Source: Candidatus Aminicenantales bacterium (GTDB lineage Bacteria; Acidobacteriota; Aminicenantia; Aminicenantales; Saccharicenantaceae). From it: a stretch of 64,000 nt of DNA. Every line of letters begins with the position of its first letter. Position 1 is the first letter of the stretch. The position numbers and the translations under genes are program-made. This document shows positions 1 to 64,000 of this stretch, in pieces. The notes beneath the pieces are model-generated. The model ran no database searches and was not told the DNA's origin. It was given only the letters and a program-made list of their open reading frames with translations. The stretch spans positions 132,706-196,705 of the forward strand of contig JBEKXF010000002.1 of the NCBI GenBank assembly GCA_049512315.1. Reading direction: 5' to 3'.

Positions 1-2
1 CC

Positions 3-155
3 ATCCGGAACTGCCGGGCCGCCGAGGGCACGGGAACGTTCCTGCTCTTTTCGGGAAAAGGGACCCGGAACATCGTCCTCGCGGCGAACGATCTCCGCCG
101 AGCCAAGACCGGGTTCAGCCTCGCCGATGGGGCCGTGGAAAAAGGAATTGAAATA
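3..155 (+). CDS. 3' end of an upstream gene of unknown function (partial at window edge)
   Basis: Frame 3 reads a protein-like tail (…GTFLLFSGKGTRNIVLAANDLRRAKTGFSLADGAVEKGIEIKN) ending at TGA 153-155, followed by an AT-rich spacer. It is too short to assign a function. Confidence 0.3.
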
Positions 156-215
156 AAGAATTGAATTTTGCCGGCCGTTTGACTAAATTGGTTCTTCCAT
201 CTCCTTGGAGGCTCC

Positions 216-1529
216 ATGCGGAAGATTCGGACTCCCAGCCCTCTCGAAGGGATTCACCCCCGGATCCGGGCCCGTTTCCCCCTGATCGACCGGGACTCGC
301 AGGGCCGGCAGAGGATCTACCTCAACAGCGGCGCGGGCAGCCTGATGGTCGATACCGCCATTGAGGCGGCGGCCTGGGCGAATCGGACCTTCAATCCCAT
401 GCCCGGGGCCGGCTGTGCCGGGGAAGCCGAGACGGCGCGGTTCCACGACGAAGTCCGGGGCATCGCTTCGGATTTTATCCATGCCCGGAGCGGCCGGGAG
501 ATCTCGTTCCATGTTTCGACGACCGCCGCCCTCTTCAACCTGGCCTTCGCTCTGCGTGAAACCATCGGACGTAACGACAACCTGGTCGTGACCGACCTCG
601 ACCATATGGCCAACGTTTCCCCCTGGGAAACCGTCCTGGGTGAAGGAAAGGGCGCGGAGGTCCGGCGGGCCGGGGTCTCGAGCGAAGGGATCCTCGACAT
701 CGATCATCTCCTGACCATCACGGACACGAAAACCCGGCTCCTGGCCGTGACCATGGCCTCCAACGGATTCGGGACGGTCCCGCCCCTGCCCGAGATCGTC
801 GCCGCGGTCCGCAGGAGGTCGCCGGAATGCCTGGTCGCGGTCGACGCCGTTCATCATGCCCTTCACGGCCCCATTGACGTCCGATCCATCGGCTGCGACT
901 TTCTGGCTTTTTCGGGATACAAGGTTTTCGGCCCGATGCTCGGCGTCCTCTGGGGCAACAGAGAGATCCTGGAGAAGATCAGGCCTTACCGCGTCGAGAC
1001 CAACACGAACGAGTCTCCGTGGAAGCTCGAGCAAGGCATGCTCAATAACGCCTCTCTGGCCTCGCTCAAGGCCGCCCTGGAATACCTTCTCTGGGTCGCC
1101 GACGAGGCGGCTACGCCCGGGCAGGCATTTGCCGGACGTCGCGAGAGGCTTGCCTTCGCCATGACCGCCATCGCGGACTACGAGCTGGGGCTTTCCCGTC
1201 GCGTCCTCGAAGGCTTCCGGCGGCTCGGCCCGCGAGGATTGAGCTGTTACGGTCTCAGAGACCCCGACCGGTGCGCCGAGCGCGACCCGACCTTCGCCTT
1301 CGAGATCACCGGTCAGCCCCCCCACGAAACCAAACGGCTTCTGTGGGACGGATACGGAATCCAGATCGGGGACGGGAACCATTATTCCGCCGCCGTTTAT
1401 CGCCATCTCAAAAAGCCCGCGGTCTGCCGGGCCAGCTTCGCCCACTACGACACGACCGAGACCGTAGACCTTTTCCTCTCGGCCCTCGAAGAAACGACCG
1501 GGTCGTCCCGCGGCGAAGGAGCGCGATGA
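216..1529 (+). CDS. Aminotransferase class V (cysteine desulfurase / selenocysteine lyase-like PLP enzyme)
   Basis: 437-aa ORF with a GGAGG RBS 5 nt upstream of ATG 216. It carries the PLP-lysine motif SGYKVFGP and class-V fold motifs (VAVDAVHH…). The antisense 420-aa ORF is low-complexity. Confidence 0.8.
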   Translation: MRKIRTPSPLEGIHPRIRARFPLIDRDSQGRQRIYLNSGAGSLMVDTAIEAAAWANRTFNPMPGAGCAGEAETARFHDEVRGIASDFIHARSGREISFHVSTTAALFNLAFALRETIGRNDNLVVTDLDHMANVSPWETVLGEGKGAEVRRAGVSSEGILDIDHLLTITDTKTRLLAVTMASNGFGTVPPLPEIVAAVRRRSPECLVAVDAVHHALHGPIDVRSIGCDFLAFSGYKVFGPMLGVLWGNREILEKIRPYRVETNTNESPWKLEQGMLNNASLASLKAALEYLLWVADEAATPGQAFAGRRERLAFAMTAIADYELGLSRRVLEGFRRLGPRGLSCYGLRDPDRCAERDPTFAFEITGQPPHETKRLLWDGYGIQIGDGNHYSAAVYRHLKKPAVCRASFAHYDTTETVDLFLSALEETTGSSRGEGAR

Positions 1530-1629
1530 AGATGCTCGCCGGAGGCCGGCAGCTCGCTCCCCCCGTGAAGATCATCGCTGCCCGGAGGACCGGTCAATCC
1601 TGAGGATCGGACAATTCCAAGGAGGTTCC

Positions 1630-3864
1630 ATGAAAAAACTCTCAAAGCTGATGATCCCGCTCCTCCTCTTCCTGGCCGGGCTCTCCGCCGCGCCGTCGTT
1701 CTCCCAGACCAAGCCTGTCGCGAAGCCCGTGCTGGGCAAGGAAAGGATCGTCGGCCGGGCGCTTTATGATAAGCTCCGGAAAGAAGGCCGGACGCTCGTC
1801 AAGCTCGACGGCCTCGCCAACCTCAACTGGACACCCGACGGGAAAGGGTATTTCGTCTTCGAAGACGGCACGTTCAAGAGGGTCGACCTCGCGACCGGCG
1901 AAAAGTCCCCCCTCTTCGACGACGCCAAGCTCCTGGCCGCCGTGAATGCCGCGACCGGCCGGCAGGACGCTAAGCTCTTCTTCAACAGGTTCCAGTTCCT
2001 CGATGACGGGAAAAAGATCCAGTTCTCAGGCTTCAACAAGGTCTTCATCTACGATCCCGCGACCGGCAAGCTTTTCTCCTACGAACCCGAGCGGACAGTC
2101 ACCGGCGTCCGCGGCCGCGGCTACGGCGACATCCTTTCGCCGGACCTCAGGTACCGGGCCTTCACCCGGAGCTACAACCTTTATATCAAGGACATGGACG
2201 GCAACGAGACGGCCTTGACTGCGGATGGGGGCGAGGACCTCCGGAACGGCTTCCCCGACTGGGTCTACCCGGAAGAGCTGGGCCAGTACCAGGCCTTCTG
2301 GTGGTCGCCCGATTCGAAGAAGATCGCCTTCATGCAGTTCGACGAGAGCCCGGTGGCCAAGTATCCCATCGTCCACGACGTGGCCCCCATGCCGCGCTAC
2401 GAGCTTCAGGGTTACCCCGTGCCGGGCGCCAACAACCCGGTCGTCCGGCTCTTCATCGTCGACATCGCCACGAAGAAGCTCGCCCGCCTCGAGACCGGCG
2501 ACGACCTCGACGTCTATCTCTATCGGGGCCAATGGACGAACGATGGGCGGGAGTTCACCTACCACCGCCTCAACCGGCTCCAGAACCGGGTCGAGGTCTT
2601 CGCCGCCGACCCGGCCACGGGCAAGAGCCGTCTCGTCCTCAAGGACGAGGATCCCTGCTACATCGACGAGCAGACCGACCTCGACTTCCTCAAGGACAAC
2701 CAGCGCTTCCTCTGGACCTCGGAGCGGAGCGGCTGGCGGGAAATCTACCTCTACGGCCTCGACGGAAAGCTCATCAAACAGCTGACCAACGCCAGCCTCC
2801 CGGTCCAGACGATCCTGGGCATCGACGAGGCCGGCGGCTGGGTTTATTTCACGGGAGCCGGGAACAACGGCACGGAGAGCCATCTCTACAAGGTGAAGCT
2901 CGACGGGACCGGGTTCACGAAGATGACGAAAGAGCCGGGCATGCACATGGTGAGCTTCGCCCCCGGCTTCGCCTACTACACGGACACCTTTTCGAATTTC
3001 GACCGGCCGATGAAGTCCACCCTCTGCCAGGCCGACGGCCAGGAGGTCAAAGTCATCGGCCAGGCCGTCCCGGGGAAGGAATTCCAGGCCCTCAAGCTCA
3101 TTAAGCCCGAGCATTTCCTGTTTAAGTCGGCCGACGGCAAGTACGACCTGGACGGGCTCGTCTATTTTCCCGCCCATTTCAACCCCAAGGAAAAATATCC
3201 GATCCTTCTCTCGGTCTACGGCGGGCCCGGCTCCAAGGGCATCTCCAACACCTATAAGATGACCGACGGCAGCCAAGCCCTGGCCCAGCTGGGGTTCCTG
3301 GTGGCGGTCTGCGACTATCGGGGCGTCTCCGGGCGCGGCAAGAATTTCCAGAACCTCCATTACCTCAAGCTGGGCCAGGTCGAGCTCGAGGACCACGTCG
3401 CCTTCGTCAAAGCCCTCGGACAGAGGCCTTACGCAGATACGAGCCGGGTCGGCATCACCGGACACTCCTACGGCGGCTACTTCACTTGCCTCTGCCTTCT
3501 TAAGGCGCCCGAGGTCTTCCACGTGGGTGTCGCGGGGGCCCCGGTGACGGACTGGCGGAACTACGACTCGATCTACACCGAGCGTTACATGCGGCGGCCC
3601 CAGGACAACCCCGAAGGCTACGAGAAGGGCTCCTGCCTGACCTACGCCAAGAATCTCAAGGGGAAGCTCTTCATCCACCACGGCGCCGTGGACGACAACG
3701 TCCACCCCACGAACACGATCCAGCTCGTCCAGGCCCTGCTCAAAGAGAACAAGACTTTCGACATGATGATCTATCCCGAACAGCAGCACGGCATCGGCTT
3801 TCAGCGTTACGCCGAATCCCGGGTCGAGTATTTCATCGAGCACCTCAAGCCGGTCGTGAAATAA
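1630..3864 (+). CDS. Dipeptidyl-peptidase IV family serine peptidase (S9B, prolyl oligopeptidase fold), secreted
   Basis: AGGAGG RBS before ATG. N-terminal signal peptide (MKKLSKLMIPLLLFLAGLSAAPSFS). DPP-IV N-terminal beta-propeller region, then a C-terminal alpha/beta hydrolase with the nucleophile motif GHSYGGY and Asp/His motifs (HGAVDDNVH). Confidence 0.9.
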   Translation: MKKLSKLMIPLLLFLAGLSAAPSFSQTKPVAKPVLGKERIVGRALYDKLRKEGRTLVKLDGLANLNWTPDGKGYFVFEDGTFKRVDLATGEKSPLFDDAKLLAAVNAATGRQDAKLFFNRFQFLDDGKKIQFSGFNKVFIYDPATGKLFSYEPERTVTGVRGRGYGDILSPDLRYRAFTRSYNLYIKDMDGNETALTADGGEDLRNGFPDWVYPEELGQYQAFWWSPDSKKIAFMQFDESPVAKYPIVHDVAPMPRYELQGYPVPGANNPVVRLFIVDIATKKLARLETGDDLDVYLYRGQWTNDGREFTYHRLNRLQNRVEVFAADPATGKSRLVLKDEDPCYIDEQTDLDFLKDNQRFLWTSERSGWREIYLYGLDGKLIKQLTNASLPVQTILGIDEAGGWVYFTGAGNNGTESHLYKVKLDGTGFTKMTKEPGMHMVSFAPGFAYYTDTFSNFDRPMKSTLCQADGQEVKVIGQAVPGKEFQALKLIKPEHFLFKSADGKYDLDGLVYFPAHFNPKEKYPILLSVYGGPGSKGISNTYKMTDGSQALAQLGFLVAVCDYRGVSGRGKNFQNLHYLKLGQVELEDHVAFVKALGQRPYADTSRVGITGHSYGGYFTCLCLLKAPEVFHVGVAGAPVTDWRNYDSIYTERYMRRPQDNPEGYEKGSCLTYAKNLKGKLFIHHGAVDDNVHPTNTIQLVQALLKENKTFDMMIYPEQQHGIGFQRYAESRVEYFIEHLKPVVK

Positions 3865-3884
3865 GGACACAAAGGAGTCAACCC

Positions 3885-4973
3885 ATGGCCAAGTTCGAAG
3901 GGGTCAAATGGGCCCCGCGCCAGATGCGCTACCTTCTCCCCGAAAAGCAATTCGGCATCCTGGAGCAGGACGCCAAGGTCTACGGCGTCTCGCGGTCGAT
4001 CTTTTACGCAACCTTCCTCTGTTTCGAGGGCATCCGATTCTTCGCGAAAAAGAATCCCAAGGGCCAGCTCGAGGTCATCCTTCTCAACTGGCACAAGAAC
4101 CTGGAACGGATGCAGAGGGGCATGGCCTTCAACCTGAGCAAGAGCCAGGCCGCCCTCATCCCGACGGTTGAAGAGATGGAGAGCATCATCATCCATCAAT
4201 ATTTCCACGACCCGGCCGTCCGGGCCTTCCTCGGAGAGATGGCCAATGATGGAGTCCAGGGATACTTGAGGCCCTTCACGGTGGACGAGGACCAGTCTAT
4301 GGGAGTCACCTTCCCGGCCCAACCGTCCATCCGGGCCATCTTCTGCCGGTACGACAACTATCTTGGCGAACCTTTCACCGGCGTCGTCATCCCGCACCTC
4401 ATCCGGGCCACGAGCGCCAATAAGACCGGCTGTCTGAAGCTCGGCATCAACTATCTGATCAGCCTGAAGGCCATGGACGCCGCCAAGGACGTCGACCCCC
4501 GGGCCGCGGCCGCCCTCTTCCTGGACGACAGGACCCACCTGAAGCTCGAGGACCGGTGTATCACCGAGTGGGATTCCTCCTGCTGCCTCTTCGGGCTCAG
4601 GGACGGGACGGTCGTCAAGATCCCGGAGAGCGAGCTGATCCTCCCGTCGGTCACGATCCAGGGGATGGTGGCCATCCTCAAGGAAATGGGCGTCAAGGTC
4701 GAGGAGCGGCCCGTGACCTACGGCGAGCTCGTGGACCGGGTCAAGAAAAACGACCTCGTCGTCGCCGCCAGCATCGGGACGGCGGGGATCATGAACCGGT
4801 GCCAGAAGCTCCTCTGTGTGGACAAGGACAATTCCGTCGTGGCAACCCACGTCCCCGACGTGAAGCATCCGCTGTATGGGCGGCTGGCCGAGGCCAAGAC
4901 CCATTACTGGGACATCTACAGGGAGAAGGCCCGGCTCGCGGCCGGGATGAACCTCTTCAAGTATGCGCTCTAA
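3885..4973 (+). CDS. Hypothetical protein co-transcribed with the DPP-IV family peptidase; C-terminal segment weakly resembles PLP fold-type IV enzymes
   Basis: 362-aa ORF beginning 21 nt after the upstream stop, with an AGGAG RBS. Strong GC3 bias. The segment LVVAASIGTAGIMN loosely resembles the BCAT/DAAT signature. No confident family assignment. Confidence 0.55.
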   Translation: MAKFEGVKWAPRQMRYLLPEKQFGILEQDAKVYGVSRSIFYATFLCFEGIRFFAKKNPKGQLEVILLNWHKNLERMQRGMAFNLSKSQAALIPTVEEMESIIIHQYFHDPAVRAFLGEMANDGVQGYLRPFTVDEDQSMGVTFPAQPSIRAIFCRYDNYLGEPFTGVVIPHLIRATSANKTGCLKLGINYLISLKAMDAAKDVDPRAAAALFLDDRTHLKLEDRCITEWDSSCCLFGLRDGTVVKIPESELILPSVTIQGMVAILKEMGVKVEERPVTYGELVDRVKKNDLVVAASIGTAGIMNRCQKLLCVDKDNSVVATHVPDVKHPLYGRLAEAKTHYWDIYREKARLAAGMNLFKYAL

Positions 4974-5026
4974 ATAAAAAGGGGACGGTCCTGATTTTCT
5001 CGGAAAATCAGGGCCGTCCGCTTTTT

Positions 5027-6700
5027 TTAAAGGCTCATGGCGATGAGCATCCAGAACTTGTCCCCGAGCTCGAGGTATTTCTGCATCGCGGCCCGAGCGA
5101 AGTCGTCGGTGTATTTGGTCAGGTGCTGGTTGACCGTGAACGGCTCCTTGTCGGGCGTCTTGCTGCTCAGGATGTCCTGGATCTTTTTCTCGAGCATCGG
5201 CAGGTCGGCGAAGGCCTTCTCCTCGAACTCGGCGATCGTGCCCTGGACCTGGTCCTTGGTCATCCCCCACTTTAAGGTCGCCAGCCGGTTGGCCCGGCGG
5301 AAGGCCCAGTCCGCCGAATCCATGCGGTAGCGGTGCTGGCCGCAGATCTCGAACGCCGGCGGGAGCTCGGTCGCTCCCGCAAAGATGGGGATCCGGGCGC
5401 TCATAGCGGGGTTGTCGAAGGCGAACCAGCAGACGGCGCCGACCGAGGGCGGCAGCCAGCCGCGGACCTGGATGACCGTCGCGTAGGAGCAGCCGGAGAT
5501 GGGGATCGTCCGCTGCATTTGGATCGTGCCCGGCTTGAGGGTGTTGATGAGCTGGATCATGTCCCGGGGCATCCAGGCACTGGCCATCGGGCTGGGGACG
5601 AGCTCGGGGGCCGGCGGCGGCGTCGCGGGGGTTCCCTGCTCACCGCGAGAGCCCCGAGGCTGGCGCTTGGGGACGAGAAGGTTCTTGGTCATGTCGATGT
5701 CGGTCCCGGCATAGGGATCGCGATAGATCCTCAGGATGTCCCGGACCGAGAGCTTTTTCTCCGGCTTGACCGAGAACGGCAGCTCCGGCATGTCCATGGT
5801 CAGCTTGAGGGAGGGAGCCAGAGTGCTCAGAACGAAGAACTCCCGGGTGGAGAACGGCTTGCGGCCGCTGTAGGCTTCCCAGAACTTGAAGGGCTTGCCG
5901 CCCTTCGGGTCCCACCAGCCCATATCCTGGGCAAGCTGGAAGACATTGTCGGAAGCCATGTAGTGGTCGGGATCCTTGAGGTTGATCTCGGAGATGCGCG
6001 GGATGTTGGCGGAGATGCCGACCTGGTCGTCGGGGATCCGGGCGGCCGCCCAGACGGCGCCCTTCTGAAGGGGGCCGGCCCCGAAGATCTCGAAATGCCA
6101 AACTTCCTTGCCGTCGGCGACCGTGATGCATTCCCCGTAGTCGCCGTACCCGTATTGCTTGACGAGATCACCGGCAAACCGGATGGCTTCGCGGGCGGTT
6201 TTCGCCCGCTCGAGCATCAGCCGCTCGACCTCCTCGATCATGAACATGCCCTCATTGTTGACAAGCTCCTGGCGGCCGCCGATGGTTGTCTCGCCGATGG
6301 CCAGTCCGTGCTCGTTCAGGCAGGGATAGGCCGTATTCAGGAACTGGTAGGTCTCCGGCACCTGGGGGATCTCGCCGGTCTGGAGGATGCCCTGGAGGTC
6401 GGCCGGGGTCTCGGTGTGCAGCTTGCCTGAGTAGATCTTGTTCATGGCCTTGTCCGGCCATTTCTGATGGGGAACGATGTTCAACCAAGTCCGGTAGGGG
6501 CCGTCGCAGGTGTGGCAGGTGATGACCGAGCCGTCCACGGTTGCCAGCCGGCCGACCTGGATGGACGTGCACCCGTCCCAATCGGACGGCCAGGGTTTCG
6601 GGGCGGGCCGCGCGGCGGCGGGCAAGGAAACGGCGGCCGCAAAAAAGAACGAAAGGGCGATCAGGGGAAAGAAAGCTTTCTTGCGGGAGGTCGTTATCAT
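5027..6700 (-). CDS. Peptidase C69 family dipeptidase (Ntn-hydrolase), secreted
   Basis: AGGAG RBS. Signal peptide followed by the N-terminal nucleophile context WDGCTSIQVG typical of C69 dipeptidases (PepD/secernin-like). 557 aa. Confidence 0.75.
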   Translation of the reverse strand: MITTSRKKAFFPLIALSFFFAAAVSLPAAARPAPKPWPSDWDGCTSIQVGRLATVDGSVITCHTCDGPYRTWLNIVPHQKWPDKAMNKIYSGKLHTETPADLQGILQTGEIPQVPETYQFLNTAYPCLNEHGLAIGETTIGGRQELVNNEGMFMIEEVERLMLERAKTAREAIRFAGDLVKQYGYGDYGECITVADGKEVWHFEIFGAGPLQKGAVWAAARIPDDQVGISANIPRISEINLKDPDHYMASDNVFQLAQDMGWWDPKGGKPFKFWEAYSGRKPFSTREFFVLSTLAPSLKLTMDMPELPFSVKPEKKLSVRDILRIYRDPYAGTDIDMTKNLLVPKRQPRGSRGEQGTPATPPPAPELVPSPMASAWMPRDMIQLINTLKPGTIQMQRTIPISGCSYATVIQVRGWLPPSVGAVCWFAFDNPAMSARIPIFAGATELPPAFEICGQHRYRMDSADWAFRRANRLATLKWGMTKDQVQGTIAEFEEKAFADLPMLEKKIQDILSSKTPDKEPFTVNQHLTKYTDDFARAAMQKYLELGDKFWMLIAMSL

Positions 6701-6790
6701 CCGGTCACTCCTATAGGAAAGATACGGAGATTATTGAAAACGGAGCCGCCACTGTCAATCTTTTTCTCGGAACTGGGGATCGCCGAAGGC

Positions 6791-8875
6791 TTATTCTTTG
6801 ATGATGACCAGCTCCCAGGGCTGCAGCCGGACGCTGCGGGACTTGGCGACCGCCCTGCCTGTCAGAAGGTCCGTACCGTCCCGATAGGGGTAGATGAACT
6901 CATGGGCCTGCCCGGAGAAGTTGAAAAAGGCGTGGACTGGAGACCCGTCCGCCAGGACGGCGTGCTTGACCTTGACCCCGGCCGGCAGGCCGGCGTCCGT
7001 CAGCGGGATGCCCGCCGCTTGAAGCTCTTGGGCGACGACCTTGGCCTGAAGGCCATCCGAAAGATAAGTCCCCTCGTAGGTCAACGTGCCCTTTCCGAAG
7101 CGGTTCCGGGTGACCGCGGGGTACCTGCCGAAGACGGGATGGTCGTAAGAGGCCAGCGCCTCCGCCTTCTCCGGGACGAGGTATTCGGCCCAGACCGAGA
7201 CCGTGTTTTGCTCCCCGGCCGTGAACGGGTCGCCCTTGAGCCGGATGGGGGCCCTCAGGTTCGAGAACTCCTGGTAGGAGAAGCCGCAGGCCTCCCGGAG
7301 GGGACCCGGCGCCCGGACCCAGCGGACCGTCGAATTTTCGTCGGCGAAGCCGCTCTTAAAAGACATCAGGAGGTGGCCCCCGCCCTTGACATACTCCGAG
7401 AGCTTCAGGAGAAGGTCGTCGCTCGCGACATAAAGGGGCGGGACCAGGATGAGGGCGTAGTCGGCCAGGTTGCGGCTCCCGGGGAAGACGAAGTCGGCCC
7501 CGACGTTGAGCCTGTAAAGGGACTTGTACATCTGGTCGAGGATGGTCATGTAGCCCACCTCGCCATCGAAGGGCATGAAATTGAGCCCGTTCCTCGAATC
7601 CATACTGTAGAGGATCGCGACCCGGTTCTTCTTCTTCAGGTTGGCGAGCGACGGCCCGGCTTTCTTCAGCTCATGGGCGATCCGCGAAACTTCCTCATAA
7701 ACCCGGCCCGGTTCGAGGTCGTGGCCGAGGACGCCCTTCCAGTACGTTTCCTGGCCATAGTGAAGGGAATGCCAGTGCCAGTAAGCGACAAGGTTGGCGC
7801 CGCTGAGGACGTTGGCATAGACCGCGAGGCGCAGCTGGCCGTCGTAGGGCGGCAGCTGGTCCCGGGAATCCCAGCCGGTCGTCTGGGCCGTGGTTTCCGT
7901 GACCAGATAGTTCGTCCCTTTGAGCGACCGGTTGATATCGCCGCAGTAGGCGATGAACTCTCCGTCCATCACGTCCTGGAGCTCCATATAAACGTTGACG
8001 GCCGGGACGTCGAGGAAGGACGCGATCTCGGTCTGGCTGACGTCGCCGGGGAAACCGCCCACGAAATCGTGGGTGATGAACTGGCCGGGTCGCCTGAGGC
8101 CGCGGACGATCTCCGCCTGCCAGCCCAGGAAGTCGACGGCGATCTTCTGCTGGAACCGCTCCCATTCGAGCTTATAGCCGGGGTTGAGGGCCCCGTCGCG
8201 CGGCGGAAGTTCTTCGAAATCGTTGATCCTCTGTCCCCAGTAATTCAAGCCCCAGGCCTTGTTGAGGTTCTCCGGGGTTTTGAACTTTCTTCGAAGATGC
8301 TCGCGGAACGCGGACTGGACATGGAAATCGGCCGTCCCCGAAGGGTGCGTCTCGTTGTCAAGCTGGTAACCGATCACGGCCGGGTGGTCCCGGAACTCGG
8401 CGACGAGCCGGCGGATGATCCGCTCGGCGTATCTCCGGTAGACGGGATGGGTCACGTCCGTCATCTGGCGCAGTCCGTAAGTGTAGCGCGGCTGGTTGGC
8501 CTGCCTGACCTGGATCTCGGGGTGCTTCCTGTAAAGCCAGGCGGGGATGGAATAAGTCGGCGTCCCCAGGATGACCTTGATCCCGGCCTTGTGGACGCGG
8601 TCGAGGACGCGGCGGAGCCAGCCGAAATCGAACACGCCGTCGCTCGGCTCGAGGACGCCCCAGGTCGACTCCCCCACTCTGATGAGGTTGATCCCTGCCT
8701 TTTCCATGAGCTCGACGTCCCTCTCGAGCCTCTCGTAGGGCATGTATTCCCAGTAATAGGACGCCCCGTAAAGGATCGTCTCGAACTTCGGCGCTTCGGC
8801 CCCGTGCAGGGACAGGCCGAGGGCAAACCCGAACCAGAAAGATATCGCCGCCAGGAGTCTCAGGTTTTTTCCCAT
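6791..8875 (-). CDS. Glycoside hydrolase family 42 beta-galactosidase, secreted
   Basis: GGAGGA RBS and a signal peptide. GH42 TIM-barrel motifs (…VGESTWGVLEP…, YQLDNETH with catalytic Glu, VTETTAQTTGWDS). 694 aa. Confidence 0.85.
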   Translation of the reverse strand: MGKNLRLLAAISFWFGFALGLSLHGAEAPKFETILYGASYYWEYMPYERLERDVELMEKAGINLIRVGESTWGVLEPSDGVFDFGWLRRVLDRVHKAGIKVILGTPTYSIPAWLYRKHPEIQVRQANQPRYTYGLRQMTDVTHPVYRRYAERIIRRLVAEFRDHPAVIGYQLDNETHPSGTADFHVQSAFREHLRRKFKTPENLNKAWGLNYWGQRINDFEELPPRDGALNPGYKLEWERFQQKIAVDFLGWQAEIVRGLRRPGQFITHDFVGGFPGDVSQTEIASFLDVPAVNVYMELQDVMDGEFIAYCGDINRSLKGTNYLVTETTAQTTGWDSRDQLPPYDGQLRLAVYANVLSGANLVAYWHWHSLHYGQETYWKGVLGHDLEPGRVYEEVSRIAHELKKAGPSLANLKKKNRVAILYSMDSRNGLNFMPFDGEVGYMTILDQMYKSLYRLNVGADFVFPGSRNLADYALILVPPLYVASDDLLLKLSEYVKGGGHLLMSFKSGFADENSTVRWVRAPGPLREACGFSYQEFSNLRAPIRLKGDPFTAGEQNTVSVWAEYLVPEKAEALASYDHPVFGRYPAVTRNRFGKGTLTYEGTYLSDGLQAKVVAQELQAAGIPLTDAGLPAGVKVKHAVLADGSPVHAFFNFSGQAHEFIYPYRDGTDLLTGRAVAKSRSVRLQPWELVIIKE

Positions 8876-8888
8876 CGGACATCCTCCG

Positions 8889-9530
8889 TCAGGAGACGCT
8901 GTATTTCTTGACCAGGTCGAGGACCGTGCCGTACATGCCTTCCGCCGTCGTCCGGGCGCGGACCGTGAGCCGGACGACGGGCACTTCCCTGTTTTCGTAG
9001 TATTCGACGAGCGGCAGGGTCCGCATCCTGAAGATCACCAGCTTCCGCCGGATGGCCTGGAGCTCGTCATCCGGCCTCTCCAGCCGATCGCCCCCCGTGT
9101 CGAGGAGGATCCTCTCCCGGATGACCTCCGGGAGCGCCTCCAAGCTGATGACGACCTGGATCCTGACGACGTCCTCCATCATCCGGGCCTGGCCGATGTG
9201 ACGCGGCAGGCCGTTGAGGACCAGCCGGTCGTCTTCCCGGAGACCTTTTTCCCGGGCGAAGGCTCGGAGCACCTTGAGGGCGATGGGGAATTCATGGTCT
9301 TCAAGCAGGGCGCCTGTCCGGAGCGACCTCAGGATGACCTCGACTTCCGGAGGGCCAAGGCTCGGAGCCCTCTCCGGGGCGGCCGCCACGGTCCTCAGCT
9401 CGGCGCCGAAGTCGAAATGAAAGCACCTCCGTCCCGCCGCCCCCTTCTCCTCGAGCAGGCGGCCCAGGGGCGTCTTGCCCGCGCCGGTGGGTCCGACGAG
9501 CAGCCAGGAAGGCTGCAACCGGACGTCCAT
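8889..9530 (-). CDS. P-loop NTPase, putative nucleotide/NMP kinase-like protein
   Basis: The true start is probably the internal ATG (MDVRLQPSWLLVGPTGAGKT…) at 9530, 2 nt after the antiporter stop; the upstream part of the track ORF is Arg/Gly-rich junk. Walker A motif GPTGAGKT. Confidence 0.6.
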   Translation of the reverse strand: MDVRLQPSWLLVGPTGAGKTPLGRLLEEKGAAGRRCFHFDFGAELRTVAAAPERAPSLGPPEVEVILRSLRTGALLEDHEFPIALKVLRAFAREKGLREDDRLVLNGLPRHIGQARMMEDVVRIQVVISLEALPEVIRERILLDTGGDRLERPDDELQAIRRKLVIFRMRTLPLVEYYENREVPVVRLTVRARTTAEGMYGTVLDLVKKYSVS

Positions 9531-9532
9531 GG

Positions 9533-11548
9533 TCAATTCTCCGTCGCCCCGCCGGACCGTCCGTCCGCCGGGTCGGCTCTCAGGAACTCGAAAGCTCCGT
9601 TCATGTCCCTGTGGCTGGCCACGAGGACCAGGGTATCGCCCGCCGCGATGGTGAATTCGGCCCCCGGACTGGTGAACGATTCCTCGCCCCGGACGACCGC
9701 GATGATCGTCGCGCCTGTCCTGTTCCTGAGGTCGATGGCACCCAGCGTTTTCCCGACCGGCCAGGACCCTTTGGTGATGTAATAGGAGTCGGCCGTCCCG
9801 GCGGAGAGAAGGTCGGAGACCCTCTCCGTGGACGGCTTGAAGGCTTCGCACGTCCCCCTCAGGAGCCCGTAGCATTCGTTCCGGATGATCTTGACCTGGG
9901 CATCGATGATGTTCCGGGGGATGTGGAACCGCTCCAGGACCCGGGTGAAGATCTCGACCGAGGTCTCGAACTCCTCCGGGATGACGTCGTCCGCCCCTAG
10001 GCGATAGAGCTCGTCGATCTCGGAGGCGTAGCGCGTCCTGACGACGATGAAGAGATCGCCTTTCATCTCCTTGCTGGCCCGGACCCCGCGCCGGGTCGTC
10101 GCCGGGTCCGAAATGGCGAAGACGATCGCCTTCGCCCTCTCGATGCCGGCCTCCTTGAGGATCGTCCGGCTCGACGCGTCCCCGAAGATGAACGGGTCTC
10201 CCCGTTCCGCCGCGGCCCGGACAGCCTCCGGATTGAGCTCGAGGATGACGTAGCCGACGCCCGCCTCCTTGAGGACATGGGCCAGGTTCCTCCCATTGAG
10301 GCCGTATCCGGCGATGATCACGTGGTCCTCGAGTTTGCAGCCGGCTTCCGCTTCCGAGGCGCGGAACCGGCGGCGCTTCCGCTCCGCCGGGGCCTTCGTT
10401 CTCGAAGCCACGGCCGGGGAGATCTGGATGAGGAACGGCGCCGCCAGGATGGTCAGGATGGACGAGGCCAGGAATACCTGGAAGACGCTTTCGGGGAGAA
10501 GGCCGTTCGTCCGGCCCACGCCGGCCAGGACGAAAGAGAATTCACCGACCTGGGCCAGGGCCAGGCCCGTGAGGACGGCGATCCTCGAGTCGTAGCCGAG
10601 GATCCTGACCGTCACGATGACGACGACGGCTTTGAGGAGGAGGATGGACAATACGAGTCCGGCGATAACCGTCCAGGAATGCCAGACGGCCCCCATGTGG
10701 AGCAGCATCCCGATCGAGATGAAAAACAGGCTGTTGAAGACGTCGCGGAAAGGTAGGATGTCGGAGACCACCTGGTAACTGTAATCCGACTCCGAGATGA
10801 TGACGCCGGCCAGGAAGGCCCCGAGGGCCAGGGACAGACCGAGCGAAGACGTCAGCAGGGACATGCCGAGACAGATGAACAGGGAAGCGATCAGGAAGAT
10901 CTCCCGGATCCTGGTCCTGACGACGAGGTGGAGGACCTTCGGCATGAGGAACCGGGCGACGGCGAAAACCGCCGCGATCGCCCCGGCGCTCAGGAGAAAC
11001 CTGATGATGATGGCCGCCGGCGAGGCGGCCCGGACTCTGGCCAGGACGGGGACGAGGGCGATCATCGGGACGATGGCCATGTCCTGGAAGATCAGGATGC
11101 CGAGGGAGATCCTCCCCTGTGGAGCGTCGGTCTCATTCCGGTCGGAAAGGATCTTGAGAACGACGGCCGTGCTGCTCAGCGAGACCAGGAACCCATAGAA
11201 GACGGCGTTCTTCACCGGGACCCGGAGGAGGACCAGGACGAGAACCGCCGCCGTGGTCGTTAGGACGACCTGGAGCCCGCCCCCGATCCAGAAATTCCTC
11301 TGGATCCGTTTCAGCCTCTCCAGGGTGAATTCGAGGCCGATCATGAAGAGGAGCATGACGACGCCGATCTCGGCCAGGACAGCGACGGTCCGGGTGTCCT
11401 TGACCAGAGAAAACCCGCCGGGGCCGATCAGGATCCCGGTCAGGAGGAACCCGACGACGGAAGGCAGCTTGATCTTATGGGAGATGAAAATGACCAGAAC
11501 GGAGGCCGCCAGGATGATGACCAGTTCTGACAGGAGAAAAAGGCTCAT
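9533..11548 (-). CDS. Monovalent cation:proton antiporter-2 (CPA2, KefB/KefC-like) with C-terminal RCK (TrkA-N/TrkA-C) domains
   Basis: About 12 TM helices in the N-terminal 400 aa, then a Rossmann TrkA-N motif (VIIAGYGLNGRNLAHVLKEAG) and a TrkA-C domain. 671 aa. Confidence 0.85.
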   Translation of the reverse strand: MSLFLLSELVIILAASVLVIFISHKIKLPSVVGFLLTGILIGPGGFSLVKDTRTVAVLAEIGVVMLLFMIGLEFTLERLKRIQRNFWIGGGLQVVLTTTAAVLVLVLLRVPVKNAVFYGFLVSLSSTAVVLKILSDRNETDAPQGRISLGILIFQDMAIVPMIALVPVLARVRAASPAAIIIRFLLSAGAIAAVFAVARFLMPKVLHLVVRTRIREIFLIASLFICLGMSLLTSSLGLSLALGAFLAGVIISESDYSYQVVSDILPFRDVFNSLFFISIGMLLHMGAVWHSWTVIAGLVLSILLLKAVVVIVTVRILGYDSRIAVLTGLALAQVGEFSFVLAGVGRTNGLLPESVFQVFLASSILTILAAPFLIQISPAVASRTKAPAERKRRRFRASEAEAGCKLEDHVIIAGYGLNGRNLAHVLKEAGVGYVILELNPEAVRAAAERGDPFIFGDASSRTILKEAGIERAKAIVFAISDPATTRRGVRASKEMKGDLFIVVRTRYASEIDELYRLGADDVIPEEFETSVEIFTRVLERFHIPRNIIDAQVKIIRNECYGLLRGTCEAFKPSTERVSDLLSAGTADSYYITKGSWPVGKTLGAIDLRNRTGATIIAVVRGEESFTSPGAEFTIAAGDTLVLVASHRDMNGAFEFLRADPADGRSGGATEN

Positions 11549-11764
11549 GCCCCGATGGATCCCTCTCCCGGTGCTTATAGCACAGAAAAATCGGGCCGGT
11601 CAATACGGAGCGCAGGCCCGTCAGGCCCCGGGCTCCTCGCCGGGCGGGGTGAGATGGACCGGATGAAAATCACCCCTCAATATCACCCGGAGCGACGATT
11701 GACCGCCTCCTGAGGCGAGTTAGACTGGGAGCCGACGGAATTATCATTCATCAAGGAGGTTTTC

Positions 11765-12379
11765 ATGAAGAGATTCCTGATCGTTTCCCTGGCCGTTCTT
11801 TTCACAGCGGCCCTTCTGCCGCAGACGGCCGCCGCGGGCGTGGGCCTCAAGGGCGGATACGCCTGGTCAAATCTTAAGTTCACGGGAGCCACGGATATCC
11901 CGCCGCTGCAAGACATCAAAAATCCCGTGGGCGGCGTCTTCTTCGACATCGGACTGGGCCTCTTCTCCATTCAGCCTGAAGTCCTCTACATCCGGCAGGG
12001 CGCGAGAATGGAAGTGCTCCCGGATTGGATGGAAACCCGGGTGGACTACATCCAGGTTCCGCTGCTCCTCAAAATCGACATTATCCCCGGCCCCATCAGC
12101 CCGATGATCTACGGCGGCCCCTACGGCGCCTACAGATTGTCCGCGAAAGGCGTCTCGGACATCGGCGGCGTGAGCACCTCCACGGACATTAAGGACCAGA
12201 TCAAAACGACGGACTACGGCGTCGTCTTCGGCGGCGGCATCGACTTCAAGCTGGGCTTGGTCAAGCTATCGGCCGAAGTCCGCTACAACCTCGGCCTGGC
12301 CAACGTCGCCAAGGACCCTGATCCCGGGATGTCGGTCAAGACCAAGTCCCTGATGGTTCTGGTCGGGATCGGCTTCTAG
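11765..12379 (+). CDS. Outer-membrane beta-barrel protein (OMP_b-brl family), paralog A
   Basis: AAGGAGG RBS. Signal peptide (MKRFLIVSLAVLFTAALLPQTAAA), alternating amphipathic beta-strands, and a C-terminal aromatic …VGIGF typical of OMPs. Confidence 0.75.
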   Translation: MKRFLIVSLAVLFTAALLPQTAAAGVGLKGGYAWSNLKFTGATDIPPLQDIKNPVGGVFFDIGLGLFSIQPEVLYIRQGARMEVLPDWMETRVDYIQVPLLLKIDIIPGPISPMIYGGPYGAYRLSAKGVSDIGGVSTSTDIKDQIKTTDYGVVFGGGIDFKLGLVKLSAEVRYNLGLANVAKDPDPGMSVKTKSLMVLVGIGF

Positions 12380-12439
12380 CCGCGGACCGAACGAAAAGCG
12401 TTTGAGCGGCCCGAGCCGCGCCATCCGATCTTGCGGCGC

Positions 12440-12477
12440 CCCGCCCCCGTTGGGGGGCGAGGCGCTTTTTATTTCCG
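12440..12477 (+). terminator. Rho-independent terminator
   Basis: GC-rich imperfect hairpin (ggcgccccgcccc-cgtt-ggggggcgaggcgc) followed by a T-tract (ttttta), after OMP paralog A. Confidence 0.55.
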
Positions 12478-12501
12478 GTTATTTCGTTCGTCTTCTCCGA
12501 T

Positions 12502-12529
12502 TTGACATCCCGATGCCGCTTTTTATATC
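12502..12529 (+). promoter_or_regulatory. Sigma70-like promoter for OMP paralog B
   Basis: TTGACA (12502-12507), 16-nt spacer, TATATC (12524-12529), in an AT-rich island; RBS aaggaaag before ATG 12552. Confidence 0.5.
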
Positions 12530-12551
12530 TTAATAGCCAAGGAAAGAATTA

Positions 12552-13223
12552 ATGAAAAAATTCCTGACTCTTTTTTTGTGCGTTTTTTGCCTGATGGTGG
12601 TTTTCGTCCCGCAGAGCCGGGCCGTCCAATTCGGGCTCAAGGTCGGCATGAACTGGTCGAAGTACGCGTCGCCGACGGCCAACGATCCTGCCTATGAGTA
12701 CATCAGCAAGTATAACATGGGATGGCTCGTTGGCGGGTTCTGCAACTTCAAGCTGAGCGAAGCGTTCTCCATCCAGCCGGAGATCTACTACACCCAGATC
12801 GGGGAGAAGGAAACCAATCCTCTCCTTGACGGGGTCGAACTGATGTCCCTGATAGGGGTTGAATACAAAGAGCTCCTGGATTACATCCAGATTCCCGTGT
12901 TGGCCAAGTTCAAGGTCATGGCCAAAGGCCCGTTCACGCCCATCCTTCAAGCCGGCCCCTATCTGGGTTTTCTGCTGAGTGGAAAATCCAAAACTCTCGA
13001 CGCGTCCGGCGCGGTCCTCTTCACAGACGATCTGAAACAATATTACAGGACTACGGATTTCGGTCTTGTCTTCAGCGGCGGGCTGGAATACGAGATGGGG
13101 AACAAGCTCGTGTCTCTCGAATTCCGGTACAACCTGGGGCTGACAAACATCGAAAAAGAGGCCGACACGACTTATATCACCAAGCACAGGACCCTCATGG
13201 TGATGGTCGGCGTGGGCTTCTAG
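12552..13223 (+). CDS. Outer-membrane beta-barrel protein (OMP_b-brl family), paralog B
   Basis: Signal peptide (MKKFLTLFLCVFCLMVVFVPQSRA) and the same strand pattern as paralog A (…GGLEYEMG…FRYNLGL…MVMVGVGF). Confidence 0.75.
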   Translation: MKKFLTLFLCVFCLMVVFVPQSRAVQFGLKVGMNWSKYASPTANDPAYEYISKYNMGWLVGGFCNFKLSEAFSIQPEIYYTQIGEKETNPLLDGVELMSLIGVEYKELLDYIQIPVLAKFKVMAKGPFTPILQAGPYLGFLLSGKSKTLDASGAVLFTDDLKQYYRTTDFGLVFSGGLEYEMGNKLVSLEFRYNLGLTNIEKEADTTYITKHRTLMVMVGVGF

Positions 13224-13280
13224 CCGAGGCTTAAGCAGGACCGTTATCTATCGGCGTTTTTCGGCGCCAAGTCTATTCCA

Positions 13281-13317
13281 GGACGCGCCGCCCCGGCGCG
13301 GGCGGTGCGTCCTTTTT
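13281..13317 (+). terminator. Rho-independent terminator
   Basis: ggacgcgccgccccggcgcgggcggtgcgtcc hairpin followed by ttttt. Confidence 0.6.
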
Positions 13318-13449
13318 CTATCGAGAGAGTCCGTTCTTCTCCATGCAGGCTGCTAACCTTTCATATTCGTGTCCACGCTCCAGGGGACCGGGCGAAGGAG
13401 CCAGAGGGACGTTTTGACTGCTTATGCCCGAATCGGTTAATCTTGTCTC

Positions 13450-14658
13450 ATGACCAAGCGCTGCGACGTCGCTATCGTGGGCGGCGGGGCCGCTGGCCTC
13501 GTCGCCGCGACGAGCGCCGCCCGCCGGGGAGCGTCGGCGCTGATTTGCGACCGCATGCCCCGCCTGGGGAAAAAAATCCTGGCGACCGGGGGCGGCCGCT
13601 GCAACCTCTCCAACGACGCCCTCTCCCCCGCCGCGTTCACGTCCTCGAGCCGGAACCTCGTCGCTTCCGTCCTCGAGAAGTTCGGCCGCGATGACATCCA
13701 TGGTCTCTTCAAAGGCCTGGGCCTCGAAACCTATTCCGAGCAGGGCCGGATCTTTCCGGTTACCAACCAGGCTTCCTCGGTCCTCAGCCTTCTCGAGGCC
13801 GAAGTCCGGCGGCTCCGCGTTGCCGTTGAGCTCGGGTTTGACGCCGCGGACATCCAAAAGCAGGAAAACGGTTTCGCCATCGCCTCAGGGGACGGCCGGA
13901 GGGTCGAGGCCACGTCGGTCATCCTGGCCGGCGGGGGAAAATCCTATCCCGCCCTGGGGTCGAACGGGAGCGCCTACCGGCTGGCCCAGCTGTTCGGCCA
14001 CCACATCATCCCGCCCGTCCCGAGCGCGGTCCCTGTCCTCGTCAAAGATAAGCTCTGCCATCTTCTCCAGGGGCTGAAAATCCGGGCGAAAGCGACGGCT
14101 CTTATCGCGGATAAGCCGGTTCAAGCGGCCGAGGGCGAAGCCCTGTTTACCCAGTACGGATTGTCGGGGACGGCGGTTTTGGATGTGAGCGAGGCCCTTT
14201 CCATCGCCATCAACAGGGACGGCCGGACTAGCGCCGCGATCGTCCTCGACCTCGTCCCTTTCCTGACTCGGAACGCCCTGGCTGCAAGGCTCTTGAAAAG
14301 GACGAAGGACGGCTGGCCCGCCGCGGACCTGGCCATGGGGATCTTGCCGGACAGATTCGCCGCCGTCATCCCAGGGATGATCCCTGCCACGGGCCGCAAC
14401 CCCGACGATACGGCGGCGGTCTTGGCGGCCGCCCTCAAGGAAAAGCGGCTCAATGTTCACGGGACGCGCGGTTGGAACGAGGCCGAATTCACCTGCGGCG
14501 GCATAGATGCCCGGGAGGTCGACCCCTGGACGCTCGAATCCAAGATCCAAAAAGGCTTGTTTTTCGCCGGAGAGATCCTCGACGTCCAGGGGAAACGCGG
14601 CGGGTACAATCTGGCCTGGGCCTGGTCTTCGGGCTTCGTCGCGGGCTTGGGAGGATAG
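13450..14658 (+). CDS. HI0933-like NAD(P)/FAD-dependent oxidoreductase (aminoacetone oxidase / BaiN-like flavoprotein)
   Basis: N-terminal dinucleotide-binding motif DVAIVGGGAAGLVAA…ILATGGGRCNLSN and the C-terminal conserved GEILDVQGKRGGYNLAWAWSSG typical of the HI0933 family. Confidence 0.85.
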   Translation: MTKRCDVAIVGGGAAGLVAATSAARRGASALICDRMPRLGKKILATGGGRCNLSNDALSPAAFTSSSRNLVASVLEKFGRDDIHGLFKGLGLETYSEQGRIFPVTNQASSVLSLLEAEVRRLRVAVELGFDAADIQKQENGFAIASGDGRRVEATSVILAGGGKSYPALGSNGSAYRLAQLFGHHIIPPVPSAVPVLVKDKLCHLLQGLKIRAKATALIADKPVQAAEGEALFTQYGLSGTAVLDVSEALSIAINRDGRTSAAIVLDLVPFLTRNALAARLLKRTKDGWPAADLAMGILPDRFAAVIPGMIPATGRNPDDTAAVLAAALKEKRLNVHGTRGWNEAEFTCGGIDAREVDPWTLESKIQKGLFFAGEILDVQGKRGGYNLAWAWSSGFVAGLGG

Positions 14659-14680
14659 AAACCGGATCAGGGAGGAGATC

Positions 14681-15835
14681 ATGAGGAAGATCAAGGTCGG
14701 ACTCATCGGCACGGGCTACATCGGCGTCGTCCATCTGGAGATGCTGCGACGGATCAGCGGAGTCGAGGTCGTGGCCGTCGCCGACAGCAACCTGGCGCTG
14801 GCCCGCTCGACCGCCGAAAAGTTCGAGATCCCGAAGGTTTACGCCGCGGCCGGGGACCTTATCGGAGACCCCGACGTCGAGGTCGTCCACAACTGCGCGC
14901 CGAACAACGTCCATTTCGACTTCAATCGGAGGGCGGTCGAATCCGGCAAGGACGTCCTCTCCGAGAAACCCCTGTCACTCAACGCCTGGGAATCGGCCGA
15001 GCTCGTCCGGCTGGCCGATCGGCACAAGACGCTCACGGCGATCAACTTCTGTTATCGCTACTACCCTGTCGTCCAGGAGGCCGCCGCCCGCGTCCGCCGG
15101 GGGGACCTGGGCGACGTCCGGGCTTTCGTCGGCCATTTTCTGCAGGATTGGCTCTTCTATGATACCGATTATTCCTGGCGCCTAGATCCGGCGGTCGCCG
15201 GCGCGGCCAACGTCGTCGCCGACCTCGGCAGCCACTGGTGCGACCTGGTCCAGTTCATCACCGGCCGGAAGATCGTCGAGGTCATGGCCGAGCTCCACAC
15301 CTGCATCCCGAAGCGGAAAAAGCCCCGGTCGGGCCCGCTGTCGTTCAGCACCCAGAAGGCCGCCGACTCCGATGAGGTCGAGGTCAAGCTCGATGACTAT
15401 GCCTCGCTCCTCCTCCGCCTCGATAACGGGGCCCGGGGGAGCTTCACGACCTGCCAGGTCGCTGCCGGCCGGAAGGTCGATATCGAGCTTCAGGTCTTCG
15501 GGAGCAAGGAATCGTACGCCTGGAGCCACGTCCACCCGAATGCCCTTTGGGTCGGCCACCGCGAGAGAGGGAACGAAGTCTTTTATGAATCCTCCCAGCT
15601 CCAGGCCGAGGCGACACGGAAGTACGCGGCCCTCCCGACCGGCCATCCCATGGGCTACCACGACGCGGTCTACAACCTGTTCCGCGATTACTACCAGGCG
15701 CTCTCGGCCAAGCGGGAGGGGAGGCCGGTCGCGGTCGATTTCCCGGATTTCCATACCGGCCACGAGGAAATGTGCATCATTGACGCCGCCGTCGAGTCCA
15801 ACAGATCCGGAAAGTGGGTCAAGGTCCGGTCATAG
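14681..15835 (+). CDS. Gfo/Idh/MocA family NAD(P)-dependent oxidoreductase
   Basis: Start revised to ATG 14681 (MRKIKVGLIGTGYIGVVH… Rossmann motif) with a GGAGG RBS at 14671; the track start at 14507 overlaps the preceding gene. Confidence 0.85.
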   Translation: MRKIKVGLIGTGYIGVVHLEMLRRISGVEVVAVADSNLALARSTAEKFEIPKVYAAAGDLIGDPDVEVVHNCAPNNVHFDFNRRAVESGKDVLSEKPLSLNAWESAELVRLADRHKTLTAINFCYRYYPVVQEAAARVRRGDLGDVRAFVGHFLQDWLFYDTDYSWRLDPAVAGAANVVADLGSHWCDLVQFITGRKIVEVMAELHTCIPKRKKPRSGPLSFSTQKAADSDEVEVKLDDYASLLLRLDNGARGSFTTCQVAAGRKVDIELQVFGSKESYAWSHVHPNALWVGHRERGNEVFYESSQLQAEATRKYAALPTGHPMGYHDAVYNLFRDYYQALSAKREGRPVAVDFPDFHTGHEEMCIIDAAVESNRSGKWVKVRS

Positions 15836-15865
15836 TCGGGCCGGCCAGAGGCAAGACCACCGGGC

Positions 15866-16765
15866 TCAAGAGACCTTTTCGGCGTCCGCGTCGACGGGCT
15901 TCATGGTGGCGGGGTTGCGCTCCGCCTTCCAGGGCATCGGGCGCTGCTTTCCCTCTGCCCGGATCTCCATCGTCCCTTCCATCGTGTCCCTCGTGACGCG
16001 CCCACCGAAAACGGCCGTCCGGACCTTTCCGCCGTCGCCCCTCTCGACCGAAAACTTGATGTTGGCTCCGATGATGCTCAGGTCCTTGAGGGGGACCTCC
16101 TTGCCGTCGAGCCGGATCCGGCCGCGGAGGAGCTGAAAATGCTGTTCCAGGTCGAGCTCACAGATGAAACTCCGCTGCCCCTCCATCCATTTCCATTTCC
16201 AAGTGCCTGAGGCATTTGCGGGGACGACCCAGAAGTAAACGTCATGCGTCAGGCCGTTGACTGTGACAACCTCGGACTGGTCGGCCTTCCATGTGTCCAT
16301 GGAGAAATCGTGGGAGACGACCCTTGTCCCCGGCCGGAGCTGGGCGAAAATGATTGGCCTCAGGCGCAGGTTGACCGAGCTCAGGAGATAAAGGGTGAGC
16401 ACGGTCGCTTCGTGGAAATCCGTCTGGAAGAGATCCTGCTCGAGGAACCTGACCAGATGGGTAACGCCGGCCTGGGCAGCGTTGTCCCGGCTCTCCTTGA
16501 TCCGCTCTGGGTTGATGTCGATGCCGACTCCGCGGGTGCCAAAAAGCCTGGCCGCCGTGATCACGATCCGGCCATCGCCGCAGCCGAGGTCGTAAAGAAT
16601 GTCATCTTTCCCCACGTTGGCCATTTCCAGCATCTTAGCCACGACTTCGGGCTTTGTCGGAACATACGGGACATCGAGGTGCCACTCCTGTAGCTCCTGC
16701 AGGGATATAAGCGGCGGGCTGAGCAGGACCGACAGGGTGATGAGGATCCCGAGTGACTTTTTCAT
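15866..16765 (-). CDS. Class I SAM-dependent methyltransferase with N-terminal signal peptide (predicted exported)
   Basis: Start revised to ATG 16765 (MKKSLGILITLSVLLSPPLISL…). SAM-binding motif I YDLGCGDGRIV and motif post-I GIDINPE. The upstream 91 codons of the track ORF are junk overlapping the next gene. Confidence 0.7.
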   Translation of the reverse strand: MKKSLGILITLSVLLSPPLISLQELQEWHLDVPYVPTKPEVVAKMLEMANVGKDDILYDLGCGDGRIVITAARLFGTRGVGIDINPERIKESRDNAAQAGVTHLVRFLEQDLFQTDFHEATVLTLYLLSSVNLRLRPIIFAQLRPGTRVVSHDFSMDTWKADQSEVVTVNGLTHDVYFWVVPANASGTWKWKWMEGQRSFICELDLEQHFQLLRGRIRLDGKEVPLKDLSIIGANIKFSVERGDGGKVRTAVFGGRVTRDTMEGTMEIRAEGKQRPMPWKAERNPATMKPVDADAEKVS

Positions 16766-16775
16766 TTTTTCCCCC

Positions 16776-17168
16776 CTATTTTGCGAGAAAGACCGTCCGC
16801 AGGTATTCCGCATCATAACGGACCTTCTCTTCAGGGCCCAGAGGCATCTCGGTCCCTTCGAGAACCAGCCTCCCCCTGTAACCGATGCCGTCCATAGCCC
16901 GGCGGACGGACACGAAATCCATGGAGCCCTTCCCGTAAAGGCCCTTCGTGTCCTTGGCATGAATCTCCGCGATGCGGTCTCCGAGAAGGCGGATTTCCTC
17001 GAAAATATGATACCCGGCCGCCTGGGAATTGCCGACATTATAATAGACCCGGACCGTAGGCGAGCCGACCCGCCCGAGGATCTTAAGGTTGTCCTCCGCG
17101 CTCAGATAGCTTTCCAGGGCCAGGACGACGCCGGCCTCGGTCATGAATTCACGCCGGTTACTGGGCAT
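16776..17168 (-). pseudogene. Xylose isomerase-like TIM-barrel (sugar phosphate isomerase/epimerase) C-terminal fragment, probably a truncated gene remnant
   Basis: The 130-aa ORF matches only the C-terminal half of the AP_endonuc_2 fold (…IAEIHAKDTKGLYGKGSMDF…YRGRLVLEG). Its N-terminus looks like a TAT-type leader (MPSNRREFMTEAG). The flanking genes leave no room for the missing about 150 aa. Confidence 0.45.
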
Positions 17169-17177
17169 CGCCTGCCC

Positions 17178-17726
17178 CTAAATTCGGAATCCGACGTAGA
17201 TCGAGGCCCGGGCGCCCCCCAGCTTGATCTTCAGGCCCTCGACCGTATCCGACGCGGACATGTAACCGAGATCCACGCCGCCCAAAGCGATCTTCCCCAT
17301 CCAGAGGATCCCGAGCTTCCCTTGCCAGCCCAGAGATGACCCGCTGACCGTCGTTTCCATCGCTTCTTCCTTATAGCCGATGTCGACAGCTCCGGCTTGG
17401 ACCTTGAATTTCAGGCCTCCCGAGATCGTAGCCAGAAAGCCGAGCCCGGCCGAGAAGAAGCGCTGTGTGGACCTGGCCGGCAGGCCCAGGTCCGGCGTTG
17501 ACCCGTTTTTCGTCAGCGTCCCGAAGCCGCCCATCAGGTAAAGGCCGCGGTACAGTCTGATGCCGATCTCCGCCTCGGGATAGAACGCGCTCTTGCCATA
17601 GATCCCACGGTAGCCGGAGTCAGCGGGCTGCAGGTAGCTCAAGCCGGCCGAGACAATCAGATGGTCGGCCCCGAAAGCCGTTGCGGCCCAGCAGGTCAGG
17701 AGGAACAGGATCAAAGCTTTCTTCAT
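17178..17726 (-). CDS. Outer-membrane beta-barrel protein (porin-like, OMP_b-brl family)
   Basis: Start revised to ATG 17726 (MKKALILFLLTCWAATAFGADH…). Beta-strand periodicity and a C-terminal …IYVGFRI ending on aromatic/hydrophobic residues. 6 nt downstream of the giant gene's stop. Confidence 0.7.
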   Translation of the reverse strand: MKKALILFLLTCWAATAFGADHLIVSAGLSYLQPADSGYRGIYGKSAFYPEAEIGIRLYRGLYLMGGFGTLTKNGSTPDLGLPARSTQRFFSAGLGFLATISGGLKFKVQAGAVDIGYKEEAMETTVSGSSLGWQGKLGILWMGKIALGGVDLGYMSASDTVEGLKIKLGGARASIYVGFRI

Positions 17727-17731
17727 AGCTT

Positions 17732-20700
17732 TCACCTTTTGACGATCTTGCGCTCCGGCCTCGTCACGGGCCGGGCCGCGGGCGAAACGGCCCCGGCCTC
17801 GCTCGAAGTCGCGATGACCCTCCCGCCGCAATCCAGGGCATCGACTTTATAGGAATAGCTCGCATCGCCGGCCAGAAACATGTCGAGATAAGTCAGCCGG
17901 CCGGCCGGCAGGTCGGCTTCCGTGAAGTCCTTGAGCGCGACGTACGCGCCAGTCCCCGTCTTCCTCGATAGCCGGTAGGTCGTGACGTTGAACGGCACGG
18001 ACTTCGTGACCGTCAGATCGATCTTTCCGTATTCCCGCCGGATGATCCAGGCGCGCTCAACCAGACGTTGCACCTGGAGGGCCAGGGTGATGGATGGAAT
18101 GAAGCCCGTCCCGGAGACGCCGAACGTGGCGCCGGCGGCGCCCGGGTCGTTCGACTGGACGGCAAAAACGGCGGACAAAGCCCCCGTCGCCGTGGGGCCG
18201 AAACGGACGGTGACCGTCTGCGACCCCAGCGGCGGGACGGTGAACGGTGTCGCCGGCCCCCTGTAGGCGAAGTCGGCCGAGCCGGACGCGAATGTCACGG
18301 CGGTGATGGTGAGCGGGGCCCCGCCGTCGTTAAAAAAGATCGTCGTTCTATCGAGCGTCGCACACTCGTTCACCGTGCCAAAGGCGATATCCGGGATCGG
18401 GAGCCGCAGGAGGGGCTGATAAGCCGGAGTGGTGACCGGCGCTTCGTTGGAGTATCCGGAATCGCCGGCGTTGTCGTATGCCAGGACACGGAAATAGTAG
18501 GTCGTGGTCTCCGCGAGACCGGTGTCCGTCCAGCTCGTCGCGTCGGCGGCCGCGGTCCCGACCTGGGCCCAGGCGCCGCCGGCGCCCGTCTTGCGCTCGA
18601 CCTTGAAGCCGGCCTCGTTGTAGGAATTGTCGATCCAGGCAAGCCGCGCCTGGGTCGCGGACAAGGCCGTCGCCTGGAGCCCTGATGGAGCGGTCGGAAT
18701 GGTCAGGTCCGGTGTCGTGACCGAGGCCTCGTTTGAAGGCGCCGAGTCACCTCCGGAGTTGAAGGCCAGGATCCGGTAAGTATAGGTCGTATCCTCCACA
18801 ACCTGAGTATCAGCGTAGGCGGTCACGTTGGCGGCCACGGTCCCGATCGCCGTCCAGGTGGCGGCCGCGTTCGTCTTGCGCTCGATCCTGAACCCGCTCT
18901 CCGCGCTCGAGTTGTCGGCCCAGGCGAGGTTGACCCGGCGTTCATTGACGGCGGTGGCCGTCAGGTTCGTCGGCCCCGCCGGGCGGGTCAGAATAGCGAC
19001 GCCGGCTTCGTTTGAATAAGCCGAGTCGCCGATGTCGTTGTAAGCCCGGACCCGGTAGAAATAGGTCGTCCCCTCCACCAGACCCCCGTTCTTGTAGGTC
19101 GTAATATTGGCACCGACCGTGCCGATCTGGGACCAGGTCCCTCCCGCTCCGGTCTTGCGCTCGATCTTGAAGCCGTCCTCGTTCGCCGAAGCGTCGGTCC
19201 AGGCGAGGTCGATCTCGCTCGACGTCACGGCTGTGGCGTGGACGTCCGTCGGCGCCGCCGGAGGCAGCTTTTCAAAGATCCGGGCGATAAAGGCATCATC
19301 CGAAATCATGAGGGAACCACCGCTCGGAGCCAGGGAGGGGCCCACAATAACCGGAAAATCGTTCGACCGCGTATAGCCGGTGGCATAGACGTTCCCTGTG
19401 CCGTCCGCGGCGATTCCGCCGGCCCCGTCGTTCTGGGAACCGCCCAGGTAGCCGCAGTAGATCAAGCGAGAGCCCGAGGGGTCCACCGTGGCTAAAAAGG
19501 CGTCCGCCATTCCGGCGTTAACCAGGGAAGGGCCGCCGATCACTGGAAAACCGGTTCCGGACATGGTCTGGCCCGCGACATAGGCGTTCCCCGACTGGTC
19601 CACGGAGATCGCCGTTCCAATATCGTCGCCCGTACCACCGATATACCCGCAATAGAGAAGGCTCGTTCCCGTAGCGTTCACCTTGGCCACAAAAGCGTCC
19701 TGCCCGCCGTTATAGACAAGGTCAGGACCTCCCATCACCGGAAATTGCGAAAGGGAATTCGTATCCCCCGTGACGTAGGCGTTGCCCGACGGATCGACGG
19801 CGATCGCCGCGCCGTGATCGTCGCCCGTCCCGCCGATATACCCGCAATAAACAAGGCCCGTTCCCGCAGCGTTCACCTTGGCGACGAACGCGTCATCGCC
19901 GTACGAATATGTCAGGGACGGGCCGACTTTGACGGGAAAATGCTCGGTCGGATAGGAATTGGTATATCCGGTGACGTAGGCGTTCCCGGAACTGTCGACG
20001 GCAATCCCCTTTCCGTAATCCGAACCCAGACCGCCGATGTAGCCGGAATAGACGAGACCCGTGCCCGAAGCCGCCACCTTGACGACGAAAGCATCCGTGG
20101 CCCCGTTGAATGTCAGGCCCGGACCGACTGTCGTCGGGAAATCGTCCGATTCGGTTGAGCCCGTGACATAGGCGTTCCCCGAGCCGTCGACCGCGATCCC
20201 CGCGGCCTGGTCGCCCAGGGAGCCGCCGATGAAGCCGGAGTAAGCGAGCCCCGTGCCCGAAGCGTTGACCTTGGCGACGAATGCCTCGCTGTACTGCGAA
20301 ATATTAGCGTGAGGGGTCAGGCCCGGGCCGACGAGGGCCGGGAAGTCCATCGAATAGGTCCAGCCGCTGACATAGGCGTTTCCGGAGCCGTCGACCGCGA
20401 TCCCGGTCGCGACGTCGTCCCAGCTCCCGCCGATGTAGCCGCAGTAGACCAGGCCCGTGCCGGCCGGGTTCACCTTGGCCACGAACGCATCCGTTCCCTG
20501 GATCGCGCTGTTGAAGCCGAGGTCCGGGCCGACCGCCACGGGGAAATCAAAAGAGCCGGTCCAGCCCACGACGTAGGCGTTCCCCGAAGAGTCGATGGCG
20601 ACGCCGGTCGCCCGGTCATCGAGCGCGCCACCGATGAAGCCGCAGTAGATGACCGTCGCCGGGTCGAGGACGAGCGGCAGGCTGTGATCGTAATCGCCGA

Positions 20701-21526
20701 TCACAAAGCCGTACGAGGATGTCCGTGAAATGGGATCGGAGGCGCCCTGGATTTCTCGGCCGGAGACTGGGACATTCTCTCCAAGGCGGAAAGCTATCGG
20801 AACCGCGATCCTCCTCCTCGCCTTCTCCTGATAGGCCGTCGGCGCTTCGTCTCGGAAACCGCCCAAGGGCGTATCGACCTGGAGCTGCCCTTCTCTGTTC
20901 AGGATGACGTCGGAGGCACCTCTATACGCCAACCGAATCACCGACGGATCGGCCCCCGGATGGACGATAAACTCGTGCTTGAGGCGCTCGGCCGTGCCGT
21001 AAAAAGCGAGGTCGATCCCCGGCCAGAGGTCCTTGTAGACGATCCGGGAATAAGTCGCGAGGCCCGGACGCCACTCGTCCGGCTTGCCCTTGAAATAGGA
21101 TACGATGGCTTCGGCTTTCCCTTCGCCGGCCGGGCAGACGCCCGGATCCGCTCCGACGAAGTCGAGCTTCACGGTCCAGCGGGTGCTTTCCCCGCGACCG
21201 TCGAGAGTCGACTCGCCCTTTTCTTTGTTGCTCTCGTGGGCTTTCTTCCGAGCATCAGACTGAGTCAGGGCGATCGTTATCCCGGAGGGACCAAAGTAGA
21301 TAGTTTTGTCCGCTCCGGCGACATAATAATCCACTCGAGGGTCGAGCTGACCCCGGTTCGATATGAAATACAGGGGCATCCGGCCGAAATTCGGGTCGAT
21401 CCGCGGGCCGGATACCGTGGGGTCACCAACCCGCTTCCCCTCGGGCCCGGGCCGCCCGGCCGCCGCCGGGTCCAAGGATACGCCGAGAATAAGAATACCC
21501 AGAACCGCTTTAAGGGCTGTTTGCAT
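17732..21526 (-). CDS. Giant secreted protein: N-terminal DUF, about 7 SBBP beta-propeller repeats, 3 fibronectin type III domains, ASH/choice-of-anchor-D-like domain, unknown C-terminus
   Basis: Start revised to ATG 21526 (MQTALKAVLGILILGVSLDPAAAG… signal). Repeated units Y[CS]G[FY]IGG…GIAVD.SGNAYV.G.T.S.DFP…DAFVAKV (SBBP, PF06739-like). Three units …WTD.S.NE.GF.IERK… (FN3). Then …IAFGTVNECATLDRTTIFFNDGGAPLTITAVTF… 1264 aa. Confidence 0.85.
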   Translation of the reverse strand: MQTALKAVLGILILGVSLDPAAAGRPGPEGKRVGDPTVSGPRIDPNFGRMPLYFISNRGQLDPRVDYYVAGADKTIYFGPSGITIALTQSDARKKAHESNKEKGESTLDGRGESTRWTVKLDFVGADPGVCPAGEGKAEAIVSYFKGKPDEWRPGLATYSRIVYKDLWPGIDLAFYGTAERLKHEFIVHPGADPSVIRLAYRGASDVILNREGQLQVDTPLGGFRDEAPTAYQEKARRRIAVPIAFRLGENVPVSGREIQGASDPISRTSSYGFVIGDYDHSLPLVLDPATVIYCGFIGGALDDRATGVAIDSSGNAYVVGWTGSFDFPVAVGPDLGFNSAIQGTDAFVAKVNPAGTGLVYCGYIGGSWDDVATGIAVDGSGNAYVSGWTYSMDFPALVGPGLTPHANISQYSEAFVAKVNASGTGLAYSGFIGGSLGDQAAGIAVDGSGNAYVTGSTESDDFPTTVGPGLTFNGATDAFVVKVAASGTGLVYSGYIGGLGSDYGKGIAVDSSGNAYVTGYTNSYPTEHFPVKVGPSLTYSYGDDAFVAKVNAAGTGLVYCGYIGGTGDDHGAAIAVDPSGNAYVTGDTNSLSQFPVMGGPDLVYNGGQDAFVAKVNATGTSLLYCGYIGGTGDDIGTAISVDQSGNAYVAGQTMSGTGFPVIGGPSLVNAGMADAFLATVDPSGSRLIYCGYLGGSQNDGAGGIAADGTGNVYATGYTRSNDFPVIVGPSLAPSGGSLMISDDAFIARIFEKLPPAAPTDVHATAVTSSEIDLAWTDASANEDGFKIERKTGAGGTWSQIGTVGANITTYKNGGLVEGTTYFYRVRAYNDIGDSAYSNEAGVAILTRPAGPTNLTATAVNERRVNLAWADNSSAESGFRIERKTNAAATWTAIGTVAANVTAYADTQVVEDTTYTYRILAFNSGGDSAPSNEASVTTPDLTIPTAPSGLQATALSATQARLAWIDNSYNEAGFKVERKTGAGGAWAQVGTAAADATSWTDTGLAETTTYYFRVLAYDNAGDSGYSNEAPVTTPAYQPLLRLPIPDIAFGTVNECATLDRTTIFFNDGGAPLTITAVTFASGSADFAYRGPATPFTVPPLGSQTVTVRFGPTATGALSAVFAVQSNDPGAAGATFGVSGTGFIPSITLALQVQRLVERAWIIRREYGKIDLTVTKSVPFNVTTYRLSRKTGTGAYVALKDFTEADLPAGRLTYLDMFLAGDASYSYKVDALDCGGRVIATSSEAGAVSPAARPVTRPERKIVKR
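18409..19261 (-). repeat. Three tandem fibronectin type III domain-coding repeats inside the giant gene
   Basis: Three 95-aa units with the pattern P.AP..L.ATA.S…L.W.D.S.NE.GF.IERK….W..IGT…N.T.Y.D..L…TTY.YRV.A.N..GDS..SNEA.V.T. Confidence 0.65.
19273..20647 (-). repeat. Tandem in-frame coding repeats (about 7 units of about 190-200 bp) encoding SBBP beta-propeller blades
   Basis: Protein-level period of 62-68 aa with a conserved YCGYIGG / SGNAYVTG / DAFVAKVN core implies DNA-level tandem near-repeats. The antisense track ORFs here are repeat artifacts. Confidence 0.7.
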
Positions 21527-21644
21527 AGCTCGTTCCCCTCTGGTCGTTCGACCCATTGTCGACTCTAAGGCTTCTCGAAGAATAGGCCAAGGATAGCACT
21601 GACCGCCGAAGAGAGTCAACCGGAGGGCGAGCCCGACGCCGGAA

Positions 21645-22178
21645 TCAGCCGAAGCTTTCGAGGGTCCGGATGCGGCCCAAGTCTAATTCGCCCTTGACTC
21701 CCCAACCGCGGACACCTGCCGGGATGTCGGGGCGGAATCGCTCGTAAAGAGAATAGGCTTTGGCGGCCAGCTCGGCCCGCTTGAATGAGCGGGCCAGGTC
21801 ACCCATGGCTTTTTCGACGTCCCGAAGCCCGGCGCCGAATTTTTCCTGAAGATAGCGCTCGACTCCGGCGGGGTCGACCGGTTTGTCCTTGACCACCGCC
21901 CTCACGCCCTTTTCGGTCGTTATCGCCGGAATGGGCCGGCCAAGGAGCTCGACCCAGAATTCTTCCCCGAGCCGGGCCTTCATAGGGGAAATCACTTCGG
22001 GGTGTTCGGCCGGCTTGTAGATCCCCAGACTGCGGCCTTTTGATTGAGCATTCATTCCCGCGAGGGCCTTGCCGAGCGAGAGTGCGGCTTCATGGTCGAA
22101 TCCCAACTGTTCGGCGACAACCGCCGCCCATAAGGTCAAGACGGGCGCCCGATTCACGAGGATGATCTCCCGAGTCAT
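21645..22178 (-). CDS. Hypothetical protein
   Basis: 177-aa ORF with good GC3 bias and no recognisable motif. Confidence 0.55.
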   Translation of the reverse strand: MTREIILVNRAPVLTLWAAVVAEQLGFDHEAALSLGKALAGMNAQSKGRSLGIYKPAEHPEVISPMKARLGEEFWVELLGRPIPAITTEKGVRAVVKDKPVDPAGVERYLQEKFGAGLRDVEKAMGDLARSFKRAELAAKAYSLYERFRPDIPAGVRGWGVKGELDLGRIRTLESFG

Positions 22179-22199
22179 GAAAAACCTCCCCTCTACGAT

Positions 22200-22439
22200 T
22201 TATCTGAGATTGACCCCTCGGAGCTTGATGAAGATAAAGCAGCCAATCCCGAAGACGGGCCAGCCAAGATAAGAGACGAAAGAAGCGGTTGAGCGCCGCC
22301 AAACAACGGGCAGAAAGAAGAGGCAGGCCATGGTCGCGGCAATAAATATCCGGCCTCCAACAGACTCGGCTTCGATAAACGCCCAGACTCCCAGCAACAA
22401 GCCTATCCCCACCCCGATGGCGCCGTAATTGATGCCCAT
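22200..22439 (-). CDS. Small hypothetical membrane protein (2 predicted TM helices)
   Basis: 79-aa ORF whose ATG end is at 22439, with two hydrophobic segments (GVGIGLLLGVWAFI; MACLFFLPVVW). Located just downstream of the tRNA on the same strand. Confidence 0.45.
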   Translation of the reverse strand: MGINYGAIGVGIGLLLGVWAFIEAESVGGRIFIAATMACLFFLPVVWRRSTASFVSYLGWPVFGIGCFIFIKLRGVNLR

Positions 22440-22533
22440 TGATTTCGACCTTTTCTTATTCTAGCTCGAAAGCTATTCGCAGAGTCAGGCTTTATTCTCA
22501 AGTTCATCTACGAGTTTGGGATGAAAAGAGAAG

Positions 22534-22607
22534 CGCGCCCGGGGTGACTCGAACACCCGACCTGCTGATTCGTAGTCAGACGCTCTATCCAACTGAGCTA
22601 CGGGCGC
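22534..22607 (-). tRNA. tRNA-Arg (anticodon ACG)
   Basis: The reverse complement folds as a cloverleaf: acceptor GCGCCCG/CGGGCGC (7 bp), D-arm GCTC-AGTTGGATA-GAGC, anticodon loop CTACGAA (ACG), 5-nt variable loop, T-arm GGGTG-TTCGAGT-CACCC, discriminator G. One T·C mismatch at the top of the anticodon stem. CCA not encoded. Confidence 0.85.
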
Positions 22608-22628
22608 GCAAGACTATCAAGTGGCGAT

Positions 22629-22657
22629 AATATAGCGCAATAGGCCGTATTTTTCAA
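22629..22657 (-). promoter_or_regulatory. Sigma70-type promoter driving tRNA-Arg
   Basis: On the minus strand, TTGAAA (22652-22657), 17-nt spacer, TATATT (22629-22634), about 20 nt upstream of the tRNA 5' end. Confidence 0.55.
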
Positions 22658-22780
22658 CGCATCCGGGCCAGAATTCCGGAGACACAATGACCGTCCTGGA
22701 TAATTGGCGCGTATATTGGAATTTAGCGACACGATCCCAATTCAAGAGAATTGGCTCATGTCACCAAATTCCGCGGTTGA

Positions 22781-23782
22781 TCAACTGATTTTGAGGACAG
22801 CCGCGCCGGTGACCTTGCCCGCCCTGAGGAGCCTCAGGGCTTCGTTGGCCTGCTCGAGGGGAAAAACCTGGACCGTTGTCCGGATGGGGATCTCGGCGGC
22901 GACCTTGAGAAGCTCTTCCCCGTCCTCCCGGGTGGCATTGGCCACGCTGAGCATCTTCCGCTCGTGATACAAATAACGGCCATAATCCATCTGGGGAATG
23001 GGCGACATATAGATCCCGGCCGAGACGGCCGTCCCGCCCCTCTCCAGGACCCTCAGCGCTTCGAGGAAGAAGTTCCCGGCCGGGGCGAAGATGATGGCGC
23101 TGTCGAGCTTCGCCGGCGGGTCGTCCTTGGCCACTCCCGTCCAGCTCGCCCCCAGCTTCTTGGCCAGCCTCTTGTGCTCCTCGCTCCTCGTGAAGACGTA
23201 GACGCGGCATCCCCAGTGCCTGGCGATCTGGATCGCGACGTGGGCTGACGCCCCGAAGCCGTAGAGCCCGAGCTTTCCACCGGGCTTGATCCCGCTCAGC
23301 TTCAAGGACCGGTATCCGACGATCCCGGCGCACATGAGCGGGGCGGCTTCCGCGTCGCCGAAAACACGCGGCACCGCGTAGGCGTATTTTTCGGGCACGG
23401 CGATATATTCGGCATATCCGCCGTCGTGGTGGAAACCGGTGAACCGGGCGCTCTCGCAGAGGTTCTCCCGGCCGCTCTTGCAGAACCGGCACGTCCCGCA
23501 CGTCCAATAGAGCCATGCCGCCCCGACCCGATCGCCGACCTTGAACCTTTTCGCCCGGTCCCCCCGCTTTTCGACGGTCCCAATCACCTCGTGCCCCGGG
23601 ATTCGGGGCAGCTTGATGTCGGGAAGGTCGCCCTCGGCCGTGTGGAGGTCGGTGTGGCAGACGCCGCAGCATCCGACCTTCACCAGAATATCTTCCGGGC
23701 CCGGCCGCGGGACCGGCACGTTCCGGAGCTCAAGAGAGTTCTCTGTAACCCTGCCCAACCGGGTCAAGACCATGGCTTTCAT
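22781..23782 (-). CDS. Zinc-dependent medium-chain alcohol dehydrogenase
   Basis: Catalytic Zn motif GHEVIGTV, structural Zn Cys cluster CGTCRFCKSGRENLC, Rossmann motif GLYGFGASAHVAIQ. 333 aa. Confidence 0.9.
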   Translation of the reverse strand: MKAMVLTRLGRVTENSLELRNVPVPRPGPEDILVKVGCCGVCHTDLHTAEGDLPDIKLPRIPGHEVIGTVEKRGDRAKRFKVGDRVGAAWLYWTCGTCRFCKSGRENLCESARFTGFHHDGGYAEYIAVPEKYAYAVPRVFGDAEAAPLMCAGIVGYRSLKLSGIKPGGKLGLYGFGASAHVAIQIARHWGCRVYVFTRSEEHKRLAKKLGASWTGVAKDDPPAKLDSAIIFAPAGNFFLEALRVLERGGTAVSAGIYMSPIPQMDYGRYLYHERKMLSVANATREDGEELLKVAAEIPIRTTVQVFPLEQANEALRLLRAGKVTGAAVLKIS

Positions 23783-25098
23783 TTTCCGGCCGCTCCCTTC
23801 TGTTTCCTGACCTTGCCCCTCAGCCGCTCAAGCCGCTTCTCGAAGTCCCTCTGGTCGACGATCGACCGCCCGATCGAGACCGACAGCCCCTCCTCGGCCA
23901 CCCGGATGGCTTCCTTGTAGTCCTTCGCCTTGTGCTCGAAATACATGGAGAGCTCGCGGAACGAGAAGACCTCGTCCTTGGCGCTCATGTCCTGCCAGAG
24001 CGATACGGCCTTGTCCCAAGCCTGGTTTTTCTTGAAGTGGTGGGAGAGCTTCTTGCGGGCGGTGTGTGTGATATCCGCCGGGAGCCGCCCCTCCAGGGCC
24101 TTTTCGAGGAGGGCCGCCGATCGAACCCCATCGCCCGCGCTCTCGAACAGCTTCGCGACGCCATAGAGGTCCAGGGCGTCGGCGTCCCCCCTCTCAGCGG
24201 CCTCCTGGTTCCGGTCGACGAGGACCGCCCCGGCAACGACAACGCTCAGGAGCGACAGGAGGTCCTCCTGGTTGTGGTAGAGGATGGGCTCGATCAACGA
24301 GAAATCTCCAGTCCTGATGTACTGGAAATAGCGCAAGGGGATTTCCGCGCCCGGGATGTCCTCGGCCCGCTCGGCCTGGGCGATCTGCTGGGCCAGGTTG
24401 AAGAGCCGGCAGTTATCGTACTTGGCCTTCCAGAGGTTCCTGGCCGAGAACAGGAAATCGAGATGGGGCAGGTCCCTGATCGGAAAGGGCATCCTGTGGA
24501 GGGCAAACCGGGTCTCGAGAAGAGGGATGTCGAAGGCCTTGCCGTTGTAGGTGATGACGGACCGGAAATCCATATCCTTGAAGAACTGGCTGACCTCCCG
24601 GATCAAACGGCCCTCCTCGGCCATCTCGCCCAGGAAAAACTGGCTCACCTTAAACCGGTCATCCCGGAAATACCCGAGCCCCACCAGGAACGGGAGGGTC
24701 CCCGTGCCGCCCGCGAGGCCCGTGGTTTCGAGGTCGAGGAAAACAGCTGATTTGAGGTCGAGGGCCTCGAAGGCGTTATCCCGGCTCAGGAAAGCCAGGA
24801 TCTGTCCCGGGATCTGGAGCCCCATCGCGATCGGGATCTGGCCGTAGCGGGCGTCGAGGAGGTAGGGGTTCTCATGAAGCTCAACGGGCTCGCGCCGCCT
24901 GACCTCGAGGACCTGCGGCTTGGAGACGCTCCGTCCGGCATGCCCCTTGTCGGTGAGGGTGATCAAGCGCTCGAGCTTCTCCTTGACGGAGAGACCTTCC
25001 TCGCCGTCGATCCTTTGCCAGGTCGTCCGGATCTTCTGGGCGCGGTTGCGGGCGTCGCGCTCGCGACGCAGGTGCTTCAGCTTGTCCTCGATATCCAT
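23779..25098 (-). CDS. RNase H-like fold 3'-5' exonuclease family protein (YprB-like) with C-terminal TPR-like region
   Basis: Exo motif I AVFLDLETTGL, and later …YNGKAFDIP… and …YHNQEDLLSL… (DEDD-type residues). C-terminal helical repeats. Its stop overlaps the ADH start (ATGA at 23779-23782). Confidence 0.65.
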   Translation of the reverse strand: MDIEDKLKHLRRERDARNRAQKIRTTWQRIDGEEGLSVKEKLERLITLTDKGHAGRSVSKPQVLEVRRREPVELHENPYLLDARYGQIPIAMGLQIPGQILAFLSRDNAFEALDLKSAVFLDLETTGLAGGTGTLPFLVGLGYFRDDRFKVSQFFLGEMAEEGRLIREVSQFFKDMDFRSVITYNGKAFDIPLLETRFALHRMPFPIRDLPHLDFLFSARNLWKAKYDNCRLFNLAQQIAQAERAEDIPGAEIPLRYFQYIRTGDFSLIEPILYHNQEDLLSLLSVVVAGAVLVDRNQEAAERGDADALDLYGVAKLFESAGDGVRSAALLEKALEGRLPADITHTARKKLSHHFKKNQAWDKAVSLWQDMSAKDEVFSFRELSMYFEHKAKDYKEAIRVAEEGLSVSIGRSIVDQRDFEKRLERLRGKVRKQKGAAGK

Positions 25099-25228
25099 GG
25101 CTCTCTTGACTATCAGGAAGGAGTAACGAACGACATCTCCATATTAGAACAAATCGCCCCGCATTTCAAAAAAATCCGTTCGGAAACTCTTGAATTGCGG
25201 GCGGAGATGGCTATATTAAGGGTTGACC

Positions 25229-26704
25229 ATGGCGCCCTCATATTTCCTGGCGTTCGACCTCGGCGCGGAAAGCGGCCGGGCCGTCCTCGGCTATCTCGAG
25301 GCGGGACGCCTGTCAGTCAGGGAGATCAGGCGGTTCCCGAACACGCCCCTCCGGCTGGCCGGACATCTCCACTGGAACATCTTCGGCCTTCTAGAGGAAA
25401 TGAAGATCGCCATGAGGGCCTGCGCCTCAGAGGTCCCCGCGGGGTTGGCGGGCGTAGGCGTCGACACCTGGGGCGTGGATTTCGGCCTCCTGGCCCGGGA
25501 CGGGAGCGTCCTGGGCCTGCCGTTCTGCTACCGCGATACGAGGACGTTGGGGGCCATGGAAGAATACTTCAAGCTCGTCCCCCGCGCCGCCCTCTACGAA
25601 GCCACCGGCATCCAGTTCATGCCCTTCAACACGCTCTTCCAGCTCTACGCGATGGTCCGGGACCGGTCTCCCCTACTCGACGCGGCCTCAGACCTTCTCT
25701 TCATGCCGGACCTCTTCAACTATCTTCTCACCGGCCGGAAGGCCTCCGAATTCACCATGGCCACCACCTCACAGATCTTCAACCCCAGGACCCGGAGCTG
25801 GAACCCGGGGCTCTTCCAGGCGATGGGGCTCTCCAAAAAAATCCTCCAGGACGTCCTCGAGCCCGGCACCGTCCTCGGCCCTCTTCTCTCCGATGTCGCC
25901 GAAGAAACGGGGCTCCCAGGTGTTCCCGTCATCGCCACGGCCAGCCACGACACCGGTGCGGCCGTTGCCGCCGTCCCGGCCAGCGGAAAGAACTGGGCCT
26001 ACATCAGCTCGGGGACGTGGTCGCTTGTCGGCGTCGAGGAGAGAGCCCCGATCATTACGAAAGAGGCCCTCGACCGGAACTTCACCAACGAAGGCGGGGT
26101 GGCCGGGACGATCCGCTTCCTGAAAAACGTCACGGGCCTGTGGCTCGTCCAGCAGTGCCGGAGAGCCTGGGAAGGGACCCGGGCCTTGACCTACGACGAG
26201 CTGACGCGGGCGGCCGGCGAAGCAGCCCCGTTCGGGGCCCTCATCGACCCGGACGATCCCGGGTTCCTCAACCCGCCGGACATGCCGGAGGCCATCCGCG
26301 CCTATTGCCAGAAAACCGGCCAGACCCCCCCGGCCTCGGAAGCCTCCTTCATCCGCTCCATCCTCGAGAGCCTGGCTCTCAAGTATCGCCTGGTCGTCGA
26401 CCAAATCGAGCAGGTCACCGGCCACCCGGTCGAGAGGATCCATGTCATCGGCGGGGGCTCGCAGAACCGCCTGCTCTGCCAGTTCGCTGCGGACGCCACG
26501 GGTCGGCCGGTCATCGCCGGCCCGGCCGAAGCGACGGCCATCGGGAACATTCTCGTCCAGGCCATGGCCCTGAGATCCGTCAGCTCCCACGAAGAGATGC
26601 GGACGATCGTCAAAGATTCCTTCGAGCCTGCGGGCTACGAGCCCCACGGGGACAAGGGCTGGCTCGAGGCCTTCGACCGCTTCCAAGCTGTCCTCGGCGC
26701 TTGA
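25229..26704 (+). CDS. rhaB: Rhamnulokinase (FGGY carbohydrate kinase)
   Basis: FGGY N-terminal motif (FLAFDLGAESGRAV), the …GVDTWGVDFGLL… phosphate-1 region, and C-terminal …IHVIGGGSQNRLLCQFAADATGRPV… The track start at 25223 is TTG; ATG 25229 is more likely. Confidence 0.85.
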   Translation: MAPSYFLAFDLGAESGRAVLGYLEAGRLSVREIRRFPNTPLRLAGHLHWNIFGLLEEMKIAMRACASEVPAGLAGVGVDTWGVDFGLLARDGSVLGLPFCYRDTRTLGAMEEYFKLVPRAALYEATGIQFMPFNTLFQLYAMVRDRSPLLDAASDLLFMPDLFNYLLTGRKASEFTMATTSQIFNPRTRSWNPGLFQAMGLSKKILQDVLEPGTVLGPLLSDVAEETGLPGVPVIATASHDTGAAVAAVPASGKNWAYISSGTWSLVGVEERAPIITKEALDRNFTNEGGVAGTIRFLKNVTGLWLVQQCRRAWEGTRALTYDELTRAAGEAAPFGALIDPDDPGFLNPPDMPEAIRAYCQKTGQTPPASEASFIRSILESLALKYRLVVDQIEQVTGHPVERIHVIGGGSQNRLLCQFAADATGRPVIAGPAEATAIGNILVQAMALRSVSSHEEMRTIVKDSFEPAGYEPHGDKGWLEAFDRFQAVLGA

Positions 26705-26759
26705 CAGGCCCGGGCGCCCGTACTATAAGAATGCTCGTCTTGACTGAGGAGGGTTGTCC

Positions 26760-28025
26760 ATGGATCCAACAGCCGTAGAAAAGGCCTATGCCCTGAGCCG
26801 GGAAAAATACGCCGACCTCGGCGTCGACACCGACAAGGCGATCTCCAGCCTCCAATCGGTTCCCCTCTCCATCCATTGCTGGCAGGGAGACGACGTCGGC
26901 GGCTTCGAAACGTCGGCCGCCGGGCTCAACGGCAGCGGGCTTCATGTCACGGGCAGCTATCCCGGCAAGGCCCGCAACGTCCAGGAGCTCCGCTCGGACC
27001 TCCACCAGGCCTTCGCCCTCATCCCCGGACGCCACCGGCTCAACCTTCATGCCATGTACGGAGAGTTCGGCGGGAAGCCCGTCGACCGCAATGAGATCGA
27101 GCCGGGGCACTTCCGCGGCTGGGTGGAATGGGCCAAGCAGGAAGGCTTAAAGCTCGACTTCAACGCCACATGCTTCGCCCACCCGAAGGCCGCGGCCGGC
27201 TTCACTCTCAGCAGCAAAGACCCCGGCATCCGCCGATTCTGGATCGACCACGTCCGGCTTTGCCGGAAGATCGCCGCGTATCTGGGCCGCGAGCTCCAGG
27301 CATCCTCCACCCACAACCTTTGGATCCCCGACGGGAGCAAGGACGTCCCCGTCGACCGCTGGACCTACCGTTCCCTCCTCAAGAACTCGCTGGATGAGAT
27401 CTTCGAAACGGAGTACAGCCCGCTCCAGATGAAGGATTCCCTGGAGAGCAAGCTCTTCGGCATCGGCAGCGAATCGTTCGTCGTGGGCTCGCACGAGTTT
27501 TATCTGGGATACGCCTTCACCAAGGGCAAACTCGTCTGCCTCGACCTGGGACACTTCCACCCGACCGAGTCCGTGGCGGACAAGATCTCGGCCGTCCTCC
27601 AGTTCTCCGACGAGATCCTTCTCCACGTGAGCCGGGGGGTCCGATGGGACAGCGACCATGTCGTCCTCCTCAACGACGAGATCCGGGCCCTGGCCGAGGA
27701 GATCGTCCGCGGCCAGGCGCTCGACAGGACGCACATCGCCCTCGATTATTTCGACGCAAGCATGAACCGCATCGGGGCCTGGGTCCTCGGCGCCCGGGCC
27801 ACCCTGAGGGGCCTTCTCATCGCCCTCCTCGAACCCCGGGAGACACTCCAGGAGCTGGACGGCGAAGGGCGGGTCCTCGCCCGCCTGGCCGCGCTCGAGG
27901 AGCTCAAGTCTATGCCGTTCGGTCCCGTTTGGGATTACTTTTGCCTCAAGAACGGCGTCCCCCCCGCCGACTTCTGGCTCCGGGAGGTCGAAGCCTACGA
28001 GAAAAAGGTCCTGAGCAAGAGATAG
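26760..28025 (+). CDS. rhaA: L-rhamnose isomerase
   Basis: Strong similarity to the RhaA family (…LSIHCWQGDDVGGFE…, …HLNLHAMY…, …DLGHFHPTE…). ATG 26760 is preferred over the track's TTG at 26754. Confidence 0.9.
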   Translation: MDPTAVEKAYALSREKYADLGVDTDKAISSLQSVPLSIHCWQGDDVGGFETSAAGLNGSGLHVTGSYPGKARNVQELRSDLHQAFALIPGRHRLNLHAMYGEFGGKPVDRNEIEPGHFRGWVEWAKQEGLKLDFNATCFAHPKAAAGFTLSSKDPGIRRFWIDHVRLCRKIAAYLGRELQASSTHNLWIPDGSKDVPVDRWTYRSLLKNSLDEIFETEYSPLQMKDSLESKLFGIGSESFVVGSHEFYLGYAFTKGKLVCLDLGHFHPTESVADKISAVLQFSDEILLHVSRGVRWDSDHVVLLNDEIRALAEEIVRGQALDRTHIALDYFDASMNRIGAWVLGARATLRGLLIALLEPRETLQELDGEGRVLARLAALEELKSMPFGPVWDYFCLKNGVPPADFWLREVEAYEKKVLSKR

Positions 28026-28070
28026 AAAACTTCGAATTCCGTTGAACCCCGGGCACCTCCTAAATACCGG

Positions 28071-28098
28071 TTGACGAAAGCTCAAAAACAGCTACACT
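28071..28098 (+). promoter_or_regulatory. Sigma70-like promoter for the HEAT / HD-GYP operon
   Basis: TTGACG (28071-76), 16-nt spacer, TACACT (28093-98). A perfect 7-bp inverted repeat CCGGAGC-cgc-GCTCCGG follows in the 5'UTR (28111-28127). Confidence 0.45.
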
Positions 28099-28139
28099 GA
28101 GGGTGAAGATCCGGAGCCGCGCTCCGGGCGTGACCGACC

Positions 28140-29996
28140 ATGGACCAGAAGAATAGCCCGGTGACAGTGGCCGCAGCCGGAGGCCAGAGCCTCGATCCCA
28201 AGGCCGTCGACAAAACCCGCGACATCCTCCACCAGCTGTCCAACACCGTCTCGGCCATGAAGATCTTCCCCTCCGAGCACGCCACGCTCAAGAACTTCGT
28301 CGACGATCTGACCCAGAAGATCCAGAGCTATCTCGAAGCCTACGGGAAGCTCGAGATCTGGGTGTCGGAATATTCATTCCTCTGCGGAGGCCGGACGGTC
28401 TTCACCGACGAAATGACGATCAAGAGCCTGCCCTTCTTTTTTTTCAAGGACGGGATGCAGGCCCTCTATTTTTACCAGGGCCTCGACCGGGACGAGGTCC
28501 TCGATTTCCTGGATCTCATCCGGAAAGAGTCCCAGAAACCGGCCAGCGACGGCGATATCGTCACAGCCCTCTGGGAGCGGGATTTCGCCAACATCCAATA
28601 TTACGCGCCCGACGATTTCCTGGAGAACCGGATCGTCCAGGAACGGGCGGAGTCCCAGGCCGCGTCCGGTCCCGGCGCCATGCCCGAGTTCGCCCAAGAG
28701 GTCATCGAGATCAAGGTCGACACCTCGAAGTTCACGACCGGGAAGATCGAGCTTACGCCGGAGGACAGCGACGATGTCCGGCGGAGGTCGGCGATCAAGG
28801 AGCTCGCGGACGAGGAAGCGCCGCGGGCCGCGCTCGAGGAGGCCCCGGCCGAAGGAACCGGGGAGGTCCATAGGAGCCCCGCTGCGGCCATGGATCCGAC
28901 CCTGACGGAAGGCGAGATCCAGAACCTTGAATCCCTAGTGCGGGCCAACCGGACGATCTCCCCCGACGAAGAATTTCTGGACCTTATGGTCGAGATCCTC
29001 AACCTCGAAAAGGACCTCGATCATTTCAGCGCCAGCCTCGAGACCCTGGTGGATTATCACCACGAGCAGCTCCAACAGGGCGACTTCGGCTTTTCCATCC
29101 CGCTCGTCCACAAGGTCCGCGAACTCAGGGATTACCTATCGCAGACAGATCCGGAAAAGTCTGCCAGGCTTGACGCTTTCCTGAAAAAGATCATCAGCGC
29201 TAAGACGGTGGACGCCATCAAGGTCCTCTTCGAAAAGAAAAGGCCGGTGGACTGGAATGCCCTGGTCGATTTCTTCAAGCTCCTGGGACAGCCCGCCGTA
29301 CCCCTGGCCGCGGACCTCTACGAATCCGTCCCGGATGAAGAATCCAGGGCGAAAATCCTGGACTTCATCAAGACAGTCTACAGCCAGGATCCGGGAGGGC
29401 TGGCCAGTCTGGTTGCCGATGAGCGGCCCCTGCTCTCCAAGGGCATCGTCGGGCTCCTGGCCCGGTCCTTCGGCAAAAAGGGGCTCGCTCATTTCACGGT
29501 CTTCCTGGGTTTGAAGGACAAGGACGTCAAGCTCGAGGCCATCCGGGCTTTGGGCCAGGCCAGGGACGAAATGGCCAACCGGATGCTGCTCAGCTTCCTG
29601 AACGACGAGGATGAGGACCTGCGGATCCAGGCCGCCATGAAGCTCAATCCCGTCGAAGAGACGTCAAAAATCCAGCATCTCATCGAGGAAGCGGGCACGC
29701 GGGCGTTCAAGGGCAAGAGCCTGAAGGAAAAACAGGCGATCCTGTCGTTCATCGGCCGGACTCGGACCGAAGAGGCCCTGACCTTCCTCCGCAGGACCCT
29801 CGAGAAAAGGGCCCTCTGGATGCCGACCAGGACGAAAGAGATGAAGCTGGCCGCGGTCTCGGGCCTGGAGAGCATGGGGACGGAAGAGGCCATCCGGGCG
29901 CTCGAAAAAGGGGCGGGGTCCCGGAACCGGGAAGTCCGCGAGGCCTGCTCCCAAGCCCTGGTCAGGCTGGCCCAAATGAAAGTCGGCGGGGCGTGA
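28140..29996 (+). CDS. HEAT/PBS-lyase repeat protein with an N-terminal domain shared with the downstream HD-GYP protein
   Basis: 618 aa. The C-terminal third has HEAT-like repeats (…EDLRIQAAMKL…, …EEAIRALEK…REVREACSQALVRL). The N-terminal about 110 aa aligns with the N-terminus of the next ORF. Confidence 0.65.
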   Translation: MDQKNSPVTVAAAGGQSLDPKAVDKTRDILHQLSNTVSAMKIFPSEHATLKNFVDDLTQKIQSYLEAYGKLEIWVSEYSFLCGGRTVFTDEMTIKSLPFFFFKDGMQALYFYQGLDRDEVLDFLDLIRKESQKPASDGDIVTALWERDFANIQYYAPDDFLENRIVQERAESQAASGPGAMPEFAQEVIEIKVDTSKFTTGKIELTPEDSDDVRRRSAIKELADEEAPRAALEEAPAEGTGEVHRSPAAAMDPTLTEGEIQNLESLVRANRTISPDEEFLDLMVEILNLEKDLDHFSASLETLVDYHHEQLQQGDFGFSIPLVHKVRELRDYLSQTDPEKSARLDAFLKKIISAKTVDAIKVLFEKKRPVDWNALVDFFKLLGQPAVPLAADLYESVPDEESRAKILDFIKTVYSQDPGGLASLVADERPLLSKGIVGLLARSFGKKGLAHFTVFLGLKDKDVKLEAIRALGQARDEMANRMLLSFLNDEDEDLRIQAAMKLNPVEETSKIQHLIEEAGTRAFKGKSLKEKQAILSFIGRTRTEEALTFLRRTLEKRALWMPTRTKEMKLAAVSGLESMGTEEAIRALEKGAGSRNREVREACSQALVRLAQMKVGGA

Positions 29997-30005
29997 GGCA
30001 CGAGC

Positions 30006-31481
30006 ATGGGCGAAGCTGAAGGCAAGACTCCCGTGCGGAACGGCCGCGGCTCCCAAGTGAGGCCCGATTTCAAGACCTTCCAGAAGTCCGCCGTCGACCT
30101 CCTCATTCGGTTCCACATCGTCGTCAAGAACGCCAAGCTCTATCAGGCCAACAACGAGATGTTCCAGGAGCAGGCGAAGGCGCTCTTCGGGAGTCTCGAG
30201 GCCTTCCTGAAGGAGGAGGGCGAAGCCACGTTCCAGGTCCGGCAGAGCGCCCTGTTCTTCAACGGCGTCCGGCTCAAGTTCGCCCTGGGGACCTACCCCA
30301 TCTTCAAGTTCATTCTGGAGGCATTCCGGGTTCGGGAGATCGGCACGCTCGCCTTCTCGCCGGGGCTGACCGCGGAGGAGCTGGCCCGTTTTATTTCGGT
30401 CTTCGGGAAGCCGGGGAAAAGGGAGGGTCCCGCCTGCCAGAAGCTTCTGGCCGACCTCGCCGACGCGGACGTCCGCCACGTCAGCCTGGAAACGGCTTCG
30501 GCCACGGAAACCTTCACCAGTCTTCACAAGGACACGGCCCGGATCTTCTTCCTGAGCATCCTCCACCTCAAGGAGAGCTTCGAGCGCGACCAGCGGAACG
30601 AGCCGGTCCAGATCAACACCACGCGGCGCCTCATGCAGTCCATCTTCAACCACATCGTGGACAACGAGTCGTTCATCTACGGCCTGACCAACCTCAAGAA
30701 TTACGACGAGTACACGCTGAACCACTCCGTCAACGTCTGCATGCTGGCCCTCGCCCTCGGGCGGCGCCTCGGCCTGAGCCGGAGCGAGCTCGTCGACCTC
30801 GGCATCGCCGCGTTCTTTCACGACCTCGGGAAGCTCGATACCCCTGCCGACATCCTCAATAAGCCGGCCAAGCTCAGCGAGGAGGAGCGTGAGATCATGG
30901 AACGCCACCCCCACCAGGGCGCTGAGAAGCTCATCCACCTCAAGGAATTCCGTCGCCTGCCGCTCCGGGCCGTCCACGTCGCCCTCGAACACCACATCAA
31001 GGAAGACCTGTCCGGCTATCCCCATTATTTCAAGAAGGTCGACATCAACCTCTTCAGCAAGATCGTCAAGGTCGTGGACTATTTTGACGCCATCACGACC
31101 AAGCGGGTGTACCGAAAAAAGGTCTTCACCCGGGGGGAAGCTCTGAGCCTGATGCTCGAGTACAGCGGGACCGAGTTCAACGCCGTCATCCTCAAGGCCT
31201 TCGTTAACCTGATGGGCGTGTTTCCGATCGGGAGCCTGGTGGCCCTGAACACGGGCGAGGTCGGGATCGTCGTCGACGTCAATCCCGACCCACGGTTCAT
31301 GCTCAGGCCCCAGGTCAAGCTGATCGCGGACACCGCGAGGAACAAGGTCGACGGCGAGGTCGTGGACCTTTCGGATAAGAACCCGGAAACACGGAAGTTC
31401 CCGAGGACCATCGTCAAGGCCCTGGACCCCAGCACCTACGAAATCGAGGTCGCCGACTACTTCCTGGCCCAGGCCCAGTGA
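30006..31481 (+). CDS. HD-GYP domain c-di-GMP phosphodiesterase with N-terminal sensor-like domain
   Basis: HD motif (AAFFHDLGK, …RHPHQGAEKL…) and a GYP motif variant (LEHHIKEDLSGYPHYF). Starts 10 nt after the HEAT gene. Confidence 0.85.
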   Translation: MGEAEGKTPVRNGRGSQVRPDFKTFQKSAVDLLIRFHIVVKNAKLYQANNEMFQEQAKALFGSLEAFLKEEGEATFQVRQSALFFNGVRLKFALGTYPIFKFILEAFRVREIGTLAFSPGLTAEELARFISVFGKPGKREGPACQKLLADLADADVRHVSLETASATETFTSLHKDTARIFFLSILHLKESFERDQRNEPVQINTTRRLMQSIFNHIVDNESFIYGLTNLKNYDEYTLNHSVNVCMLALALGRRLGLSRSELVDLGIAAFFHDLGKLDTPADILNKPAKLSEEEREIMERHPHQGAEKLIHLKEFRRLPLRAVHVALEHHIKEDLSGYPHYFKKVDINLFSKIVKVVDYFDAITTKRVYRKKVFTRGEALSLMLEYSGTEFNAVILKAFVNLMGVFPIGSLVALNTGEVGIVVDVNPDPRFMLRPQVKLIADTARNKVDGEVVDLSDKNPETRKFPRTIVKALDPSTYEIEVADYFLAQAQ

Positions 31482-31582
31482 CGCCGTCCGGCCTCGCTTG
31501 CCACCCCGGGGCGATTCCTTTATCATGAACGCAAGATGCGCTGGGCCGAAGCCATCCCCCTTGTCCGGCAAGGAGATCTGAC

Positions 31583-34285
31583 ATGACGCCATTGCCTCCC
31601 GTCAACCTGAAGTGCGAGTCCCTCGCCGGGCCCCTCGGCGTGGACACGCCCAAGCCGAGGTTCTCCTGGCTCCACGTGAGTCCGGAACGTGACGTGAGGC
31701 AGACCGGTTTTTCCATTCTCGTCTCTTCGGCCCCGGAGCTTTGCCGTAAGGAAATCGGCGATTTCTGGGAGAGCGGACCGCTCGAGGGCGAAAGCTCCTT
31801 CAATGTCGAGTACCAGGGCGATCCGCTCCTGAGCTGTACGCGATACTACTGGCGGGTTCGCTGGCGGGACAAGAGCGGCGTCGAGAGTCCGTGGAGCGAA
31901 ATCGCCTCGTTCGTCAGCGGGTTCCTGTACGAGGGCGATTGGAAGGCCCGCTGGATCAGCGCCAGGAATATCCGGGAATTCAAGTCCCGGGGGAACGTCG
32001 TCCTCGGCGAGGCCGGTCCTGAACATGCCCAGGCCTTCGGCATCTACCTCCGGAAGGAATTCGATCTCCGGGAGAAGCCGGTCATGGCCCTGGCCTTCGT
32101 CTCCGGCCTCGGGCATGGCGAGCTCCGGATCAACGGACGGAAGGCCGGGGACAACGTTCTCGACCCTGGCTGGACGGATTACCGGAAAAAGGCTCTTTAT
32201 TCGACTTTCGACGTGACCGGGCTTCTTCAGGAAAAGAACGCCGCGGGGATCGTCCTCGGGAACGGTCGCCACATCAAGTACTTCGGCTACGACGGGCCCC
32301 GGCTGACGTGCCGCATCGAGATCGAAAGCGAGAGCGGCGAGCGAACGGTCGTCCTGTCGGATGAAACGTGGAAGACATCCCACGGCCCCCTCCAGGAGAA
32401 CGGCCTCTATTTCGGCGAAAAATACGACGCCCGCCTCGAAATGCCGGGGTGGGACGAACCGGGCTTCAACGACTCAGGCTGGGAAAAGGCCGTCTTTGTC
32501 CCCGGCACCCCATTGGCCTCCCAACTCATGCCCCCCGTCCGTGTCTGCGGAAAACTCCGGCCGGAGAACGTCTATGCGTCCGCCCCAGGAGTCTGGATCT
32601 TCGATTTCGGCCAGAACTTCTCCGGATGGGTCCGGATGCAGGTCCAGGGCCCCGCGGGGATGGAGGTCCGCCTAAGGCACGCCGAGCTCGTCCACGAGGA
32701 CGGCTCCTTGAACATGGGCCCCACGGAAAACGCAGAGGCCACGGATGTCTACATCTTGAAGGGCGGAGGCCTCGAAACCTACGAGCCCCGTTTCACCTAT
32801 CACGGCTTCCGTTATGTCGAGCTCACCGGCTTTCCCGGTGAACCGTCTTCCGAAACGCTGGAGGGGCGCTTCGTCCATTCGGACGTCGAGACGGCCGGGA
32901 CCTTTTCCTGCTCGAACGAGCTCGTCAACCGGATCCACACCAACGTCCTTTGGGGACAGCTCTCGAACCTCATGAGCATCCCGACCGACTGCCCGCAGAG
33001 GGACGAGCGGCACGGCTGGCTCGGCGACGCCCATCTCTCGGCCGAGGAGGCTGTTTTCAATTTCGACATGTCTGGGTTCTACGCCAAGTTCCTCGAAGAC
33101 ATCAGGCTGGCCCAGAAGGAGGACGGCAGCCTGCCCGACGTGGCTCCGCCCTACCTGCCGAGCCTCTATCCGGCCGACCCGGCCTGGAGCGCGGCCTACG
33201 CGACACTCGCGTGGCTGCATTACGAGCATTACGAAGACGTCAAGGTCCTGGCCCGCCACTACCCCAATCTCAGGAAATACGTCGAATACCTCGGCAAGAA
33301 CGCCAGCGGGCACATCATCAAGAGCCTCGGCAAGTACGGCGACTGGTGCCCCCCGGGCAGCGTCGTGCCCAAGAAGACCCCGGTGGAGCTCACATCGACG
33401 TGGTATTACTACCATGATGTCCTGATCCTCTCCAAGATCGCCCGGGTCCTCTGCCGCGGCGACGAGGCCAAGGAATACAGCAGCCTCGCCGAAAACATCA
33501 GGGACGCTTTCAACGCGGTCTTCCTCGGCGAGGACCAATACGCGGCGATCCGCGTCAGCCGCATCGACAATTATCCGAATCAAACTTCCAATGTCCTGCC
33601 TCTCTATCTGGACATGGTCCCGCCCGCAAAAATAAGCAAGGTCCTAGAGAGCCTTCTGCGCGGCGTCGTCCGTCAGCAGGATGGCCACGTCGACACGGGC
33701 ATCCTGGGCACGCGTTATATCCTGGACGTCCTGACCCGGAACGGCCAGGCGGAAACGGCCTACCGGATGGCCACCCAAAAAAGCTACCCGGGCTGGGGCT
33801 ACATGATCGAGGAAGGCGCCACGACCCTCTGGGAGAGATGGGAAAAATTGACCGGCCCGGGCATGAACTCCCAGAACCACATCATGCTGGGGAGCGTCGA
33901 CGCCTGGTTCTACAGGACGATCGCCGGGCTGACCCTGCTTGAGCCGAGCTGGAAGAAGTTCCAGGTCAAGCCCCATATCCTCGCCGACCTGACGTCCGCC
34001 GAAGCGAGCCTGAAGACCGTCCGCGGTCCCATCCGAGCGGCCTGGAGGAAGGATGATTCGTCCTTCAGCCTCGAGGTCCTCGTCCCCGTTGGGGCGACGG
34101 CCAGAGTCCATATGCCGGAGCTCTATTCGGACGGCAAGGTCACGGAATCAGGAAAGGTCATCTGGACGAGTTCCCGATCCGGCGAAGCGGTTCCCGGGAT
34201 CACCGCGGCCGGGAGGGGGGACAGGCACGCCGTGTTCGAGGTCGGGAGCGGCGCCTACCGGTTCGAGCTGAAGAAAGCGGGCTGA
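31583..34285 (+). CDS. Alpha-L-rhamnosidase, glycoside hydrolase family 78
   Basis: AAGGAG RBS. N-terminal (MTPLPPVNLKCESLAGPLGVDTPKPRFSW) and catalytic (6-hairpin) motifs typical of GH78 (…CPQRDERHGWLGDAH…, …GWGYMIEEGATTLWERW…). 900 aa. Confidence 0.9.
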   Translation: MTPLPPVNLKCESLAGPLGVDTPKPRFSWLHVSPERDVRQTGFSILVSSAPELCRKEIGDFWESGPLEGESSFNVEYQGDPLLSCTRYYWRVRWRDKSGVESPWSEIASFVSGFLYEGDWKARWISARNIREFKSRGNVVLGEAGPEHAQAFGIYLRKEFDLREKPVMALAFVSGLGHGELRINGRKAGDNVLDPGWTDYRKKALYSTFDVTGLLQEKNAAGIVLGNGRHIKYFGYDGPRLTCRIEIESESGERTVVLSDETWKTSHGPLQENGLYFGEKYDARLEMPGWDEPGFNDSGWEKAVFVPGTPLASQLMPPVRVCGKLRPENVYASAPGVWIFDFGQNFSGWVRMQVQGPAGMEVRLRHAELVHEDGSLNMGPTENAEATDVYILKGGGLETYEPRFTYHGFRYVELTGFPGEPSSETLEGRFVHSDVETAGTFSCSNELVNRIHTNVLWGQLSNLMSIPTDCPQRDERHGWLGDAHLSAEEAVFNFDMSGFYAKFLEDIRLAQKEDGSLPDVAPPYLPSLYPADPAWSAAYATLAWLHYEHYEDVKVLARHYPNLRKYVEYLGKNASGHIIKSLGKYGDWCPPGSVVPKKTPVELTSTWYYYHDVLILSKIARVLCRGDEAKEYSSLAENIRDAFNAVFLGEDQYAAIRVSRIDNYPNQTSNVLPLYLDMVPPAKISKVLESLLRGVVRQQDGHVDTGILGTRYILDVLTRNGQAETAYRMATQKSYPGWGYMIEEGATTLWERWEKLTGPGMNSQNHIMLGSVDAWFYRTIAGLTLLEPSWKKFQVKPHILADLTSAEASLKTVRGPIRAAWRKDDSSFSLEVLVPVGATARVHMPELYSDGKVTESGKVIWTSSRSGEAVPGITAAGRGDRHAVFEVGSGAYRFELKKAG

Positions 34286-34339
34286 CCCCTCACAGCGCGT
34301 AGACGCCGATGTCCCGGTCGCGCCGCGTTCCCGCAGGGC

Positions 34340-35761
34340 TCAATAAAGGAATTTCTTGAAAAGGCGGGCCGCCTCGCCGTAGGCGTCGACCGTCCGCTCG
34401 ATCTCGGCCTTGCCGTGGGCCGTAGAGACGGCGCCGCCGCCATGGACGACGTTGACGCCGTGGATGAGGAGGGCGAGCTTCAGGATGTCCTCCCTGAGCT
34501 GGACGTTCGACCGCTTCTCATCATGGAGATCTTCCGGACTCTTGAGGACGGCGTTCCCGACCGGAAAATGGACCATGATCATGGAGCTTCCGGCGACGAC
34601 GTCGTTGCCTCCGCCCGTGCAGAGCGCGGGCATACCCTCGGCCGCGAAAACGCGCTCGACCCCCGCCCTGAGCTTCTCGCCCGACCGGGCCAGCCGCGGA
34701 TAGATCGCGTCCGCATCCCGGATCAGGTGACGGAGCATGATCAGGCCGGCCTTCATGTATTCCGAGTGGGCCGAGAACGTCCCGCCGTCGAAGTGGACGC
34801 GGCCCCGGAGGCCCCGGCCGCTCTCGCAGCCCTCCATGATGTCGCGCCGCCCGACGACCGCCGCCACGGCATGCCCGCCGCCGATGATCTTGCCGAAGAC
34901 GGAGATGTCGGGCCGGACGCCGTAAAGGTTCTGGATCCCCGAGGGAGCGAAGCGGAAACCGGAAATGACCTCGTCGAAAACGAGGACGATCCCGTATCTG
35001 GCGGTCAGCTCCCTGGCCAGGGTCAGGTATTCTTTCGAGGCGGGCAGGAAACCGCCGACGCCGAGATAGGGTTCGAGGATGAAACAGGCGATGCGATCGC
35101 CTTTCTCCTTCATGATCCTCTCGAGGTCCGCGCCGTCGTTGAAGCGGGTGATGAGGGTCCGGCGCAGGATGTCTTTGAGGACTCCCGCTGACTCGTCCCC
35201 CTCGAACCCGGAGCCGGGCCGGAATTTGACGCCTTTGAGAAGATAGGGCGAGGCGCCGTGCCAGCCGCCGCCGACCTTCAGGACGAGGTCGCGGCCCGTG
35301 AATCCCTCGGCCAGCATGACCGAGTACATCGTGGCCAGCGTCCCCGAGGTCGTGAAGCGGACCATCTCCCCGCGGTAGCCGAGCTGACGGATGATGAGTT
35401 CGGCCAGCTCGATCTGATGGCCGGCCTCAAAACCGGTGAGGAGCGCGCCCCGCTCAACGCATGCCGCGATCTCGCGGCGGATGAGCCGGGGGTTGTGGCC
35501 CAGAATGTTGGCGTAATGGCCCTGCCAGTAGTCGATGTAGCTCCGGCCGTCCACATCGCGGACGATGGGCCCCTCGGCCCGCGTGGCGAAAAAGGGATAG
35601 GGCCGCCAGAGCCGGATCGTGTGGCTGCCGCCGGCGATCATCACTTTCTCGGCCCGATGGAAGACCGCCCGGCTCTTTTTCGTTCTCTTCTTATACTCCC
35701 GGACCAGGTGGTCCCGGAGCCTGTCCATTCCGCTCATGTGTCCTCTTAGGAGTCCCTTCAT
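34340..35761 (-). CDS. Aminotransferase class III, glutamate-1-semialdehyde 2,1-aminomutase-like
   Basis: PLP class-III fold. The segment …VLVFDEVISGFRFAPSGIQNLYGVRPDISVFGKIIGGG… contains the Schiff-base lysine context (FGKIIGGG) typical of GSA-AM-like enzymes. Confidence 0.85.
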   Translation of the reverse strand: MKGLLRGHMSGMDRLRDHLVREYKKRTKKSRAVFHRAEKVMIAGGSHTIRLWRPYPFFATRAEGPIVRDVDGRSYIDYWQGHYANILGHNPRLIRREIAACVERGALLTGFEAGHQIELAELIIRQLGYRGEMVRFTTSGTLATMYSVMLAEGFTGRDLVLKVGGGWHGASPYLLKGVKFRPGSGFEGDESAGVLKDILRRTLITRFNDGADLERIMKEKGDRIACFILEPYLGVGGFLPASKEYLTLARELTARYGIVLVFDEVISGFRFAPSGIQNLYGVRPDISVFGKIIGGGHAVAAVVGRRDIMEGCESGRGLRGRVHFDGGTFSAHSEYMKAGLIMLRHLIRDADAIYPRLARSGEKLRAGVERVFAAEGMPALCTGGGNDVVAGSSMIMVHFPVGNAVLKSPEDLHDEKRSNVQLREDILKLALLIHGVNVVHGGGAVSTAHGKAEIERTVDAYGEAARLFKKFLY

Positions 35762-35933
35762 TTAACAACCTCGGCGGAGGAATGTCAAATAAGCTCAAGT
35801 GGGGCAGTCCCCTCAAGGGGACTGCCCCACTTTTGTTCGGCGCGTTGATAACCCGCGTCGTTCGGGGTAAAATACTTCGAAGACCGAATACGGAGATTGT
35901 TCATGGACCTGCTCAGCCTGGAAAACGTGTGAC

Positions 35934-37229
35934 ATGCCGATCTTCAAGCTTCGGAAGAAAAAGCGCGTCTGTGTCATCGGCCTCGACGGCGTTCCGCACG
36001 GCATGATCCTCGACTTGGCCGAGAAGGGCGTCATGCCGGCCATGGCCCGGCTGGTCGACGCGGGGCATCTCCACAAAATGAAGGCCAGCCTGCCCGAGAT
36101 CTCGGCGGTCTCCTGGACCGATTTCATGACGGGCCGGGACTCCGGGACCCACGGCATCTTCGGGTTCACGGATTTCAAGCCGGATTCCTACGGGGTCCGT
36201 TACCCCAACTTCCAGGACCTGCGGACCCCGACCATCTGGGACACGCTCGGAGACAAGGGGAAAAAAAGCATCGTCATCAATCAGCCCTCCACGTACCCGG
36301 CGCGGCCCATCAACGGCGTCCTCATCTCCGGCTTCGTGGCCATCGAGCTGGCCAAGGCCGTCTACCCTCCCTCCATCCGGGCCGCTCTCGAGAGGATGGG
36401 TTACGAGGTCGACATCGACATCCTGAGATCGCGCGAGGACCCCGAGGTTCTCATGAGGGAGCTGGCGAGGACCCTGGCCGGCCAGGAGAAGGCCCTGGAT
36501 CTCTTCTGGGGAGAGCCCTGGGACCTCTTCGAGTTCGTCATCACCGGCACCGACAGACTTCACCACTTTCTCTGGACGGCCTACGAAGACAAATCGCATC
36601 CCTTCCACGGGCGCTTCCTGGATTATTATCGCGAGGCCGACAGGCTGATCGGAAAGATCGTCGCATCATTCCGTAAGGCCACGGGGAGCGAGGCCGGCCT
36701 GTTCCTTCTCTCCGACCACGGTTTCACGGGCATCGTTCAGGAGGTTTGCCTCAATGCCTGGCTCGAGCAGAACGGCTACCTGGCGTTCAAGGGGCCCGGA
36801 CCGAAAGGGCTGGAGGACATCACGGCCCCGAGCCGGGCCTTCGCCCTGGACCCCAACCGGATCTACCTGAACCTCAAGGGAAAGTTTCCGGCGGGCAACG
36901 TCGACCCCGGCGAAAGGGAGTCCTTCCGCGCGGAGATCGCCCGCAAGCTCGAAAAGCTCGAGTTCGAAGGCCGGAGGGTCGTCCGGAAAGTCTTTTTGTC
37001 CGAGGAGATCTATTCCGGCCCGCAGGCCGAGAAGGGGCCCGACCTCGTCGTCCTCGGCGAGCCGGGGTACGACATGAAGGGGTCGGTCAAGAAGAAGGAA
37101 GTTTTCAGCCGTTCTGACCTCCAGGGCATGCACACCTGGGACGACGCGTTTTTCTGGGCGGCCGCAGACCATGGCCCGGACCTGGCCATCAAAGATATCG
37201 CCAAGACGATCCTCGGAAGCTACGCATGA
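35934..37229 (+). CDS. Alkaline-phosphatase-superfamily type I phosphodiesterase / nucleotide pyrophosphatase family protein (cytoplasmic paralog)
   Basis: Motifs VCVIGLDGVP, …EISAVSWTDFMTG…, …LLSDHGF…; no signal peptide. Its stop overlaps the next start (ATGA). Confidence 0.8.
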   Translation: MPIFKLRKKKRVCVIGLDGVPHGMILDLAEKGVMPAMARLVDAGHLHKMKASLPEISAVSWTDFMTGRDSGTHGIFGFTDFKPDSYGVRYPNFQDLRTPTIWDTLGDKGKKSIVINQPSTYPARPINGVLISGFVAIELAKAVYPPSIRAALERMGYEVDIDILRSREDPEVLMRELARTLAGQEKALDLFWGEPWDLFEFVITGTDRLHHFLWTAYEDKSHPFHGRFLDYYREADRLIGKIVASFRKATGSEAGLFLLSDHGFTGIVQEVCLNAWLEQNGYLAFKGPGPKGLEDITAPSRAFALDPNRIYLNLKGKFPAGNVDPGERESFRAEIARKLEKLEFEGRRVVRKVFLSEEIYSGPQAEKGPDLVVLGEPGYDMKGSVKKKEVFSRSDLQGMHTWDDAFFWAAADHGPDLAIKDIAKTILGSYA

Positions 37230-39376
37230 GAAACGGGCGGCGAACGGCGGGACCCCTCATCGGCCTCATCGCCGTCTTCGCCCTCTCCCTTTCGGCCCCG
37301 CTCGAAGCTTACGTCGGGCCCGGCGCGGGTTTCGCTTTCCTCTCCTCTTTCTTCGTCCTCTTCCTGACTTTTTTCATGGCCGTGTTTTCGTTCCTGGCCT
37401 GGCCCTTCCGCTTCCTGTGGCGCGTCGTGCGCGGTCAGAGGGCTTATAAAGACAGCAAGATCAACAGGATGGTCATCCTCGGGCTGGACGGCATGGAGCC
37501 CACCCTGGCTGAAAAATTCATGGCCGAAGGGAAGCTCCCGAACCTGGCCCGGCTCAAGAAGGACGGGACCTACGCCCGGCTGAGGACGACGACGCCGGCC
37601 ATCTCGCCCGTGGCCTGGTCGTCGTTCATGACCGGGTCCGAGCCCTCCAAGCACAACATCTTCGACTTCCTGAGCCGCGACCCTCGGACCTACCTGCCCG
37701 ACCTTTCTTCGGCCCGGGTCGGCAAGCCCCGGCGCGTTCTCTCCCTCGGGAAATACAACATCCCGCTCGCCAAGCCCGAGATCCGCGGGCTCAGGAAAAG
37801 CGTCCCGTTCTGGAAGATCCTGGGCGACAAGGGCATTTTCAGCACCGTTCTCAGGGTCCCGATCACCTTCCCGCCGGAAAAGTTCAGGGGCCACCTTCTC
37901 TCCGGGATGTGCACTCCCGATATGAAGGGCAGCCAGGGGACGTTCTCGTTCTACACCACGGACGGGGAAAAGGTCCGGAAACACGAGGGCGGGGTCGCGA
38001 TCCCCGTCGAGATCGAGGGGAACAGGATCCGGACGCATCTTTCCGGTCCGGAAAACACGATGCTCAAGACTCCCACGGAGATCCGTCTGCCGCTGACCCT
38101 GACTCTCGACAGGGCCAAAGGCGGGGCCTGGATCGAAGTCGCCGGCGAAGAAAAATTCTTTCTCAAGGAAAAAACGTTCAGCCCCTGGGTCCCGGCCGTC
38201 TTCCGGCCCGGATTGGGGATCAAGGTCCGGTCCATCTGCCGGTTCTTCATCTCCGGGCTCGAGCCGCACTTCGAGATGTACGTGACGCCCCTCAACATCG
38301 ACCCCGAGAAGCCGGCCCTGCCGATCTCGCATCCCTTCATCTACTCGATTTATCTGGCCAGGCTCCTGGGACGCTTCATCACCCTGGGCGAGGCCAACGA
38401 CACCTGGGCCCTGAACGAGGGAATCCTCGGCGAGCAGCCCTTCCTCGACCTCACCTACTCCAACCACGCCGAGTGGGAAGCCATGCTCTCGAACGCCCTC
38501 GAAAAGACGCCCCGTGGGCTCGTGACCATCGTCTTCGAGACGACCGACAGCATCCAGCACATGTTCTTCCGCTATCTCGACAAGAGCCACCCGGCCCTCA
38601 AGAAGCCCGGCCAGAACGGGCTCGGCGCCCGGGTCATCGAGGACCTCTATGTCAGGATGGACGACCTCGTCGGGCGCGTCCGGAAATCCCTGGACGAGCG
38701 GAGCGTGCTCGTCATCATGTCAGACCACGGCTTCAAGTCCTTCCGGCGCGGGGTCAACCTCAACTCCTGGCTCCTCAAGAACGGCTACCTGCGTCTCAAG
38801 GACGGGAAGGCGGAGAGCGGCGAGTGGTTCAGGGACGTCGATTGGGAGAAAACTAGGGCCTATGCTCTCGGGCTCGGCGGGCTCTACCTCAACGTCCGCG
38901 GGCGGGAAGCCAAAGGGACCGTCGGCCCGGGCGGAGAAGCGAAGCGCCTCAAGGCCGAGCTCCTCCAGAAGCTCAAGGGCCTGAAAGACACGGCGACGGG
39001 GGCCATCGCCATCACGAATGTTTATGACACGGACGCGGTTTATTCGGGACCCTACAAGGACAACGCCCCGGACCTCATCATCGGCTACAACGAAGGCTTC
39101 CGGGCTTCGTGGGAAGGCGTCACGGGCATCGTCAACGACACGATCTTCGACGACAACGACAAGGCCTGGAGCGGTGACCACTGCATCGACCCGGCCCTCG
39201 TCCCCGGCGTCCTCTTCTCAAACCTCAAGCTCAAGGGCCAGAATCCGTCGATCATGGACATCGCCCCGACGGCCCTCGAGCTCTTCGGGCTCCGGCCGCC
39301 GGCCCACATGGACGGCCGCAGCTTGGTCGACGCCGCGAACCCGTTCGGAACGTCCGCAGGGGAAAAACCATCATGA
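37226..39376 (+). CDS. Alkaline-phosphatase-superfamily type I phosphodiesterase family protein (membrane-anchored paralog)
   Basis: Two N-terminal hydrophobic helices, then MVILGLDGMEP, …PAISPVAWSSFMTG…, …IMSDHGF…, …WSGDHC…; 716 aa. Overlaps both neighbours by 4 nt. Confidence 0.8.
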   Translation: MRNGRRTAGPLIGLIAVFALSLSAPLEAYVGPGAGFAFLSSFFVLFLTFFMAVFSFLAWPFRFLWRVVRGQRAYKDSKINRMVILGLDGMEPTLAEKFMAEGKLPNLARLKKDGTYARLRTTTPAISPVAWSSFMTGSEPSKHNIFDFLSRDPRTYLPDLSSARVGKPRRVLSLGKYNIPLAKPEIRGLRKSVPFWKILGDKGIFSTVLRVPITFPPEKFRGHLLSGMCTPDMKGSQGTFSFYTTDGEKVRKHEGGVAIPVEIEGNRIRTHLSGPENTMLKTPTEIRLPLTLTLDRAKGGAWIEVAGEEKFFLKEKTFSPWVPAVFRPGLGIKVRSICRFFISGLEPHFEMYVTPLNIDPEKPALPISHPFIYSIYLARLLGRFITLGEANDTWALNEGILGEQPFLDLTYSNHAEWEAMLSNALEKTPRGLVTIVFETTDSIQHMFFRYLDKSHPALKKPGQNGLGARVIEDLYVRMDDLVGRVRKSLDERSVLVIMSDHGFKSFRRGVNLNSWLLKNGYLRLKDGKAESGEWFRDVDWEKTRAYALGLGGLYLNVRGREAKGTVGPGGEAKRLKAELLQKLKGLKDTATGAIAITNVYDTDAVYSGPYKDNAPDLIIGYNEGFRASWEGVTGIVNDTIFDDNDKAWSGDHCIDPALVPGVLFSNLKLKGQNPSIMDIAPTALELFGLRPPAHMDGRSLVDAANPFGTSAGEKPS

Positions 39377-41394
39377 GCCGTCAAAGAAAACCGTCCACGC
39401 TGAGCCGCAGGGAATTCATGAAAGTGGGCGCGGCGGCCTCCGCCGCCCTGACGATCGGCGGCGGCAAAAACATCGTTCCCAAGATCTTCGGAAAAGCCCG
39501 GGCGACGAAAAAGGTCATCGTCATCGGGATGGACGGCCTGGATCACGGCCTGGTCAAGGGCTGGATAGAGGCCGGGAAGCTGCCGACCTTCGATAAGGTG
39601 CTCCGCGGGGGCGGCGATCTCCGGCCGCTCCGGTCGAGCATCCCGCCCCAGACCCCCGTGGCCTGGTCGAATTTCATCACCGGCACGGACCCGGGCGGCC
39701 ACGGCATTTTCGATTTCATCCGGCGCGACCCCCACAACCTCGACCCTTCGCACTTTCTCAATTTTTCCGCGACGGAAACCTCTTCCGCCAAGCACACGCT
39801 CCGGATCGGTCAGACCATCTTTCCCCTTTCGGGGGGCGAAGTCAGGAACCTTCGCCACGGAAAGGCCTTCTGGCAGGACCTTGAGGAGAACGGCATTCCC
39901 TCCACAGTCATCCGGATGCCTTCCAACTACCCGCCCGTCGCGACCCGCCAACGGACCCTCTCGGGCATGAACACTCCGGACCTCAAGGGAACCTACGGCA
40001 TCTTCAACTATTACACGAACGAAGCCAAGCAGATCACGGAAGAGGCGGGCGGCGGCGGCCGCGTCCACGACGTTTTTGTCGTCGGCAACCGGGTCGAGGC
40101 CAAACTGCCGGGCCCGGCGAACAGCTTCCGGGCCGGCAACCCCGAGACCGAGGTCGACTTCAAGGTGTTCGTCGACCCCGTCAACTCGGCGGCCAAGATC
40201 ATCATCCAGGACCAGCAGTTCATCCTCAAGGAAAAGGAATGGAGCGGCTGGAAGAGGGTCCGGTTCCACTTCCTGCCGACGCAGAGTGTCGGTGGGATCT
40301 GCCAATTCTATCTCAAGGAGATCCGGCCAAAGTTCAAGCTTTATATCAGCCCCATCCACATCGACCCCGCCGACCCGGCCCTGCCCATTTCCACTCCCGA
40401 CTCCTATGCCAGGGAGCTCGCCCGGCGCTTCGGCCCATTCTTCACCAAGGGCCTCCCCGCCGATACGGCCGCATTGGACAACGATGTCCTCGATGAGGCC
40501 GAATTCCTGACCCAGGACGACATGGTCCTTCGGGAGAGCATGGAACAGCTCGAGTTCGAGCTCGGGCGATTCGACGAAGGGCTCTTTTTCTATTACTTCT
40601 CGAGCACGGACCAGCGTCAGCACATGTTCTGGCGGCTCATCGATCCGGGCCACCCCGGCTACGACGCGAAGCTGGCCGGGAAATACGGCACGGCTATCGA
40701 GGAGATCTACAGCGAAATGGACAGGGTACTGGACAGGGTCCTCAGAAAGGTCGACCAGGATACCCTCCTCCTCGTCATGTCCGACCACGGCTTCAACCCC
40801 TTCCGCCGGGGCTTCAACCTCAACACTTGGCTGTATCAAAGCGGGTATCACCGCCTGATCAAGCCGTGGAAACAGGAAGAAACGCTCCTTTTCGACAACA
40901 CGGACTGGGCCAAGACTGCAGCCTTCGGGGCCGGGCTCAACGGCCTGTACATCAACGAGAAGGGCCGCGAGCGGGAAGGGATCGTCGCCGCTGGACCCGA
41001 AAAAGAGAACCTCGTCCAGGAGATCGCCCGGAAGCTCGAGGCACTGACCGACCCGAAGACGGGGGAACAGGCCATCCTCCATGCGTACGTCGCCAAGGAC
41101 GTCTACCATGGCCCCTATGTCGAGTTGGCCCCGGACATCGTCCTCGGTTTCAACCGCGGTTTCCGGATCTCCTGGCAGTCTCCCCTGGGGGGCTTCCCCA
41201 AGGACGTGTTCGCGGACAACTTCAAGAAGTGGAGCGGCGACCACATGACTTCCCCGGACGTCATCCCGGGCATCGTCGTGGCCAACCGGGCCATCCGGGC
41301 CGGGGAACCGGCGCTCTTCGACTTGACCGCGGCCATCCTCGACGTTTTCGGCATCGGGAAACCCAAGGAGATGATTGGAACGACCATTTTTTAA
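39373..41394 (+). CDS. Alkaline-phosphatase-superfamily type I phosphodiesterase family protein (TAT-exported paralog)
   Basis: Twin-arginine leader (MSRQRKPSTLSRREFMKVGAAASAALTIGGG), then VIVIGMDGLDHG, …PPQTPVAWSNFITG…, …VMSDHGF…, …WSGDHM… 673 aa. Confidence 0.8.
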   Translation: MSRQRKPSTLSRREFMKVGAAASAALTIGGGKNIVPKIFGKARATKKVIVIGMDGLDHGLVKGWIEAGKLPTFDKVLRGGGDLRPLRSSIPPQTPVAWSNFITGTDPGGHGIFDFIRRDPHNLDPSHFLNFSATETSSAKHTLRIGQTIFPLSGGEVRNLRHGKAFWQDLEENGIPSTVIRMPSNYPPVATRQRTLSGMNTPDLKGTYGIFNYYTNEAKQITEEAGGGGRVHDVFVVGNRVEAKLPGPANSFRAGNPETEVDFKVFVDPVNSAAKIIIQDQQFILKEKEWSGWKRVRFHFLPTQSVGGICQFYLKEIRPKFKLYISPIHIDPADPALPISTPDSYARELARRFGPFFTKGLPADTAALDNDVLDEAEFLTQDDMVLRESMEQLEFELGRFDEGLFFYYFSSTDQRQHMFWRLIDPGHPGYDAKLAGKYGTAIEEIYSEMDRVLDRVLRKVDQDTLLLVMSDHGFNPFRRGFNLNTWLYQSGYHRLIKPWKQEETLLFDNTDWAKTAAFGAGLNGLYINEKGREREGIVAAGPEKENLVQEIARKLEALTDPKTGEQAILHAYVAKDVYHGPYVELAPDIVLGFNRGFRISWQSPLGGFPKDVFADNFKKWSGDHMTSPDVIPGIVVANRAIRAGEPALFDLTAAILDVFGIGKPKEMIGTTIF

Positions 41395-41407
41395 AAGGAG
41401 CAACGCC

Positions 41408-41599
41408 ATGGGAAGCGCGAAGATTAAGATCGACAAGGACCTCCACGCAAAGATCAAGAAATACGCGGAGATAGCCGGCTATTCTTCGCCCGACGAATTC
41501 ATCACCCACTGCCTGGAAAAGGAGATCGCCAAGATCGAAGAGGCCGACTCGGAAGAGGAGATCAAGAAGAAGCTCAAAGGGCTGGGCTACATTTCCTGA
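41408..41599 (+). CDS. Small hypothetical protein (63 aa), possible ribbon-helix-helix-like / antitoxin-like fold
   Basis: AGGAG RBS 8 nt before ATG 41408. Sequence MGSAKIKIDKDLHAKIKKYAEIAGYSSPDEFITHCLEKEIAKIEEADSEEEIKKKLKGLGYIS. Sits between the third PDE paralog and the membrane protein with 13- and 5-nt gaps. Confidence 0.5.
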   Translation: MGSAKIKIDKDLHAKIKKYAEIAGYSSPDEFITHCLEKEIAKIEEADSEEEIKKKLKGLGYIS

Positions 41600-41604
41600 G
41601 GGCC

Positions 41605-42432
41605 ATGGGGATCGTCAATTTCGTCTTCGGCGGGATCTTCGACGTCCTGCTCTATCCCTTCCGGGGCCTGTCCCCTTGGTTCGGGATGATTTTCGTTTCC
41701 CTGGTGACCGCCTTTCTGATGCTTTGGGTCTTCAAACTGACGTCGGACCAGGAGGGCATCCGGAAGTCCAAAAACGCCATCAAGGCCCACCTCATGGAAC
41801 TTCGTCTCTTCAAGGACAACATGCGGATCTCGCTCCAGGCCCAGGGCCGGATCCTCCGGGCGAACATGCGCTACATCGCCTGCAATTCCAGACCCATGCT
41901 GATCATGTTCATTCCGCTCCTCCTCATCCTGGCGCAGCTCAACCTCTGGTTCGGCGCCGCGCCGCTCAAGCCTGGCGAAGAGACACTGGTCAAGCTCGGT
42001 CTCGCCCGGGGCACGGACCCGCTGGCCCTGGACGTGGCGATCGAGCCCTCGCCGGGACTCTCCGTCGAGTCGCCCGCCGTCCGGATCCCCGACGAACACG
42101 AGATCGCCTGGCGGATCAGGGCGACCGGACGGGGGCCGGCCAGCCTGACTTTTCGCGTGGCCGGGCGGACCCTGACAAAGCCGCTGGCCGTGGCCGGCCC
42201 GCGTCTGTCGAAGATCTCGACCCTGACGGTCGGATCGTCGCTCCTGAAGCAGGTCCTGTATCCCGGAGAGAAATCGCTTCCGGGCGACACGCCGGTGACA
42301 TCGATCGAAGTCCTTTATCCTGGAAGGAGCCTGGGCTTTTTCGGCCTATCCGTCCACTGGCTGGTGGCTTATTTCGCCCTTTCCATCATTTTCGGGTTCG
42401 CCTTCAAGGGCGTCTTCAAGGTCGAGATCTAA
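41605..42432 (+). CDS. Hypothetical integral membrane protein
   Basis: 275 aa with hydrophobic helices at the N-terminus (FVFGGIFDVLLYPF…MIFVSLVTAFLMLWVF), the middle, and the C-terminus (LSVHWLVAYFALSIIFGFAF). Confidence 0.6.
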   Translation: MGIVNFVFGGIFDVLLYPFRGLSPWFGMIFVSLVTAFLMLWVFKLTSDQEGIRKSKNAIKAHLMELRLFKDNMRISLQAQGRILRANMRYIACNSRPMLIMFIPLLLILAQLNLWFGAAPLKPGEETLVKLGLARGTDPLALDVAIEPSPGLSVESPAVRIPDEHEIAWRIRATGRGPASLTFRVAGRTLTKPLAVAGPRLSKISTLTVGSSLLKQVLYPGEKSLPGDTPVTSIEVLYPGRSLGFFGLSVHWLVAYFALSIIFGFAFKGVFKVEI

Positions 42433-42497
42433 GGGGGAAGCCGCCCGGGGAAAGGGTCCGCAAGTTCGGGGTCTTCAGGAGCGTATCGAAGAAATAC

Positions 42498-42552
42498 TTA
42501 AAAAAATCCGCCAATCGTGGTAAAATCTCTAATCCATTCCCTTATGGGAATG
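42498..42552 (+). promoter_or_regulatory. Putative promoter plus 5'UTR inverted repeat upstream of skp
   Basis: TTAAAA (42498-503), 17-nt spacer, TAAAAT (42521-26); then a perfect inverted repeat CATTCCC-ttat-GGGAATG (42535-42552) before the RBS AGGAGG. Confidence 0.35.
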
Positions 42553-42586
42553 AGAGTGACATCTGCAGAACCCATAGGAGGTTGTT

Positions 42587-43135
42587 ATGAGAAAAGGCAG
42601 AATCCTCATCCCCCTGATCATCGGCTTCATCCTGGTGGCTGCCGTGGCCTCGTTCGCCCAGCAGACGCTCAAGATCGGGATCATCAACTCCGCCCGGGCT
42701 TTCGAGCAATCCACCGAAGGCAAGAAGGCCGTGGCCCAGTTCCAGGAGAGAGACGCGAAAATCAAGGGCGACATCCAGAAGCTCGATGACTCCCTCCGAG
42801 CCCTGGAGAACAGGCTGAACACGGGCCGGCTGACCATGACCCAGGAAGCCCTCCTCGCGACCCAGGCCGATATCGACAAGAAGACGACCGAGCGGAAGCG
42901 CTACGAAGAGGACGCCACCCGCGATTTCCAGCAGTTCCAGGCCAACATCGTCCAGCGCATCCGGCTCGAGATGGTCACGATCATCCAGCAGTTGCGCAAG
43001 GAAAAAGGCTATGACCTCGTCCTCGACCTGCAGGGCAGCGGCGTCGTCGATTTCGAGCCCAGCATCGACATCACCGACGAGGTCGTCCGCCGCTACGACG
43101 CGACCAAGGTCGGCGCTCCCCCCGTCAAGAAGTAA
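42587..43135 (+). CDS. skp: OmpH/Skp family periplasmic chaperone
   Basis: Signal peptide, then coiled-coil Lys/Glu/Gln-rich sequence typical of Skp (…GIINSARAFEQSTEGKKAVAQFQERDAKIKGDIQKLDD…). 182 aa. Confidence 0.8.
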   Translation: MRKGRILIPLIIGFILVAAVASFAQQTLKIGIINSARAFEQSTEGKKAVAQFQERDAKIKGDIQKLDDSLRALENRLNTGRLTMTQEALLATQADIDKKTTERKRYEEDATRDFQQFQANIVQRIRLEMVTIIQQLRKEKGYDLVLDLQGSGVVDFEPSIDITDEVVRRYDATKVGAPPVKK

Positions 43136-43150
43136 AGTCACTTTTTGAGA

Positions 43151-43222
43151 GCCTCTCTTAAGAGGCCCGCTGAGACGAACCTCGTGGAGAAGGGCGTTAC
43201 CCGCTCTCCACGGGGTTTTTTA
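43151..43222 (+). terminator. Rho-independent terminator (tandem hairpins)
   Basis: GCCTCT-ctta-AGAGGC hairpin, then GTGGAGA…TCTCCAC hairpin followed by GGGGTTTTTTATT. Confidence 0.65.
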
Positions 43223-43278
43223 TTCCCGACGATATGCCCTCATGGTCGGAACGGCCGTCCTTTCTAGGGCCGGCGCCA

Positions 43279-44436
43279 TCACGACCTTGAGGTTTTGAAG
43301 GTCAGCCGGATGCGGACGATCTCGGGGACGCTCCCCGTCCTTACCGGCGGACCCCATGTCCCGACGCCGCAGGAGACATAATAATGGGTCTTTCCCTTCA
43401 CCAGGGATCCCCAGTTCTGCTCATAGATGAGCCGGTTGATGAGATTGAGCGGGAAAAGCTGCCCGGCGTGGGTATGTCCTGAAAGCTGGAGGTCGATCCC
43501 CGCCCGCTCGGCCTGTTCGAGGTGGATGGGCTGGTGGTCGAGGAGGATGAGGGGCCGGCTCGGGTCGACGCCACCGGCCGTCATGATCTCCTCGATCGGC
43601 CTCCGGGCCTCACCGCGACGCAGGGCCGTCGGGTCCTTGCGCCCGATGACATAAAAAGACCCGTCCACCTTGACCGCTTCATCCTCGAGGACCCTCACGC
43701 CCCATTTTCGGAGGTAGGCGAGGTTCCGCTCCAGACCGCCGTAATATTCGTGGTTCCCGGGAACGGAAAAAACCCCCAGGGGCGCAGTGATCCTTTGGAA
43801 GACCGCCGTCATCTCCTCCTCTTCCCGCGACGTGACGCTCTCGTCAACGATGTCTCCCGGCAGAAGGACGATGTCCGGGGCGAGGGCGTTGATCCGGTCG
43901 GCGAGCATCCTCAGCCGCGAACTGCCCGCGATCGTCCCGAGGTGGACGTCCGAGGCCACGACGATGGAGAGACTCGTCCGGCCTCCGGCGGACTTATCGA
44001 TGGGGATCACGAGCTCCTTCAGCCGGGGCCGGGCGGCGTTGACGGCTCCGCCGGCGATGACGAGGAGCGAAACCCCCGCGACGAAAACGAAGGCCGCGAG
44101 CCCCGTCTGGTGCGGCCGGGCCGAGAAAGACTTCGGGAAGATCGGGAGGATGCCGTTGGCCAGCCGAAAAAGATCGATCAGGACGACACCCAAAAAAAGA
44201 TAGAGCATCAGGGCCAGGTGGAACGACCCGATCTTGACAAATATCCCGGACAGGGAATTCCGGCCGAAGCCCATGGCGATCCTCGCAGCCGGATAGGCGA
44301 TAACGGAGGCCAGGAAAACCGCGAGAAACACCCACCGGGAACGAGGATACCCGGCCAGAGCCTGGTAGCCGCGCCGGATGATGTAAAAATTGACCAGGCC
44401 GTAGATGGACAGGGCGACCACTAGAAAAATTGGCAT
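43279..44436 (-). CDS. Membrane-anchored metallophosphoesterase (calcineurin-like, YkuE-like)
   Basis: About 5 N-terminal TM helices, then MPE motifs (…IVVASDVHLG…, …LLPGDIVDE…, …VPGNHEYY…, …LSGHTHAGQ). The start is probably ATG 44436 (MPIFLVV…). Confidence 0.8.
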   Translation of the reverse strand: MPIFLVVALSIYGLVNFYIIRRGYQALAGYPRSRWVFLAVFLASVIAYPAARIAMGFGRNSLSGIFVKIGSFHLALMLYLFLGVVLIDLFRLANGILPIFPKSFSARPHQTGLAAFVFVAGVSLLVIAGGAVNAARPRLKELVIPIDKSAGGRTSLSIVVASDVHLGTIAGSSRLRMLADRINALAPDIVLLPGDIVDESVTSREEEEMTAVFQRITAPLGVFSVPGNHEYYGGLERNLAYLRKWGVRVLEDEAVKVDGSFYVIGRKDPTALRRGEARRPIEEIMTAGGVDPSRPLILLDHQPIHLEQAERAGIDLQLSGHTHAGQLFPLNLINRLIYEQNWGSLVKGKTHYYVSCGVGTWGPPVRTGSVPEIVRIRLTFKTSRS

Positions 44437-44447
44437 CCCCGGGCTCC

Positions 44448-45044
44448 TCACTTTTCCGTCGCCGGCTCGCTCCCGCATTCTCTATCCTCTCCGCTTTTTC
44501 CGATGCTGTTCCACCAGGCCACCTCGTCGAGGGCCTTCCTCGCGGTCTCCCGCGGCGGCCTCGAGGCGGCGTAGCCGACGGGCAACAGGGCGACGATTTT
44601 GTAGCTCCGCGGGACCTTGAGAGCCTTACGGACCCGCCGGCCGTTGAACCAGCCGATCCAGCAGGTCCCCAAGCCAAGCTCTTCGGCCTGAAGGATGAAA
44701 TGCTCGCCGGAGATGCCGATGTCGATGAGGTGGAATTGGACGCCCTGGATCTGGCGTCCGAGCCAGTGGGTCACGAGGCTGGGCCGGGCCAGGATGACGA
44801 CCAGGACCGGGGCCTGGGCCGCGAACCGGCACATCGAATAGACCCCCAAAAAGGCCTCGCGGCAGAGGCCTTCTTTAAGGCCGGGATCGTCGACGACGAT
44901 GAACCTCCAGGGCTGGGCGTTCTGCGCCGATGGAGCCAGACGCGCGGCTTCGAGACAGGCCATGATCTTCTCCCGTTCGACGGGCCGGGGAAGAAAACGC
45001 CGGATGCTTCTCCGGCTCCGGACGAGATCGATGAAAGTCGGCAT
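44448..45044 (-). CDS. Nitroreductase family protein (FMN-dependent)
   Basis: GGAGGA RBS. Motifs …RRSIRRFLPRPV… and …APSAQNAQPWRFIVV… typical of the NfsB/NfnB-like fold. 198 aa. Confidence 0.85.
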   Translation of the reverse strand: MPTFIDLVRSRRSIRRFLPRPVEREKIMACLEAARLAPSAQNAQPWRFIVVDDPGLKEGLCREAFLGVYSMCRFAAQAPVLVVILARPSLVTHWLGRQIQGVQFHLIDIGISGEHFILQAEELGLGTCWIGWFNGRRVRKALKVPRSYKIVALLPVGYAASRPPRETARKALDEVAWWNSIGKSGEDRECGSEPATEK

Positions 45045-45055
45045 GCGTTCCTCCC

Positions 45056-45217
45056 CTATTTGATCAGCGGGAATTCTCCCCCGCCCTTCGCCTCTCCCCC
45101 GTCATCATAGACGAGCATGATCATGCGGCGGGCCGAGAGGCTGTTCCAGGGATTGAGCGAGTGGTGGACCTCGCCCTCGTTGTATTCCTTGCAGATGACG
45201 AGCCACATATCGGTCAT
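45056..45217 (-). CDS. Small ORF (53 aa) absent from the track, leading the nitroreductase operon
   Basis: ATG at 45217 (minus) to TAG at 45056-58. Peptide MTDMWLVICKEYNEGEVHHSLNPWNSLSARRMIMLVYDDGGEAKGGGEFPLIK. Strong G/C third-position bias like neighbouring genes. Ends 11 nt before the nitroreductase RBS. Confidence 0.4.
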   Translation of the reverse strand: MTDMWLVICKEYNEGEVHHSLNPWNSLSARRMIMLVYDDGGEAKGGGEFPLIK

Positions 45218-45291
45218 ATCTCGCGGCCCGCGCGGCCGAAGTCCATATTTTTATACCAAAAGATCGCCCCGCGCAATAATCTTCCCTCTCT

Positions 45292-45412
45292 GCACTCGGC
45301 TGCTTCCTGGCCCAAGGACGCAGCCGAGTGCTCCGACTAGGGGGGAACCGCTCCTTGGATCCCCCAGTGCTCTCGCGCAATCCCCTTCCGCCTTGGGCGG
45401 GCGGGGATTGGC
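45292..45412. promoter_or_regulatory. Cluster of GC-rich inverted repeats in a divergent intergenic region
   Basis: Perfect 12-bp inverted repeat GCACTCGGCTGC (45292-303) / GCAGCCGAGTGC (45320-331) with a 16-nt spacer; a GGGGG…CCCCC stem (about 45340-45367); and a nested CAATCCCC (45378-85) / GGGGATTG (45403-10) stem enclosing a cgcc-ttgg-gcgg mini-hairpin. No T-tracts follow, so these are not terminators. Confidence 0.4.
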
Positions 45413-45523
45413 ACCGGGCCACCCATCATGGCTCGCTTTTTAATAATAAAAGTTTCGGTTAAGGCGGAGCTAAGGATTGCGTCGGAAGGCGTTTTTTTGT
45501 ATAGTCCAACTCAGGAACTTTCA

Positions 45524-45548
45524 ATAGGATATTCCGTATATCCTATTA
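45524..45548 (+). promoter_or_regulatory. AT-rich perfect palindrome (operator-like) immediately upstream of the lipoprotein gene RBS
   Basis: AATAGGATAT-tccgt-ATATCCTATT, 10-bp arms, ending 2 nt before the AAGGAGG RBS (45551-57); ATG at 45566. Lies in a 140-bp AT-rich island in a 65% GC genome. Confidence 0.45.
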
Positions 45549-45565
45549 ACAAGGAGGTTTGCACC

Positions 45566-46618
45566 ATGAAAAATCACCTCAGGATCGTATTGGCCATCCT
45601 CATCGCCGCAGGCCTTGTCTCCTGCGTCGAGCAGGGCGGGCTCAAGGCCGGCGCGGCCACCGGGAAGTCCATGCTCCAGCTCATCCCCGCAAACTGCCGC
45701 GCCGTCTTCATGATCGACGTCCACCGGGCCCTGACCACGGACGCCGCGGCGAAGGCCCTCAAGGACGGGAAGATGAAGCAGAAATACGACGACTTCGTCA
45801 AGATGGCCGGCCTCGACCCGATGAAGGACGTCTACTATCTGGCGGTCGGCGTGACCAGAGCCCCGGCGGCGACGGACCGGGAAGGGGCCATTGTCCTCAA
45901 CCTGAGGTATCAGAAGGAACAGCTCCTCGCCAAGCTGAAGGAAGCCGCGAAAAACCTTCGGGAGGAGACCTACAACGGCCTCACCATTTATACGAGCCTC
46001 GACGCCGCCAAGCCCGGAAAAATGGCTCCGGCGGGGGCCTTCCTGGATGATTCGAACATCGTCATCGGAAATGATAAGACCGTCCGGGCCGTTATCGACG
46101 TTTTCCAGAAGAAAGCGGATTCGGTCCTCAAAAACGCCGAGATGGGAAAGGTCCTCAAGGCCGTCAACACCTCCGCCGTGGTCTGGGGCGCCATCATCGT
46201 TCCTTCGGACATGATCAAGAAGGCCGCCGAGCAGAATCCGATGCTCAAGCCGCTCGAGGGCGTGACGGGTCTGGCGATGTCCTTCGACTACGTGAACATG
46301 AGCCTCATCGCCGAGGTCCAGAGCCTGGGCGGGACGAAGGAGCAGAACAAGCAGTTGGCCGATACCCTGAACGGGTTGAAGGCCATGGGCTCCGCCGCCG
46401 CCTCAAAAGAACCCGTCCTTTTGGACCTTCTGAACACCCTTGAGATCACTTCGGGAGCCGACCACGTGAAGCTCTACGCCGCCGTCCGGTCCGAGCTCCT
46501 GGAAAAGGTTCAGAAGATGGCCCAGGAAAAGCTCGGCGGCATGGTCTCCTTCGGCACGCCGTCGCCGAAGGAAGAGAAGAAAGAAGAAAAGAAAGCAGAA
46601 CCCGGGATCAAGAAATAA
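45566..46618 (+). CDS. Hypothetical lipoprotein with Lys/Glu-rich C-terminal tail
   Basis: Lipobox LVSC after the signal peptide (MKNHLRIVLAILIAAGLVSCVEQ). 350 aa. Low-complexity tail PKEEKKEEKKAEPGIKK. No family recognised. Confidence 0.7.
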   Translation: MKNHLRIVLAILIAAGLVSCVEQGGLKAGAATGKSMLQLIPANCRAVFMIDVHRALTTDAAAKALKDGKMKQKYDDFVKMAGLDPMKDVYYLAVGVTRAPAATDREGAIVLNLRYQKEQLLAKLKEAAKNLREETYNGLTIYTSLDAAKPGKMAPAGAFLDDSNIVIGNDKTVRAVIDVFQKKADSVLKNAEMGKVLKAVNTSAVVWGAIIVPSDMIKKAAEQNPMLKPLEGVTGLAMSFDYVNMSLIAEVQSLGGTKEQNKQLADTLNGLKAMGSAAASKEPVLLDLLNTLEITSGADHVKLYAAVRSELLEKVQKMAQEKLGGMVSFGTPSPKEEKKEEKKAEPGIKK

Positions 46619-46653
46619 ACCCCGCAGACGATCCCGCGGGAGAGGCCTGCGGC

Positions 46654-47460
46654 CTATTCCTCGAAGAGATACTCCTTCGCCCGGAAAAGCCAGCAGGCCA
46701 ACGCCAGGAAGGCGGCCGCGATCACGACCAACGTGATAACCGCAACCACCGGCTCTGTCGGCTCCAGCCGGAAGAGAAGAATGGACAGGGGCCCCCCCGA
46801 GGGCCGCCGGGGCATGAGCGACTTCATGTAGTGGACGAGGGAGAATTTCTGCGTCGACCCCGGGAAATACTGGATGACGTTCTCCCAGCCGAACCCGAAC
46901 AGGAGCCCGACGAGGATCGCCCTCTTGAGGAACGTCCCGAGGAACGCGAAGAAGGCCGTGTAGGCGAGAATCCCGAGCCCCAATGACCCCTCATACTTCA
47001 TGAAGGTCAGATAGATGGCCGGATCCCGGAGGCGGTGGCCGTTCATGATGAAAAAGGACAGGGAGAGGCTCGTCGATACCATGATGAACATCAGGGTCAC
47101 GTAGGCCGCATATTTCCCGAGGAAGATCGCGGGCTTGGACAGGGGCCGGGTGATGAGATACGGCAGGGTCCGGCCCTCGGTCTCTTCCGCGACGATCGAC
47201 GTTCCGTAAAAGAGCGACAGGATGACAATGTCGAACGTCACGAAAAAGACGATCAGGATGTCGTTGAACACGGCTACGAGGTCTCCGGTCCGGCCGGCCA
47301 GGACGATCCTGAACATGACGGCGATCGCAACGGGGATGAGCCCGAGGAGGAAAAAGACCCGGCTCCGGCCGGTCCTTCTCCCCAGGAAAAAGAAGAAAAC
47401 GAAAACCCTCCTGAACGACATCCAGAAGGACGGGCCGCCCGCGTTCTCTTTCTGTTTCAT
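46654..47460 (-). CDS. ABC-2 family transporter permease
   Basis: 268 aa, 6 predicted TM helices. Start ATG at 47460, 1 nt after the upstream ATPase stop. Confidence 0.75.
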   Translation of the reverse strand: MKQKENAGGPSFWMSFRRVFVFFFFLGRRTGRSRVFFLLGLIPVAIAVMFRIVLAGRTGDLVAVFNDILIVFFVTFDIVILSLFYGTSIVAEETEGRTLPYLITRPLSKPAIFLGKYAAYVTLMFIMVSTSLSLSFFIMNGHRLRDPAIYLTFMKYEGSLGLGILAYTAFFAFLGTFLKRAILVGLLFGFGWENVIQYFPGSTQKFSLVHYMKSLMPRRPSGGPLSILLFRLEPTEPVVAVITLVVIAAAFLALACWLFRAKEYLFEE

Positions 47461-47461
47461 C

Positions 47462-48389
47462 TCATTTCACCACCAGATAATCGAAGACCGCCTGGAGATT
47501 GTCGTCCGGAGAGGAGATCTCCTCAACCTCGATCCCGCCCTCGACGACGGCTGTCTGCAGCCGGCTGAAGAACGCGTCCCGCTGATGGGTCTCGACGACG
47601 AGCGACCGTCCCTCCGGCCCGAACGACATCTTCAGGATGGACTTGTCGGGGACGAATCGCGCCGCCAGCGCCCGGGCATCGCTGCAGCGGATGGAGATCA
47701 TGTGGGGATAGGTCTCGATCAGGTCCCGGATGCTGTGGATGTCCCCCTGGGCCAGGATCTTTCCCTGGTGGATCATGATCACCCGGGAGGTCATGGCCTC
47801 GATCTCGGGCAGGACGTGGCTCGAGACGATAATCGTCTTGCCCGCGCTCTGGAAATCCTTGATGAGCCGGATGAGCCTTCTCTTCCCCAGCGGGTCGAGG
47901 CCGCTGAGCGGCTCGTCGAGGATGATGATCTCCGGGTCGTGGGCGACGGCCTGGGCGAACTTCACCCGCTGGCGCATGCCGCGGCTGTAGCTCCGGACCT
48001 TGCGGTCCTTATCCTTCGAAAGCTCGACGATGTCCAGGGCGCGGACGGCCCGCTCCGTGACCTCCTTCGCCGGGAACCCGTAAAGACGGAGAAGCCCCGT
48101 CAGGAACTCCCAGCCCGTGACGTCTTCGTAGAACGCGTCCTGTTCGGGGCAGAAACCTATCCCTCGGAAGAGGTGGAAATTGTTCCAGACGTCCCGGCCG
48201 CCGATTAAAACCCTCCCGATGTTCGGCCTCAGCTGGCCGGTGACGAGCTTCATGAAGGTCGATTTGCCGGCGCCGTTGGGCCCCAGGAGCCCGGTGATGC
48301 CTTTATCGATCTCCAGCGAGACGTCGCTCAGGCCAAGGACGTTCCCGTACCACTTCGAGAGGTTCTTCGTCTGGATGACGGCTGTCACC
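47462..48389 (-). CDS. ABC transporter ATP-binding protein
   Basis: Walker A GPNGAGKST, signature LSGGMRQR-like (YSRGMRQRV), Walker B IIILDEP. The start is probably GTG at 48389 (…VTAVIQTKNLSKWYG) with a GAGGTG RBS, overlapping the upstream permease stop (GTGA). Confidence 0.85.
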
Positions 48390-49257
48390 GGACCACCTCG
48401 ACGCCGCGGATCTTCCTGTGCAGGACGAGCGCGGACAGCCCACAGACGCCCCCCAGGACAAGGAAGGAAAAGACGACCGGGACCGCGTACGGCAGCTTCT
48501 GGGCGAAGACGAAAGCGCCCATCTGCTCGATGTTGGCCCGGATCGAAAAGAGGCACACGTAAGGGGTCCTGAAAGGACCCTGAAGCATGCCATAGAGGAT
48601 ATCCGAGAAGAGATAGATCATGAAAACGAGGATCATCACATATCGGCTGTTCTTGCTCAGGGCCGAGAGGAGGAGGGTGTAGAAGGCGAAAAATACGGCC
48701 AGCATCACCGAATAGCCGATGATCGACAGGACCAGCCAGGGACAGTCGAGGAAGAACTTGAAGCTCCCGTCGAAAATGAGCTTGAAGACGAGAACGAGCA
48801 GGCCGGGAACGAGGGTCACGATGAGGATGAAGAAAAAGATGACGGCCATTTTCCCCAACACGTAGTCCGTTTTCTTCAGCGGGCGCGAGAAGTAGATCTG
48901 GAGAGAGTTATGCCTGAGGTCGTCGGCGATGAGGCCTGAGCCCGCGAAGACGAGCATCGCGATCATGAGGAACAGGAACCCCGGGTTGGTGAAGAAGATC
49001 TTGAAGGATCCCGGCGTGATGGTGATGAACTTCTCCGAACCGCGGGCCCAGAGCTTGAAGTCCCCGAGGTGTTCGGAAATATAGATGATCGCCAGGAAGA
49101 CGACCGAGGGCAGGAAGGCTCCGGCAAAGAGGAACCGGAAGCCTTTCTTCTTGAAGGCCAGCAGGATGCCGGTCCGGGTGATCGGCCACCAGGGGAACCG
49201 GGCCTCGGCCAGCTGGCCGTCCCAGTGGTAATAACCCTTTTCCCGGACCGTGGCCAT
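48385..49257 (-). CDS. ABC-2 family transporter permease (second copy)
   Basis: Start revised to ATG 49257 (MATVREKGYYHWDG…). Six hydrophobic helices. Its ATG overlaps the stop of the upstream ATPase (ATGA). Confidence 0.75.
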   Translation of the reverse strand: MATVREKGYYHWDGQLAEARFPWWPITRTGILLAFKKKGFRFLFAGAFLPSVVFLAIIYISEHLGDFKLWARGSEKFITITPGSFKIFFTNPGFLFLMIAMLVFAGSGLIADDLRHNSLQIYFSRPLKKTDYVLGKMAVIFFFILIVTLVPGLLVLVFKLIFDGSFKFFLDCPWLVLSIIGYSVMLAVFFAFYTLLLSALSKNSRYVMILVFMIYLFSDILYGMLQGPFRTPYVCLFSIRANIEQMGAFVFAQKLPYAVPVVFSFLVLGGVCGLSALVLHRKIRGVEVVR

Positions 49258-50168
49258 CAATCCACCCCAACGAGCTCGGCGAAGACGTCTTCGAGCGAGG
49301 TCTGGCTCTTGATGAAGTAGCGGATCTGGGCGCCGGTCCTGGCCGCCGCCCGGAAGATCTCCATCCGGTCCCGGTCCGCCGGCATGTAGACTTTGATCAC
49401 CTTGTCCTCGGTCTCCTCCACGCGGCATTTCATGGATTCCAGGTCCTTGCGGAAGGCCTCTCCGTCGCCCTTGATCTTGAGCTCATAGAGGCTGACGTCG
49501 GTCGCCTTCAGGTCTTCGATCCGCCCCTCGGCGGCGAGCCTGCCCTTGTTCAGGATGACGACCGAAGAGCACAGCGTCTCGATGTCGGCCAGGATATGGG
49601 AGGAGAGTAGGACCCGGATGTCCTTGTGAGAAGCGACGTCCGCGATAAGCTCAAGGACTTCGTTCCGGCCCTGGGGGTCGAGGTTCGCCGTCGGCTCGTC
49701 GAGGAAGAGGAGCTTGGGGTCGTGGACGAGCGCCTGGGCCATCTTCAGCCGCTGCTTCATCCCGGCCGAATAGGTGTCGAGGAGCCGGTACCGGGCTTCC
49801 CCCAGGCCGACATAGAAGAGGACCTCGTGGGCTCGTTTCATGGCCTCCTCGCGAGGCATGCCCGACAACTCGCCGAAATAGGCGGTGAAGGTCACGGCGT
49901 CCATGCCGGCGATGAAGCAGTCGTTCTCGGGCATGTAGCCGACCGAGCGCCGGATCTTGGCCTGGTCCCGGCAGATGTCGTAGCCCAGGACCGTCCCCTC
50001 ACCGCTCGCGGGAACGAGGAACCCGAGCAGGATCCGGATGAGGGTGCTCTTGCCTGCTCCGTTCGGTCCCAGTAGGCCGACGGCCCCATCGCCCAGGCTG
50101 AGGCTCACGTCGTCCAGCGCCTTGATTTTCCCGTAGCTGAAACTCAGGTTCTTGACTTCGATGCTCAT
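49257..50168 (-). CDS. ABC transporter ATP-binding protein (second copy)
   Basis: Walker A GPNGAGKST, signature YSAGMKQRL, Walker B LLFLDEPT, H-loop SSHIL. 303 aa. Confidence 0.85.
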   Translation of the reverse strand: MSIEVKNLSFSYGKIKALDDVSLSLGDGAVGLLGPNGAGKSTLIRILLGFLVPASGEGTVLGYDICRDQAKIRRSVGYMPENDCFIAGMDAVTFTAYFGELSGMPREEAMKRAHEVLFYVGLGEARYRLLDTYSAGMKQRLKMAQALVHDPKLLFLDEPTANLDPQGRNEVLELIADVASHKDIRVLLSSHILADIETLCSSVVILNKGRLAAEGRIEDLKATDVSLYELKIKGDGEAFRKDLESMKCRVEETEDKVIKVYMPADRDRMEIFRAAARTGAQIRYFIKSQTSLEDVFAELVGVD

Positions 50169-50205
50169 CGCAAGCGCCTAGTTTATTCTTTCTTTGATAC
50201 GGCTT

Positions 50206-51450
50206 TCAAGCAGAAAAGTTCCCCGGAACCTTGAGGCCTTCGCCATAGACGAGGGCCCGATAGGCCTTCTCGACCCGGTCCGGAGTATTGGCCCGGGCCA
50301 GGGGCCAGTACCGGCCCATGACGGTTGCGACCTCGCCTACGCCGAGTTTCCGGGCCATGTCCTCGACCTTCTCGATATAGACGGCGCCTGTCTCGGGCAT
50401 GTCGTTCCGGCGGCCGACGAACGAATAGATGAAAAGCCGCTTGACCCCGGCCTCCCGGGCCATCCGCATCAGGGCGAACAGGTGTCGGATCGTCCCGTGG
50501 GAGCTGTAAAAAGAGACGATCCCCATCAGATGGAGGGCCCGCCCGGAGGATCTGGCCTCGTTCATGGCCCAGAGGAGGGTCTCGTTTCGGAAAAAGCTGC
50601 CGTCCTCGATCGCCCGGTCGACGCGGACCCTGTCCAGGAAGACCCGCCGGCCGGCGCCGAGATGGAGATGTCCGGCCTCGGAGTTGCCGACGGTCCCGGG
50701 CGGCATTCCGACCGCCTCGCCCGAAGAATCCAGGACGGACCTCGGGTATCCCCGCCAGATCCGTTCGAAATTCTCCGGGCCGGCCTCCCGGATGAGGTTG
50801 CCGTAAGCTTCCTCCCTGTGCCCCCAGCCGTCAAGGATAAGGAGGAGCAGCTTGCGCCGCGGAGGGAAGCCTGCGGGCTTCCGCTCGATCAGGGAACGGC
50901 CCGTCATCTCGGCCGGGGCCGGGACGCCGGCGACGGTCCGGACGGCCTTGAGCACGGCTTCGCGGTCCTCGAGATGTCCGACCTCGTCCACGTTCGCGAG
51001 GTTGGCCACGATGGCCTGGGGAAAATCGTCTCCGAGCCGGGAGATGATCTCGCCGGCCAGCTCAGCGGCGCTCATCTCCGGCCGCTCCGCATATTGCTCG
51101 ACCCGCGGCGAGGGAACGACGACCCTTTCCTCCCCTAGAAAAATATCGCCCGTTTTGCCATTGAAAAAGAACCCTACGTGGGTCGCTTTTTCCGATTCCG
51201 CGATCTTGCGGACCCGGAAGCCGGCCGCACCGAGGACTTCCGTCAGCGTGTGACGGAGCTCTCGCTCCGGCGGGAAGGCCGCCCGGACCCGAAGCGACGC
51301 GGCGTACTCGATGAGCGTGACGAAATTTAAGTCCAACCGGCCGGCCACGTCCGCACGGACCATGGGTTCCAGCATCTCGTCTTCTTGTCCCGCATCGTAG
51401 GCCCTTCGGACGGCTTCGGAGAGGGAGCCGCCGCTCTGGTTGATGCTCAT
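50206..51450 (-). CDS. Circularly permuted, internally deleted homolog of cofactor-independent phosphoglycerate mutase (iPGM/GpmI)
   Basis: One continuous ORF. The N-terminal 200 aa match the iPGM C-terminal segment (…EKATHVGFFFNGKTG…SPRVEQYAERPEMSA…ANLANVDEVGH…AGVPAPAEMTGRSLIE, which is the iPGM C-terminal tail). It then runs straight into the iPGM N-terminus (…LLLLILDGWG…GNSEAGH…HLMGIVS…GRYWPLARANTPDRVEKAYRALVYGEG). The ADHGN / HT…PVP segment is absent. Start probably ATG 51450 (MSINQ…) with a GGGAGAAAGGG RBS. Confidence 0.7.
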   Translation of the reverse strand: MSINQSGGSLSEAVRRAYDAGQEDEMLEPMVRADVAGRLDLNFVTLIEYAASLRVRAAFPPERELRHTLTEVLGAAGFRVRKIAESEKATHVGFFFNGKTGDIFLGEERVVVPSPRVEQYAERPEMSAAELAGEIISRLGDDFPQAIVANLANVDEVGHLEDREAVLKAVRTVAGVPAPAEMTGRSLIERKPAGFPPRRKLLLLILDGWGHREEAYGNLIREAGPENFERIWRGYPRSVLDSSGEAVGMPPGTVGNSEAGHLHLGAGRRVFLDRVRVDRAIEDGSFFRNETLLWAMNEARSSGRALHLMGIVSFYSSHGTIRHLFALMRMAREAGVKRLFIYSFVGRRNDMPETGAVYIEKVEDMARKLGVGEVATVMGRYWPLARANTPDRVEKAYRALVYGEGLKVPGNFSA

Positions 51451-51478
51451 AGATTCCCTTTCTCCCGACGGACGGTCC

Positions 51479-52393
51479 CTATCTTTTTTCTCCGAGAGAG
51501 CGGTCTTCGCCCACCGGCAAAGCCAGCATGGCAAAGGGATCGACCCGGCTGTCGCCGACCCTCATGGACCAGTGGAGGTGGGGCCCCGTCGAACGGCCCG
51601 TGCTGCCGCATTTCCCGATGATCGCCCCTTTTTCGACCATGTCGCCCCGGTGAACGAGGAGCTTCGAAAGGTGGCAGTAGAAGCTGAATGTCCCGAGGCC
51701 GTGGTCGATGAGGACCGAGTTGCCCGAAAGATAGAGAGGGCTCGCCAGGACCACCCGGCCCCGGTTGGCCGCCCGGATGGGCTCCCCCCACGGCACCTGG
51801 AGGTCCACTCCGCCGTGGACGGAGCTGAGGACGTTGTTGTTCAGGCGCCTTTGCCCGAAGTTCGGCCAGGCTTTGGCGGGGTGCGGGGCCACGAAGGCGC
51901 CGTCACCCAGCCACTCCGGATCGCTCAAAGTATAGACCAGGCTGACGATCTCGGCTTCCCGTTTGATCCTCTCGGCCGCCGACCTCGTCGGGGTCACGAA
52001 TTCCCTGGCGACCCAGATCTTTTGCGAGGGGAAGGTCTTCCCGGATATGGTGACTTCCCTGTGTAGATCCTCGAGCGTCCCATCTCTCTTCTCGGCCAGG
52101 ATGTCCAGCGGGTAGCGGCCCGGCTTGACGTCGAGGTCGATGCCGAGGAAGGCCAGCGCTTCCCGGCCCGACGCGTCCGTCCTCAAAACGACGTTTTCCC
52201 CCATGAAGCGCAGGCTGAGCGCAAGGACGTCGCGGCTTTTCAGGACGAAGAGAACGGGCTCGCCCGGCTGGAACGACCGGCAGGCCATCTCGACCGTGAC
52301 CCCGGAAGGGGTCCGCAGGGACTCCCGCGTCAGGGCCGCCAGCCCGAAGGGCGCGGCGAGGAGCAGCAGGGCCGCGATGATCCGCCTGGTCAA
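51479..52393 (-). CDS. M23 family metallopeptidase (LytM domain), secreted
   Basis: Signal peptide (MTRRIIAALLLLAAPFGLAA). LytM motifs HGGVDLQ, …VLIDHG…, …GSTGRSTGPHLHWSM… The start appears to be TTG at 52393 overlapping the upstream TGA stop (TTGA). Confidence 0.8.
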   Translation of the reverse strand: MTRRIIAALLLLAAPFGLAALTRESLRTPSGVTVEMACRSFQPGEPVLFVLKSRDVLALSLRFMGENVVLRTDASGREALAFLGIDLDVKPGRYPLDILAEKRDGTLEDLHREVTISGKTFPSQKIWVAREFVTPTRSAAERIKREAEIVSLVYTLSDPEWLGDGAFVAPHPAKAWPNFGQRRLNNNVLSSVHGGVDLQVPWGEPIRAANRGRVVLASPLYLSGNSVLIDHGLGTFSFYCHLSKLLVHRGDMVEKGAIIGKCGSTGRSTGPHLHWSMRVGDSRVDPFAMLALPVGEDRSLGEKR

Positions 52394-54099
52394 GCGACCA
52401 CCCCGCGCAGGTTCTTCTTCAGGACCTTTCCCGGCCGGCGCCCGGTGTGCCCGCCCTTTTCCAAGACAACGCCGCCGTTGACGATCACATATTCGATGCC
52501 CTCCGGATACAGCGCCGGCTCGGTCCAGGTCGCCCGATCGATGACCCGGGCCGGATCGAAGACGACGATGTCGGCGGCCCAGCCGACTTTCAGAGCTCCG
52601 CGCCTGAGAAAGCCGAGATGGCCGGCGGGCATGGACGTCATTTTGCGGATCATCTCTTCAAGTGGCACGATCTTTTCCTCCCGGACGTACCGGCCGAGGA
52701 CCCGGGGGAACGTGCCGTAGAACCGCGGATGGGGCTTTCCCTTGGATAGAATTCCGTACGGAGCGACCGCCATCCCATCGGACCCGACCCCGGCGAGAGG
52801 ATGGGCCAGGATCTTCCCGAGATGTTCTTCGCTCATGGCGAACGTGATCATCCCCACCCGGCCCTGTTCCTCGATGAGAAGGGTTCTCATGAACTCGTAG
52901 GGCTCCGAGCCGGTCCGCCGGGAGGCCTCGAGGACGTTAGCTCCTTCGAACGTCCGGTTCTTATCCGTGGCCACGTCGGAGATGAGGACCTTGTCCCAGG
53001 AACCCAGCTCTTTCCCCTTCTCCGCGACCGCGTCTTTCAGCCGGGCCTGGAGCGCGGGATCCTGCAGCCGGCCGATGAAGTCCCGGGTCGTCCCCTCCCT
53101 GGACCAGAGCGGGAAGAACATGTTCAGTCCCGTGGCCCAGGCCGTGTAAGGGTACCGGTCGGTCCGGAGGTCCACTCCGGCCGCGGCAGCCCGGTCAATG
53201 CGCGAGATCAGATCATCGAACTTGTACCAATTTTTCTGGTAACCGATCTTCAGGTGCGAGATCTGGAGCCGGATGGGCGTTTCCCGCGCGATCCGGATGG
53301 CCTCGTCCACGGCCTCGAGGATCCCTTCCTGTTCGTTCCTCATGTGCGTTGCGTAGACGCCGCCGCTCCGGGCGGCGACCCGGCAGAGGTCGATGAGCTC
53401 CGCCGTCGACCCGAAGCTCCCCGGCGAATATTCGAGGCCGGAAGAGAGGCCGAGGGCGCCGGCTTCCATGGTTTCCCGGACCAGAGCCTTCATCCGGTCG
53501 AGCTCGCCGGGCGTCGGAGGCCTGTTCCCATACCCCATGGCCGCAGCCCTGACCGTCCCGTGGCCGGTGAACGAGGTATAGTTCAAGGCCGCTCCGGATC
53601 TTTCCACCCGGCCGAAAAACCCCCGAGCGTCCCTCCAGGTTAGGTCGACTCCATATCCCTCCAGCAGGGATTTCCTTTCTTCCTCGAACATGGCATCCGT
53701 GAGGGGGAAGGGCGAATCGCCGCAGTTCCCGCTGACGAGGGTTGTTATGCCCTGCCGGACGGCGCTCTCGGCTTTTGGATTGACGAGCAGTTCGACCGAA
53801 GTGTGCTCGTGGACGTCGACGAAGCCGGGCGAAACGGCCAGGCCCGCGGCCGGGATGACTGCCCTGGCCGCGGCCGGCCGGATCTTTCCGATCAGTCTGA
53901 TGGCGCCGCCGGCGATCCCGATGTCGGCCCGGACCGGTGGCCCGCCCGTCCCGTCATAGACCGTCCCTCCGGAAACGACAAGGTCGTATTCTTTCCCGGT
54001 CGAACATCCCTTGAGAAGGAGTCCCCCGCCGGCCGCGGAAACAAGGGCCGCCGTCCGTGCGGCCCCCTTGATGAAAGAGCGCCTGTTCATCGGGTCCAT
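52390..54099 (-). CDS. D-aminoacylase (N-acyl-D-amino-acid deacylase), amidohydrolase superfamily, TAT-exported
   Basis: Start revised to ATG 54099 with a GGAGGA RBS. Twin-arginine leader MDPMNRRSFIKGAARTAALVSAAGGG. Metal-binding PGFVDVHEHT and amidohydrolase core motifs. Confidence 0.85.
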   Translation of the reverse strand: MDPMNRRSFIKGAARTAALVSAAGGGLLLKGCSTGKEYDLVVSGGTVYDGTGGPPVRADIGIAGGAIRLIGKIRPAAARAVIPAAGLAVSPGFVDVHEHTSVELLVNPKAESAVRQGITTLVSGNCGDSPFPLTDAMFEEERKSLLEGYGVDLTWRDARGFFGRVERSGAALNYTSFTGHGTVRAAAMGYGNRPPTPGELDRMKALVRETMEAGALGLSSGLEYSPGSFGSTAELIDLCRVAARSGGVYATHMRNEQEGILEAVDEAIRIARETPIRLQISHLKIGYQKNWYKFDDLISRIDRAAAAGVDLRTDRYPYTAWATGLNMFFPLWSREGTTRDFIGRLQDPALQARLKDAVAEKGKELGSWDKVLISDVATDKNRTFEGANVLEASRRTGSEPYEFMRTLLIEEQGRVGMITFAMSEEHLGKILAHPLAGVGSDGMAVAPYGILSKGKPHPRFYGTFPRVLGRYVREEKIVPLEEMIRKMTSMPAGHLGFLRRGALKVGWAADIVVFDPARVIDRATWTEPALYPEGIEYVIVNGGVVLEKGGHTGRRPGKVLKKNLRGVVA

Positions 54100-54317
54100 C
54101 GGTTCCTCCGGAAAATCACCGATTGAAGGAGTCAATATAAAGAAAAACCGGCCCGATGTAAACCCGGCCTTGAGAAGGCCTGACGCCAACAAGGGAAACC
54201 TCCCGGCAACGGCCTTTTGCCAGGCCGTTCGCCGATATTGATTTCCCGGGGGATTTTTGGTAAATTAATGGACTCCCTCCCCGCCAAAACCCGGGAAGGG
54301 ATCGAAAGGAACGAAAC

Positions 54318-54518
54318 ATGGCTGATAAAAAAGCGGACCCGAAGCCCGAAACCCAGGCGTCAGCCGCTCCCGAATCGGGCCCGAAGAGAAAGAAGATCAA
54401 CCGGTTCGGCCTGGCGGAGATCGAAGCCCGCCTGGCGGAGTGCCAAGAAAAACAGGGCGGCCTGGCCTCCAAGTACGCCCGGCAGCTCCTGGCCCGGAAA
54501 AAGTCGCTGACCTCCTAG
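54318..54518 (+). CDS. Small basic hypothetical protein (66 aa)
   Basis: AAAGGA RBS before ATG 54318. Sequence MADKKADPKPETQASAAPESGPKRKKINRFGLAEIEARLAECQEKQGGLASKYARQLLARKKSLTS. Followed by a GC-rich palindromic stretch. Confidence 0.5.
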   Translation: MADKKADPKPETQASAAPESGPKRKKINRFGLAEIEARLAECQEKQGGLASKYARQLLARKKSLTS

Positions 54519-54608
54519 GCGCCCGGGGCCTCCCCCCTCTGACCCCCTGCCGGGCGGCCGCGCGGCGCCGTTTCCGGGGGGCCCGGATCCCATAACCCAA
54601 AGAAAAAG

Positions 54609-54637
54609 TTTACTTTTCCATCCGTATCTGATAAAAT
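54609..54637 (+). promoter_or_regulatory. Sigma70-like promoter of rpsO-pnp in an AT-rich island
   Basis: TTTACT (54609-14), 17-nt spacer, TAAAAT (54632-37), in a 90-bp AT-rich stretch (about 70% AT) upstream of rpsO. Confidence 0.5.
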
Positions 54638-54687
54638 GACCCAGAAAAAAATAAAAAGATAAAAGCAAGATAGGAGTAACAGAAGAC

Positions 54688-54954
54688 GTGTTAAGCAAGG
54701 ACGACAAAACGCGGATAATCAAAGACAACCAGAGCCACGCCACAGATTCGGGCTCGCCGGAGATCCAGGTCGCGCTCCTGACGGAGAGGATCAACGTGCT
54801 GGTCAAGCATTTCTCCAGCCACGAGAAGGATTTCGGCTCCCGGACGGGGCTCATGAAAATGGTCGGCCAGAGAAAAAGGCTCCTCGAGTACATCAAGAAG
54901 CACGACGTCGGCCGCTACGAGAAGCTCATCCAGAAGCTCGGCCTCCGGAAGTAG
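54688..54954 (+). CDS. rpsO: 30S ribosomal protein S15
   Basis: GTG start with an AGGAG RBS. Classic S15 sequence (…[34 protein letters not shown]…[20 protein letters not shown]…). Confidence 0.95.
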
Positions 54955-54980
54955 CCCCGAGCCCTCCAAGGGGAAAAAAC

Positions 54981-57161
54981 ATGTTCGACACCATCAGTCT
55001 GGAAATCAACAAGAGGACCCTGTCCATAGAGATCAACAAGATCGCCAAGCAGGCCGACGGCTCGGCCCTGGTGCGCTACGGCGACACCATCATGCTCGCG
55101 ACGGCCACCTCCCGGAAGGAGATCAAGACCGAGAAGGATTTCCTCCCGCTCATCGTGGACTACCGGGAAAACACCTACGCCGCGGGCAAGATCCCGGGCG
55201 GCTTCTTCAAGCGCGAGGGACGCCCGTCGGAGCGCGAGATCCTGGTGGCCCGGCTGATCGACCGGCCCATCCGGCCGCTGTTCCCCGAAGGCTATTTTTT
55301 TGACACCCAGGTCGTGGGCCTTCTCCTTTCGGCCGACCTCGAGAACGAGCCCGACACCCTCGGGGTGATCGGCGCGTCGGCGGCCCTCTACTTTTCCGAC
55401 ATCCCCTTCACGACCCCCCTGGGCGCGGTGAAGGTGGGGATCATCGACGGCCGGTACGTCGTCAATCCCTCGGCCACCGAACTCGATTCCAGCCCCCTCA
55501 ACATGACGGTCGTCAGCAACGAGGGCGGGATCATCATGATCGAGTGCGGCTCGAAGGAGATCGAGGAGGAGAAGATCCTCGATGGCCTGACGGTCGCCCA
55601 CGAGGCCAACCTGCGGATTATCCAGGCCCAGAAGGACCTCTACGCCCACCGGAACATTAAAAAGCGCGAGTTCACGCCCAAGCCTGTCGACCGGGAAAAA
55701 ATGGAGCGGATCGAGCGGGAGATCGGGCCCGCGATGCTCGAGGCCATGCAGGTCAAGGGCAAGCTCGCGAGCGAAGCGGCCGTCCGTGGCGTTCGCGACC
55801 AGTACCTGGCCGCCATCCCCGAGGAAAACGAGGACGAACGGGGCGAGGCCAAGACCCTGATCTACAGGATCGAAGAGAAGCTTTTCCGCGAGTTGATCCT
55901 CAAGAAGCGTCTGCGGACCGACGGCCGGCAGTTCGATGATATCCGGCCGATCACGATCGACGTGGGCTTTCTGCCCAGGACCCACGGCTCGGCCCTATTC
56001 ACCCGCGGAGAGACCCAATCCCTGGCTACCGTGACCCTGGGGACCGTCGAGGACGCCCAGCGGCTCGACAATCTCGGCGAGGGATCAAGGAAGACGTTCA
56101 TGCTCCACTACAACTTCCCCCCGTTCTCCGTGGCGGAAGTCGGATTCCTTAGGGCCCCCGGGCGGCGGGAGATCGGGCACGGCGCCCTGGCCGAAAAATC
56201 CATCCTGCCGGCCATGCCGGACGATGAGAAGTTCCCCTACACGGTCCGGATCGTCTCCGACATCCTGGAATCGAACGGGTCGTCCTCGATGGCCACGGTC
56301 TGCGGCGGCGTCCTGGCCCTTATGGACGCGGGCGTGCCGCTGAAGATGGTCGTCGCCGGGATCGCCATGGGCCTGGTCAAAGAAGGGGACGAATACGCCA
56401 TCCTGACCGACATCGCCGGCCTCGAAGACCATCACGGCGACATGGACTTCAAAATGGCCGGCACGGAGAAGGGCATCACGGCCATCCAGCTCGACCTCAA
56501 GGTCGCCTGCGTCACCCTGCCGATGCTCCGCGAGATCGTCGCCAAGTCCCGGGCGGCCCGGCTCAAGGTCCTGGCCCGGATGAAGGAAGCCATGGCCGCC
56601 CCCCGGCCGGACATCTCCGTCTACGCACCGCGGATCCTGATCCTGTTCATCAACCCGGAGAAGATCAGCGAGGTCATCGGGCCGGCCGGAAAGATCGTCA
56701 AGAAGATCATCAGCCAGACGGGCGCCAAGATCGACATCGAGGACGACGGGAAGATCGTCATCGCCTCGACGGACATGGCCGCCGCCGAACGGGCCAAGCA
56801 GATGATCCTGGACCTCACGGCCGAGGCCGAGCTCGGGCAGACATACACCGGCAAGGTCGTCCGCATCGAGGAGTACGGGGCGTTCGTCGAGATCATGCCG
56901 AACCTCGTCGGACTCCTCCATATCTCGGAGGTCGCGCCGTACCGGATCAACAGCATCCGGGACGTCCTCAAGCTCGGCGACACGATCACGGTCAAGGTCG
57001 TCAGCATCGACCCCGTCGACAACAAGATCCGGCTGAGCAAGAAGGCCTTGGAGCAGGATGCTTCCTCCTCCGGCCCGACGGAGTCCTCTCCGCCGCCTCA
57101 AGGGAGGCCGCACCGGGAGCATTCAACCAGTCACCCCAAGGACCGACGAAATAGATATTGA
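54981..57161 (+). CDS. pnp: Polyribonucleotide nucleotidyltransferase (PNPase)
   Basis: Two RNase PH domains (…[15 protein letters not shown]…, …[12 protein letters not shown]…), KH and S1 domains (…[15 protein letters not shown]…), and a Pro/Ser/Arg-rich C-terminal tail. 726 aa. Confidence 0.95.
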
Positions 57162-57186
57162 CCGTCTTAGGGATGAGGCCGCCGCG

Positions 57187-57678
57187 ATGATGGCTTCGAG
57201 ATCTCTCTGCAAGGGATTCACGCTCGTCGAGATGATCGTGGCCCTGACGATCCTCTCCATCCTCGCCTGGTCCGCCCTGCCTTTGGGGAAGATCGCCATC
57301 CAGCGGGAAAAGGAGGTCGAGCTTCGCCGGGACCTCCGCCTCATCCGCGAAGCCATCGACGCCTACAAGAAGCTTTCCGACGAGAAGAAGATCGAGGTCA
57401 AGGAGGACACGGAGGGCTATCCTCCGACCCTAGAGGTCCTGGTCAAGGGCGTCGAAGTCCAGGGCCAGGAGCAGACGGAAGGAAAATCGAAAGGCAAGCG
57501 GACGGTCAAGTTCCTCCGCCGGATCCCCAGGGACCCCATGACCGACTCCCTCAACTGGGGCCTCCGCTCCTACCAGGATTCTCCCGACTCCGACAAGTGG
57601 GGCGAGGAGAACGTCTACGACGTTTATACGAAAAGCCAGGCCAAGGCCCTGGATGGAACTCGGTACAGGGATTGGTGA
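57187..57678 (+). CDS. Type II secretion / type IV pilin-like pseudopilin (GspG-like), paralog 1
   Basis: Start revised to ATG 57187. Prepilin leader and cleavage/methylation motif MMASRSLCKG|FTLVEMIVAL. C-terminal …RIPRDPMTDSLNWGLRS… resembles the GspG DPWG region. Confidence 0.8.
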   Translation: MMASRSLCKGFTLVEMIVALTILSILAWSALPLGKIAIQREKEVELRRDLRLIREAIDAYKKLSDEKKIEVKEDTEGYPPTLEVLVKGVEVQGQEQTEGKSKGKRTVKFLRRIPRDPMTDSLNWGLRSYQDSPDSDKWGEENVYDVYTKSQAKALDGTRYRDW

Positions 57679-57681
57679 GCC

Positions 57682-58095
57682 ATGAAGACACGGATCGGCC
57701 GCCGGACAGGCGGGTTCACTCTGATCGAGATGGTCATCGTCTTCGCCCTGATTGGCATCCTGGTCGGGCTGGGGCTCCCGCAGTACAAGTATTCGCTCGT
57801 CAAGGCCCGGGAGTCCGTCCTCCGGGAGAACCTCTTCGTCCTCCGCAAGCTGATCGACCAGTACTATCAGGACAAGGGCAAGTATCCCGCGGCCCTCGAG
57901 GCCCTCGTCCAGGACGGCTATGTCCGTTCGATCCCCGTGGACCCCATCACGAAGTCCTCGACGACCTGGGAGGAAGTCCGGGAGACGCTGCCGCCGGACG
58001 AGTACGTCATGCCCGAGACCCTCGGCGTCATCGACGTCAAGTCCGGATCTCAACAGAAATCCCCCATCGACGGGACCGTTTACAACACCTGGTGA
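57682..58095 (+). CDS. Pseudopilin (GspG-like), paralog 2
   Basis: MKTRIGRRTGG|FTLIEMVIVFALIGIL with Glu at +5. C-terminal …IPVDPITKSSTTWEE… 137 aa, 3 nt after paralog 1. Confidence 0.8.
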   Translation: MKTRIGRRTGGFTLIEMVIVFALIGILVGLGLPQYKYSLVKARESVLRENLFVLRKLIDQYYQDKGKYPAALEALVQDGYVRSIPVDPITKSSTTWEEVRETLPPDEYVMPETLGVIDVKSGSQQKSPIDGTVYNTW

Positions 58096-58118
58096 GGGAC
58101 GGCGGAGGCCGATAGATC

Positions 58119-58655
58119 GTGGGCACGAAAAACGGCTATCTCGTTATCATGCTGATGCTGGCCGTTTTCGCCATTTCCATCGGGCTCCTTGTCGTCGTCC
58201 CCGTCTGGCAGACCGAAGTCCGGCGGGAAAAAGAGGAGGAGCTCATCTTCCGGGGAAAACAATATGTCGAGGCCGTGCGCCTCTACGCCCTCAAGAACCC
58301 GGGCCAATTTCCTTCCAGCCTGAAGGAGCTCCTGGACAAGAAATGCCTCCGCAAGCTTTACAAAGACCCCATGACCGACAGCGGCGAATGGAACGTCATC
58401 CTCAATCCCGGGACCGCGGGGTCGGGAGCCGGGGCCGCCGGCGGGGCCGAGCAGCAGGTCCTCCTCGTCCCCGAAAAGGTCCTGCCGTCCATCCGCTCCG
58501 CTATCGTCCTCGGTGTCGCGAGCCCGTCGACGAAGCCGTCCATCCGGATCTACAACGACCAGGAAACGTACGACAAGTGGCTTTTTTATTACGGCCAGGA
58601 CCCCAAGAAGCTCCCCAAGATCACCCGTTACGGGGAAAAAGAGAAGGACCCCTGA
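58119..58655 (+). CDS. Pseudopilin-like protein with degenerate prepilin motif, paralog 3
   Basis: GTG start. The N-terminal hydrophobic helix MGTKNGYLVIMLMLAVFAISIGLLVVV lacks the canonical G|FTLxE. The C-terminus shares …LRKLYKDPMTDSGEWNVI… with paralog 1. Confidence 0.6.
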   Translation: MGTKNGYLVIMLMLAVFAISIGLLVVVPVWQTEVRREKEEELIFRGKQYVEAVRLYALKNPGQFPSSLKELLDKKCLRKLYKDPMTDSGEWNVILNPGTAGSGAGAAGGAEQQVLLVPEKVLPSIRSAIVLGVASPSTKPSIRIYNDQETYDKWLFYYGQDPKKLPKITRYGEKEKDP

Positions 58656-58670
58656 GACCGGGACCCCGCC

Positions 58671-59177
58671 TCAGCGGAGGACTTTCTGGACCCGCTCCGG
58701 CAGGACGAATTGGAGCCGGTCTCCGACCTTGATCCCGTCCGCCGCGGCCCTCCCGCCCTTGAGCTCGAGCACATAGCGGGCCGGCACGCCCGGGCCGTAG
58801 GAGGGACAGGGATCTGCCATGCAGGGGGGAACATCGGCCGCGATGTGGATGACCCTCTTTTCGCTGTCGAGCCAGAGCATGTCGAGGGCGATGAACGTAT
58901 TCTTCATCCAGAACGCCTGGAGGTCCTCCGTCTCGAAGACAAAGAGCATGCCCTGATCGGGCAGGATCTTCTCCCGGAACATGAGGCCCCGGGCCCGTTC
59001 TTCGTCGGAGACCGCCAGCTCGGCCGTGACGGACTTCCCGCCGGGCAGGAAGACCTTGATGAACCGGTCCCGTCCCCGGTCCTGACATTCGGCCTGGAGG
59101 CCGAAGGAAAGGATCAGGAGAAAAGGAAGCCCGGCTTTCAACAGAGAACGCAGGGGGGAAGTGATCATCAAGCTCAT
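58671..59177 (-). CDS. DUF192 domain-containing protein (COG1430), secreted
   Basis: Signal peptide, then conserved DUF192 core (…GLMFREKILPDQGMLFVFETEDLQAFWMKNTFIALDMLWLD…). Confidence 0.75.
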   Translation of the reverse strand: MSLMITSPLRSLLKAGLPFLLILSFGLQAECQDRGRDRFIKVFLPGGKSVTAELAVSDEERARGLMFREKILPDQGMLFVFETEDLQAFWMKNTFIALDMLWLDSEKRVIHIAADVPPCMADPCPSYGPGVPARYVLELKGGRAAADGIKVGDRLQFVLPERVQKVLR

Positions 59178-59192
59178 CCTTTCAGACCTTTC

Positions 59193-59831
59193 TCAATGCT
59201 GGTCCACCAAGGGCACGAAGCGGACCGCCAGCAGCCGGTCGAGCGCCAGCCCTTTCTTCCCTCTCCGGATGCGCACGAGCTCCTGGGAATCAGTCCCGAC
59301 GGGCACGACCATTGTCCCGGGAAGCCCGAGCTGGGCCTTGAGGGGCGTAGGCACCCTGGCCGCCGCCGCGGTCACCATGATCGCGTCGAAGGGCGCCGCC
59401 TCAGGCCATCCTTTCGCCCCATCGCCGACGCGGAAGCTGATGTTGCCATAGTGAAGCGACCGGAGGACGGCCTGGGCCCGCAGCGAGAGGGATTCGATGA
59501 GCTCGACGGAAAAAACCTCGCCGGCGATCTCGGCCAGCACCGCCGTCTGATAACCCGAGCCCGTCCCGATCTCGAGGACCCTCTCCCCTCCCCTGAGCCC
59601 CAAGGCCTCTGTCATATAGGCGACGATGTAGGGCTGGGAGATCGTCTGACCGTCGCCGATCGGCAGAGGCTCATCGGCATATGCCCCGCCGCGCATTCCT
59701 TCAGGGACGAAGAGATGGCGGGGCACTTTCTCCATCGCCTCGAGGACCGCGGGGTCTCCGACTCCGCGGGCACGGATCTGGGAATCCACCATCCTTAGGC
59801 GTTCACTTCCATACTCAGGGTCTTTGCTCAT
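59193..59831 (-). CDS. pcm: Protein-L-isoaspartate O-methyltransferase
   Basis: Start revised to ATG 59831 (MSKDPEYGSERLRMVDSQIRARGV…). SAM motif VLEIGTGSGYQTAVLA. The track ORF extends 246 codons further into Ser/Arg/Pro-rich junk. Confidence 0.9.
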   Translation of the reverse strand: MSKDPEYGSERLRMVDSQIRARGVGDPAVLEAMEKVPRHLFVPEGMRGGAYADEPLPIGDGQTISQPYIVAYMTEALGLRGGERVLEIGTGSGYQTAVLAEIAGEVFSVELIESLSLRAQAVLRSLHYGNISFRVGDGAKGWPEAAPFDAIMVTAAAARVPTPLKAQLGLPGTMVVPVGTDSQELVRIRRGKKGLALDRLLAVRFVPLVDQH

Positions 59832-59943
59832 GATACTCGGCCGCACCCCCGCCCCGTTCACCCTGCCCCGGCGATATCCTCCACGCGGGCTCCGGGCAGT
59901 CGCTTTGTCCGGCCGCGGCCGCTGGGAGCCGGAGTCTGGACCC

Positions 59944-61397
59944 TCAATAGGCCCGGGCGAAATAGGCGACGACTTTTCCCGGCCGGCCGCAGCAGGCGCA
60001 AACGCCTTCCGTCTTTCCTTCGGCCTCGTCGAGCGGGATGACCCGGATCGTGGCCATGGTCTCGGTCTTGATCCTGTCTTCGCAGTCCTCCCCTCCGCAC
60101 CAGGGCGCCCGGATGAAGCCGCGCTGGTTTTCCAGGATGTCCTTGAAGCATCCATAGTTGGCCGCGTCACGGATATTGGCTTCCAGGAAGGTCCGGGCCG
60201 CTGCGAGGAGCCCAGCCTGGATCTCCCCGAGCAGCTCCAGGACACGGGACGGGAGCGAGGCGAGCGCCACGGTCTCCTTGGCCTTGGTGTCGCGGCGGAC
60301 GAGGACGGCCTGTCCGGACTTGACATCGCGGGGGCCGATCTCGACGCGGAGAGGCACACCGCGCATCTCGTATTCGGCGAACTTCCAGCCGGGCGTCGCT
60401 TCCTCGCGGGCGTCGACGTCGACCCGGACGCCGGACGCCCGCAGTCCATCGGCCGCGGCCCGGACGACCGGAAGGACGCTCTCCTTCCAGTTCCCCACGG
60501 AGATGGGGATGAGGATGGCCTGGACCGGCGCGATCCGGGGCGGGAACCGGAGGCCGGAATCATCACCATGGACCATGATCAGGGCCCCGATCGTCCGGGT
60601 CGTCATCCCCCAGGACGTCTGCCAGACATATTGCAGGGTCTGGTTGCGGTCTTCGAACTTGATGTCGAAGGCCTTGGAGAAATGCTGGCCCAGGTTGTGG
60701 GATGTCCCCATCTGCAGGGCCTTGCCGTCCGACATCAGGGCTTCGATAGCGTACGTCATCTGGGCCCCGGCGAACTTCTCCCGCAGGGACTTGCGGCCGG
60801 AGAGCACGGGGATGGCCAGCTCGGTCTCGCAGAATTCCTTGTACATGGCCAGGACCTTCAAGGTCTCGGCCTCCCCCTCTTCGGCGGTCTCGTGACAGGT
60901 GTGGCCCTCCTGCCACAGGAATTCCGTCGTCCTCAGAAACGGCCGGGTCACCTTCTCCCAGCGGACGATGTTGGCCCACTGGTTGATCAGGACGGGGAGG
61001 TCACGCCAGGACTTGATCCACCGGGCGTACATGTGGCCGATGATGGCCTCGGACGTCGGCCGGACGGCCAACTTCTCCTCGAGTTCCTCTTTTCCGCCGA
61101 TCGTGACCCAGGCCACTTCCGGCGAGAAGCCCTCGACGTGCTCGGCCTCTTTCTTGAGGAATCCCTCGGGAATGAACAGCGGGAAATAGGCGTTGACGTG
61201 CCCCGTGGCTTTGATCCGGAGGTCGAGCGACCGCTGGATATTCTCCCAGACCGCATAGCCGTGGGGGCGGATGACCATCATCCCCTTCATGGGCGTGTAG
61301 TCGGCGAGCTCGGCCTTCTGGACGAGCTCGAGGTACCACTTGGAAAAATCCTCGCTCTTCGGGGTGAGCTGCTTGATCTGCCGTTCGTTCTCGTTCA
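59944..61397 (-). CDS. proS: Proline--tRNA ligase, archaeal/eukaryote-like type
   Basis: Class II aaRS motifs, anticodon-binding domain, and a C-terminal zinc-binding tail (…CGGEDCEDRIK…CACCGRPG…AYFARAY). The likely start is GTG at 61397 (MNENERQIKQLTPKSEDFSKWY) with a GAGGAG RBS 5 nt upstream, rather than the track's TTG at 61455. Confidence 0.9.
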
Positions 61398-61631
61398 CGT
61401 CGTCTCCTCGCTTTTCGGCCTTTGGGATTCTAGCCGCGGGCCGGTTTTTTGTCAAGGAAACGGGACTGACGGGAGGGAGGGCAGAAGGGGAAAATACGGG
61501 GGAGAAACCCTGATGGACCTGGTGACGGGAATATCCCCCATCATTTCATCGTCAGGGGTGATTGACCGGCCTTATGGGGAATGTCATTTTAGGGTCGCGT
61601 TTCGCCAAGGAAAAGGATAAGGAAGCCAGAC

Positions 61632-62021
61632 ATGCTCAGGAGGATTTCCACCGACACACTGCCTGTCAGGCGCCATGCCGAACAGCGCGGGTTCAAGCTC
61701 TCCCTGCCTCTGACCGTCGAGGGCCCTGACGCCGACGGCGCCCTGTTCAGGGAGGAGACGACCCTCTCTTACATGAGCCACGTGGGCGCCCTCTTCCCGC
61801 TCAGGACCCCTGTCGCTCCCGGCTCGAGGATCAAGCTGGCCGTCTCTCTTCCCCCCAAGCTGGGGGAGGGCAAGAGCCTGAAGCTCGTGATCAAGGGGAC
61901 GATCGTCTTTACCGAGCCCGGGAACGAGGATGGGGCTCCCGCCCGGGTCTCCCTCCGTCTCGAAAGCCGGTACATCGTCGAGTCCGCGGCGGCCGAGGCG
62001 GACGCGAACCAGCCCGCCTAA
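61632..62021 (+). CDS. PilZ-domain-like protein with degenerate c-di-GMP-binding motifs (paralog 1)
   Basis: AAGGA RBS. It shares the fold pattern of the canonical PilZ at 63411 (…KLSLPLTVEG.DADGALFREETTLSYMSHVGALFPL…). The RxxxR motif is a variant (RRHAEQR) and the D/NxSxxG motif is weakened (MSHVGA). Confidence 0.65.
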   Translation: MLRRISTDTLPVRRHAEQRGFKLSLPLTVEGPDADGALFREETTLSYMSHVGALFPLRTPVAPGSRIKLAVSLPPKLGEGKSLKLVIKGTIVFTEPGNEDGAPARVSLRLESRYIVESAAAEADANQPA

Positions 62022-62165
62022 GGAGGGCGGAGATGGCGCTTCCGAGGACAAAAAACGCCCCGCCCGCATGTTTAGCCGTCGACGGTGAGGATAACGGCGA
62101 TAATTTAACCCCGCGATTCCTCATGAGGAGGGATTGAAGGCAGCCAGGCCCTGAGCGAAAATGCG

Positions 62166-62558
62166 ATGGAAATGAATACAGTCAAGGCTTTTCATAACCC
62201 CTCCACTCAAGGCGCGGCCAGGGCCGGAAAGCGGGAGCGCACGTTCGAGCTCTCTCTTCCGGCCCTGGTCAAGGGACTCGACGCGAGGGGAAAGAGGTTC
62301 GAAGAACCGACCCAGATCGCCGCCATCAGCGCGCAGGAGGTGTCGTTCAGGCTCAATGCCCGCCTCCTGATCGGCTCCAAGACGACGGTTTCCCTGGACA
62401 TTCCCAGGACCCTGATCCTGGAGAGCCCGCTCCGCCTCCTGGTGACGGGGGCCGTTATCTATGTCCGGTCGGAGGCCACGAACGGGAAAAGCCAGTATGT
62501 TTCGATCCTCCTCGACCGGAGCTTCCGTCTCTCGCCCAATGCCGCCCTCCCCACCTGA
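62166..62558 (+). CDS. PilZ-domain-like protein with degenerate motifs (paralog 2)
   Basis: Aligns with paralogs 1 and 3 (…ELSLPALVKGLDARGKRFEEPTQIAAISAQEVSFRL…) but lacks the GG of the D/NxSxGG motif. Confidence 0.55.
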   Translation: MEMNTVKAFHNPSTQGAARAGKRERTFELSLPALVKGLDARGKRFEEPTQIAAISAQEVSFRLNARLLIGSKTTVSLDIPRTLILESPLRLLVTGAVIYVRSEATNGKSQYVSILLDRSFRLSPNAALPT

Positions 62559-62700
62559 GCCCGGGCCTCTTCTTCCCGGTGCGCTCCCCTGCCCAGACCG
62601 CTCTTGACAAGCCCCCCGCCGATAGACTATGATTCGCTAAAATCCTGATCATGTGACTTGAAACCGGATAACCAAATTGCCAAAAGGGGCCGAAACGAGC

Positions 62701-63390
62701 ATGGAGAAAAAGAAAACCCAGCCGTCCGTGGACACGAAGATCACCCTACTCATTTTCTGCCCGTCCGATATCATCCTCGCCGGGATCCTGAAGGCCCTCG
62801 AGACGGACCCTGAGCTTGAGATCCTGAACATAGAAAAGAACACGATCGAGTCGTTCATCGACTCCATCAAGAAGCTCAAGCCCCAGGTCATCCTTTTCGC
62901 CCACATGGAGCCGCTGCCGAACCTCCGCGAGATCTGCAAGGCCATCCGCGAGATCTCGAAAACCCAGGGCCGGTCCCAGCTCCTGCTCTTGGGGAGCATC
63001 CCGGCCCACGAGGAGATCGTCAACCTCATTAACGCCGGGGCCCGGGGTTACTTCGACCTCAACGATTCGTCCTCCCAGCTTCCGGAAGCCGTCCACGGCA
63101 TCCACAAGGGCGAGATCTGGCTCCCCCGGGACAAGATGTCCAGCATCATGGACCGGATCATCTCGGTCGTCGGCCGGGATCTCAAGGAAAAGACGCTCGA
63201 CCAGCTGACGCCGACCGAGTTCCAGGTCCTCCGCCTCATCGGTCAGGGGAAAAGCAACGACGAGATCGCCGAGCTGATGTTCATTAGCAAGAACACTGTG
63301 CGGTCCCACATCAAGAGCATCTACGCGAAACTCGACACCCACAGCCGCCTACAGCTGGCGCTCTACGCCATCAATTCGGCCCTGTTTTAG
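62701..63390 (+). CDS. LuxR/FixJ-family (NarL-type) transcriptional regulator with an atypical receiver domain lacking the phospho-acceptor Asp
   Basis: C-terminal HTH_LuxR domain (…LTPTEFQVLRLIGQGKSNDEIAELMFISKNTVRSHIKSIYAKL…). In the N-terminal receiver, the acidic-pocket DD is replaced by FC (LLIFCPSD) and the phospho-Asp position by A/H (ILFAHMEP). ATG 62701 is preferred over the track's TTG at 62677. Confidence 0.8.
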   Translation: MEKKKTQPSVDTKITLLIFCPSDIILAGILKALETDPELEILNIEKNTIESFIDSIKKLKPQVILFAHMEPLPNLREICKAIREISKTQGRSQLLLLGSIPAHEEIVNLINAGARGYFDLNDSSSQLPEAVHGIHKGEIWLPRDKMSSIMDRIISVVGRDLKEKTLDQLTPTEFQVLRLIGQGKSNDEIAELMFISKNTVRSHIKSIYAKLDTHSRLQLALYAINSALF

Positions 63391-63410
63391 CCTAAGGAAT
63401 CGAGGACGTC

Positions 63411-63803
63411 ATGACCAAGAAAGCCGCCCCCAAAAAGAAAGCGAAAAAACTCCCCAAGGACCTGGAGGTCAATCGCCGGCGGGAATGGCGGTTTGACCTG
63501 CCCCTGAGGACTGTCATCGAGGGCAAGCTGCCCCAGGGCGACAAGTTCCATGAGGAAACGGAGCTCCAGAACATCTCTTCGGGCGGCGCCTACTTCGCCC
63601 TGGACTCAGGCGTCGCCGTCGGCTCGAAGCTCAACCTCATGATCGAGCTCCCGAACGAGCTGACCGACGGAAAGAAGATGAAGCTCTGGATCGGCGGCAT
63701 CACCGTCCGCCTCGAAAAGCCGGACCCGAAAGCGAAGCGGCAGGGCGTGGCGATCCGGTTCAGCGACAACTTCAAGGTCATCCCCGCCGCCAAGAAAAAA
63801 TAG
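63411..63803 (+). CDS. PilZ domain c-di-GMP-binding protein (canonical motifs)
   Basis: AAGGAATCGAGG RBS. Lys-rich N-terminus, RxxxR motif (RRREWR) and D/NxSxGG motif (NISSGGAYF). 130 aa. Confidence 0.8.
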   Translation: MTKKAAPKKKAKKLPKDLEVNRRREWRFDLPLRTVIEGKLPQGDKFHEETELQNISSGGAYFALDSGVAVGSKLNLMIELPNELTDGKKMKLWIGGITVRLEKPDPKAKRQGVAIRFSDNFKVIPAAKKK

Positions 63804-63804
63804 C

Positions 63805-64000
63805 GTGCTCCGCGCCGCGCTGACGGGGGGGATCGCCTGCGGCAAGTCGGTTGTCGCCGGCGTTCTCCGGGAAAAAGGTTGTTTCGTCCATTCCGCCGAT
63901 GCGGCGGCCCATGAACTCATGTCCCCCGGCCGCCCAGCCTGGAAAAAAATCGTCGCCCGGTTCGGAAAAGAGGTCCTTCGGCCGGACGGGGCCATTGACC
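63805..64000 (+). CDS. coaE: Dephospho-CoA kinase, N-terminal part (truncated by window end)
   Basis: GTG at 63805, 2 nt after the PilZ stop. Encodes VLRAALTGGIACGKSVVAGVLREKGCFVHSADAAAHELM…, with a CoaE-type P-loop (LTGGIACGKS). Confidence 0.7.
   Translation, partial: MLRAALTGGIACGKSVVAGVLREKGCFVHSADAAAHELMSPGRPAWKKIVARFGKEVLRPDGAID

What the first reader, a model, noticed from the sequence alone, without database searches (positions are those of the whole stretch)
28140..31481. HEAT-repeat protein and HD-GYP phosphodiesterase share a homologous N-terminal domain and sit inside a rhamnose catabolic cluster
The first about 110 residues of the two adjacent proteins align (for example …MKIFPSEHATLKNFV…YLEAYGKLEIWV…FFFFKDGMQALYFYQGLDRDEVLDFLDLI against …LIRFHIVVKNAKLYQANNEMF…FLKEEGEATFQV…LFFNGVRLKFALGTYPIFKFILEAF). 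The shared module is therefore fused once to HEAT repeats and once to an HD-GYP catalytic domain. The 10-nt spacing indicates co-transcription from a recognisable promoter (TTGACG-16-TACACT). The pair splits rhaB-rhaA from the GH78 alpha-L-rhamnosidase. This suggests second-messenger turnover linked to rhamnose or plant-polysaccharide sensing, or a common sensor/dimerisation domain in which the HEAT protein acts as a catalytically silent partner or decoy.
Basis: partly seen in the sequence, partly recalled or inferred. Interest (0 to 1): 0.55.

Follow-up and report, generated by a model that had tools for sequence, protein, structure and literature searches.

The report
HEAT protein paired with HD-GYP enzyme
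Two adjacent genes, a HEAT-repeat protein and an HD-GYP signalling phosphodiesterase, share a previously undescribed N-terminal domain and form a two-gene cassette that stays together across at least four bacterial phyla, which suggests a two-subunit enzyme; its position among rhamnose genes is specific to one lineage.

Summary
ORF A (28140-29996, 618 aa, HEAT repeats) and ORF B (30006-31481, 491 aa, HD-GYP) share a homologous N-terminal domain of about 140 residues. BLASTP misses it. Profile-profile comparison with diverse homologs gives 98.3% probability and P = 2e-14, against control scores of 23 or less. HMMs from one family hit the other, and independent AlphaFold models give the same order of helices and strands. 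The domain matches no Pfam, NCBIfam or PDB entry and is absent from the published census of HD-GYP architectures.

The pair is a fixed cassette. A is followed by B, with a gap of -14 to +40 nt, in about 70 Aminicenantes genomes and in 9 of 9 distant contexts (Nitrospirota, Thermodesulfobacteriota, Latescibacterota and unassigned metagenome contigs). A search starting from B found A directly upstream in 27 of 27 loci with enough sequence. The A family has 2,457 clusters at 50% identity. B keeps every HD-GYP catalytic residue in all lineages.

The rhamnose link is specific to Aminicenantes and not obligatory. Some genomes have lost or degraded the rha and GH78 genes but keep A-B, and outside this class the flanking genes are unrelated. 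A-B has its own conserved promoter.

Most likely mechanism (inferred, not shown): A is a non-catalytic scaffold or regulator that pairs with B through the shared domain.

The parts
28071..28098 (+). Promoter-like element upstream of A: -35 TTGACG (28071-28076), 16-nt spacer, -10 TACACT (28093-28098)
   Evidence: Found by consensus scan, 9 of 12 matches. Both hexamers and their spacing are nearly invariant in otherwise divergent rhaA-A intergenic regions of orthologous loci. A strict pattern matches 41 of 69 loci, including L072, which has no rha genes.
28140..29996 (+). Gene A: 618-aa protein made of the shared N-domain, a variable acidic linker and a HEAT-type alpha-solenoid; no catalytic domain detected
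   Evidence: ORF. HEAT_2 3e-14. Family of 2,457 clusters at 50% identity; the top 150 hits are mostly 550-630 aa, and the 10 diverse members scanned all have N-domain plus HEAT_2.
28185..28598 (+). Shared N-terminal domain in A (residues 16-153; the modelled fold extends to about residue 174)
   Evidence: hhalign against the B N-domain: 98.3% probability, P = 2.3e-14. AlphaFold pLDDT about 90 over residues 21-160. Best-conserved part of A (S96, L97, D104, G105, F111, E119, F123, D139, W145). No Pfam or PDB match.
28620..28889 (+). Variable, acidic, gap-rich linker of A (residues about 161-250)
   Evidence: Low conservation and a high gap fraction in the family alignment; pLDDT below 50 from residue 176.
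28890..29993 (+). Alpha-solenoid of A (residues about 251-618); Pfam HEAT_2 at 459-612
   Evidence: HEAT_2, HEAT and HEAT_PBS hits. Closest PDB sequences are alphaRep / PBS-type HEAT repeat proteins, E down to 9e-18. Part of the middle region (about residues 334-443) resembles the HEAT region weakly (hhalign P = 4e-5).
29995..30005 (+). A-B junction: the A stop codon TGA (29994-29996) overlaps an SD-like GAGG (29995-29998); 9-nt gap before the B start codon
   Evidence: Read from the sequence. The gap is -14 to +11 nt in about 70 orthologous loci and -8 to +40 nt in distant phyla.
30006..31481 (+). Gene B: 491-aa protein made of the shared N-domain, an HD-GYP catalytic domain and a conserved C-terminal beta-domain
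   Evidence: ORF. HD_5 4e-24, HD 1e-15. PDB matches PmGH 4mcw 1e-23, V-cGAP3 5z7c and Bd1817 3tm8, over the HD-GYP domain only.
30060..30485 (+). Shared N-terminal domain in B (residues 19-160)
   Evidence: hhalign. AlphaFold pLDDT about 80-88, with the same element order as in A. No Pfam hit even at E <= 10.
30663..31205 (+). HD-GYP catalytic domain of B (residues about 220-400), with H240, H272-D273, K276, K286, H301, H329-H330, G337-Y338-P339, D358, D361 and R367
   Evidence: Alignment to PmGH. These residues are invariant or nearly so in 41 B sequences from Aminicenantes and distant lineages.
31215..31466 (+). C-terminal beta-rich domain of B (residues about 404-487); no family assigned
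   Evidence: Beta strands in the model, pLDDT 66-81. Present in all 23 distant partners, with 26-38 of 81 positions identical. No Pfam hit.
25223..28025 (+). rhaB (25223-26704, FGGY kinase) and rhaA (26754-28025, L-rhamnose isomerase): upstream neighbours, a separate transcription unit
   Evidence: Pfam RhaA 2e-182, FGGY_N and FGGY_C. Present upstream of A in 36-37 of 43 full-flank loci, lost or decayed in others.
31498..34285 (+). GH78 alpha-L-rhamnosidase (31583-34285), preceded in this window by a promoter-like TTGCCA-17-TATCAT (31498-31526)
   Evidence: Five rhamnosidase Pfam domains. Promoter scan, 10 of 12 matches. In more than half of 45 loci the B-GH78 gap is only 5-40 nt. GH78 is present in 32 of 43 full-flank loci.

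Best explanation
A and B form a conserved two-gene cassette that most likely encodes a two-subunit cyclic-dinucleotide (probably c-di-GMP) phosphodiesterase.

B is the catalytic subunit. It has the shared N-domain, an intact HD-GYP domain and a small C-terminal beta-domain. A is a non-catalytic partner. It has a paralogous copy of the same N-domain, a flexible acidic linker and a HEAT-type alpha-solenoid of the kind that acts as a protein-binding scaffold.

The proposed mechanism is that the two proteins are made together from one transcript, with coupled translation, and associate through their homologous N-domains as a pseudo-homodimer. A's solenoid would then regulate B's activity or tether it to another target, giving local control of the second messenger.

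In Aminicenantes the cassette lies between rhaBA and GH78 and has its own promoter. In many species that promoter probably also drives GH78. This placement is specific to the lineage and is not needed for the cassette to function.

Shown: the domain homology, the obligate adjacency in both directions across at least four phyla, the tight coupling, the conserved catalytic residues of B, the absence of any detectable catalytic domain in A, and the conserved promoter. Inferred: the physical A-B complex, the role of the N-domain as the interface, the substrate, and a regulatory or scaffolding role for A.
For: N-domain homology: hhalign 98.3% probability, P = 2.3e-14, with clean controls; cross-family HMM hits; identical order of secondary-structure elements in independent AlphaFold models.

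Obligate pairing: A is followed by B in essentially all of about 70 Aminicenantes loci that are long enough, with gaps of -14 to +11 nt. The same holds in 9 of 9 distant contexts, with overlapping or abutting genes and unrelated flanks. In a search that started from B, 27 of 27 loci with room upstream have A directly upstream. No unpaired copy of either domain occurs in 1.57 Mb of held sequence, apart from cases at contig ends or with frameshifts. One genome duplicated the pair as a unit, A-B-A-B in L028.

B is an active-type HD-GYP: all metal-binding and substrate-binding residues and the GYP motif are invariant in every lineage. A's C-terminus is a PBS/alphaRep-type HEAT scaffold, and no enzymatic domain was found in A.

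From established knowledge: HD-GYP enzymes act as dimers, and N-terminal domains are thought to promote dimerisation or sensing (Galperin & Chou census, 10.1101/2021.11.05.467447, read). Conserved gene order with translational coupling is a classic indicator of physically interacting products.
Against: No direct evidence of an A-B interaction was obtained.

The N-domains could be parallel sensor domains that never touch. They have diverged strongly, to about 14% identity, and each family has its own invariant motifs (SLPFFFFKDG in A; NGVRLKF / TYPIFK in Aminicenantes B). That could mean different functions rather than a shared interface.

The substrate is not established. The HD-GYP fold also hydrolyses 3'3'-cGAMP (V-cGAP3 is the second-best PDB hit). 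The acidic residue that marks trinuclear enzymes is displaced by one position relative to PmGH: B has DEYTLNH where PmGH has DPETQNH.

The AlphaFold model of B's catalytic domain has low confidence, pLDDT 40-60.
Confidence: 0.5

Rival explanations
1. Parallel sensors. The shared N-domain binds the same small-molecule or protein signal independently in A and in B. A is a separate effector that relays the signal through its HEAT solenoid, and it does not form a complex with B through the N-domains.
For: N-terminal domains of HD-GYP proteins are generally regarded as sensor domains (census read). A few polar positions are shared by both families: the K-[IL]-[YFH]-x-x-x-[HN] turn between helices 1 and 2, and the G-L-x-x-x-E-[LI]-x-x-F motif. 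The domain occurs in tandem in one A protein, L090_A, as sensor modules often do.
Against: Strict 1:1 adjacency, fixed gene order and translational coupling across phyla are more typical of subunits than of independent effectors. The domain was not seen fused to any other output domain in the sampled set: the top 150 hits and the 10 diverse members scanned all have the N-domain plus HEAT architecture. Most of the shared conserved positions are hydrophobic core residues rather than an obvious ligand pocket.
Confidence: 0.22
2. Rhamnose-coupled signalling. The cassette is functionally part of the rhamnose or rhamnoside utilisation system. It would be induced with it, or would sense rhamnose or plant polysaccharide, and so link sugar availability to second-messenger turnover.
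For: The order rhaB-rhaA-A-B-GH78 is found in 30 of 43 Aminicenantes loci with full flanks, even where A has diverged to 33-40% identity. GH78 starts only 5-40 nt after B in more than half of 45 loci, which implies co-transcription from the A promoter. No classical regulator is encoded nearby.
Against: The whole region of about 20 kb is syntenic in this class. The RNase H-like gene (42 of 43) and the first PF01663 gene (39 of 43) are retained more often than rhaA (37 of 43) or GH78 (32 of 43). A-B persists where the rha genes are absent or decayed: L072, L054, L069, L075, L015, L024, L038, L041. A-B has its own conserved promoter separate from rhaBA. In other phyla the cassette has unrelated neighbours and no rhamnose genes. 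No riboswitch or other known RNA element was found in the cluster.
Confidence: 0.15
3. The N-terminal resemblance is a chance or compositional similarity between two alpha/beta regions, and the adjacency is only inherited synteny.
For: Full-length BLASTP finds nothing. Pairwise identity is only about 14-19%.
Against: P = 2.3e-14, with reversed, shuffled and wrong-domain controls at background. Reciprocal HMM hits across families. Matching predicted topology. Adjacency is conserved across at least four phyla with different flanking genes.
Confidence: 0.02

Closest known systems
PmGH (Persephonella marina HD-GYP c-di-GMP phosphodiesterase, PDB 4MCW; GAF-HD-GYP family)
   Same: Best solved match to B's catalytic domain (E = 1e-23, B residues 220-400). 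B has the same HD, HH, GYP, lysine and aspartate residues. The overall layout is also the same: an N-terminal accessory domain followed by a C-terminal HD-GYP domain.
   Different: PmGH's N-terminal domain is GAF-like, according to the census read. B's N-domain gives no GAF hit and no significant structural match. PmGH has no dedicated partner gene that shares its N-domain. B has an extra C-terminal beta-domain. The acidic residue for a third metal is shifted by one position in B.
Bd1817 / DUF3391-HD-GYP family (PDB 3TM8; PA4108, VC2497)
   Same: A cytoplasmic N-terminal domain of 120-140 residues and unknown function, joined to HD-GYP through a long helix. It has been suggested to promote dimerisation.
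   Different: DUF3391 consists of four beta-strands followed by two long helices. The domain here is alpha-alpha-beta-beta-beta-alpha-beta-alpha-alpha-beta-alpha. No PF11871 hit appears even at E <= 10, and 3TM8 is not among the Foldseek hits. No HEAT partner is known for that family.
RpfG (REC-HD-GYP) and its protein-interaction network in Xanthomonas
   Same: An HD-GYP enzyme whose output depends on protein-protein interactions as well as on catalysis (my own knowledge, and the general statement in the census read).
   Different: RpfG is controlled by phosphorylation of a receiver domain. Its partners (GGDEF and PilZ proteins) are not encoded as a fixed adjacent gene and do not share a domain with it.
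PBS-lyase-type HEAT repeat proteins / alphaRep scaffolds (NblB, CpcE-like)
   Same: A's C-terminal repeats belong to this repeat class (HEAT_2 3e-14; alphaRep E down to 9e-18; weak NblB and CpcE hits). These are protein-binding solenoids.
   Different: The scores are far below the equivalog cut-offs (29 bits against 300 for NblB). None of those proteins carries the N-domain or pairs with an HD-GYP gene.

Membership tests
HD-GYP class II cyclic-di-GMP phosphodiesterase (protein B) | HD-superfamily domain that matches the HD_5/HD models above the curated cut-off | tested here: met
   PF13487 85.8 bits (cut-off 27.2) and PF01966 58.5 bits (cut-off 22).
HD-GYP class II cyclic-di-GMP phosphodiesterase (protein B) | Conserved metal ligands (H...HD...H...HH...D) and the GYP motif | tested here: met
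   H240, H272-D273, H301, H329-H330, D361 and G337-Y338-P339 align with the PmGH residues and are invariant in 41 sequences from several lineages.
HD-GYP class II cyclic-di-GMP phosphodiesterase (protein B) | Conserved lysine involved in c-di-GMP binding (Lys235 of 4MCW) | tested here: met
   K286, in the motif LNKP, aligns with LLKP of 4MCW and is conserved in 40 of 41 sequences. The role of this lysine is taken from the census.
HD-GYP class II cyclic-di-GMP phosphodiesterase (protein B) | [quoted passage not shown] | tested here: inconclusive
   B has D234-E235-Y236, with E235 one position before the residue that aligns with PmGH E185. D/E is conserved, but the register is uncertain.
HD-GYP class II cyclic-di-GMP phosphodiesterase (protein B) | Hydrolysis of c-di-GMP (or cGAMP) in vitro | not testable with these tools
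   Needs an enzyme assay.
HEAT-repeat (PBS-lyase type) protein (protein A, C-terminal part) | Tandem HEAT-like repeats above the Pfam cut-off | tested here: met
   PF13646 HEAT_2 53.4 bits (cut-off 27.7), two stretches. Internal repeats detected by self-hhalign, 92% probability. alphaRep PDB matches.
DUF3391-HD-GYP (Bd1817 family) | N-terminal DUF3391 domain (PF11871; four beta-strands then two helices) | tested here: not met
   No PF11871 hit at E <= 10 for the window proteins, or at E <= 1 for ten diverse N-domains. The predicted topology differs (against the description read). 3TM8 is absent from the Foldseek and profile hits.
GAF-HD-GYP (PmGH family) and DUF3369-HD-GYP | N-terminal GAF or GAF-like domain | tested here: not met
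   No GAF or DUF3369 Pfam hit. The best GAF structure in Foldseek has E = 2.3 and TM 0.16.
RpfG family (REC-HD-GYP) | N-terminal receiver domain | tested here: not met
   No Response_reg hit in B.
Rhamnose regulon regulators (RhaS/RhaR AraC-type, or LacI/DeoR-type) | DNA-binding helix-turn-helix domain | tested here: not met
   Pfam and NCBIfam find no DNA-binding domain in A or B.
Known anti-phage defence systems | Match to a system-specific PADLOC model | tested here: not met
   Only generic HEAT-ARM (30 bits) and marginal Cas3 HD-motif hits (E about 0.005).

The most novel reading that the evidence does not exclude
The A-B cassette is a widespread and so far unrecognised class of heteromeric HD-GYP phosphodiesterase. 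A HEAT-solenoid partner, which arose by ancient duplication of the enzyme's own N-terminal domain (a domain with no match in Pfam or the PDB), forms an obligate pseudo-homodimer with the catalytic subunit and gates or localises second-messenger hydrolysis. In Aminicenantes the complex is co-transcribed with a GH78 rhamnosidase, so that degradation of rhamnose-containing polymers is coupled to c-di-GMP levels.
Probability: 0.3. Interest if true: 0.72.

Novelty: new variant of a known kind. Interest (0 to 1): 0.6.

Why it matters
HD-GYP enzymes are the less well understood of the two classes of c-di-GMP phosphodiesterase. The published census of their architectures states that most of them have unrecognised N-terminal regions whose signals are unknown.

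This finding defines one such region as a distinct domain of about 140 residues. The domain has a confident predicted fold and no match in Pfam or the PDB. The same domain was duplicated into a dedicated HEAT-repeat partner that is always encoded immediately upstream.

That gives a concrete, testable model of a two-subunit HD-GYP enzyme with a non-catalytic scaffold, of the kind proposed for local c-di-GMP signalling. The A family has about 2,500 clusters at 50% identity, in Acidobacteriota (Aminicenantes), Nitrospirota, Thermodesulfobacteriota and Latescibacterota. These are mostly uncultured environmental lineages whose signalling is largely unknown.

The analysis also corrects the tempting inference from gene context that the pair is a rhamnose sensor.

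Tried and rejected
1. Full-length BLASTP of A against B shows no N-terminal alignment. The similarity appears only with restricted local alignment and with profiles.

3. A riboswitch or other known RNA in the cluster: only one hit, below threshold and inside rhaA (BjrC68, E = 0.056). Treated as chance.

4. A conserved 5'-UTR hairpin between the -10 box and the A start codon: several loci show GC-rich stems, but the mean z-score against shuffles over 49 loci is about 0. Rejected.

5. A degenerate HD-GYP domain hidden in A's middle region: hhalign of A's C-terminal part or middle region against B's C-terminal part gives P = 0.26-0.55. Rejected. Part of the middle region looks weakly HEAT-like instead.

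6. Known defence system: PADLOC gives only generic hits. Rejected.

7. The 5-gene rhamnose block as a unit under selection: rejected as the sole explanation, because the wider flanks are at least as well conserved and the rha genes are dispensable.

A narrower alignment worked.

9. Literature searches for an HD-GYP plus HEAT pairing, or for a non-catalytic HD-GYP partner, found nothing relevant.


Full report
WHAT IS THERE. The window comes from a GC-rich bacterium of the Aminicenantes lineage (Acidobacteriota); the nearest genome locus, L001, is 91-94% identical at protein level. At the stated coordinates there are two same-strand ORFs. A is 28140-29996, 618 aa. B is 30006-31481, 491 aa. Nine nucleotides separate them, and an SD-like GAGG overlaps A's stop codon. 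Pfam places HEAT_2 repeats at A residues 459-612 and an HD_5/HD domain at B residues 231-391. B carries the HD, HH and GYP motifs and matches the solved HD-GYP enzymes PmGH (4MCW, E = 1e-23), V-cGAP3 and Bd1817 over its catalytic domain only. Upstream are rhaB and rhaA (RhaA E = 2e-182). Downstream is a five-domain GH78 alpha-L-rhamnosidase. The descriptive part of the finding is therefore correct.

IS THE N-TERMINAL SIMILARITY REAL? Full-length BLASTP does not see it. Smith-Waterman restricted to the first 170 residues gives a colinear alignment, A27-133 against B30-139, with z of 3.3-4.2 against shuffles. That is suggestive but not decisive. Profile-profile comparison strengthened steadily as the profiles became more diverse:
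- P = 0.0026 with shallow profiles.
- P = 4.5e-5 with about 60-70 orthologs of each protein taken from related genomes.
- P = 3.2e-12 after an exhaustive HMM search supplied diverse members of the A family.
- 98.3% probability, P = 2.3e-14, score 89, over 138 colinear columns (A16-153 against B19-160), once B partners from other phyla were added.

Reversed profiles, wrong-domain pairs and column- or block-shuffled profiles score 12-23. Two further lines of evidence agree. An HMM built only from Aminicenantes B N-termini hits the N-domains of distant A proteins colinearly (up to 37-40 bits), and the A HMM hits distant B N-termini (12-22 bits). AlphaFold models made from separate alignments give the same order of elements, H-H-E-E-E-H-E-H-H-E-H, with pLDDT about 90 for A and 80-88 for B in this region. 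The homology is real.

IS THE DOMAIN KNOWN? No Pfam or NCBIfam model matches it, in the window proteins or in ten diverse members, even at permissive thresholds. Profile searches of PDB sequences find nothing. Foldseek of the confident A model against the PDB gives no hit better than E = 0.4 and TM 0.27. The census of HD-GYP architectures by Galperin and Chou (10.1101/2021.11.05.467447) describes DUF3391 (four strands followed by two helices) and the GAF-like DUF3369. Neither fits this topology. The census does not mention HEAT partners, and it notes that most HD-GYP proteins have unrecognised N-terminal regions. The more sensitive structure libraries were unavailable, so a distant fold relationship remains possible.

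THE PAIR IS A CONSERVED CASSETTE. A genome scan with the A N-domain returned 80 loci, almost all from Aminicenantes. In essentially every locus long enough to tell, A is followed by a B ortholog, with a gap of -14 to +11 nt and often a 4-nt overlap. One genome duplicated the pair as a unit, A-B-A-B in L028.

The exhaustive search found 2,457 A-family clusters at 50% identity (1,331 at E <= 1e-10). The top 150 are mostly 550-630 aa, and the ten diverse members I scanned all have the N-domain plus HEAT_2 architecture. Source names place members in Nitrospirota, Thermodesulfobacteriota and Latescibacterota as well.

In nine of nine distant contexts, the A gene is followed directly by an HD_5 protein of 467-506 aa (gap -8 to +40 nt). 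The flanking genes differ each time: a GAF-PAS histidine kinase plus receiver protein, an ABC transporter, tRNA synthetases, pyrimidine and menaquinone biosynthesis, Fe-S cluster assembly, peptidases.

The reverse test started from a B N-domain alignment of a non-Aminicenantes lineage and scanned metagenome contigs. It gave 32 loci. All 27 with enough upstream sequence have an A gene directly upstream. No unpaired copy of either domain occurs in the 1.57 Mb held, apart from cases at contig ends or with frameshifts.

All B partners keep every HD-GYP catalytic and substrate-binding residue and a C-terminal beta-domain of about 80 residues. A consists of the N-domain (its best-conserved part), a variable acidic linker, and an alpha-solenoid whose C-terminal part is of the PBS/alphaRep HEAT type.

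THE RHAMNOSE CONTEXT. Within Aminicenantes the order rhaB-rhaA-A-B-GH78 occurs in 30 of 43 loci with full 10-kb flanks. However, the whole region is syntenic: ZnADH(-), RNaseH-like(-), [rhaB rhaA], A, B, [GH78, aminotransferase(-)], then three PF01663 genes. The RNaseH-like gene (42 of 43) and the first PF01663 gene (39 of 43) are retained more often than rhaA (37 of 43), rhaB (36 of 43) or GH78 (32 of 43).

Several genomes have lost or degraded the rhamnose genes while keeping A-B intact. L072 has none. L054 lacks rhaBA. L069 and L075 keep only rhaB. L015, L024, L038 and L041 have a divergent or fragmented rhaA and no rhaB or GH78.

It is strikingly conserved, as TTGACG-N16/17-TA(A/C)ACT, in otherwise divergent rhaA-A spacers, including in a genome without rha genes. 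A-B therefore has its own promoter. Downstream, the B-GH78 gap is only 5-40 nt in more than half of 45 loci, so GH78 is probably co-transcribed with A-B in many species. In this window the gap is 101 nt and contains a separate promoter-like element. No riboswitch and no classical regulator is present.

Taken together, the cassette functions independently of rhamnose catabolism. A transcriptional association with GH78 inside Aminicenantes is plausible but unproven, and it is not general.

MECHANISM. The following are shown: a catalytically intact HD-GYP enzyme; a partner without a detectable catalytic domain that carries a paralogous copy of the enzyme's N-domain plus a protein-binding solenoid; obligate adjacency in fixed order with translational coupling across phyla; and reciprocal distinctness of the A-type and B-type N-domains across phyla (A-HMM scores of 165-290 bits on distant A against 12-20 bits on B). 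That last point puts the duplication before the spread of the cassette.

The following are inferred: the two proteins form a complex through the homologous N-domains, as a pseudo-homodimer analogous to the dimerisation proposed for other HD-GYP N-domains, and A regulates or localises B. I put this at about 0.5.

The main rival is that the N-domains are parallel sensors with no contact (about 0.2). Rhamnose-coupled signalling is a lineage-specific add-on at best (about 0.15). Chance similarity is effectively excluded. The substrate (c-di-GMP or cGAMP) and the metal stoichiometry are not settled.

NOVELTY AND VERDICT. B is a new member of the HD-GYP family, and A's C-terminus is an ordinary HEAT solenoid. 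Three things are new: the shared N-domain, the obligate pairing of an HD-GYP enzyme with a partner derived from its own N-domain, and the breadth of this cassette. I found no description of it in the literature available here. I rate it a new variant of a known kind, with interest 0.6.

Noticed in passing
window 35934-41394 (+): Three tandem genes of the type I phosphodiesterase / nucleotide pyrophosphatase family (PF01663); the third has a TAT signal. They are conserved downstream of A-B across Aminicenantes. In genomes lacking GH78 and the aminotransferase they follow B directly (L015, L024, L041, L069). They are absent next to the cassette in other phyla.
   Followed up: partly
L028:10001-16791: Tandem duplication of the whole cassette (A-B-A-B) between rhaA and GH78 in one Aminicenantes genome. 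The pair was duplicated as a unit.
   Followed up: partly
L090:8001-10091 (protein P0236, 696 aa): This A-family protein carries two tandem copies of the N-domain (residues 6-152 and 149-315) ahead of the HEAT repeats, and is still followed by an HD-GYP partner.
   Followed up: partly
L015, L024, L038, L041 (about 8600-9850 in each): The rhaA homolog is highly divergent or fragmented (39-54% identity, split matches) and rhaB and GH78 are missing, while A-B is intact. This looks like decay of the rhamnose genes around a retained cassette. Some of these assemblies also show frameshifts in A that may be sequencing errors.
   Followed up: partly
window 28185-28598 and 30060-30485: At equivalent positions of the shared domain, the family-specific conserved residues differ in charge. 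A has D90, D104 and D139. B has R89 and K91 (R or K in 8 of 10 diverse B sequences). This might reflect electrostatic complementarity at an interface, but it was not tested.
   Followed up: no
window 31215-31466: B ends in a conserved beta-rich domain of about 80 residues (consensus G..PIG.LV.L.T.E.G.V...N...RP.V..I.D) with no Pfam match. It is present in all B partners across phyla.
   Followed up: partly
window 17732-21619 (-): ORF of 1,295 aa with many repeats of the form SGNAYV-G-T, followed by three fibronectin-type-III-like modules; probably a large surface protein. Not examined.
   Followed up: no
window 29664-31592 (-) and many others: Long antisense or overlapping ORFs (for example 642 aa opposite A and B) with arginine-, glycine- and proline-rich translations. 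These are artefacts of the high GC content, not genes.
   Followed up: no
L081:2055-5539 and L082-L085: In one non-Aminicenantes lineage the cassette lies directly downstream of a GAF-GAF-PAS histidine kinase of about 1,029 aa and a single-domain receiver protein, so it sits next to two-component signalling genes.
   Followed up: partly

Follow-up and report, generated by a model that had tools for sequence, protein, structure and literature searches.

A conserved five-gene unit of NPP-type phosphodiesterases, a small protein and a predicted DUF106-type membrane protein in Candidatus Aminicenantales

The locus and its transcription unit

The genes described here, P1 to P5, occupy positions 35934-42432 of the + strand of the window (a 64,000-nucleotide stretch of one contig) and form a single unit that encodes three enzymes of the family PF01663, a protein of 63 aa and a membrane protein of 275 aa (Table 1). 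P1 and P2 share an ATGA overlap at 37226-37229, P2 and P3 share another at 39373-39376, and gaps of 13 nt and 5 nt separate P3 from P4 and P4 from P5; inspection of the bases agrees with the first-pass annotation on each of these junctions. A Shine-Dalgarno sequence (AAGGAG) lies 8 nt 5' of P4. The five genes constitute one operon of Candidatus Aminicenantales bacterium, in which P1, P2 and P3 are co-transcribed and probably coupled in translation; the stoichiometric co-expression once read into this layout is not retained, its sole basis being the overlapping start and stop codons. A sigma-70-like sequence ahead of P1 is a candidate promoter driving P1 to P5, and TTGAC and TAtAAT blocks are kept at its position in 55 aligned Aminicenantes upstream regions, among which no palindrome or operator is conspicuously conserved between or around the -35 and -10 blocks.

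Table 1. Coordinates of the genes and of the features assigned to them
Feature	Position (nt)	Strand	Description or basis
Candidate promoter	35845..35873	+	sigma-70-like, TTGATA-17-TAAAAT; consensus scan 10/12 positions
P1	35934-37229	+	431 aa
P2	37226-39376	+	716 aa
P2 N-terminal anchor	37247..37402	+	signal-peptide-like helix, invariant motif, TM helix
Beta-rich insertion domain in AP core of P2	37943..38284	+	~aa 240-353; AF2 secondary structure, split PF01663 matches, alignments
P3	39373-41394	+	673 aa
Twin-arginine motif of P3	39403..39423	+	SRREFMK; TIGR01409 18.2 bits vs cut-off 16.7
P4	41408-41599	+	63 aa
P4 C-terminal tail	41573-41596	+	L-x-GLGY-[ILM]-x, invariant
P5	41605-42432	+	275 aa
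P5 TM1, basic cytoplasmic coiled coil, TM2	41674-41952	+	aa 24-116
P5 Ig-like beta-sandwich	41962-42354	+	aa ~120-250, between TM2 and TM3
P5 TM3	42358-42405	+	aa 252-267

Three enzymes of one family

The earlier proposal of three tandem type-I phosphodiesterase paralogues is borne out by PF01663, the NPP-type family of the alkaline phosphatase (AP) superfamily, which all three proteins match far over the gathering score (P1, E=2e-40, over profile positions 1-342; P2, E=5.5e-34, in a match split by an insert; P3, E=1.3e-29), while their match to the Sulfatase family (PF00884) is weak (E only 0.01-0.08). Two of the motifs quoted for the triplet need correction in P1, which has LSDHGF and GMH instead of MSDHGF and WSGDH. 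In pairwise alignment P2 and P3 are 38% identical across 634 aa, and the identity of P1 to each of them is about 30%, in two blocks, an insert of roughly 250 aa being missing from P1; the beta-rich insertion domain is found in P2 and P3 but not in P1. Judged by their sequences, the three are old paralogues rather than the product of a recent duplication.

The full set of Asp, His and Ser/Thr catalytic positions, which the first-pass annotation had proposed to check, is kept in each enzyme across 59-72 orthologues. These seven metal-ligand and nucleophile positions are D18, S57, D207, H211, D261, H262 and H400 in P1 (59/59 orthologues), D88, S127, D441, H445, D500, H501 and H652 in P2 (61/61), and D54, T94, D413, H417, D471, H472 and H624 in P3 (71-72/72, position 94 being Ser or Thr), and S57 of P1 aligns with the nucleophile Thr64 of phosphonoacetate hydrolase (3SZY/3T02). 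P1, P2 and P3 thus all look catalytically competent, as two-metal enzymes with a Ser/Thr nucleophile.

The closest structural matches of the P2 model (AF2, pLDDT 77) found with Foldseek are PafA, NPP1, Xac NPP and PhnA (E 4e-8 to 1e-5, 10-13% identity), and its neighbours include ENPP6, ENPP7 and autotaxin, NPP-family enzymes that target lipid head groups. With the NPP branch (Xac NPP, ENPP1-7, PafA, PhnA) the three proteins share PF01663, the AP fold, the two-metal ligand set and the nucleophile; they depart from it in their low identity to solved members (the same 10-13%), in the beta-rich insertion of ~250 aa in P2 and P3, in the unique Y[IV]GPGAGFAF motif of the P2 anchor and in their near-obligate linkage to P4 and P5. 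A second group, EptA/MCR-1, LtaS and OpgB (PF00884, with a multi-TM N-terminus), likewise places an AP-fold catalytic domain at the membrane surface and forms a covalent Thr/Ser-phosphoryl intermediate on lipid head groups, an intermediate that is putative for the present module. Proteins of that architecture recur beside the module in other phyla, whereas P1-P3 belong to PF01663 and have no 5-TM domain, and P2 is predicted to face the cytoplasm. The JGI label for the P2 family is only 'predicted AlkP superfamily phosphohydrolase/phosphomutase'.

Anchoring and export

The N-termini differ as first described: P1 has no hydrophobic helix, P2 has two, and P3 carries a twin-arginine motif that passes TIGR01409. 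P1 is a soluble, signal-less NPP-type AP-superfamily enzyme. In the P2 anchor a signal-peptide-like helix (aa 8-28) is succeeded by the motif A-Y-[IV]-GPGAGFAF (aa 28-38), a TM helix spans aa 36-59, and the basic stretch RFLWRVVRGQRAYKDSK comes directly after it. The Y[IV]GPGAGFAF motif occurs in every one of 61 Aminicenantes orthologues and is conserved across phyla, and the spacing from its Tyr to the GxDG motif is fixed at 54-59 aa in the family. Position -1 is Ala in 91/97 sequences and Gly in 6/97, and this small residue is the one basis on which cleavage of a signal peptide may be proposed; one variant lacks the signal helix and starts with MAYIGPGAG. The 22 residues past the TM helix hold at least 3 Lys/Arg (mean 6.4), and the catalytic domain of P2 is predicted, on the single basis of the positive-inside rule, to face the cytoplasm.

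P3 would be an exported long NPP-type enzyme that uses Tat here and is a lipoprotein elsewhere: RR-x-F occurs in 70/72 orthologues, the match to PF10518 (21 bits) falls just below the cut-off of 22.7, and in other phyla the P3 paralogue has a lipobox Cys 10-14 aa ahead of the first beta-strand. Given the charge distribution of P2, the predicted layout is therefore cytosol (P1), inner face of the membrane (P2) and periplasm (P3), which does not support the three compartments proposed earlier.

The small protein P4

Of the five genes, P4 is the most strongly conserved (median identity 79%), and its family extends to Terriglobales, Nannocystales/Myxococcota and Planctomycetota. L56, G58, L59, G60 and Y61 of its tail occur in 77/77 sequences, the GLGY terminus in 115/121 metagenome pattern matches, and residues E30, H34, E37 and E39 do not vary across phyla. 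The protein is cytoplasmic, and its N-terminal part, probably ribbon-helix-helix (RHH), is followed by an acidic linker and the tail. The best PDB matches of the family profile are NikR RHH domains, at weak significance (E=0.075-0.16), PF01402 is matched by 7/24 members (best 3e-4), and some members are called 'CopG/Arc/MetJ transcriptional regulator' by JGI. The statistically weak alignment to the NikR RHH domain covers the first 44 residues and includes a G-Y-x-S-x-x-E signature, and the small size and C-terminal extension resemble those of RHH antitoxins; unlike NikR, P4 has no metal-binding C-terminal domain, and unlike either group it has two invariant features for which no counterpart has been described, the GLGY tail and the helix face formed by E30/H34/E37/E39.

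The membrane protein P5

P5, annotated at first as a polytopic membrane protein, is indeed a membrane protein, and what that description missed is its apparent identity. Homology detected through the family profile indicates that P5 is a bacterial DUF106/Ylp1-type protein of the Oxa1 superfamily with three TM helices: the profile matches PDB 5C8J (MJ0480) along positions 10-119 (E=5.8e-9) and weakly at TM3, and JGI names the relatives 'DUF106 family'. The P5 of the window reaches PF01956 at E=0.0075, under the Pfam gathering score, and 4/20 family members match it (best 1.3e-5); YidC models are matched by 0/20 members, and the profile has no YidC structure match. In the literature searched, DUF106 has been described solely as archaeal and eukaryotic (PMC5868721, PMC8887752, PMC8675477), and the Oxa1-superfamily architecture as N-out, with a three-TM groove and a cytosolic coiled coil (PMC5868721).

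The AF2 model (pLDDT 85) has a beta-domain resembling Ig-like domains such as that of SbsC (E ~1e-3), with invariant E166/W169/R170, and its position between TM2 and TM3 would be periplasmic. P5 shares with archaeal Ylp1/MJ0480 (DUF106, PF01956), EMC3, TMCO1 and Get1 the order TM1, basic cytosolic coiled coil, TM2 and TM3, and with the Ylp1/MJ0480 family the D/N-Q, N and P motifs and an interfacial Trp ahead of TM3; it differs from Ylp1/MJ0480 in being bacterial, in the ~130-aa Ig-like beta-sandwich of the extracytoplasmic loop and in lying in an enzyme operon instead of being a housekeeping gene. It belongs to the same superfamily as bacterial YidC, with insertion by P5 only putative, and has three TM helices versus five or six.

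Conservation and gene neighbourhood

The order P1-P2-P3-P4-P5 is kept in 61/64 informative Aminicenantes loci, down to 47% identity in P5, and modules also occur in Latescibacteria (L084) and on unlabelled metagenome contigs (L086, L088, L211); the small-protein and membrane-protein arrangement is thus deeply conserved, which disposes of the merely local duplication that the first-pass annotation had named as an objection. P1 is missing from most modules outside Aminicenantes and is a lineage-specific accessory of Aminicenantes and Latescibacteria-like lineages. What is conserved across phyla is a core of P4, P5 and one or two long enzymes, in near-obligate linkage. P5 lies within 400 nt in 49/53 metagenomic P4 loci with flanks and slightly beyond in 3 more, the commonest order being P2-P3-P4-P5, and both genes are retained in variants with a lipoprotein P3-type enzyme alone or a P2-type enzyme alone. 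Class-wide, the pair is single-copy and syntenic in the chromosome, always beside AP enzymes.

In other phyla the module is linked to genes for sulfotransferases and PAPS synthesis. Outside Aminicenantes, a sulfotransferase gene lies immediately 3' of P5 or 5' of P2 at 7 loci, an APS kinase gene near the module at 5 and a CysQ-like gene at 3, ATP sulfurylase is encoded within the module operon of L211, and further enzymes of the sulfatase family, some of them with a multi-TM N-terminus, are found nearby. Neither the window nor 83 Aminicenantes loci contain sulfation genes; aminotransferases are the recurrent neighbours there.

Proposed role and alternative explanations

It is tentatively proposed, as a possibility falling somewhat short of an even chance, that the products form a membrane complex acting at both membrane faces on lipid-linked envelope substrates of phosphodiester or possibly sulfo-ester type. 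P1 would act in the cytosol, and the procoat-like anchor of P2 would fix that enzyme to the inner face of the cytoplasmic membrane, the first catalytic strand of P2 beginning only ~20 residues past the TM helix; P3 would be exported by Tat, or tethered to lipid by 10-14 residues in other lineages, and the same active site would therefore be set against both leaflets. P5 would be the membrane hub, whose groove-bearing three-TM core may either insert and assemble the enzyme anchors or thin the bilayer and scramble lipids as other Oxa1-superfamily proteins have been shown to do, glycerophospholipid scrambling having been described for the insertases of that superfamily (PMC11047089). Its Ig-like domain may dock the outer enzyme or the N-terminal stub of P2, and its basic coiled coil the acidic linker and GLGY tail of a dimeric P4. 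The substrate would most likely be a phosphodiester-linked lipid or lipid-linked envelope component, possibly sulfated in some lineages, cut or transferred on both sides through a covalent Ser/Thr-phosphoryl intermediate.

A less probable explanation, to be regarded as unlikely, is that P5 acts solely as a dedicated YidC-like insertase for the unusual anchors of its cognate enzymes, assisted by P4 as a targeting or holding factor in the cytosol, the enzymes being ordinary scavenging phosphodiesterases or phosphatases that form no stable complex. M13 procoat and Pf3 coat are the classic Sec-independent YidC substrates. The P2 N-terminus resembles them, as a hairpin with a 7-residue translocated loop, an A-x-A-like site and a TM helix that is flanked by basic residues on the cytoplasmic side, and the MAYIGPGAG variant dispenses with the signal helix; such simple substrates are inserted by Oxa1-superfamily members (PMC5868721). 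Scavenging would suit the PstS-like PBP_like_2 gene close to the minimal module of L086 and the PafA-type phosphatases among the structural neighbours of P2. However, P4 and P5 are kept in modules that lack P2 and whose only enzyme is a P3-type lipoprotein, bacteria already possess a housekeeping YidC, P4 has no hydrophobic-binding character, and the near-obligate linkage together with the conserved E166/W169/R170 of the Ig-like domain suggests a specific, lasting partnership.

A regulatory role, with P4 as an RHH repressor of the operon and P5 as a membrane sensor that sequesters it by the GLGY tail, is less probable still. The Ig-like domain would sense a periplasmic cue and the DUF106-like core would be a mere scaffold, which is compatible with enzymes at either side of the membrane and with the same gene order. 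The NikR and PF01402 matches, the JGI label, the alignment of K5 and K7 with the NikR beta-strand residues T5 and T7, the basic N-terminal part and a tail like an antitoxin-style partner-binding extension all favour it. Yet no conserved operator or palindrome was found in the 55 aligned upstream regions, P4 adjoins P5 and not the operon head, and its highest conservation and four invariant helix residues are unusual for a lineage-specific operator reader.

That P4 as RHH antitoxin and P5 as membrane toxin form a toxin-antitoxin or anti-phage defence pair hitch-hiking beside the enzymes is highly improbable: the RHH fold, the C-terminal tail, the 5-nt gap and a weak VapB match (E=0.026) are antitoxin-like, but PADLOC has 0 matches among the five proteins, the pair is single-copy and syntenic across the class beside AP enzymes, and the homology of P5 is to insertases, not to known toxins. 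Least credible of all is three independent enzymes that arose by recent local duplication near two unrelated small genes by chance, since, common as tandem paralogues are and although all three enzymes share one Pfam family, the 30-38% identity and the order held in Aminicenantes and other phyla already contradict it.

The two-sided, envelope-associated system that the first-pass annotation favoured over three independent enzymes stays the best reading. The cluster is a widely conserved, hitherto uncharacterised bacterial membrane module that did not originate by local duplication, and its most unusual component is P5, a predicted bacterial relative of the archaeal and eukaryotic YidC-like DUF106/EMC3 insertases.

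Organization of the module

The unit under study consists of five genes on the + strand, of which P1, P2 and P3 encode phosphodiesterase-type enzymes, P4 a small protein with a GLGY tail and P5 a membrane protein. ATGA overlaps of 4 nt join P1 to P2 and P2 to P3, P3 and P4 are 13 nt apart, P4 having an AAGGAG Shine-Dalgarno sequence, and only 5 nt separate P4 from P5; the tandem trio followed by a small and a membrane protein, with these same overlaps and gaps, had been reported in the first-pass annotation, and all of it was confirmed in the sequence. A sigma-70-like promoter lies 5' of P1, and a second promoter-like site lies 5' of the OmpH/Skp homologue that comes next. Given the overlaps, the short gaps and the position of the promoters, the five genes look like one transcription unit. 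The GC content of the window is approximately 62%.

Features of the five-gene module and its surroundings (nucleotide positions in the window; aa, residue positions in the protein)
Feature	Position	Strand	Description
Neighbouring genes	28140-34285 and 43279-48556		HEAT-repeat protein, HD-domain protein, GH78 alpha-L-rhamnosidase, calcineurin-like phosphoesterase, DUF3352, ABC-2 transporter pair
Class-III aminotransferase	34340-35761	-	annotated gene
Shared upstream block	35760-35789	-	TTTAAC-N15-CA-AAGTCAA(C)
Hairpin	35797-35838		AAGTGGGGCAGTCCCC-TTGA-GGGGACTGCCCCACTT
Sigma-70-like promoter	35845-35873		TTGATA-17-TAAAAT, 5' of P1
P1	35934-37229	+	ORF, 431 aa
P2	37226-39376	+	ORF, 716 aa
P3	39373-41394	+	ORF, 673 aa
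P4	41408-41599	+	ORF, 63 aa
P5	41605-42432	+	ORF, 275 aa
P5-OmpH gap	42433-42586		154 nt
Second promoter-like site	42498-42526		5' of OmpH/Skp homologue
N-x-W-L-x-x-x-G-Y segment of P1	aa 274-283		NAWLEQNGYL
N-x-W-L-x-x-x-G-Y segment of P2	aa 513-522		NSWLLKNGYL
N-x-W-L-x-x-x-G-Y segment of P3	aa 484-493		NTWLYQSGYH

The region between P1 and the class-III aminotransferase, which lies upstream on the opposite strand, holds two further elements. Upstream of the P1 promoter there is a perfect 16-bp GC-rich hairpin, followed by a TTTTGTT run on the + strand, that is terminator-like and yet has no + strand gene to terminate; it is missing from most of the aligned orthologous upstream regions. The shared block, common to most Aminicenantes loci, reads on the - strand as TTGACA-18-TTAAAT, with the TTAAAT overlapping the annotated aminotransferase ATG. 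It may be the promoter of that gene, in which case the transcript would be leaderless or the true start codon would lie further downstream. Among the wider neighbours, the synteny of rhamnosidase, aminotransferase, module and OmpH is preserved in many Aminicenantes genomes.

Conservation and distribution

A genome scan with the P5 alignment returned 216 relatives, and the best 80 of the 216, nearly all from Aminicenantes, were analysed. Upstream DNA was sufficient in 64 loci, and 61 of them show the order P1-P2-P3-P4-P5, even where P5 identity falls to 47%. The same set of genes is present in Latescibacteria (locus L084) and in the metagenome contigs L088 and L211. A minimal module (L086) contains one Tat-lipoprotein enzyme, a 64-aa protein and a P5-like protein.

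The metagenome collection was searched for P4 with a hand-made degenerate DNA pattern, built to exclude the Aminicenantes Cys35 codon, and the pattern occurred in at least 120 loci. Among the matches listed, 115 of 121 were genuine P4 genes ending in GLGY; profile HMMs placed P5 at most 400 nt from P4 in 49 of the 53 listed P4 genes that are flanked on either side by 1 kb or more, and in three of the four listed exceptions P5 lies slightly beyond that distance. The dominant order among these listed matches is P2-P3-P4-P5; besides P3-P4-P5-P2 and P2-P3-P5-P4(-P4'), the variants include modules with a single enzyme of one or the other topology. Exact-sequence look-ups found P4 variants in Terriglobales, Nannocystales/Myxococcota and Planctomycetota. 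The constant core thus consists of one or two long enzymes (P2 or P3 type) together with P4 and P5. P1 is an accessory of Aminicenantes/Latescibacteria-like lineages, and six other loci carry a different soluble sulfatase-family enzyme in its position.

Some individual loci depart from these arrangements. Two tandem P4 paralogues follow P5 in the metagenomic locus L123 (8149-8571), where the second copy has the degenerate tail GIGYIDAGLDI, and also in L152, L163, L151, L162 and L179. P1 is absent from a 2.4-Mb Aminicenantes contig (JBGLNH010000001.1, loci L002/L020, 4240-5643), in which an opposite-strand MacB/FtsX-type gene abuts P2, yet it is present in L003, whose P5 is identical; the absence may reflect a rearrangement or an assembly chimera. 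In a Spartobacteria MAG contig (RZZM01000231.1, L087:1-1280) a P5-like protein follows an ORF with a C-type-lectin domain, and P4 and an AP enzyme are absent from the 6 kb downstream; the contig begins there and so covers the downstream side only, and the locus may be an exception to the linkage of P5 with P4 and the enzymes. An apparent P5-aminotransferase fusion in L042 proved to be an artefact of a masked N run.

Family and active sites of the enzymes

The type-I phosphodiesterase/nucleotide pyrophosphatase core first read in the three enzymes is borne out by PF01663 scores of 139.9 bits for P1, 118.7 for P2 and 104.3 for P3, far above the Pfam gathering cut-off of 23, against E=0.014-0.078 for the sulfatase family PF00884. 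P2 and P3 are 38% identical across 634 residues; P1 aligns with either in two blocks, at approximately 30% identity, and does not have the approximately 250-aa insert of P2 and P3.

In orthologue sets extracted from more than 80 related loci, D18/S57/D207/H211/D261/H262/H400 of P1 are invariant (59/59), as are D88/S127/D441/H445/D500/H501/H652 of P2 (61/61), and D54/T94 (Ser or Thr)/D413/H417/D471/H472/H624 of P3 are conserved in 71-72 of 72. The alignments thus show a two-metal site (Asp, Asp-His, Asp...His, His) and a Ser/Thr nucleophile that are complete in P1, P2 and P3, and all three are probably active enzymes.

Sequence comparison detects no solved relatives other than phosphonoacetate hydrolases (PhnA), on which P1 Ser57 aligns with the Thr64 nucleophile and GTDRLHH with TDYVQH (TDxxxH motif). 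The phosphonoacetate-hydrolase matches, at E approximately 1e-5 where the NCBIfam model asks for 407 bits, are a superfamily resemblance only. The AF2 model of P2 (pLDDT 77), in which residues ~240-353 form a beta-rich inserted domain, matches PafA, NPP1, Xac NPP, PhnA, ENPP4-7 and autotaxin (E 4e-8 to 1e-5, 10-13% identity); the TM-score of 0.55 (target-normalised) with Xac NPP and PhnA, at probability 1.0, points to the AP alpha/beta fold for P2, to which this comparison applies. The JGI label for the P2-type subfamily is just 'predicted AlkP superfamily phosphohydrolase/phosphomutase', and a literature search with COG3379 and 'AlkP superfamily'/'phosphomutase' gave nothing relevant; P1-P3 belong to an uncharacterised PF01663 subfamily.

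Location of the enzymes

P1 has no signal sequence. P3 carries the Tat motif SRREFMK and a mildly hydrophobic h-region, SRREFMKVGAAASAALTIGGG, that passes TIGR01409 (18.2 bits, cut-off 16.7) and falls slightly under the cut-off of PF10518 (21 bits, cut-off 22.7); RR-x-F is present in 70 of 72 orthologues, and neither a clear AxA site nor a lipobox was found in the P3 of the window. The P3-type paralogue of other phyla has lipoprotein or Sec-type signals, often the former, with the Cys just 10-14 residues ahead of the first strand.

The N-terminus of P2 is composed of a signal-peptide-like helix, the motif A-Y-[IV]-G-P-G-A-G-F-A-F (invariant in 61/61 orthologues), a TM helix and a strongly basic stretch, and the first catalytic beta-strand starts approximately 20 residues later. 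Across phyla, the Tyr is preceded by Ala in 91 of 97 sequences and by Gly in 6, the spacing from the Tyr to GxDG is fixed at 54-59 residues, and the 22 residues following the TM helix include on average 6.4 Lys/Arg. By the positive-inside rule, these basic residues predict a cytoplasmic catalytic domain for P2. The first helix may be cleaved (between A/L-x-A and Y) to leave a 7-residue external stub, and one P2 variant opens directly with MAYIGPGAG. M13 procoat and Pf3 coat are classic YidC substrates, and we infer that the N-terminal layout of P2 resembles theirs.

Taken together, the cytoplasmic-face anchor of P2 and the short lipoprotein tether of the P3 type lead to the prediction that the long enzymes are kept close to the cytoplasmic membrane, at its inner face and at its outer face. 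The leaders first assigned to the enzymes (none in P1, a signal-like helix plus a second TM helix in P2, a twin-arginine leader in P3) stand, but their distribution over three compartments is not borne out. Lipid-head-group transferases of the LtaS/EptA type face the periplasm and have approximately five TM helices ahead of a PF00884 domain; P1-P3 differ from them in family, and P2 also in having a single hairpin or anchor and a catalytic domain predicted to be cytoplasmic.

The membrane protein P5

The P5 of the window (NCBI protein ABSG73_01825, 100% identity) matches PF01956 (EMC3/TMCO1, DUF106) at E=0.0075 and 16.5 bits, below the gathering score of 27.1, and this model is matched individually by 4 of 20 diverse family members, the best at 1.3e-5. 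A profile of the 20 finds PDB 5C8J, the M. jannaschii MJ0480/Ylp1 protein, at E=5.8e-9 over positions 10-119, with a weak extra match at the final TM helix. Even at E<=10 the profile matches no YidC chain, and none of the 20 members matches YidC models. Many relatives carry the JGI label 'DUF106 family'. Judged by these profile matches, P5 is a member of the DUF106/Ylp1 branch of the Oxa1 superfamily.

The AF2 model of P5 (pLDDT 85) consists of an N-terminal amphipathic helix, TM1, a coiled coil, TM2, a beta-sandwich of approximately 130 residues and TM3, with helices at 24-46, 49-68 plus 73-116, and 252-267. The mean net charge of the coiled coil (+6.7) fits a cytoplasmic location, and this charge bias suggests the topology. 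This is the architecture of the Oxa1 superfamily described by Anghel et al. (PMC5868721), with an extra domain between TM2 and TM3, in the loop predicted to be extracytoplasmic; for this domain Foldseek finds Ig-like domains such as SbsC (E approximately 1e-3). The whole model gave Ig-like matches only against the PDB (E>=1e-3), which reflect the inserted domain and not the core.

The P5 family is large: its profile retrieves 2,793 cluster representatives (50% identity) at E<=1e-3, of which 890 reach E<=1e-30, and a length of approximately 275 aa is shared by nearly all of the 150 that were listed. DUF106 has been treated as archaeal and eukaryotic (PMC5868721, PMC8887752, PMC8675477), and no paper on a bacterial DUF106-type family was found in the literature searched, in which a large bacterial family of this type with an inserted periplasmic domain appears undescribed.

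The small protein P4

Of the five genes, P4 is conserved best (median identity 79%). Residues 1-44 fit a ribbon-helix-helix (RHH) pattern; the window P4 alone gives NCBIfam VapB/NikR matches at E approximately 0.03 and no Pfam match at E<=0.1, the family profile has NikR RHH domains as its best PDB matches throughout (E 0.075-0.16), and PF01402 is matched by 7 of 24 members (best 3e-4), all of which lends weak support to an RHH assignment. E30, H34, E37 and E39 are invariant across phyla. The C-terminus L-x-G-L-G-Y-[ILM]-x is invariant in 77/77 sequences, and the motif L-x-[GAS]-LGY-[ILVM] has no other occurrence in the window. The N-x-W-L-x-x-x-G-Y segment found right after SDHGF in all three enzymes is loosely like the P4 tail KLKGLGYI (aa 55-62); the tail might mimic it, or the likeness may be a coincidence.

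Neighbouring genes and a possible link to sulfation

Outside Aminicenantes, a sulfotransferase gene directly follows P5 in five loci (L094, L107, L161, L180 and L193), lies 285 nt after it in L192 and precedes P2 in L125. APS kinase accompanies the module in L106, L158, L131, L084 and L211, the last with ATP sulfurylase and a fourth PF01663 gene as well; CysQ-like inositol-monophosphatase-family genes (three loci) and sulfatase-family proteins with multi-TM N-termini (eight loci) also recur outside Aminicenantes. All these genes adjoin the module or share an operon with it. In the Latescibacteria-like loci L211 (1-4588) and L084 (1-4231), the fourth PF01663 protein (459 aa) and APS kinase precede the module on the same strand; ATP sulfurylase does so in L211 only, and Fer4 and NiFeSe-hydrogenase-fragment ORFs lie in between in L084. 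No sulfation genes were found by tblastn in the window or in 83 Aminicenantes loci.

Most Aminicenantes relatives have a class I/II aminotransferase (370-374 aa, NPNNPTG type) within approximately 25 nt after P5 (for instance L001:10853-11965, L003, L209 and L210), sometimes followed by an ornithine-cyclodeaminase-family gene. In the window this aminotransferase is absent, and the short gap between P5 and OmpH implies that the lineage lost it or never had it.

Proposed function and alternatives

The module is real, broadly distributed and unstudied, and the first-pass interpretation is partly supported, its three compartments set aside. Every component comes from a known superfamily, and their combination appears undescribed in the literature searched. 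From the sequences we infer a tentative function, preferred here although its chance falls somewhat short of even: the enzymes would work on both faces of the membrane, and their substrate would be a lipid or lipid-linked envelope component that contains a phosphodiester and, in some lineages, is sulfated; P5 would be the membrane hub, either assembling the enzyme anchors or, through a putative groove, thinning the bilayer and scrambling lipid, with its Ig-like domain and coiled coil as docking sites; and P4, bound via its tail, would serve in the cytoplasm as an adaptor or regulator. Groove-mediated thinning and scrambling have been shown for YidC and Get1 and, in simulations, for EMC3 and TMCO1 (PMC11047089). 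A bolder version is improbable as it stands: bacteria of several phyla would have a DUF106 (Ylp1/EMC3/TMCO1-like) branch of their own within the archaeal/eukaryotic insertase lineage and would use it as the hub of a dedicated trans-membrane enzyme-scramblase machine and not for insertion in general, with a GLGY-docked dimeric RHH adaptor and with NPP enzymes on both leaflets coupled to groove-mediated flipping. If true, it would flip a phosphodiester- or sulfate-bearing lipid-linked envelope precursor, in an assembly without a described counterpart.

It is rather unlikely that P4 and P5 are pure biogenesis factors for enzymes engaged in scavenging, a proposal weakened by the fact that modules lacking P2 still retain both. 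A sensor-repressor pair formed by P4 and P5 seems a poor prospect. A crude alignment of 55 regions upstream of P1 revealed no operator-like conserved repeat besides the -35/-10 hexamers, but the RHH resemblance of P4 keeps the idea alive. A toxin-antitoxin or anti-phage role of P4-P5 is very improbable, given that P1-P5 have zero PADLOC matches and that the chromosomal synteny of the module is stable across 80 genomes. Chance duplication without any system, contradicted by the conservation data, hardly deserves consideration.

Whatever the function, a conserved, widespread and wholly uncharacterised gene module is now defined in Acidobacteriota (Aminicenantes, Terriglobales), Latescibacteria, Myxococcota and Planctomycetota, phyla that are environmentally dominant and poorly studied. 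In some lineages the module is repeatedly linked to sulfotransferases and PAPS synthesis, which points to a pathway of envelope sulfation or phospho-modification that is still unexplored. Among the DUF106/Ylp1-type proteins of the Oxa1 superfamily there is a large family in bacteria whose operon partners are fixed; these partners are candidate clients or co-factors of a kind that housekeeping insertases do not have, and these operons offer a genetically tractable route to the role of this branch, be it insertion, scrambling or scaffolding.

Follow-up and report, generated by a model that had tools for sequence, protein, structure and literature searches.

An open reading frame in the genome of a Candidatus Aminicenantales bacterium carries the pieces of the phosphoglycerate mutase iPGM in an unusual order, and some of these pieces are missing. 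The question is whether this order is real, whether it belongs to this gene alone or to a family of genes, and whether the product could still be an enzyme. iPGM has a central place in glycolysis and is a target for drugs; for catalysis, its two domains must close around two hinges. The features of the gene are collected in Table 1, with positions counted in the window, by which we mean the whole stretch of 64,000 nucleotides that was analysed. The GC content of the gene is ordinary relative to the rest of the window, and the frame contains no frameshift and no internal stop. The ATG start (MSINQ...) is common to all orthologs; a longer reading of 442 aa could begin at a TTG at position 51534, but it would run into the upstream M23 gene, and none of the orthologs uses it. 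The encoded protein differs by 1 aa from the JGI protein P0001 (414 aa, contig Ga0480572_0001249).

Table 1 Positions of the permuted iPGM gene, its parts, and further genes in the window
Feature	Position	Strand	Details and basis
Whole ORF, permuted iPGM homolog with two in-frame deletions	50206..51450	-	414 codons and stop; ATG start
Purine-rich Shine-Dalgarno-like stretch GGGAGAAAGGGA	51455..51466	-	4 bases 5' of the ATG; read from the sequence
Stop codon of the upstream M23 peptidase gene	51479-51481		
Residues 1-38, new N-terminus and start of the second half of the transferase domain	51337..51450	-	iPGM about 218-244 (aligned residues 12-38); ortholog P0002 against 1EJJ and family alignment
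Deletion 1 junction	51340..51341	-	120 bp (40 codons) gone; CCGG microhomology (4-bp direct repeat)
Residues 39-173, end of the transferase domain, second hinge and phosphatase part	50932..51336	-	iPGM about 288-421; 1EJJ match and alignments
Deletion 2 junction	50933..50934	-	234 bp (78 codons) gone; 12-bp direct repeat
Residues 174-188, old iPGM C-terminal tail AGVPAPAEMTGRSLI	50887..50931	-	iPGM 493-509; third 1EJJ match
Residues 189-198 (ERKPAGFPPR), linker from old C-terminus to old N-terminus	50857..50886	-	Unaligned between two 1EJJ matches
Residues 199-405, old phosphatase N-terminus, first hinge and first half of the transferase domain	50236..50856	-	iPGM 4-210; 1EJJ match and invariant columns
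D12 of DGWG	50830-50832	-	
S62 of GNSEAGH	50680-50682	-	
Codon TAT, Tyr342 (H460Y)	50425..50427	-	His in 119/119 family members; equals His147 of B. stearothermophilus iPGM
ABC ATPase and ABC-2 permease pair, twice in tandem	46654-50168	-	
Two adjacent alkaline-phosphatase-superfamily genes	37226-39376 and 39373-41394	+	716 and 673 aa; 4-base overlap
66-aa ORF MADKKADPKPETQ...	54318-54518	+	Between rpsO and amidohydrolase gene

The permuted order was confirmed by comparison with a known structure and with domain profiles. When the protein was searched with HMMER against PDB, the best chain was 1EJJ, the iPGM of B. stearothermophilus (E = 2e-85), and it matched in three non-colinear pieces: residues 199-405 correspond to iPGM 4-210 (212 bits), residues 41-173 to iPGM 290-421, and residues 172-188 to iPGM 493-509. 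The overall order of the window protein is iPGM 218-244, 288-421, 493-509, a 10-residue linker, and 4-210, and the colinear order of iPGM (phosphatase N-piece, transferase insert, phosphatase C-piece) is absent. The profiles upheld this order, as the C-terminal end matches positions 1-129 of the Pfam profile iPGM_N and the N-terminal half matches positions 62-175 of Metalloenzyme, while TIGR01307 positions 2-207 fall in the C-terminal half of the protein and positions about 214-504 in the N-terminal half. The TIGR01307 equivalog score of the window protein was 297.8 bits, which is below the curated cut-off of 330.65 bits. The sequence-only reading had proposed a true circular permutation in which the old C-terminus abuts the old N-terminus and both ends of the ORF fall within the transferase domain, and both points were borne out by the alignments to 1EJJ, with a short linker between the old termini. 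Its order of the pieces was also right, but its residue ranges were off by about 20, since the N-terminal piece begins near iPGM 218 and not 238, and the C-terminal end, although it does lie in the transferase domain, is near iPGM 210-219 and not 240.

Whereas canonical iPGM has its transferase domain inserted in the phosphatase domain, the permuted protein has a contiguous phosphatase domain inserted in a split transferase domain. The permuted chain starts in the middle of the transferase domain (about iPGM residue 215), runs through the second hinge into the contiguous phosphatase domain, in which the old termini are tied by about 10 residues, and then passes the first hinge to end as the first half of the transferase domain. 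With the new break placed within the transferase domain, and with both former ends of the chain in the phosphatase domain, neither hinge between the domains is lost. The equivalents of K336, D403, and H407 (AESEK, NVDEVGH) are carried by residues 39-173, and those of H123, R153, R185, and R191 by residues 199-405, together with the two residues located in Table 1. The protein has an alkaline-phosphatase-like core in common with ApgM (TIGR00306), DeoB, and other PF01676 members, with weak local similarity of 30-45 bits over the NxDxxGH...DHG region; however, the window gene does not belong to the ApgM or DeoB family, as it scores far below their cut-offs and their cap domains differ.

The permutation is an old and conserved architecture. 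Among 5.8 billion proteins searched, the best match was the window gene's own cluster (P0001), and it was followed only by proteins mostly of 520-570 aa. DGWG and GNSEAGH come after NxDxxGH and ADHG in all of the best 120 clusters (120/120), and the other closest clusters, 119 out of 119, are full-length and permuted at the same point as the window protein, so that the orthologs with the same order that the earlier reading proposed to look for do exist. The closest relative, P0002 (87% identity by BLASTP, 92% over shared alignment columns), is like the window protein in its first and last residues and has two additional blocks; its residues 12-306 correspond to iPGM 218-509 and its residues 317-523 to iPGM 4-210, again with a 10-residue linker between them. 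This linker was found in all family members and is variable in sequence in the family alignment. When one genome per GTDB species was scanned, the family signature peptides were found at 432 loci, mostly in Aminicenantes, and the best 80 of these 432 loci were all full length. The great majority of these 80 are in Aminicenantes, among them Ca. Aminicenans sakinawicola and the five closed chromosomes OY970122.1, OY970261.1, OY969586.1, OY969696.1, and OY969762.1. The window protein has the clade motifs SxYSSHGT, GRR[GN][ED], and VGNSEAGHL as well as the same permutation point and linker, but with 414 aa it falls short of the clade's full length of about 520-550 aa with all catalytic blocks. The GGVHSH and DGRD motifs had been described as altered in the ORF, and they do differ; however, SSHGT and GRRND are family-wide traits in which the equivalents of His123 and Arg153 are kept and only Asp154 is replaced, and they are therefore no sign of decay.

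More distant members widen the family beyond Aminicenantes. In an exhaustive phmmer search over 1.84 billion cluster representatives, canonical iPGMs were about 35-43% identical and matched in two pieces, whereas about fourteen further representatives matched colinearly with the permuted query and are therefore permuted too. Those with names include Limnochordia (254 contigs), Ca. Desulfofervidus auxilii, and a 'Proteobacteria' MAG. In a neighbor-joining tree built after the canonical order had been restored computationally, 29 of 30 bootstraps supported the core permuted clade. P0125, P0127, and P0138, which are permuted and keep canonical motifs, fell outside it and nearer the canonical iPGMs, so that the permuted forms may not all have a single origin; these three may represent a basal branch, or their chain may have been permuted independently at this site. 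They show about 50% identity to canonical enzymes, and P0138 retains the canonical SDAGVHSH. Several other members are unusual in their own right. P0207 is a predicted protein of 5027 aa with a colinear, hence permuted, iPGM module at residues 3857-4374, and it may be a true giant protein of many domains or a fusion made in gene calling, for example by read-through under an alternative genetic code. The Aminicenantes MAG PFL55 (JALHUR01) has one permuted iPGM gene on each of two contigs (L016 and L045); the two genes differ (62% and 59% identity to P0002) and are either paralogs or the result of a mixed bin. Genes with 57-77% identity to the permuted iPGM of Aminicenantes are also found in dozens of MAGs titled 'uncultured Eubacteriales bacterium' (L013, L014, L020, and many others) and in single MAGs titled 'Terriglobales' and 'Desulfaltia'; these titles are probably taxonomic mislabels.

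As for the origin of the permutation, the sequence-only reading had assumed a local duplication followed by truncation that was peculiar to this ORF. A tandem duplication in the window genome was rejected as the origin, because the same architecture is found in hundreds of genomes. Permutation by duplication proceeds by tandem duplication and trimming of both ends, and leaves old termini joined by a linker and new termini on the surface of a domain. The permuted iPGM family resembles other naturally permuted enzymes in both respects, with a short linker between the old termini and new termini at the surface of a domain. Six unusually long homologs were examined for a tandem iPGM-iPGM fusion intermediate, but each is a single canonical iPGM, and four of them either carry a fused HAD, RsfS, or rubrerythrin domain or are part of a larger protein; thus, we infer the duplication origin rather than having seen its intermediate. 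The earlier statement that no permuted iPGM family had been described agrees with our literature search, in which nothing relevant turned up in 7.7 million PMC full texts and bioRxiv, the coverage of which is incomplete. The family is real and apparently undescribed, and its members bear mixed database labels (iPGM, 'alkaline phosphatase family', 'sulfatase-like', or 'hypothetical').

The full-length members are well conserved in the residues on which the mutase reaction depends. For substrate binding, the residues of the B. stearothermophilus enzyme, which we take to be H123, R153, D154, R185, R191, R261, R264, and K336, were mapped through 1EJJ, and their invariance was read from 115 full-length family sequences. 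Seven of the eight (H123, R153, R185, R191, R261, R264, and K336) are invariant in the 115 sequences, and Asp154, replaced by Gly or Asn, is the sole substitution among the listed residues, so that the family is invariant at 14 of the 15 residues for catalysis and binding. The two metal sites of iPGM are formed by D12, S62, D444, and H445 in one and by D403, H407, and H462 in the other (PMC5382265). All seven of these ligands, including the Ser nucleophile S62, are invariant across the 115 full-length members. Full-length permuted relatives also pass TIGR01307, with 432, 387, and 592 bits against 330.65. An AF2 model of a full-length member, computed with the family alignment, reached a pLDDT of 90.2 and a pTM of 0.76, and Foldseek placed it on the closed, substrate-bound B. 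stearothermophilus iPGM over 299 columns at 2.3 A; as Foldseek is sequential, this superposition follows only one of the two permuted segments.

Compared with canonical GpmI/iPGM (TIGR01307; 1EJJ, 1O98, 5KGN), the permuted proteins are alike in both domains, with about 40% identity over nearly the whole length. The full-length members share with it the two metal sites, the Ser, the Arg/Lys/His cage, the two hinges, and the predicted closed fold, and differ in that Asp154 is not conserved. Because the ligands, the Ser, and seven of the eight substrate residues are kept and the model is confident, the full-length permuted members are probably working mutases with the standard phosphoserine mechanism, and with both hinges and the Arg/Lys cage also retained, they most likely act as ordinary iPGMs. 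In such a cycle, the domains would close, the phosphate would be passed to the Ser, the glycerate would reorient, and the phosphate would be transferred back.

The genomic neighborhood identifies the window gene as a positional ortholog of this family. The order Amidohydro_3, M23 peptidase, window gene, ABC ATPase, and ABC-2 permease is the same at L002, L003, L004, L005, and L006, and of the 66 Aminicenantes loci with enough flank (L010-L089), 65 have the ABC ATPase and ABC-2 permease pair downstream. Close relatives have the M23 gene upstream, and over all loci it is so placed in only 22 of 68. An unrelated permuted member (L091) also adjoins an ABC-2 pair. Elsewhere, the gene of the canonical-like permuted member P0127 (L090, 8001-9626) overlaps the pgi stop by 4 bases, and the Limnochordia permuted gene adjoins a phosphohexomutase gene. 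In a Ca. Desulfofervidus-type locus (L092, 839-8044), the permuted iPGM gene overlaps the end of a gene for a 2401-aa PPDK_N (PEP-utilising) protein, which also shows faint AAA/zeta-toxin-like matches. The genomic context is mild support for a PGM function of the permuted family. A tblastn search for a second iPGM within the 64-kb window returned only weak matches, which lie in two PF01663-type phosphodiesterase genes at 37226-41394 and are to the iPGM tail motif. The 716-aa product of these two genes has a hydrophobic N-terminal stretch, and the 673-aa product has a twin-arginine-like SRREFMKVGAAASA start and a precomputed PF01663 Phosphodiest match in L001. The 66-aa ORF of Table 1 has counterparts of 66-68 aa, without a Pfam match, at the same place in L001, L003, L004, L005, and L006.

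In contrast to canonical iPGM, the window copy is without residues about 245-287 and about 422-492. Both gaps were defined by DNA alignment with the ortholog locus L002 and by blastn breakpoints. The first deletion takes out the FYDVRGERE block, which holds the equivalents of R261 and R264, and the second, flanked in the ortholog by TCGACGGCGTCC and TCGTCGGCGTCC, takes out the ADHG and GHTKNPVPF blocks with the equivalents of D444, H445, and H462. The sequence-only reading had found one internal deletion and missed the 40-codon loss of the two arginines; its missing block of about 75 residues is the 78-codon deletion, but the loss is not confined to 'Mn1' ligands and hits both metal sites. The DGWG, GNSEAGH/Ser62, and NVDEVGH motifs that it listed as retained are indeed there, so that the window copy has D12, S62, D403, and H407 and lacks D444, H445, and H462 among the metal ligands, and among the substrate residues lacks R261 and R264 and has Asn at 154. 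Besides the replacement of an invariant His by Tyr342 (Table 1), the window lineage has P145L at a position that is Pro in 106 of 119 relatives. The AF2 model of the window protein had a pLDDT of 78.1, falling below 50 near the deletion-2 junction and the Ser-nucleophile loop (residues 241-262), while residues 280-400, the transferase half, were around 90. According to this picture, two slippage-type deletions at short direct repeats removed both FxxRxxR arginines and three of the seven metal ligands, an invariant His changed to Tyr in the same lineage, and the product is most likely unable to bind both metals or the substrate. The ORF would still be open because both deletions are multiples of three and the damage is recent.

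Selection on the window copy does not by itself reveal this damage. The dN/dS against an intact ortholog was 0.14, with neighboring genes at 0.08-0.27, and when changes were polarised with two outgroups, nonsynonymous changes numbered 11 and synonymous changes 30 on the window branch, and 13 and 21, respectively, on its sister (Fisher p = 0.33). No relaxation of selection was evident from either the pairwise or the branch-polarised counts, and the elevated dN/dS that had been named beforehand as a sign of a pseudogene was not seen. The damage is therefore either recent or tolerated. By a rough Poisson estimate, a neutral period since the deletions would cover at most about 12% of the window branch, which fits the 0.1% by which the two assemblies that carry the allele differ. 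The branch counts fit a very recent inactivation and equally fit continued selection on a shortened protein; we favor recent death, since the known chemistry cannot proceed without the residues that were lost. We therefore consider it likely that the window gene, a damaged positional ortholog of the conserved permuted iPGM, is catalytically dead in this copy, as judged from its residues and the model, and the 'in-frame decaying pseudo-enzyme' proposed earlier is the best reading of this copy, with its catalytic blocks deleted.

Two other accounts of the window copy have to be set against this. The data are of metagenome type and short GC-rich repeats lie at the deletion sites, so that the deletions, or even the permutation itself, might be artefacts of assembly; however, both deletions are found in the independently assembled JGI contig L001 (99.90% identity in an ungapped alignment of 20,127 bp with 20 mismatches), the 4- and 12-bp repeats are far below assembler k-mers, and the permutation junction occurs in hundreds of genomes, including closed chromosomes. 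An assembly error is therefore very unlikely, to the point of being scarcely credible, and the chimera that had been named as a possible refutation does not fit the recurrence of both junctions; the allele predates the split of the two strains. Exact matches to the deletion junction and to a conserved 28-mer were both absent from a metagenome contig collection, which evidently does not include the known JGI contigs either. The other account, that the shortened protein is still functional in a non-catalytic or altered role, such as binding of phosphoglycerate or a partner, or as a reduced phosphatase with a single metal site, draws on the intact reading frame, start codon, and Shine-Dalgarno-like site, on two independent deletions that are both in frame (a chance of about 1 in 9), on the unrelaxed branch counts, on the presence of the allele in two diverged assemblies, and on the well-modelled transferase half. 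Nevertheless, three metal ligands and both FxxRxxR arginines are lost, the invariant His is replaced, and the remaining phosphatase core is poorly modelled. Both deletions are specific to the window lineage, the doubly deleted architecture being absent elsewhere among about 120 clusters and the best 80 of the 432 loci, and since the two assemblies differ by only 0.1%, the allele has persisted for only a short time. We regard a retained function as rather unlikely.

A different doubt concerns the clade as a whole, which may not be a PGM but a paralogous phosphomutase or phosphatase that acts on another substrate and is sometimes dispensable, so that a dead allele could survive. The clade-wide remodelling of the His123 loop (SxYSSHGT) and of the DGRD motif (GRRGE), with Asp154 changed to Gly or Asn, points in this direction, as do the non-glycolytic neighbors in Aminicenantes (the downstream ABC-2 transporter), the position of the Limnochordia gene beside a phosphohexomutase gene and not in a gap-pgk-tpi-eno cluster, and the naming of many members as 'hypothetical protein' by NCBI. 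This is outweighed by the 40-43% identity to canonical iPGMs, by the near-complete invariance of the catalytic and binding residues, and by scores that exceed the TIGR01307 equivalog cut-off; the closest canonical iPGM clusters are Verrucomicrobiae by name, and the fact that no Aminicenantes canonical iPGM is among them is weak evidence in the same direction. We consider a non-PGM clade unlikely, though it deserves to be weighed. A bolder version, in which the swapped topology and the remodelled Asp154 and His123 loops would make the permuted clade a distinct enzyme with another substrate, and the doubly deleted protein would also be a selected minimal derivative, seems to us improbable. The reading that we prefer is that of a family of probable mutases of which the window copy is a recently damaged member.

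The conserved permutation, in which the inserted domain is swapped, is a natural experiment on how the connectivity of a chain relates to folding and domain closure. It also bears on annotation, as permuted proteins match profiles in two pieces and are named inconsistently. If the window gene were the only PGM of the cell, its loss should be costly, which counts against the view that the copy is dead; the deleted allele thus raises the question of whether the enzyme is dispensable or backed up by another PGM, and this bears on metabolic reconstructions of uncultured Aminicenantes. A whole bacterial class would be using a non-standard form of a core enzyme.
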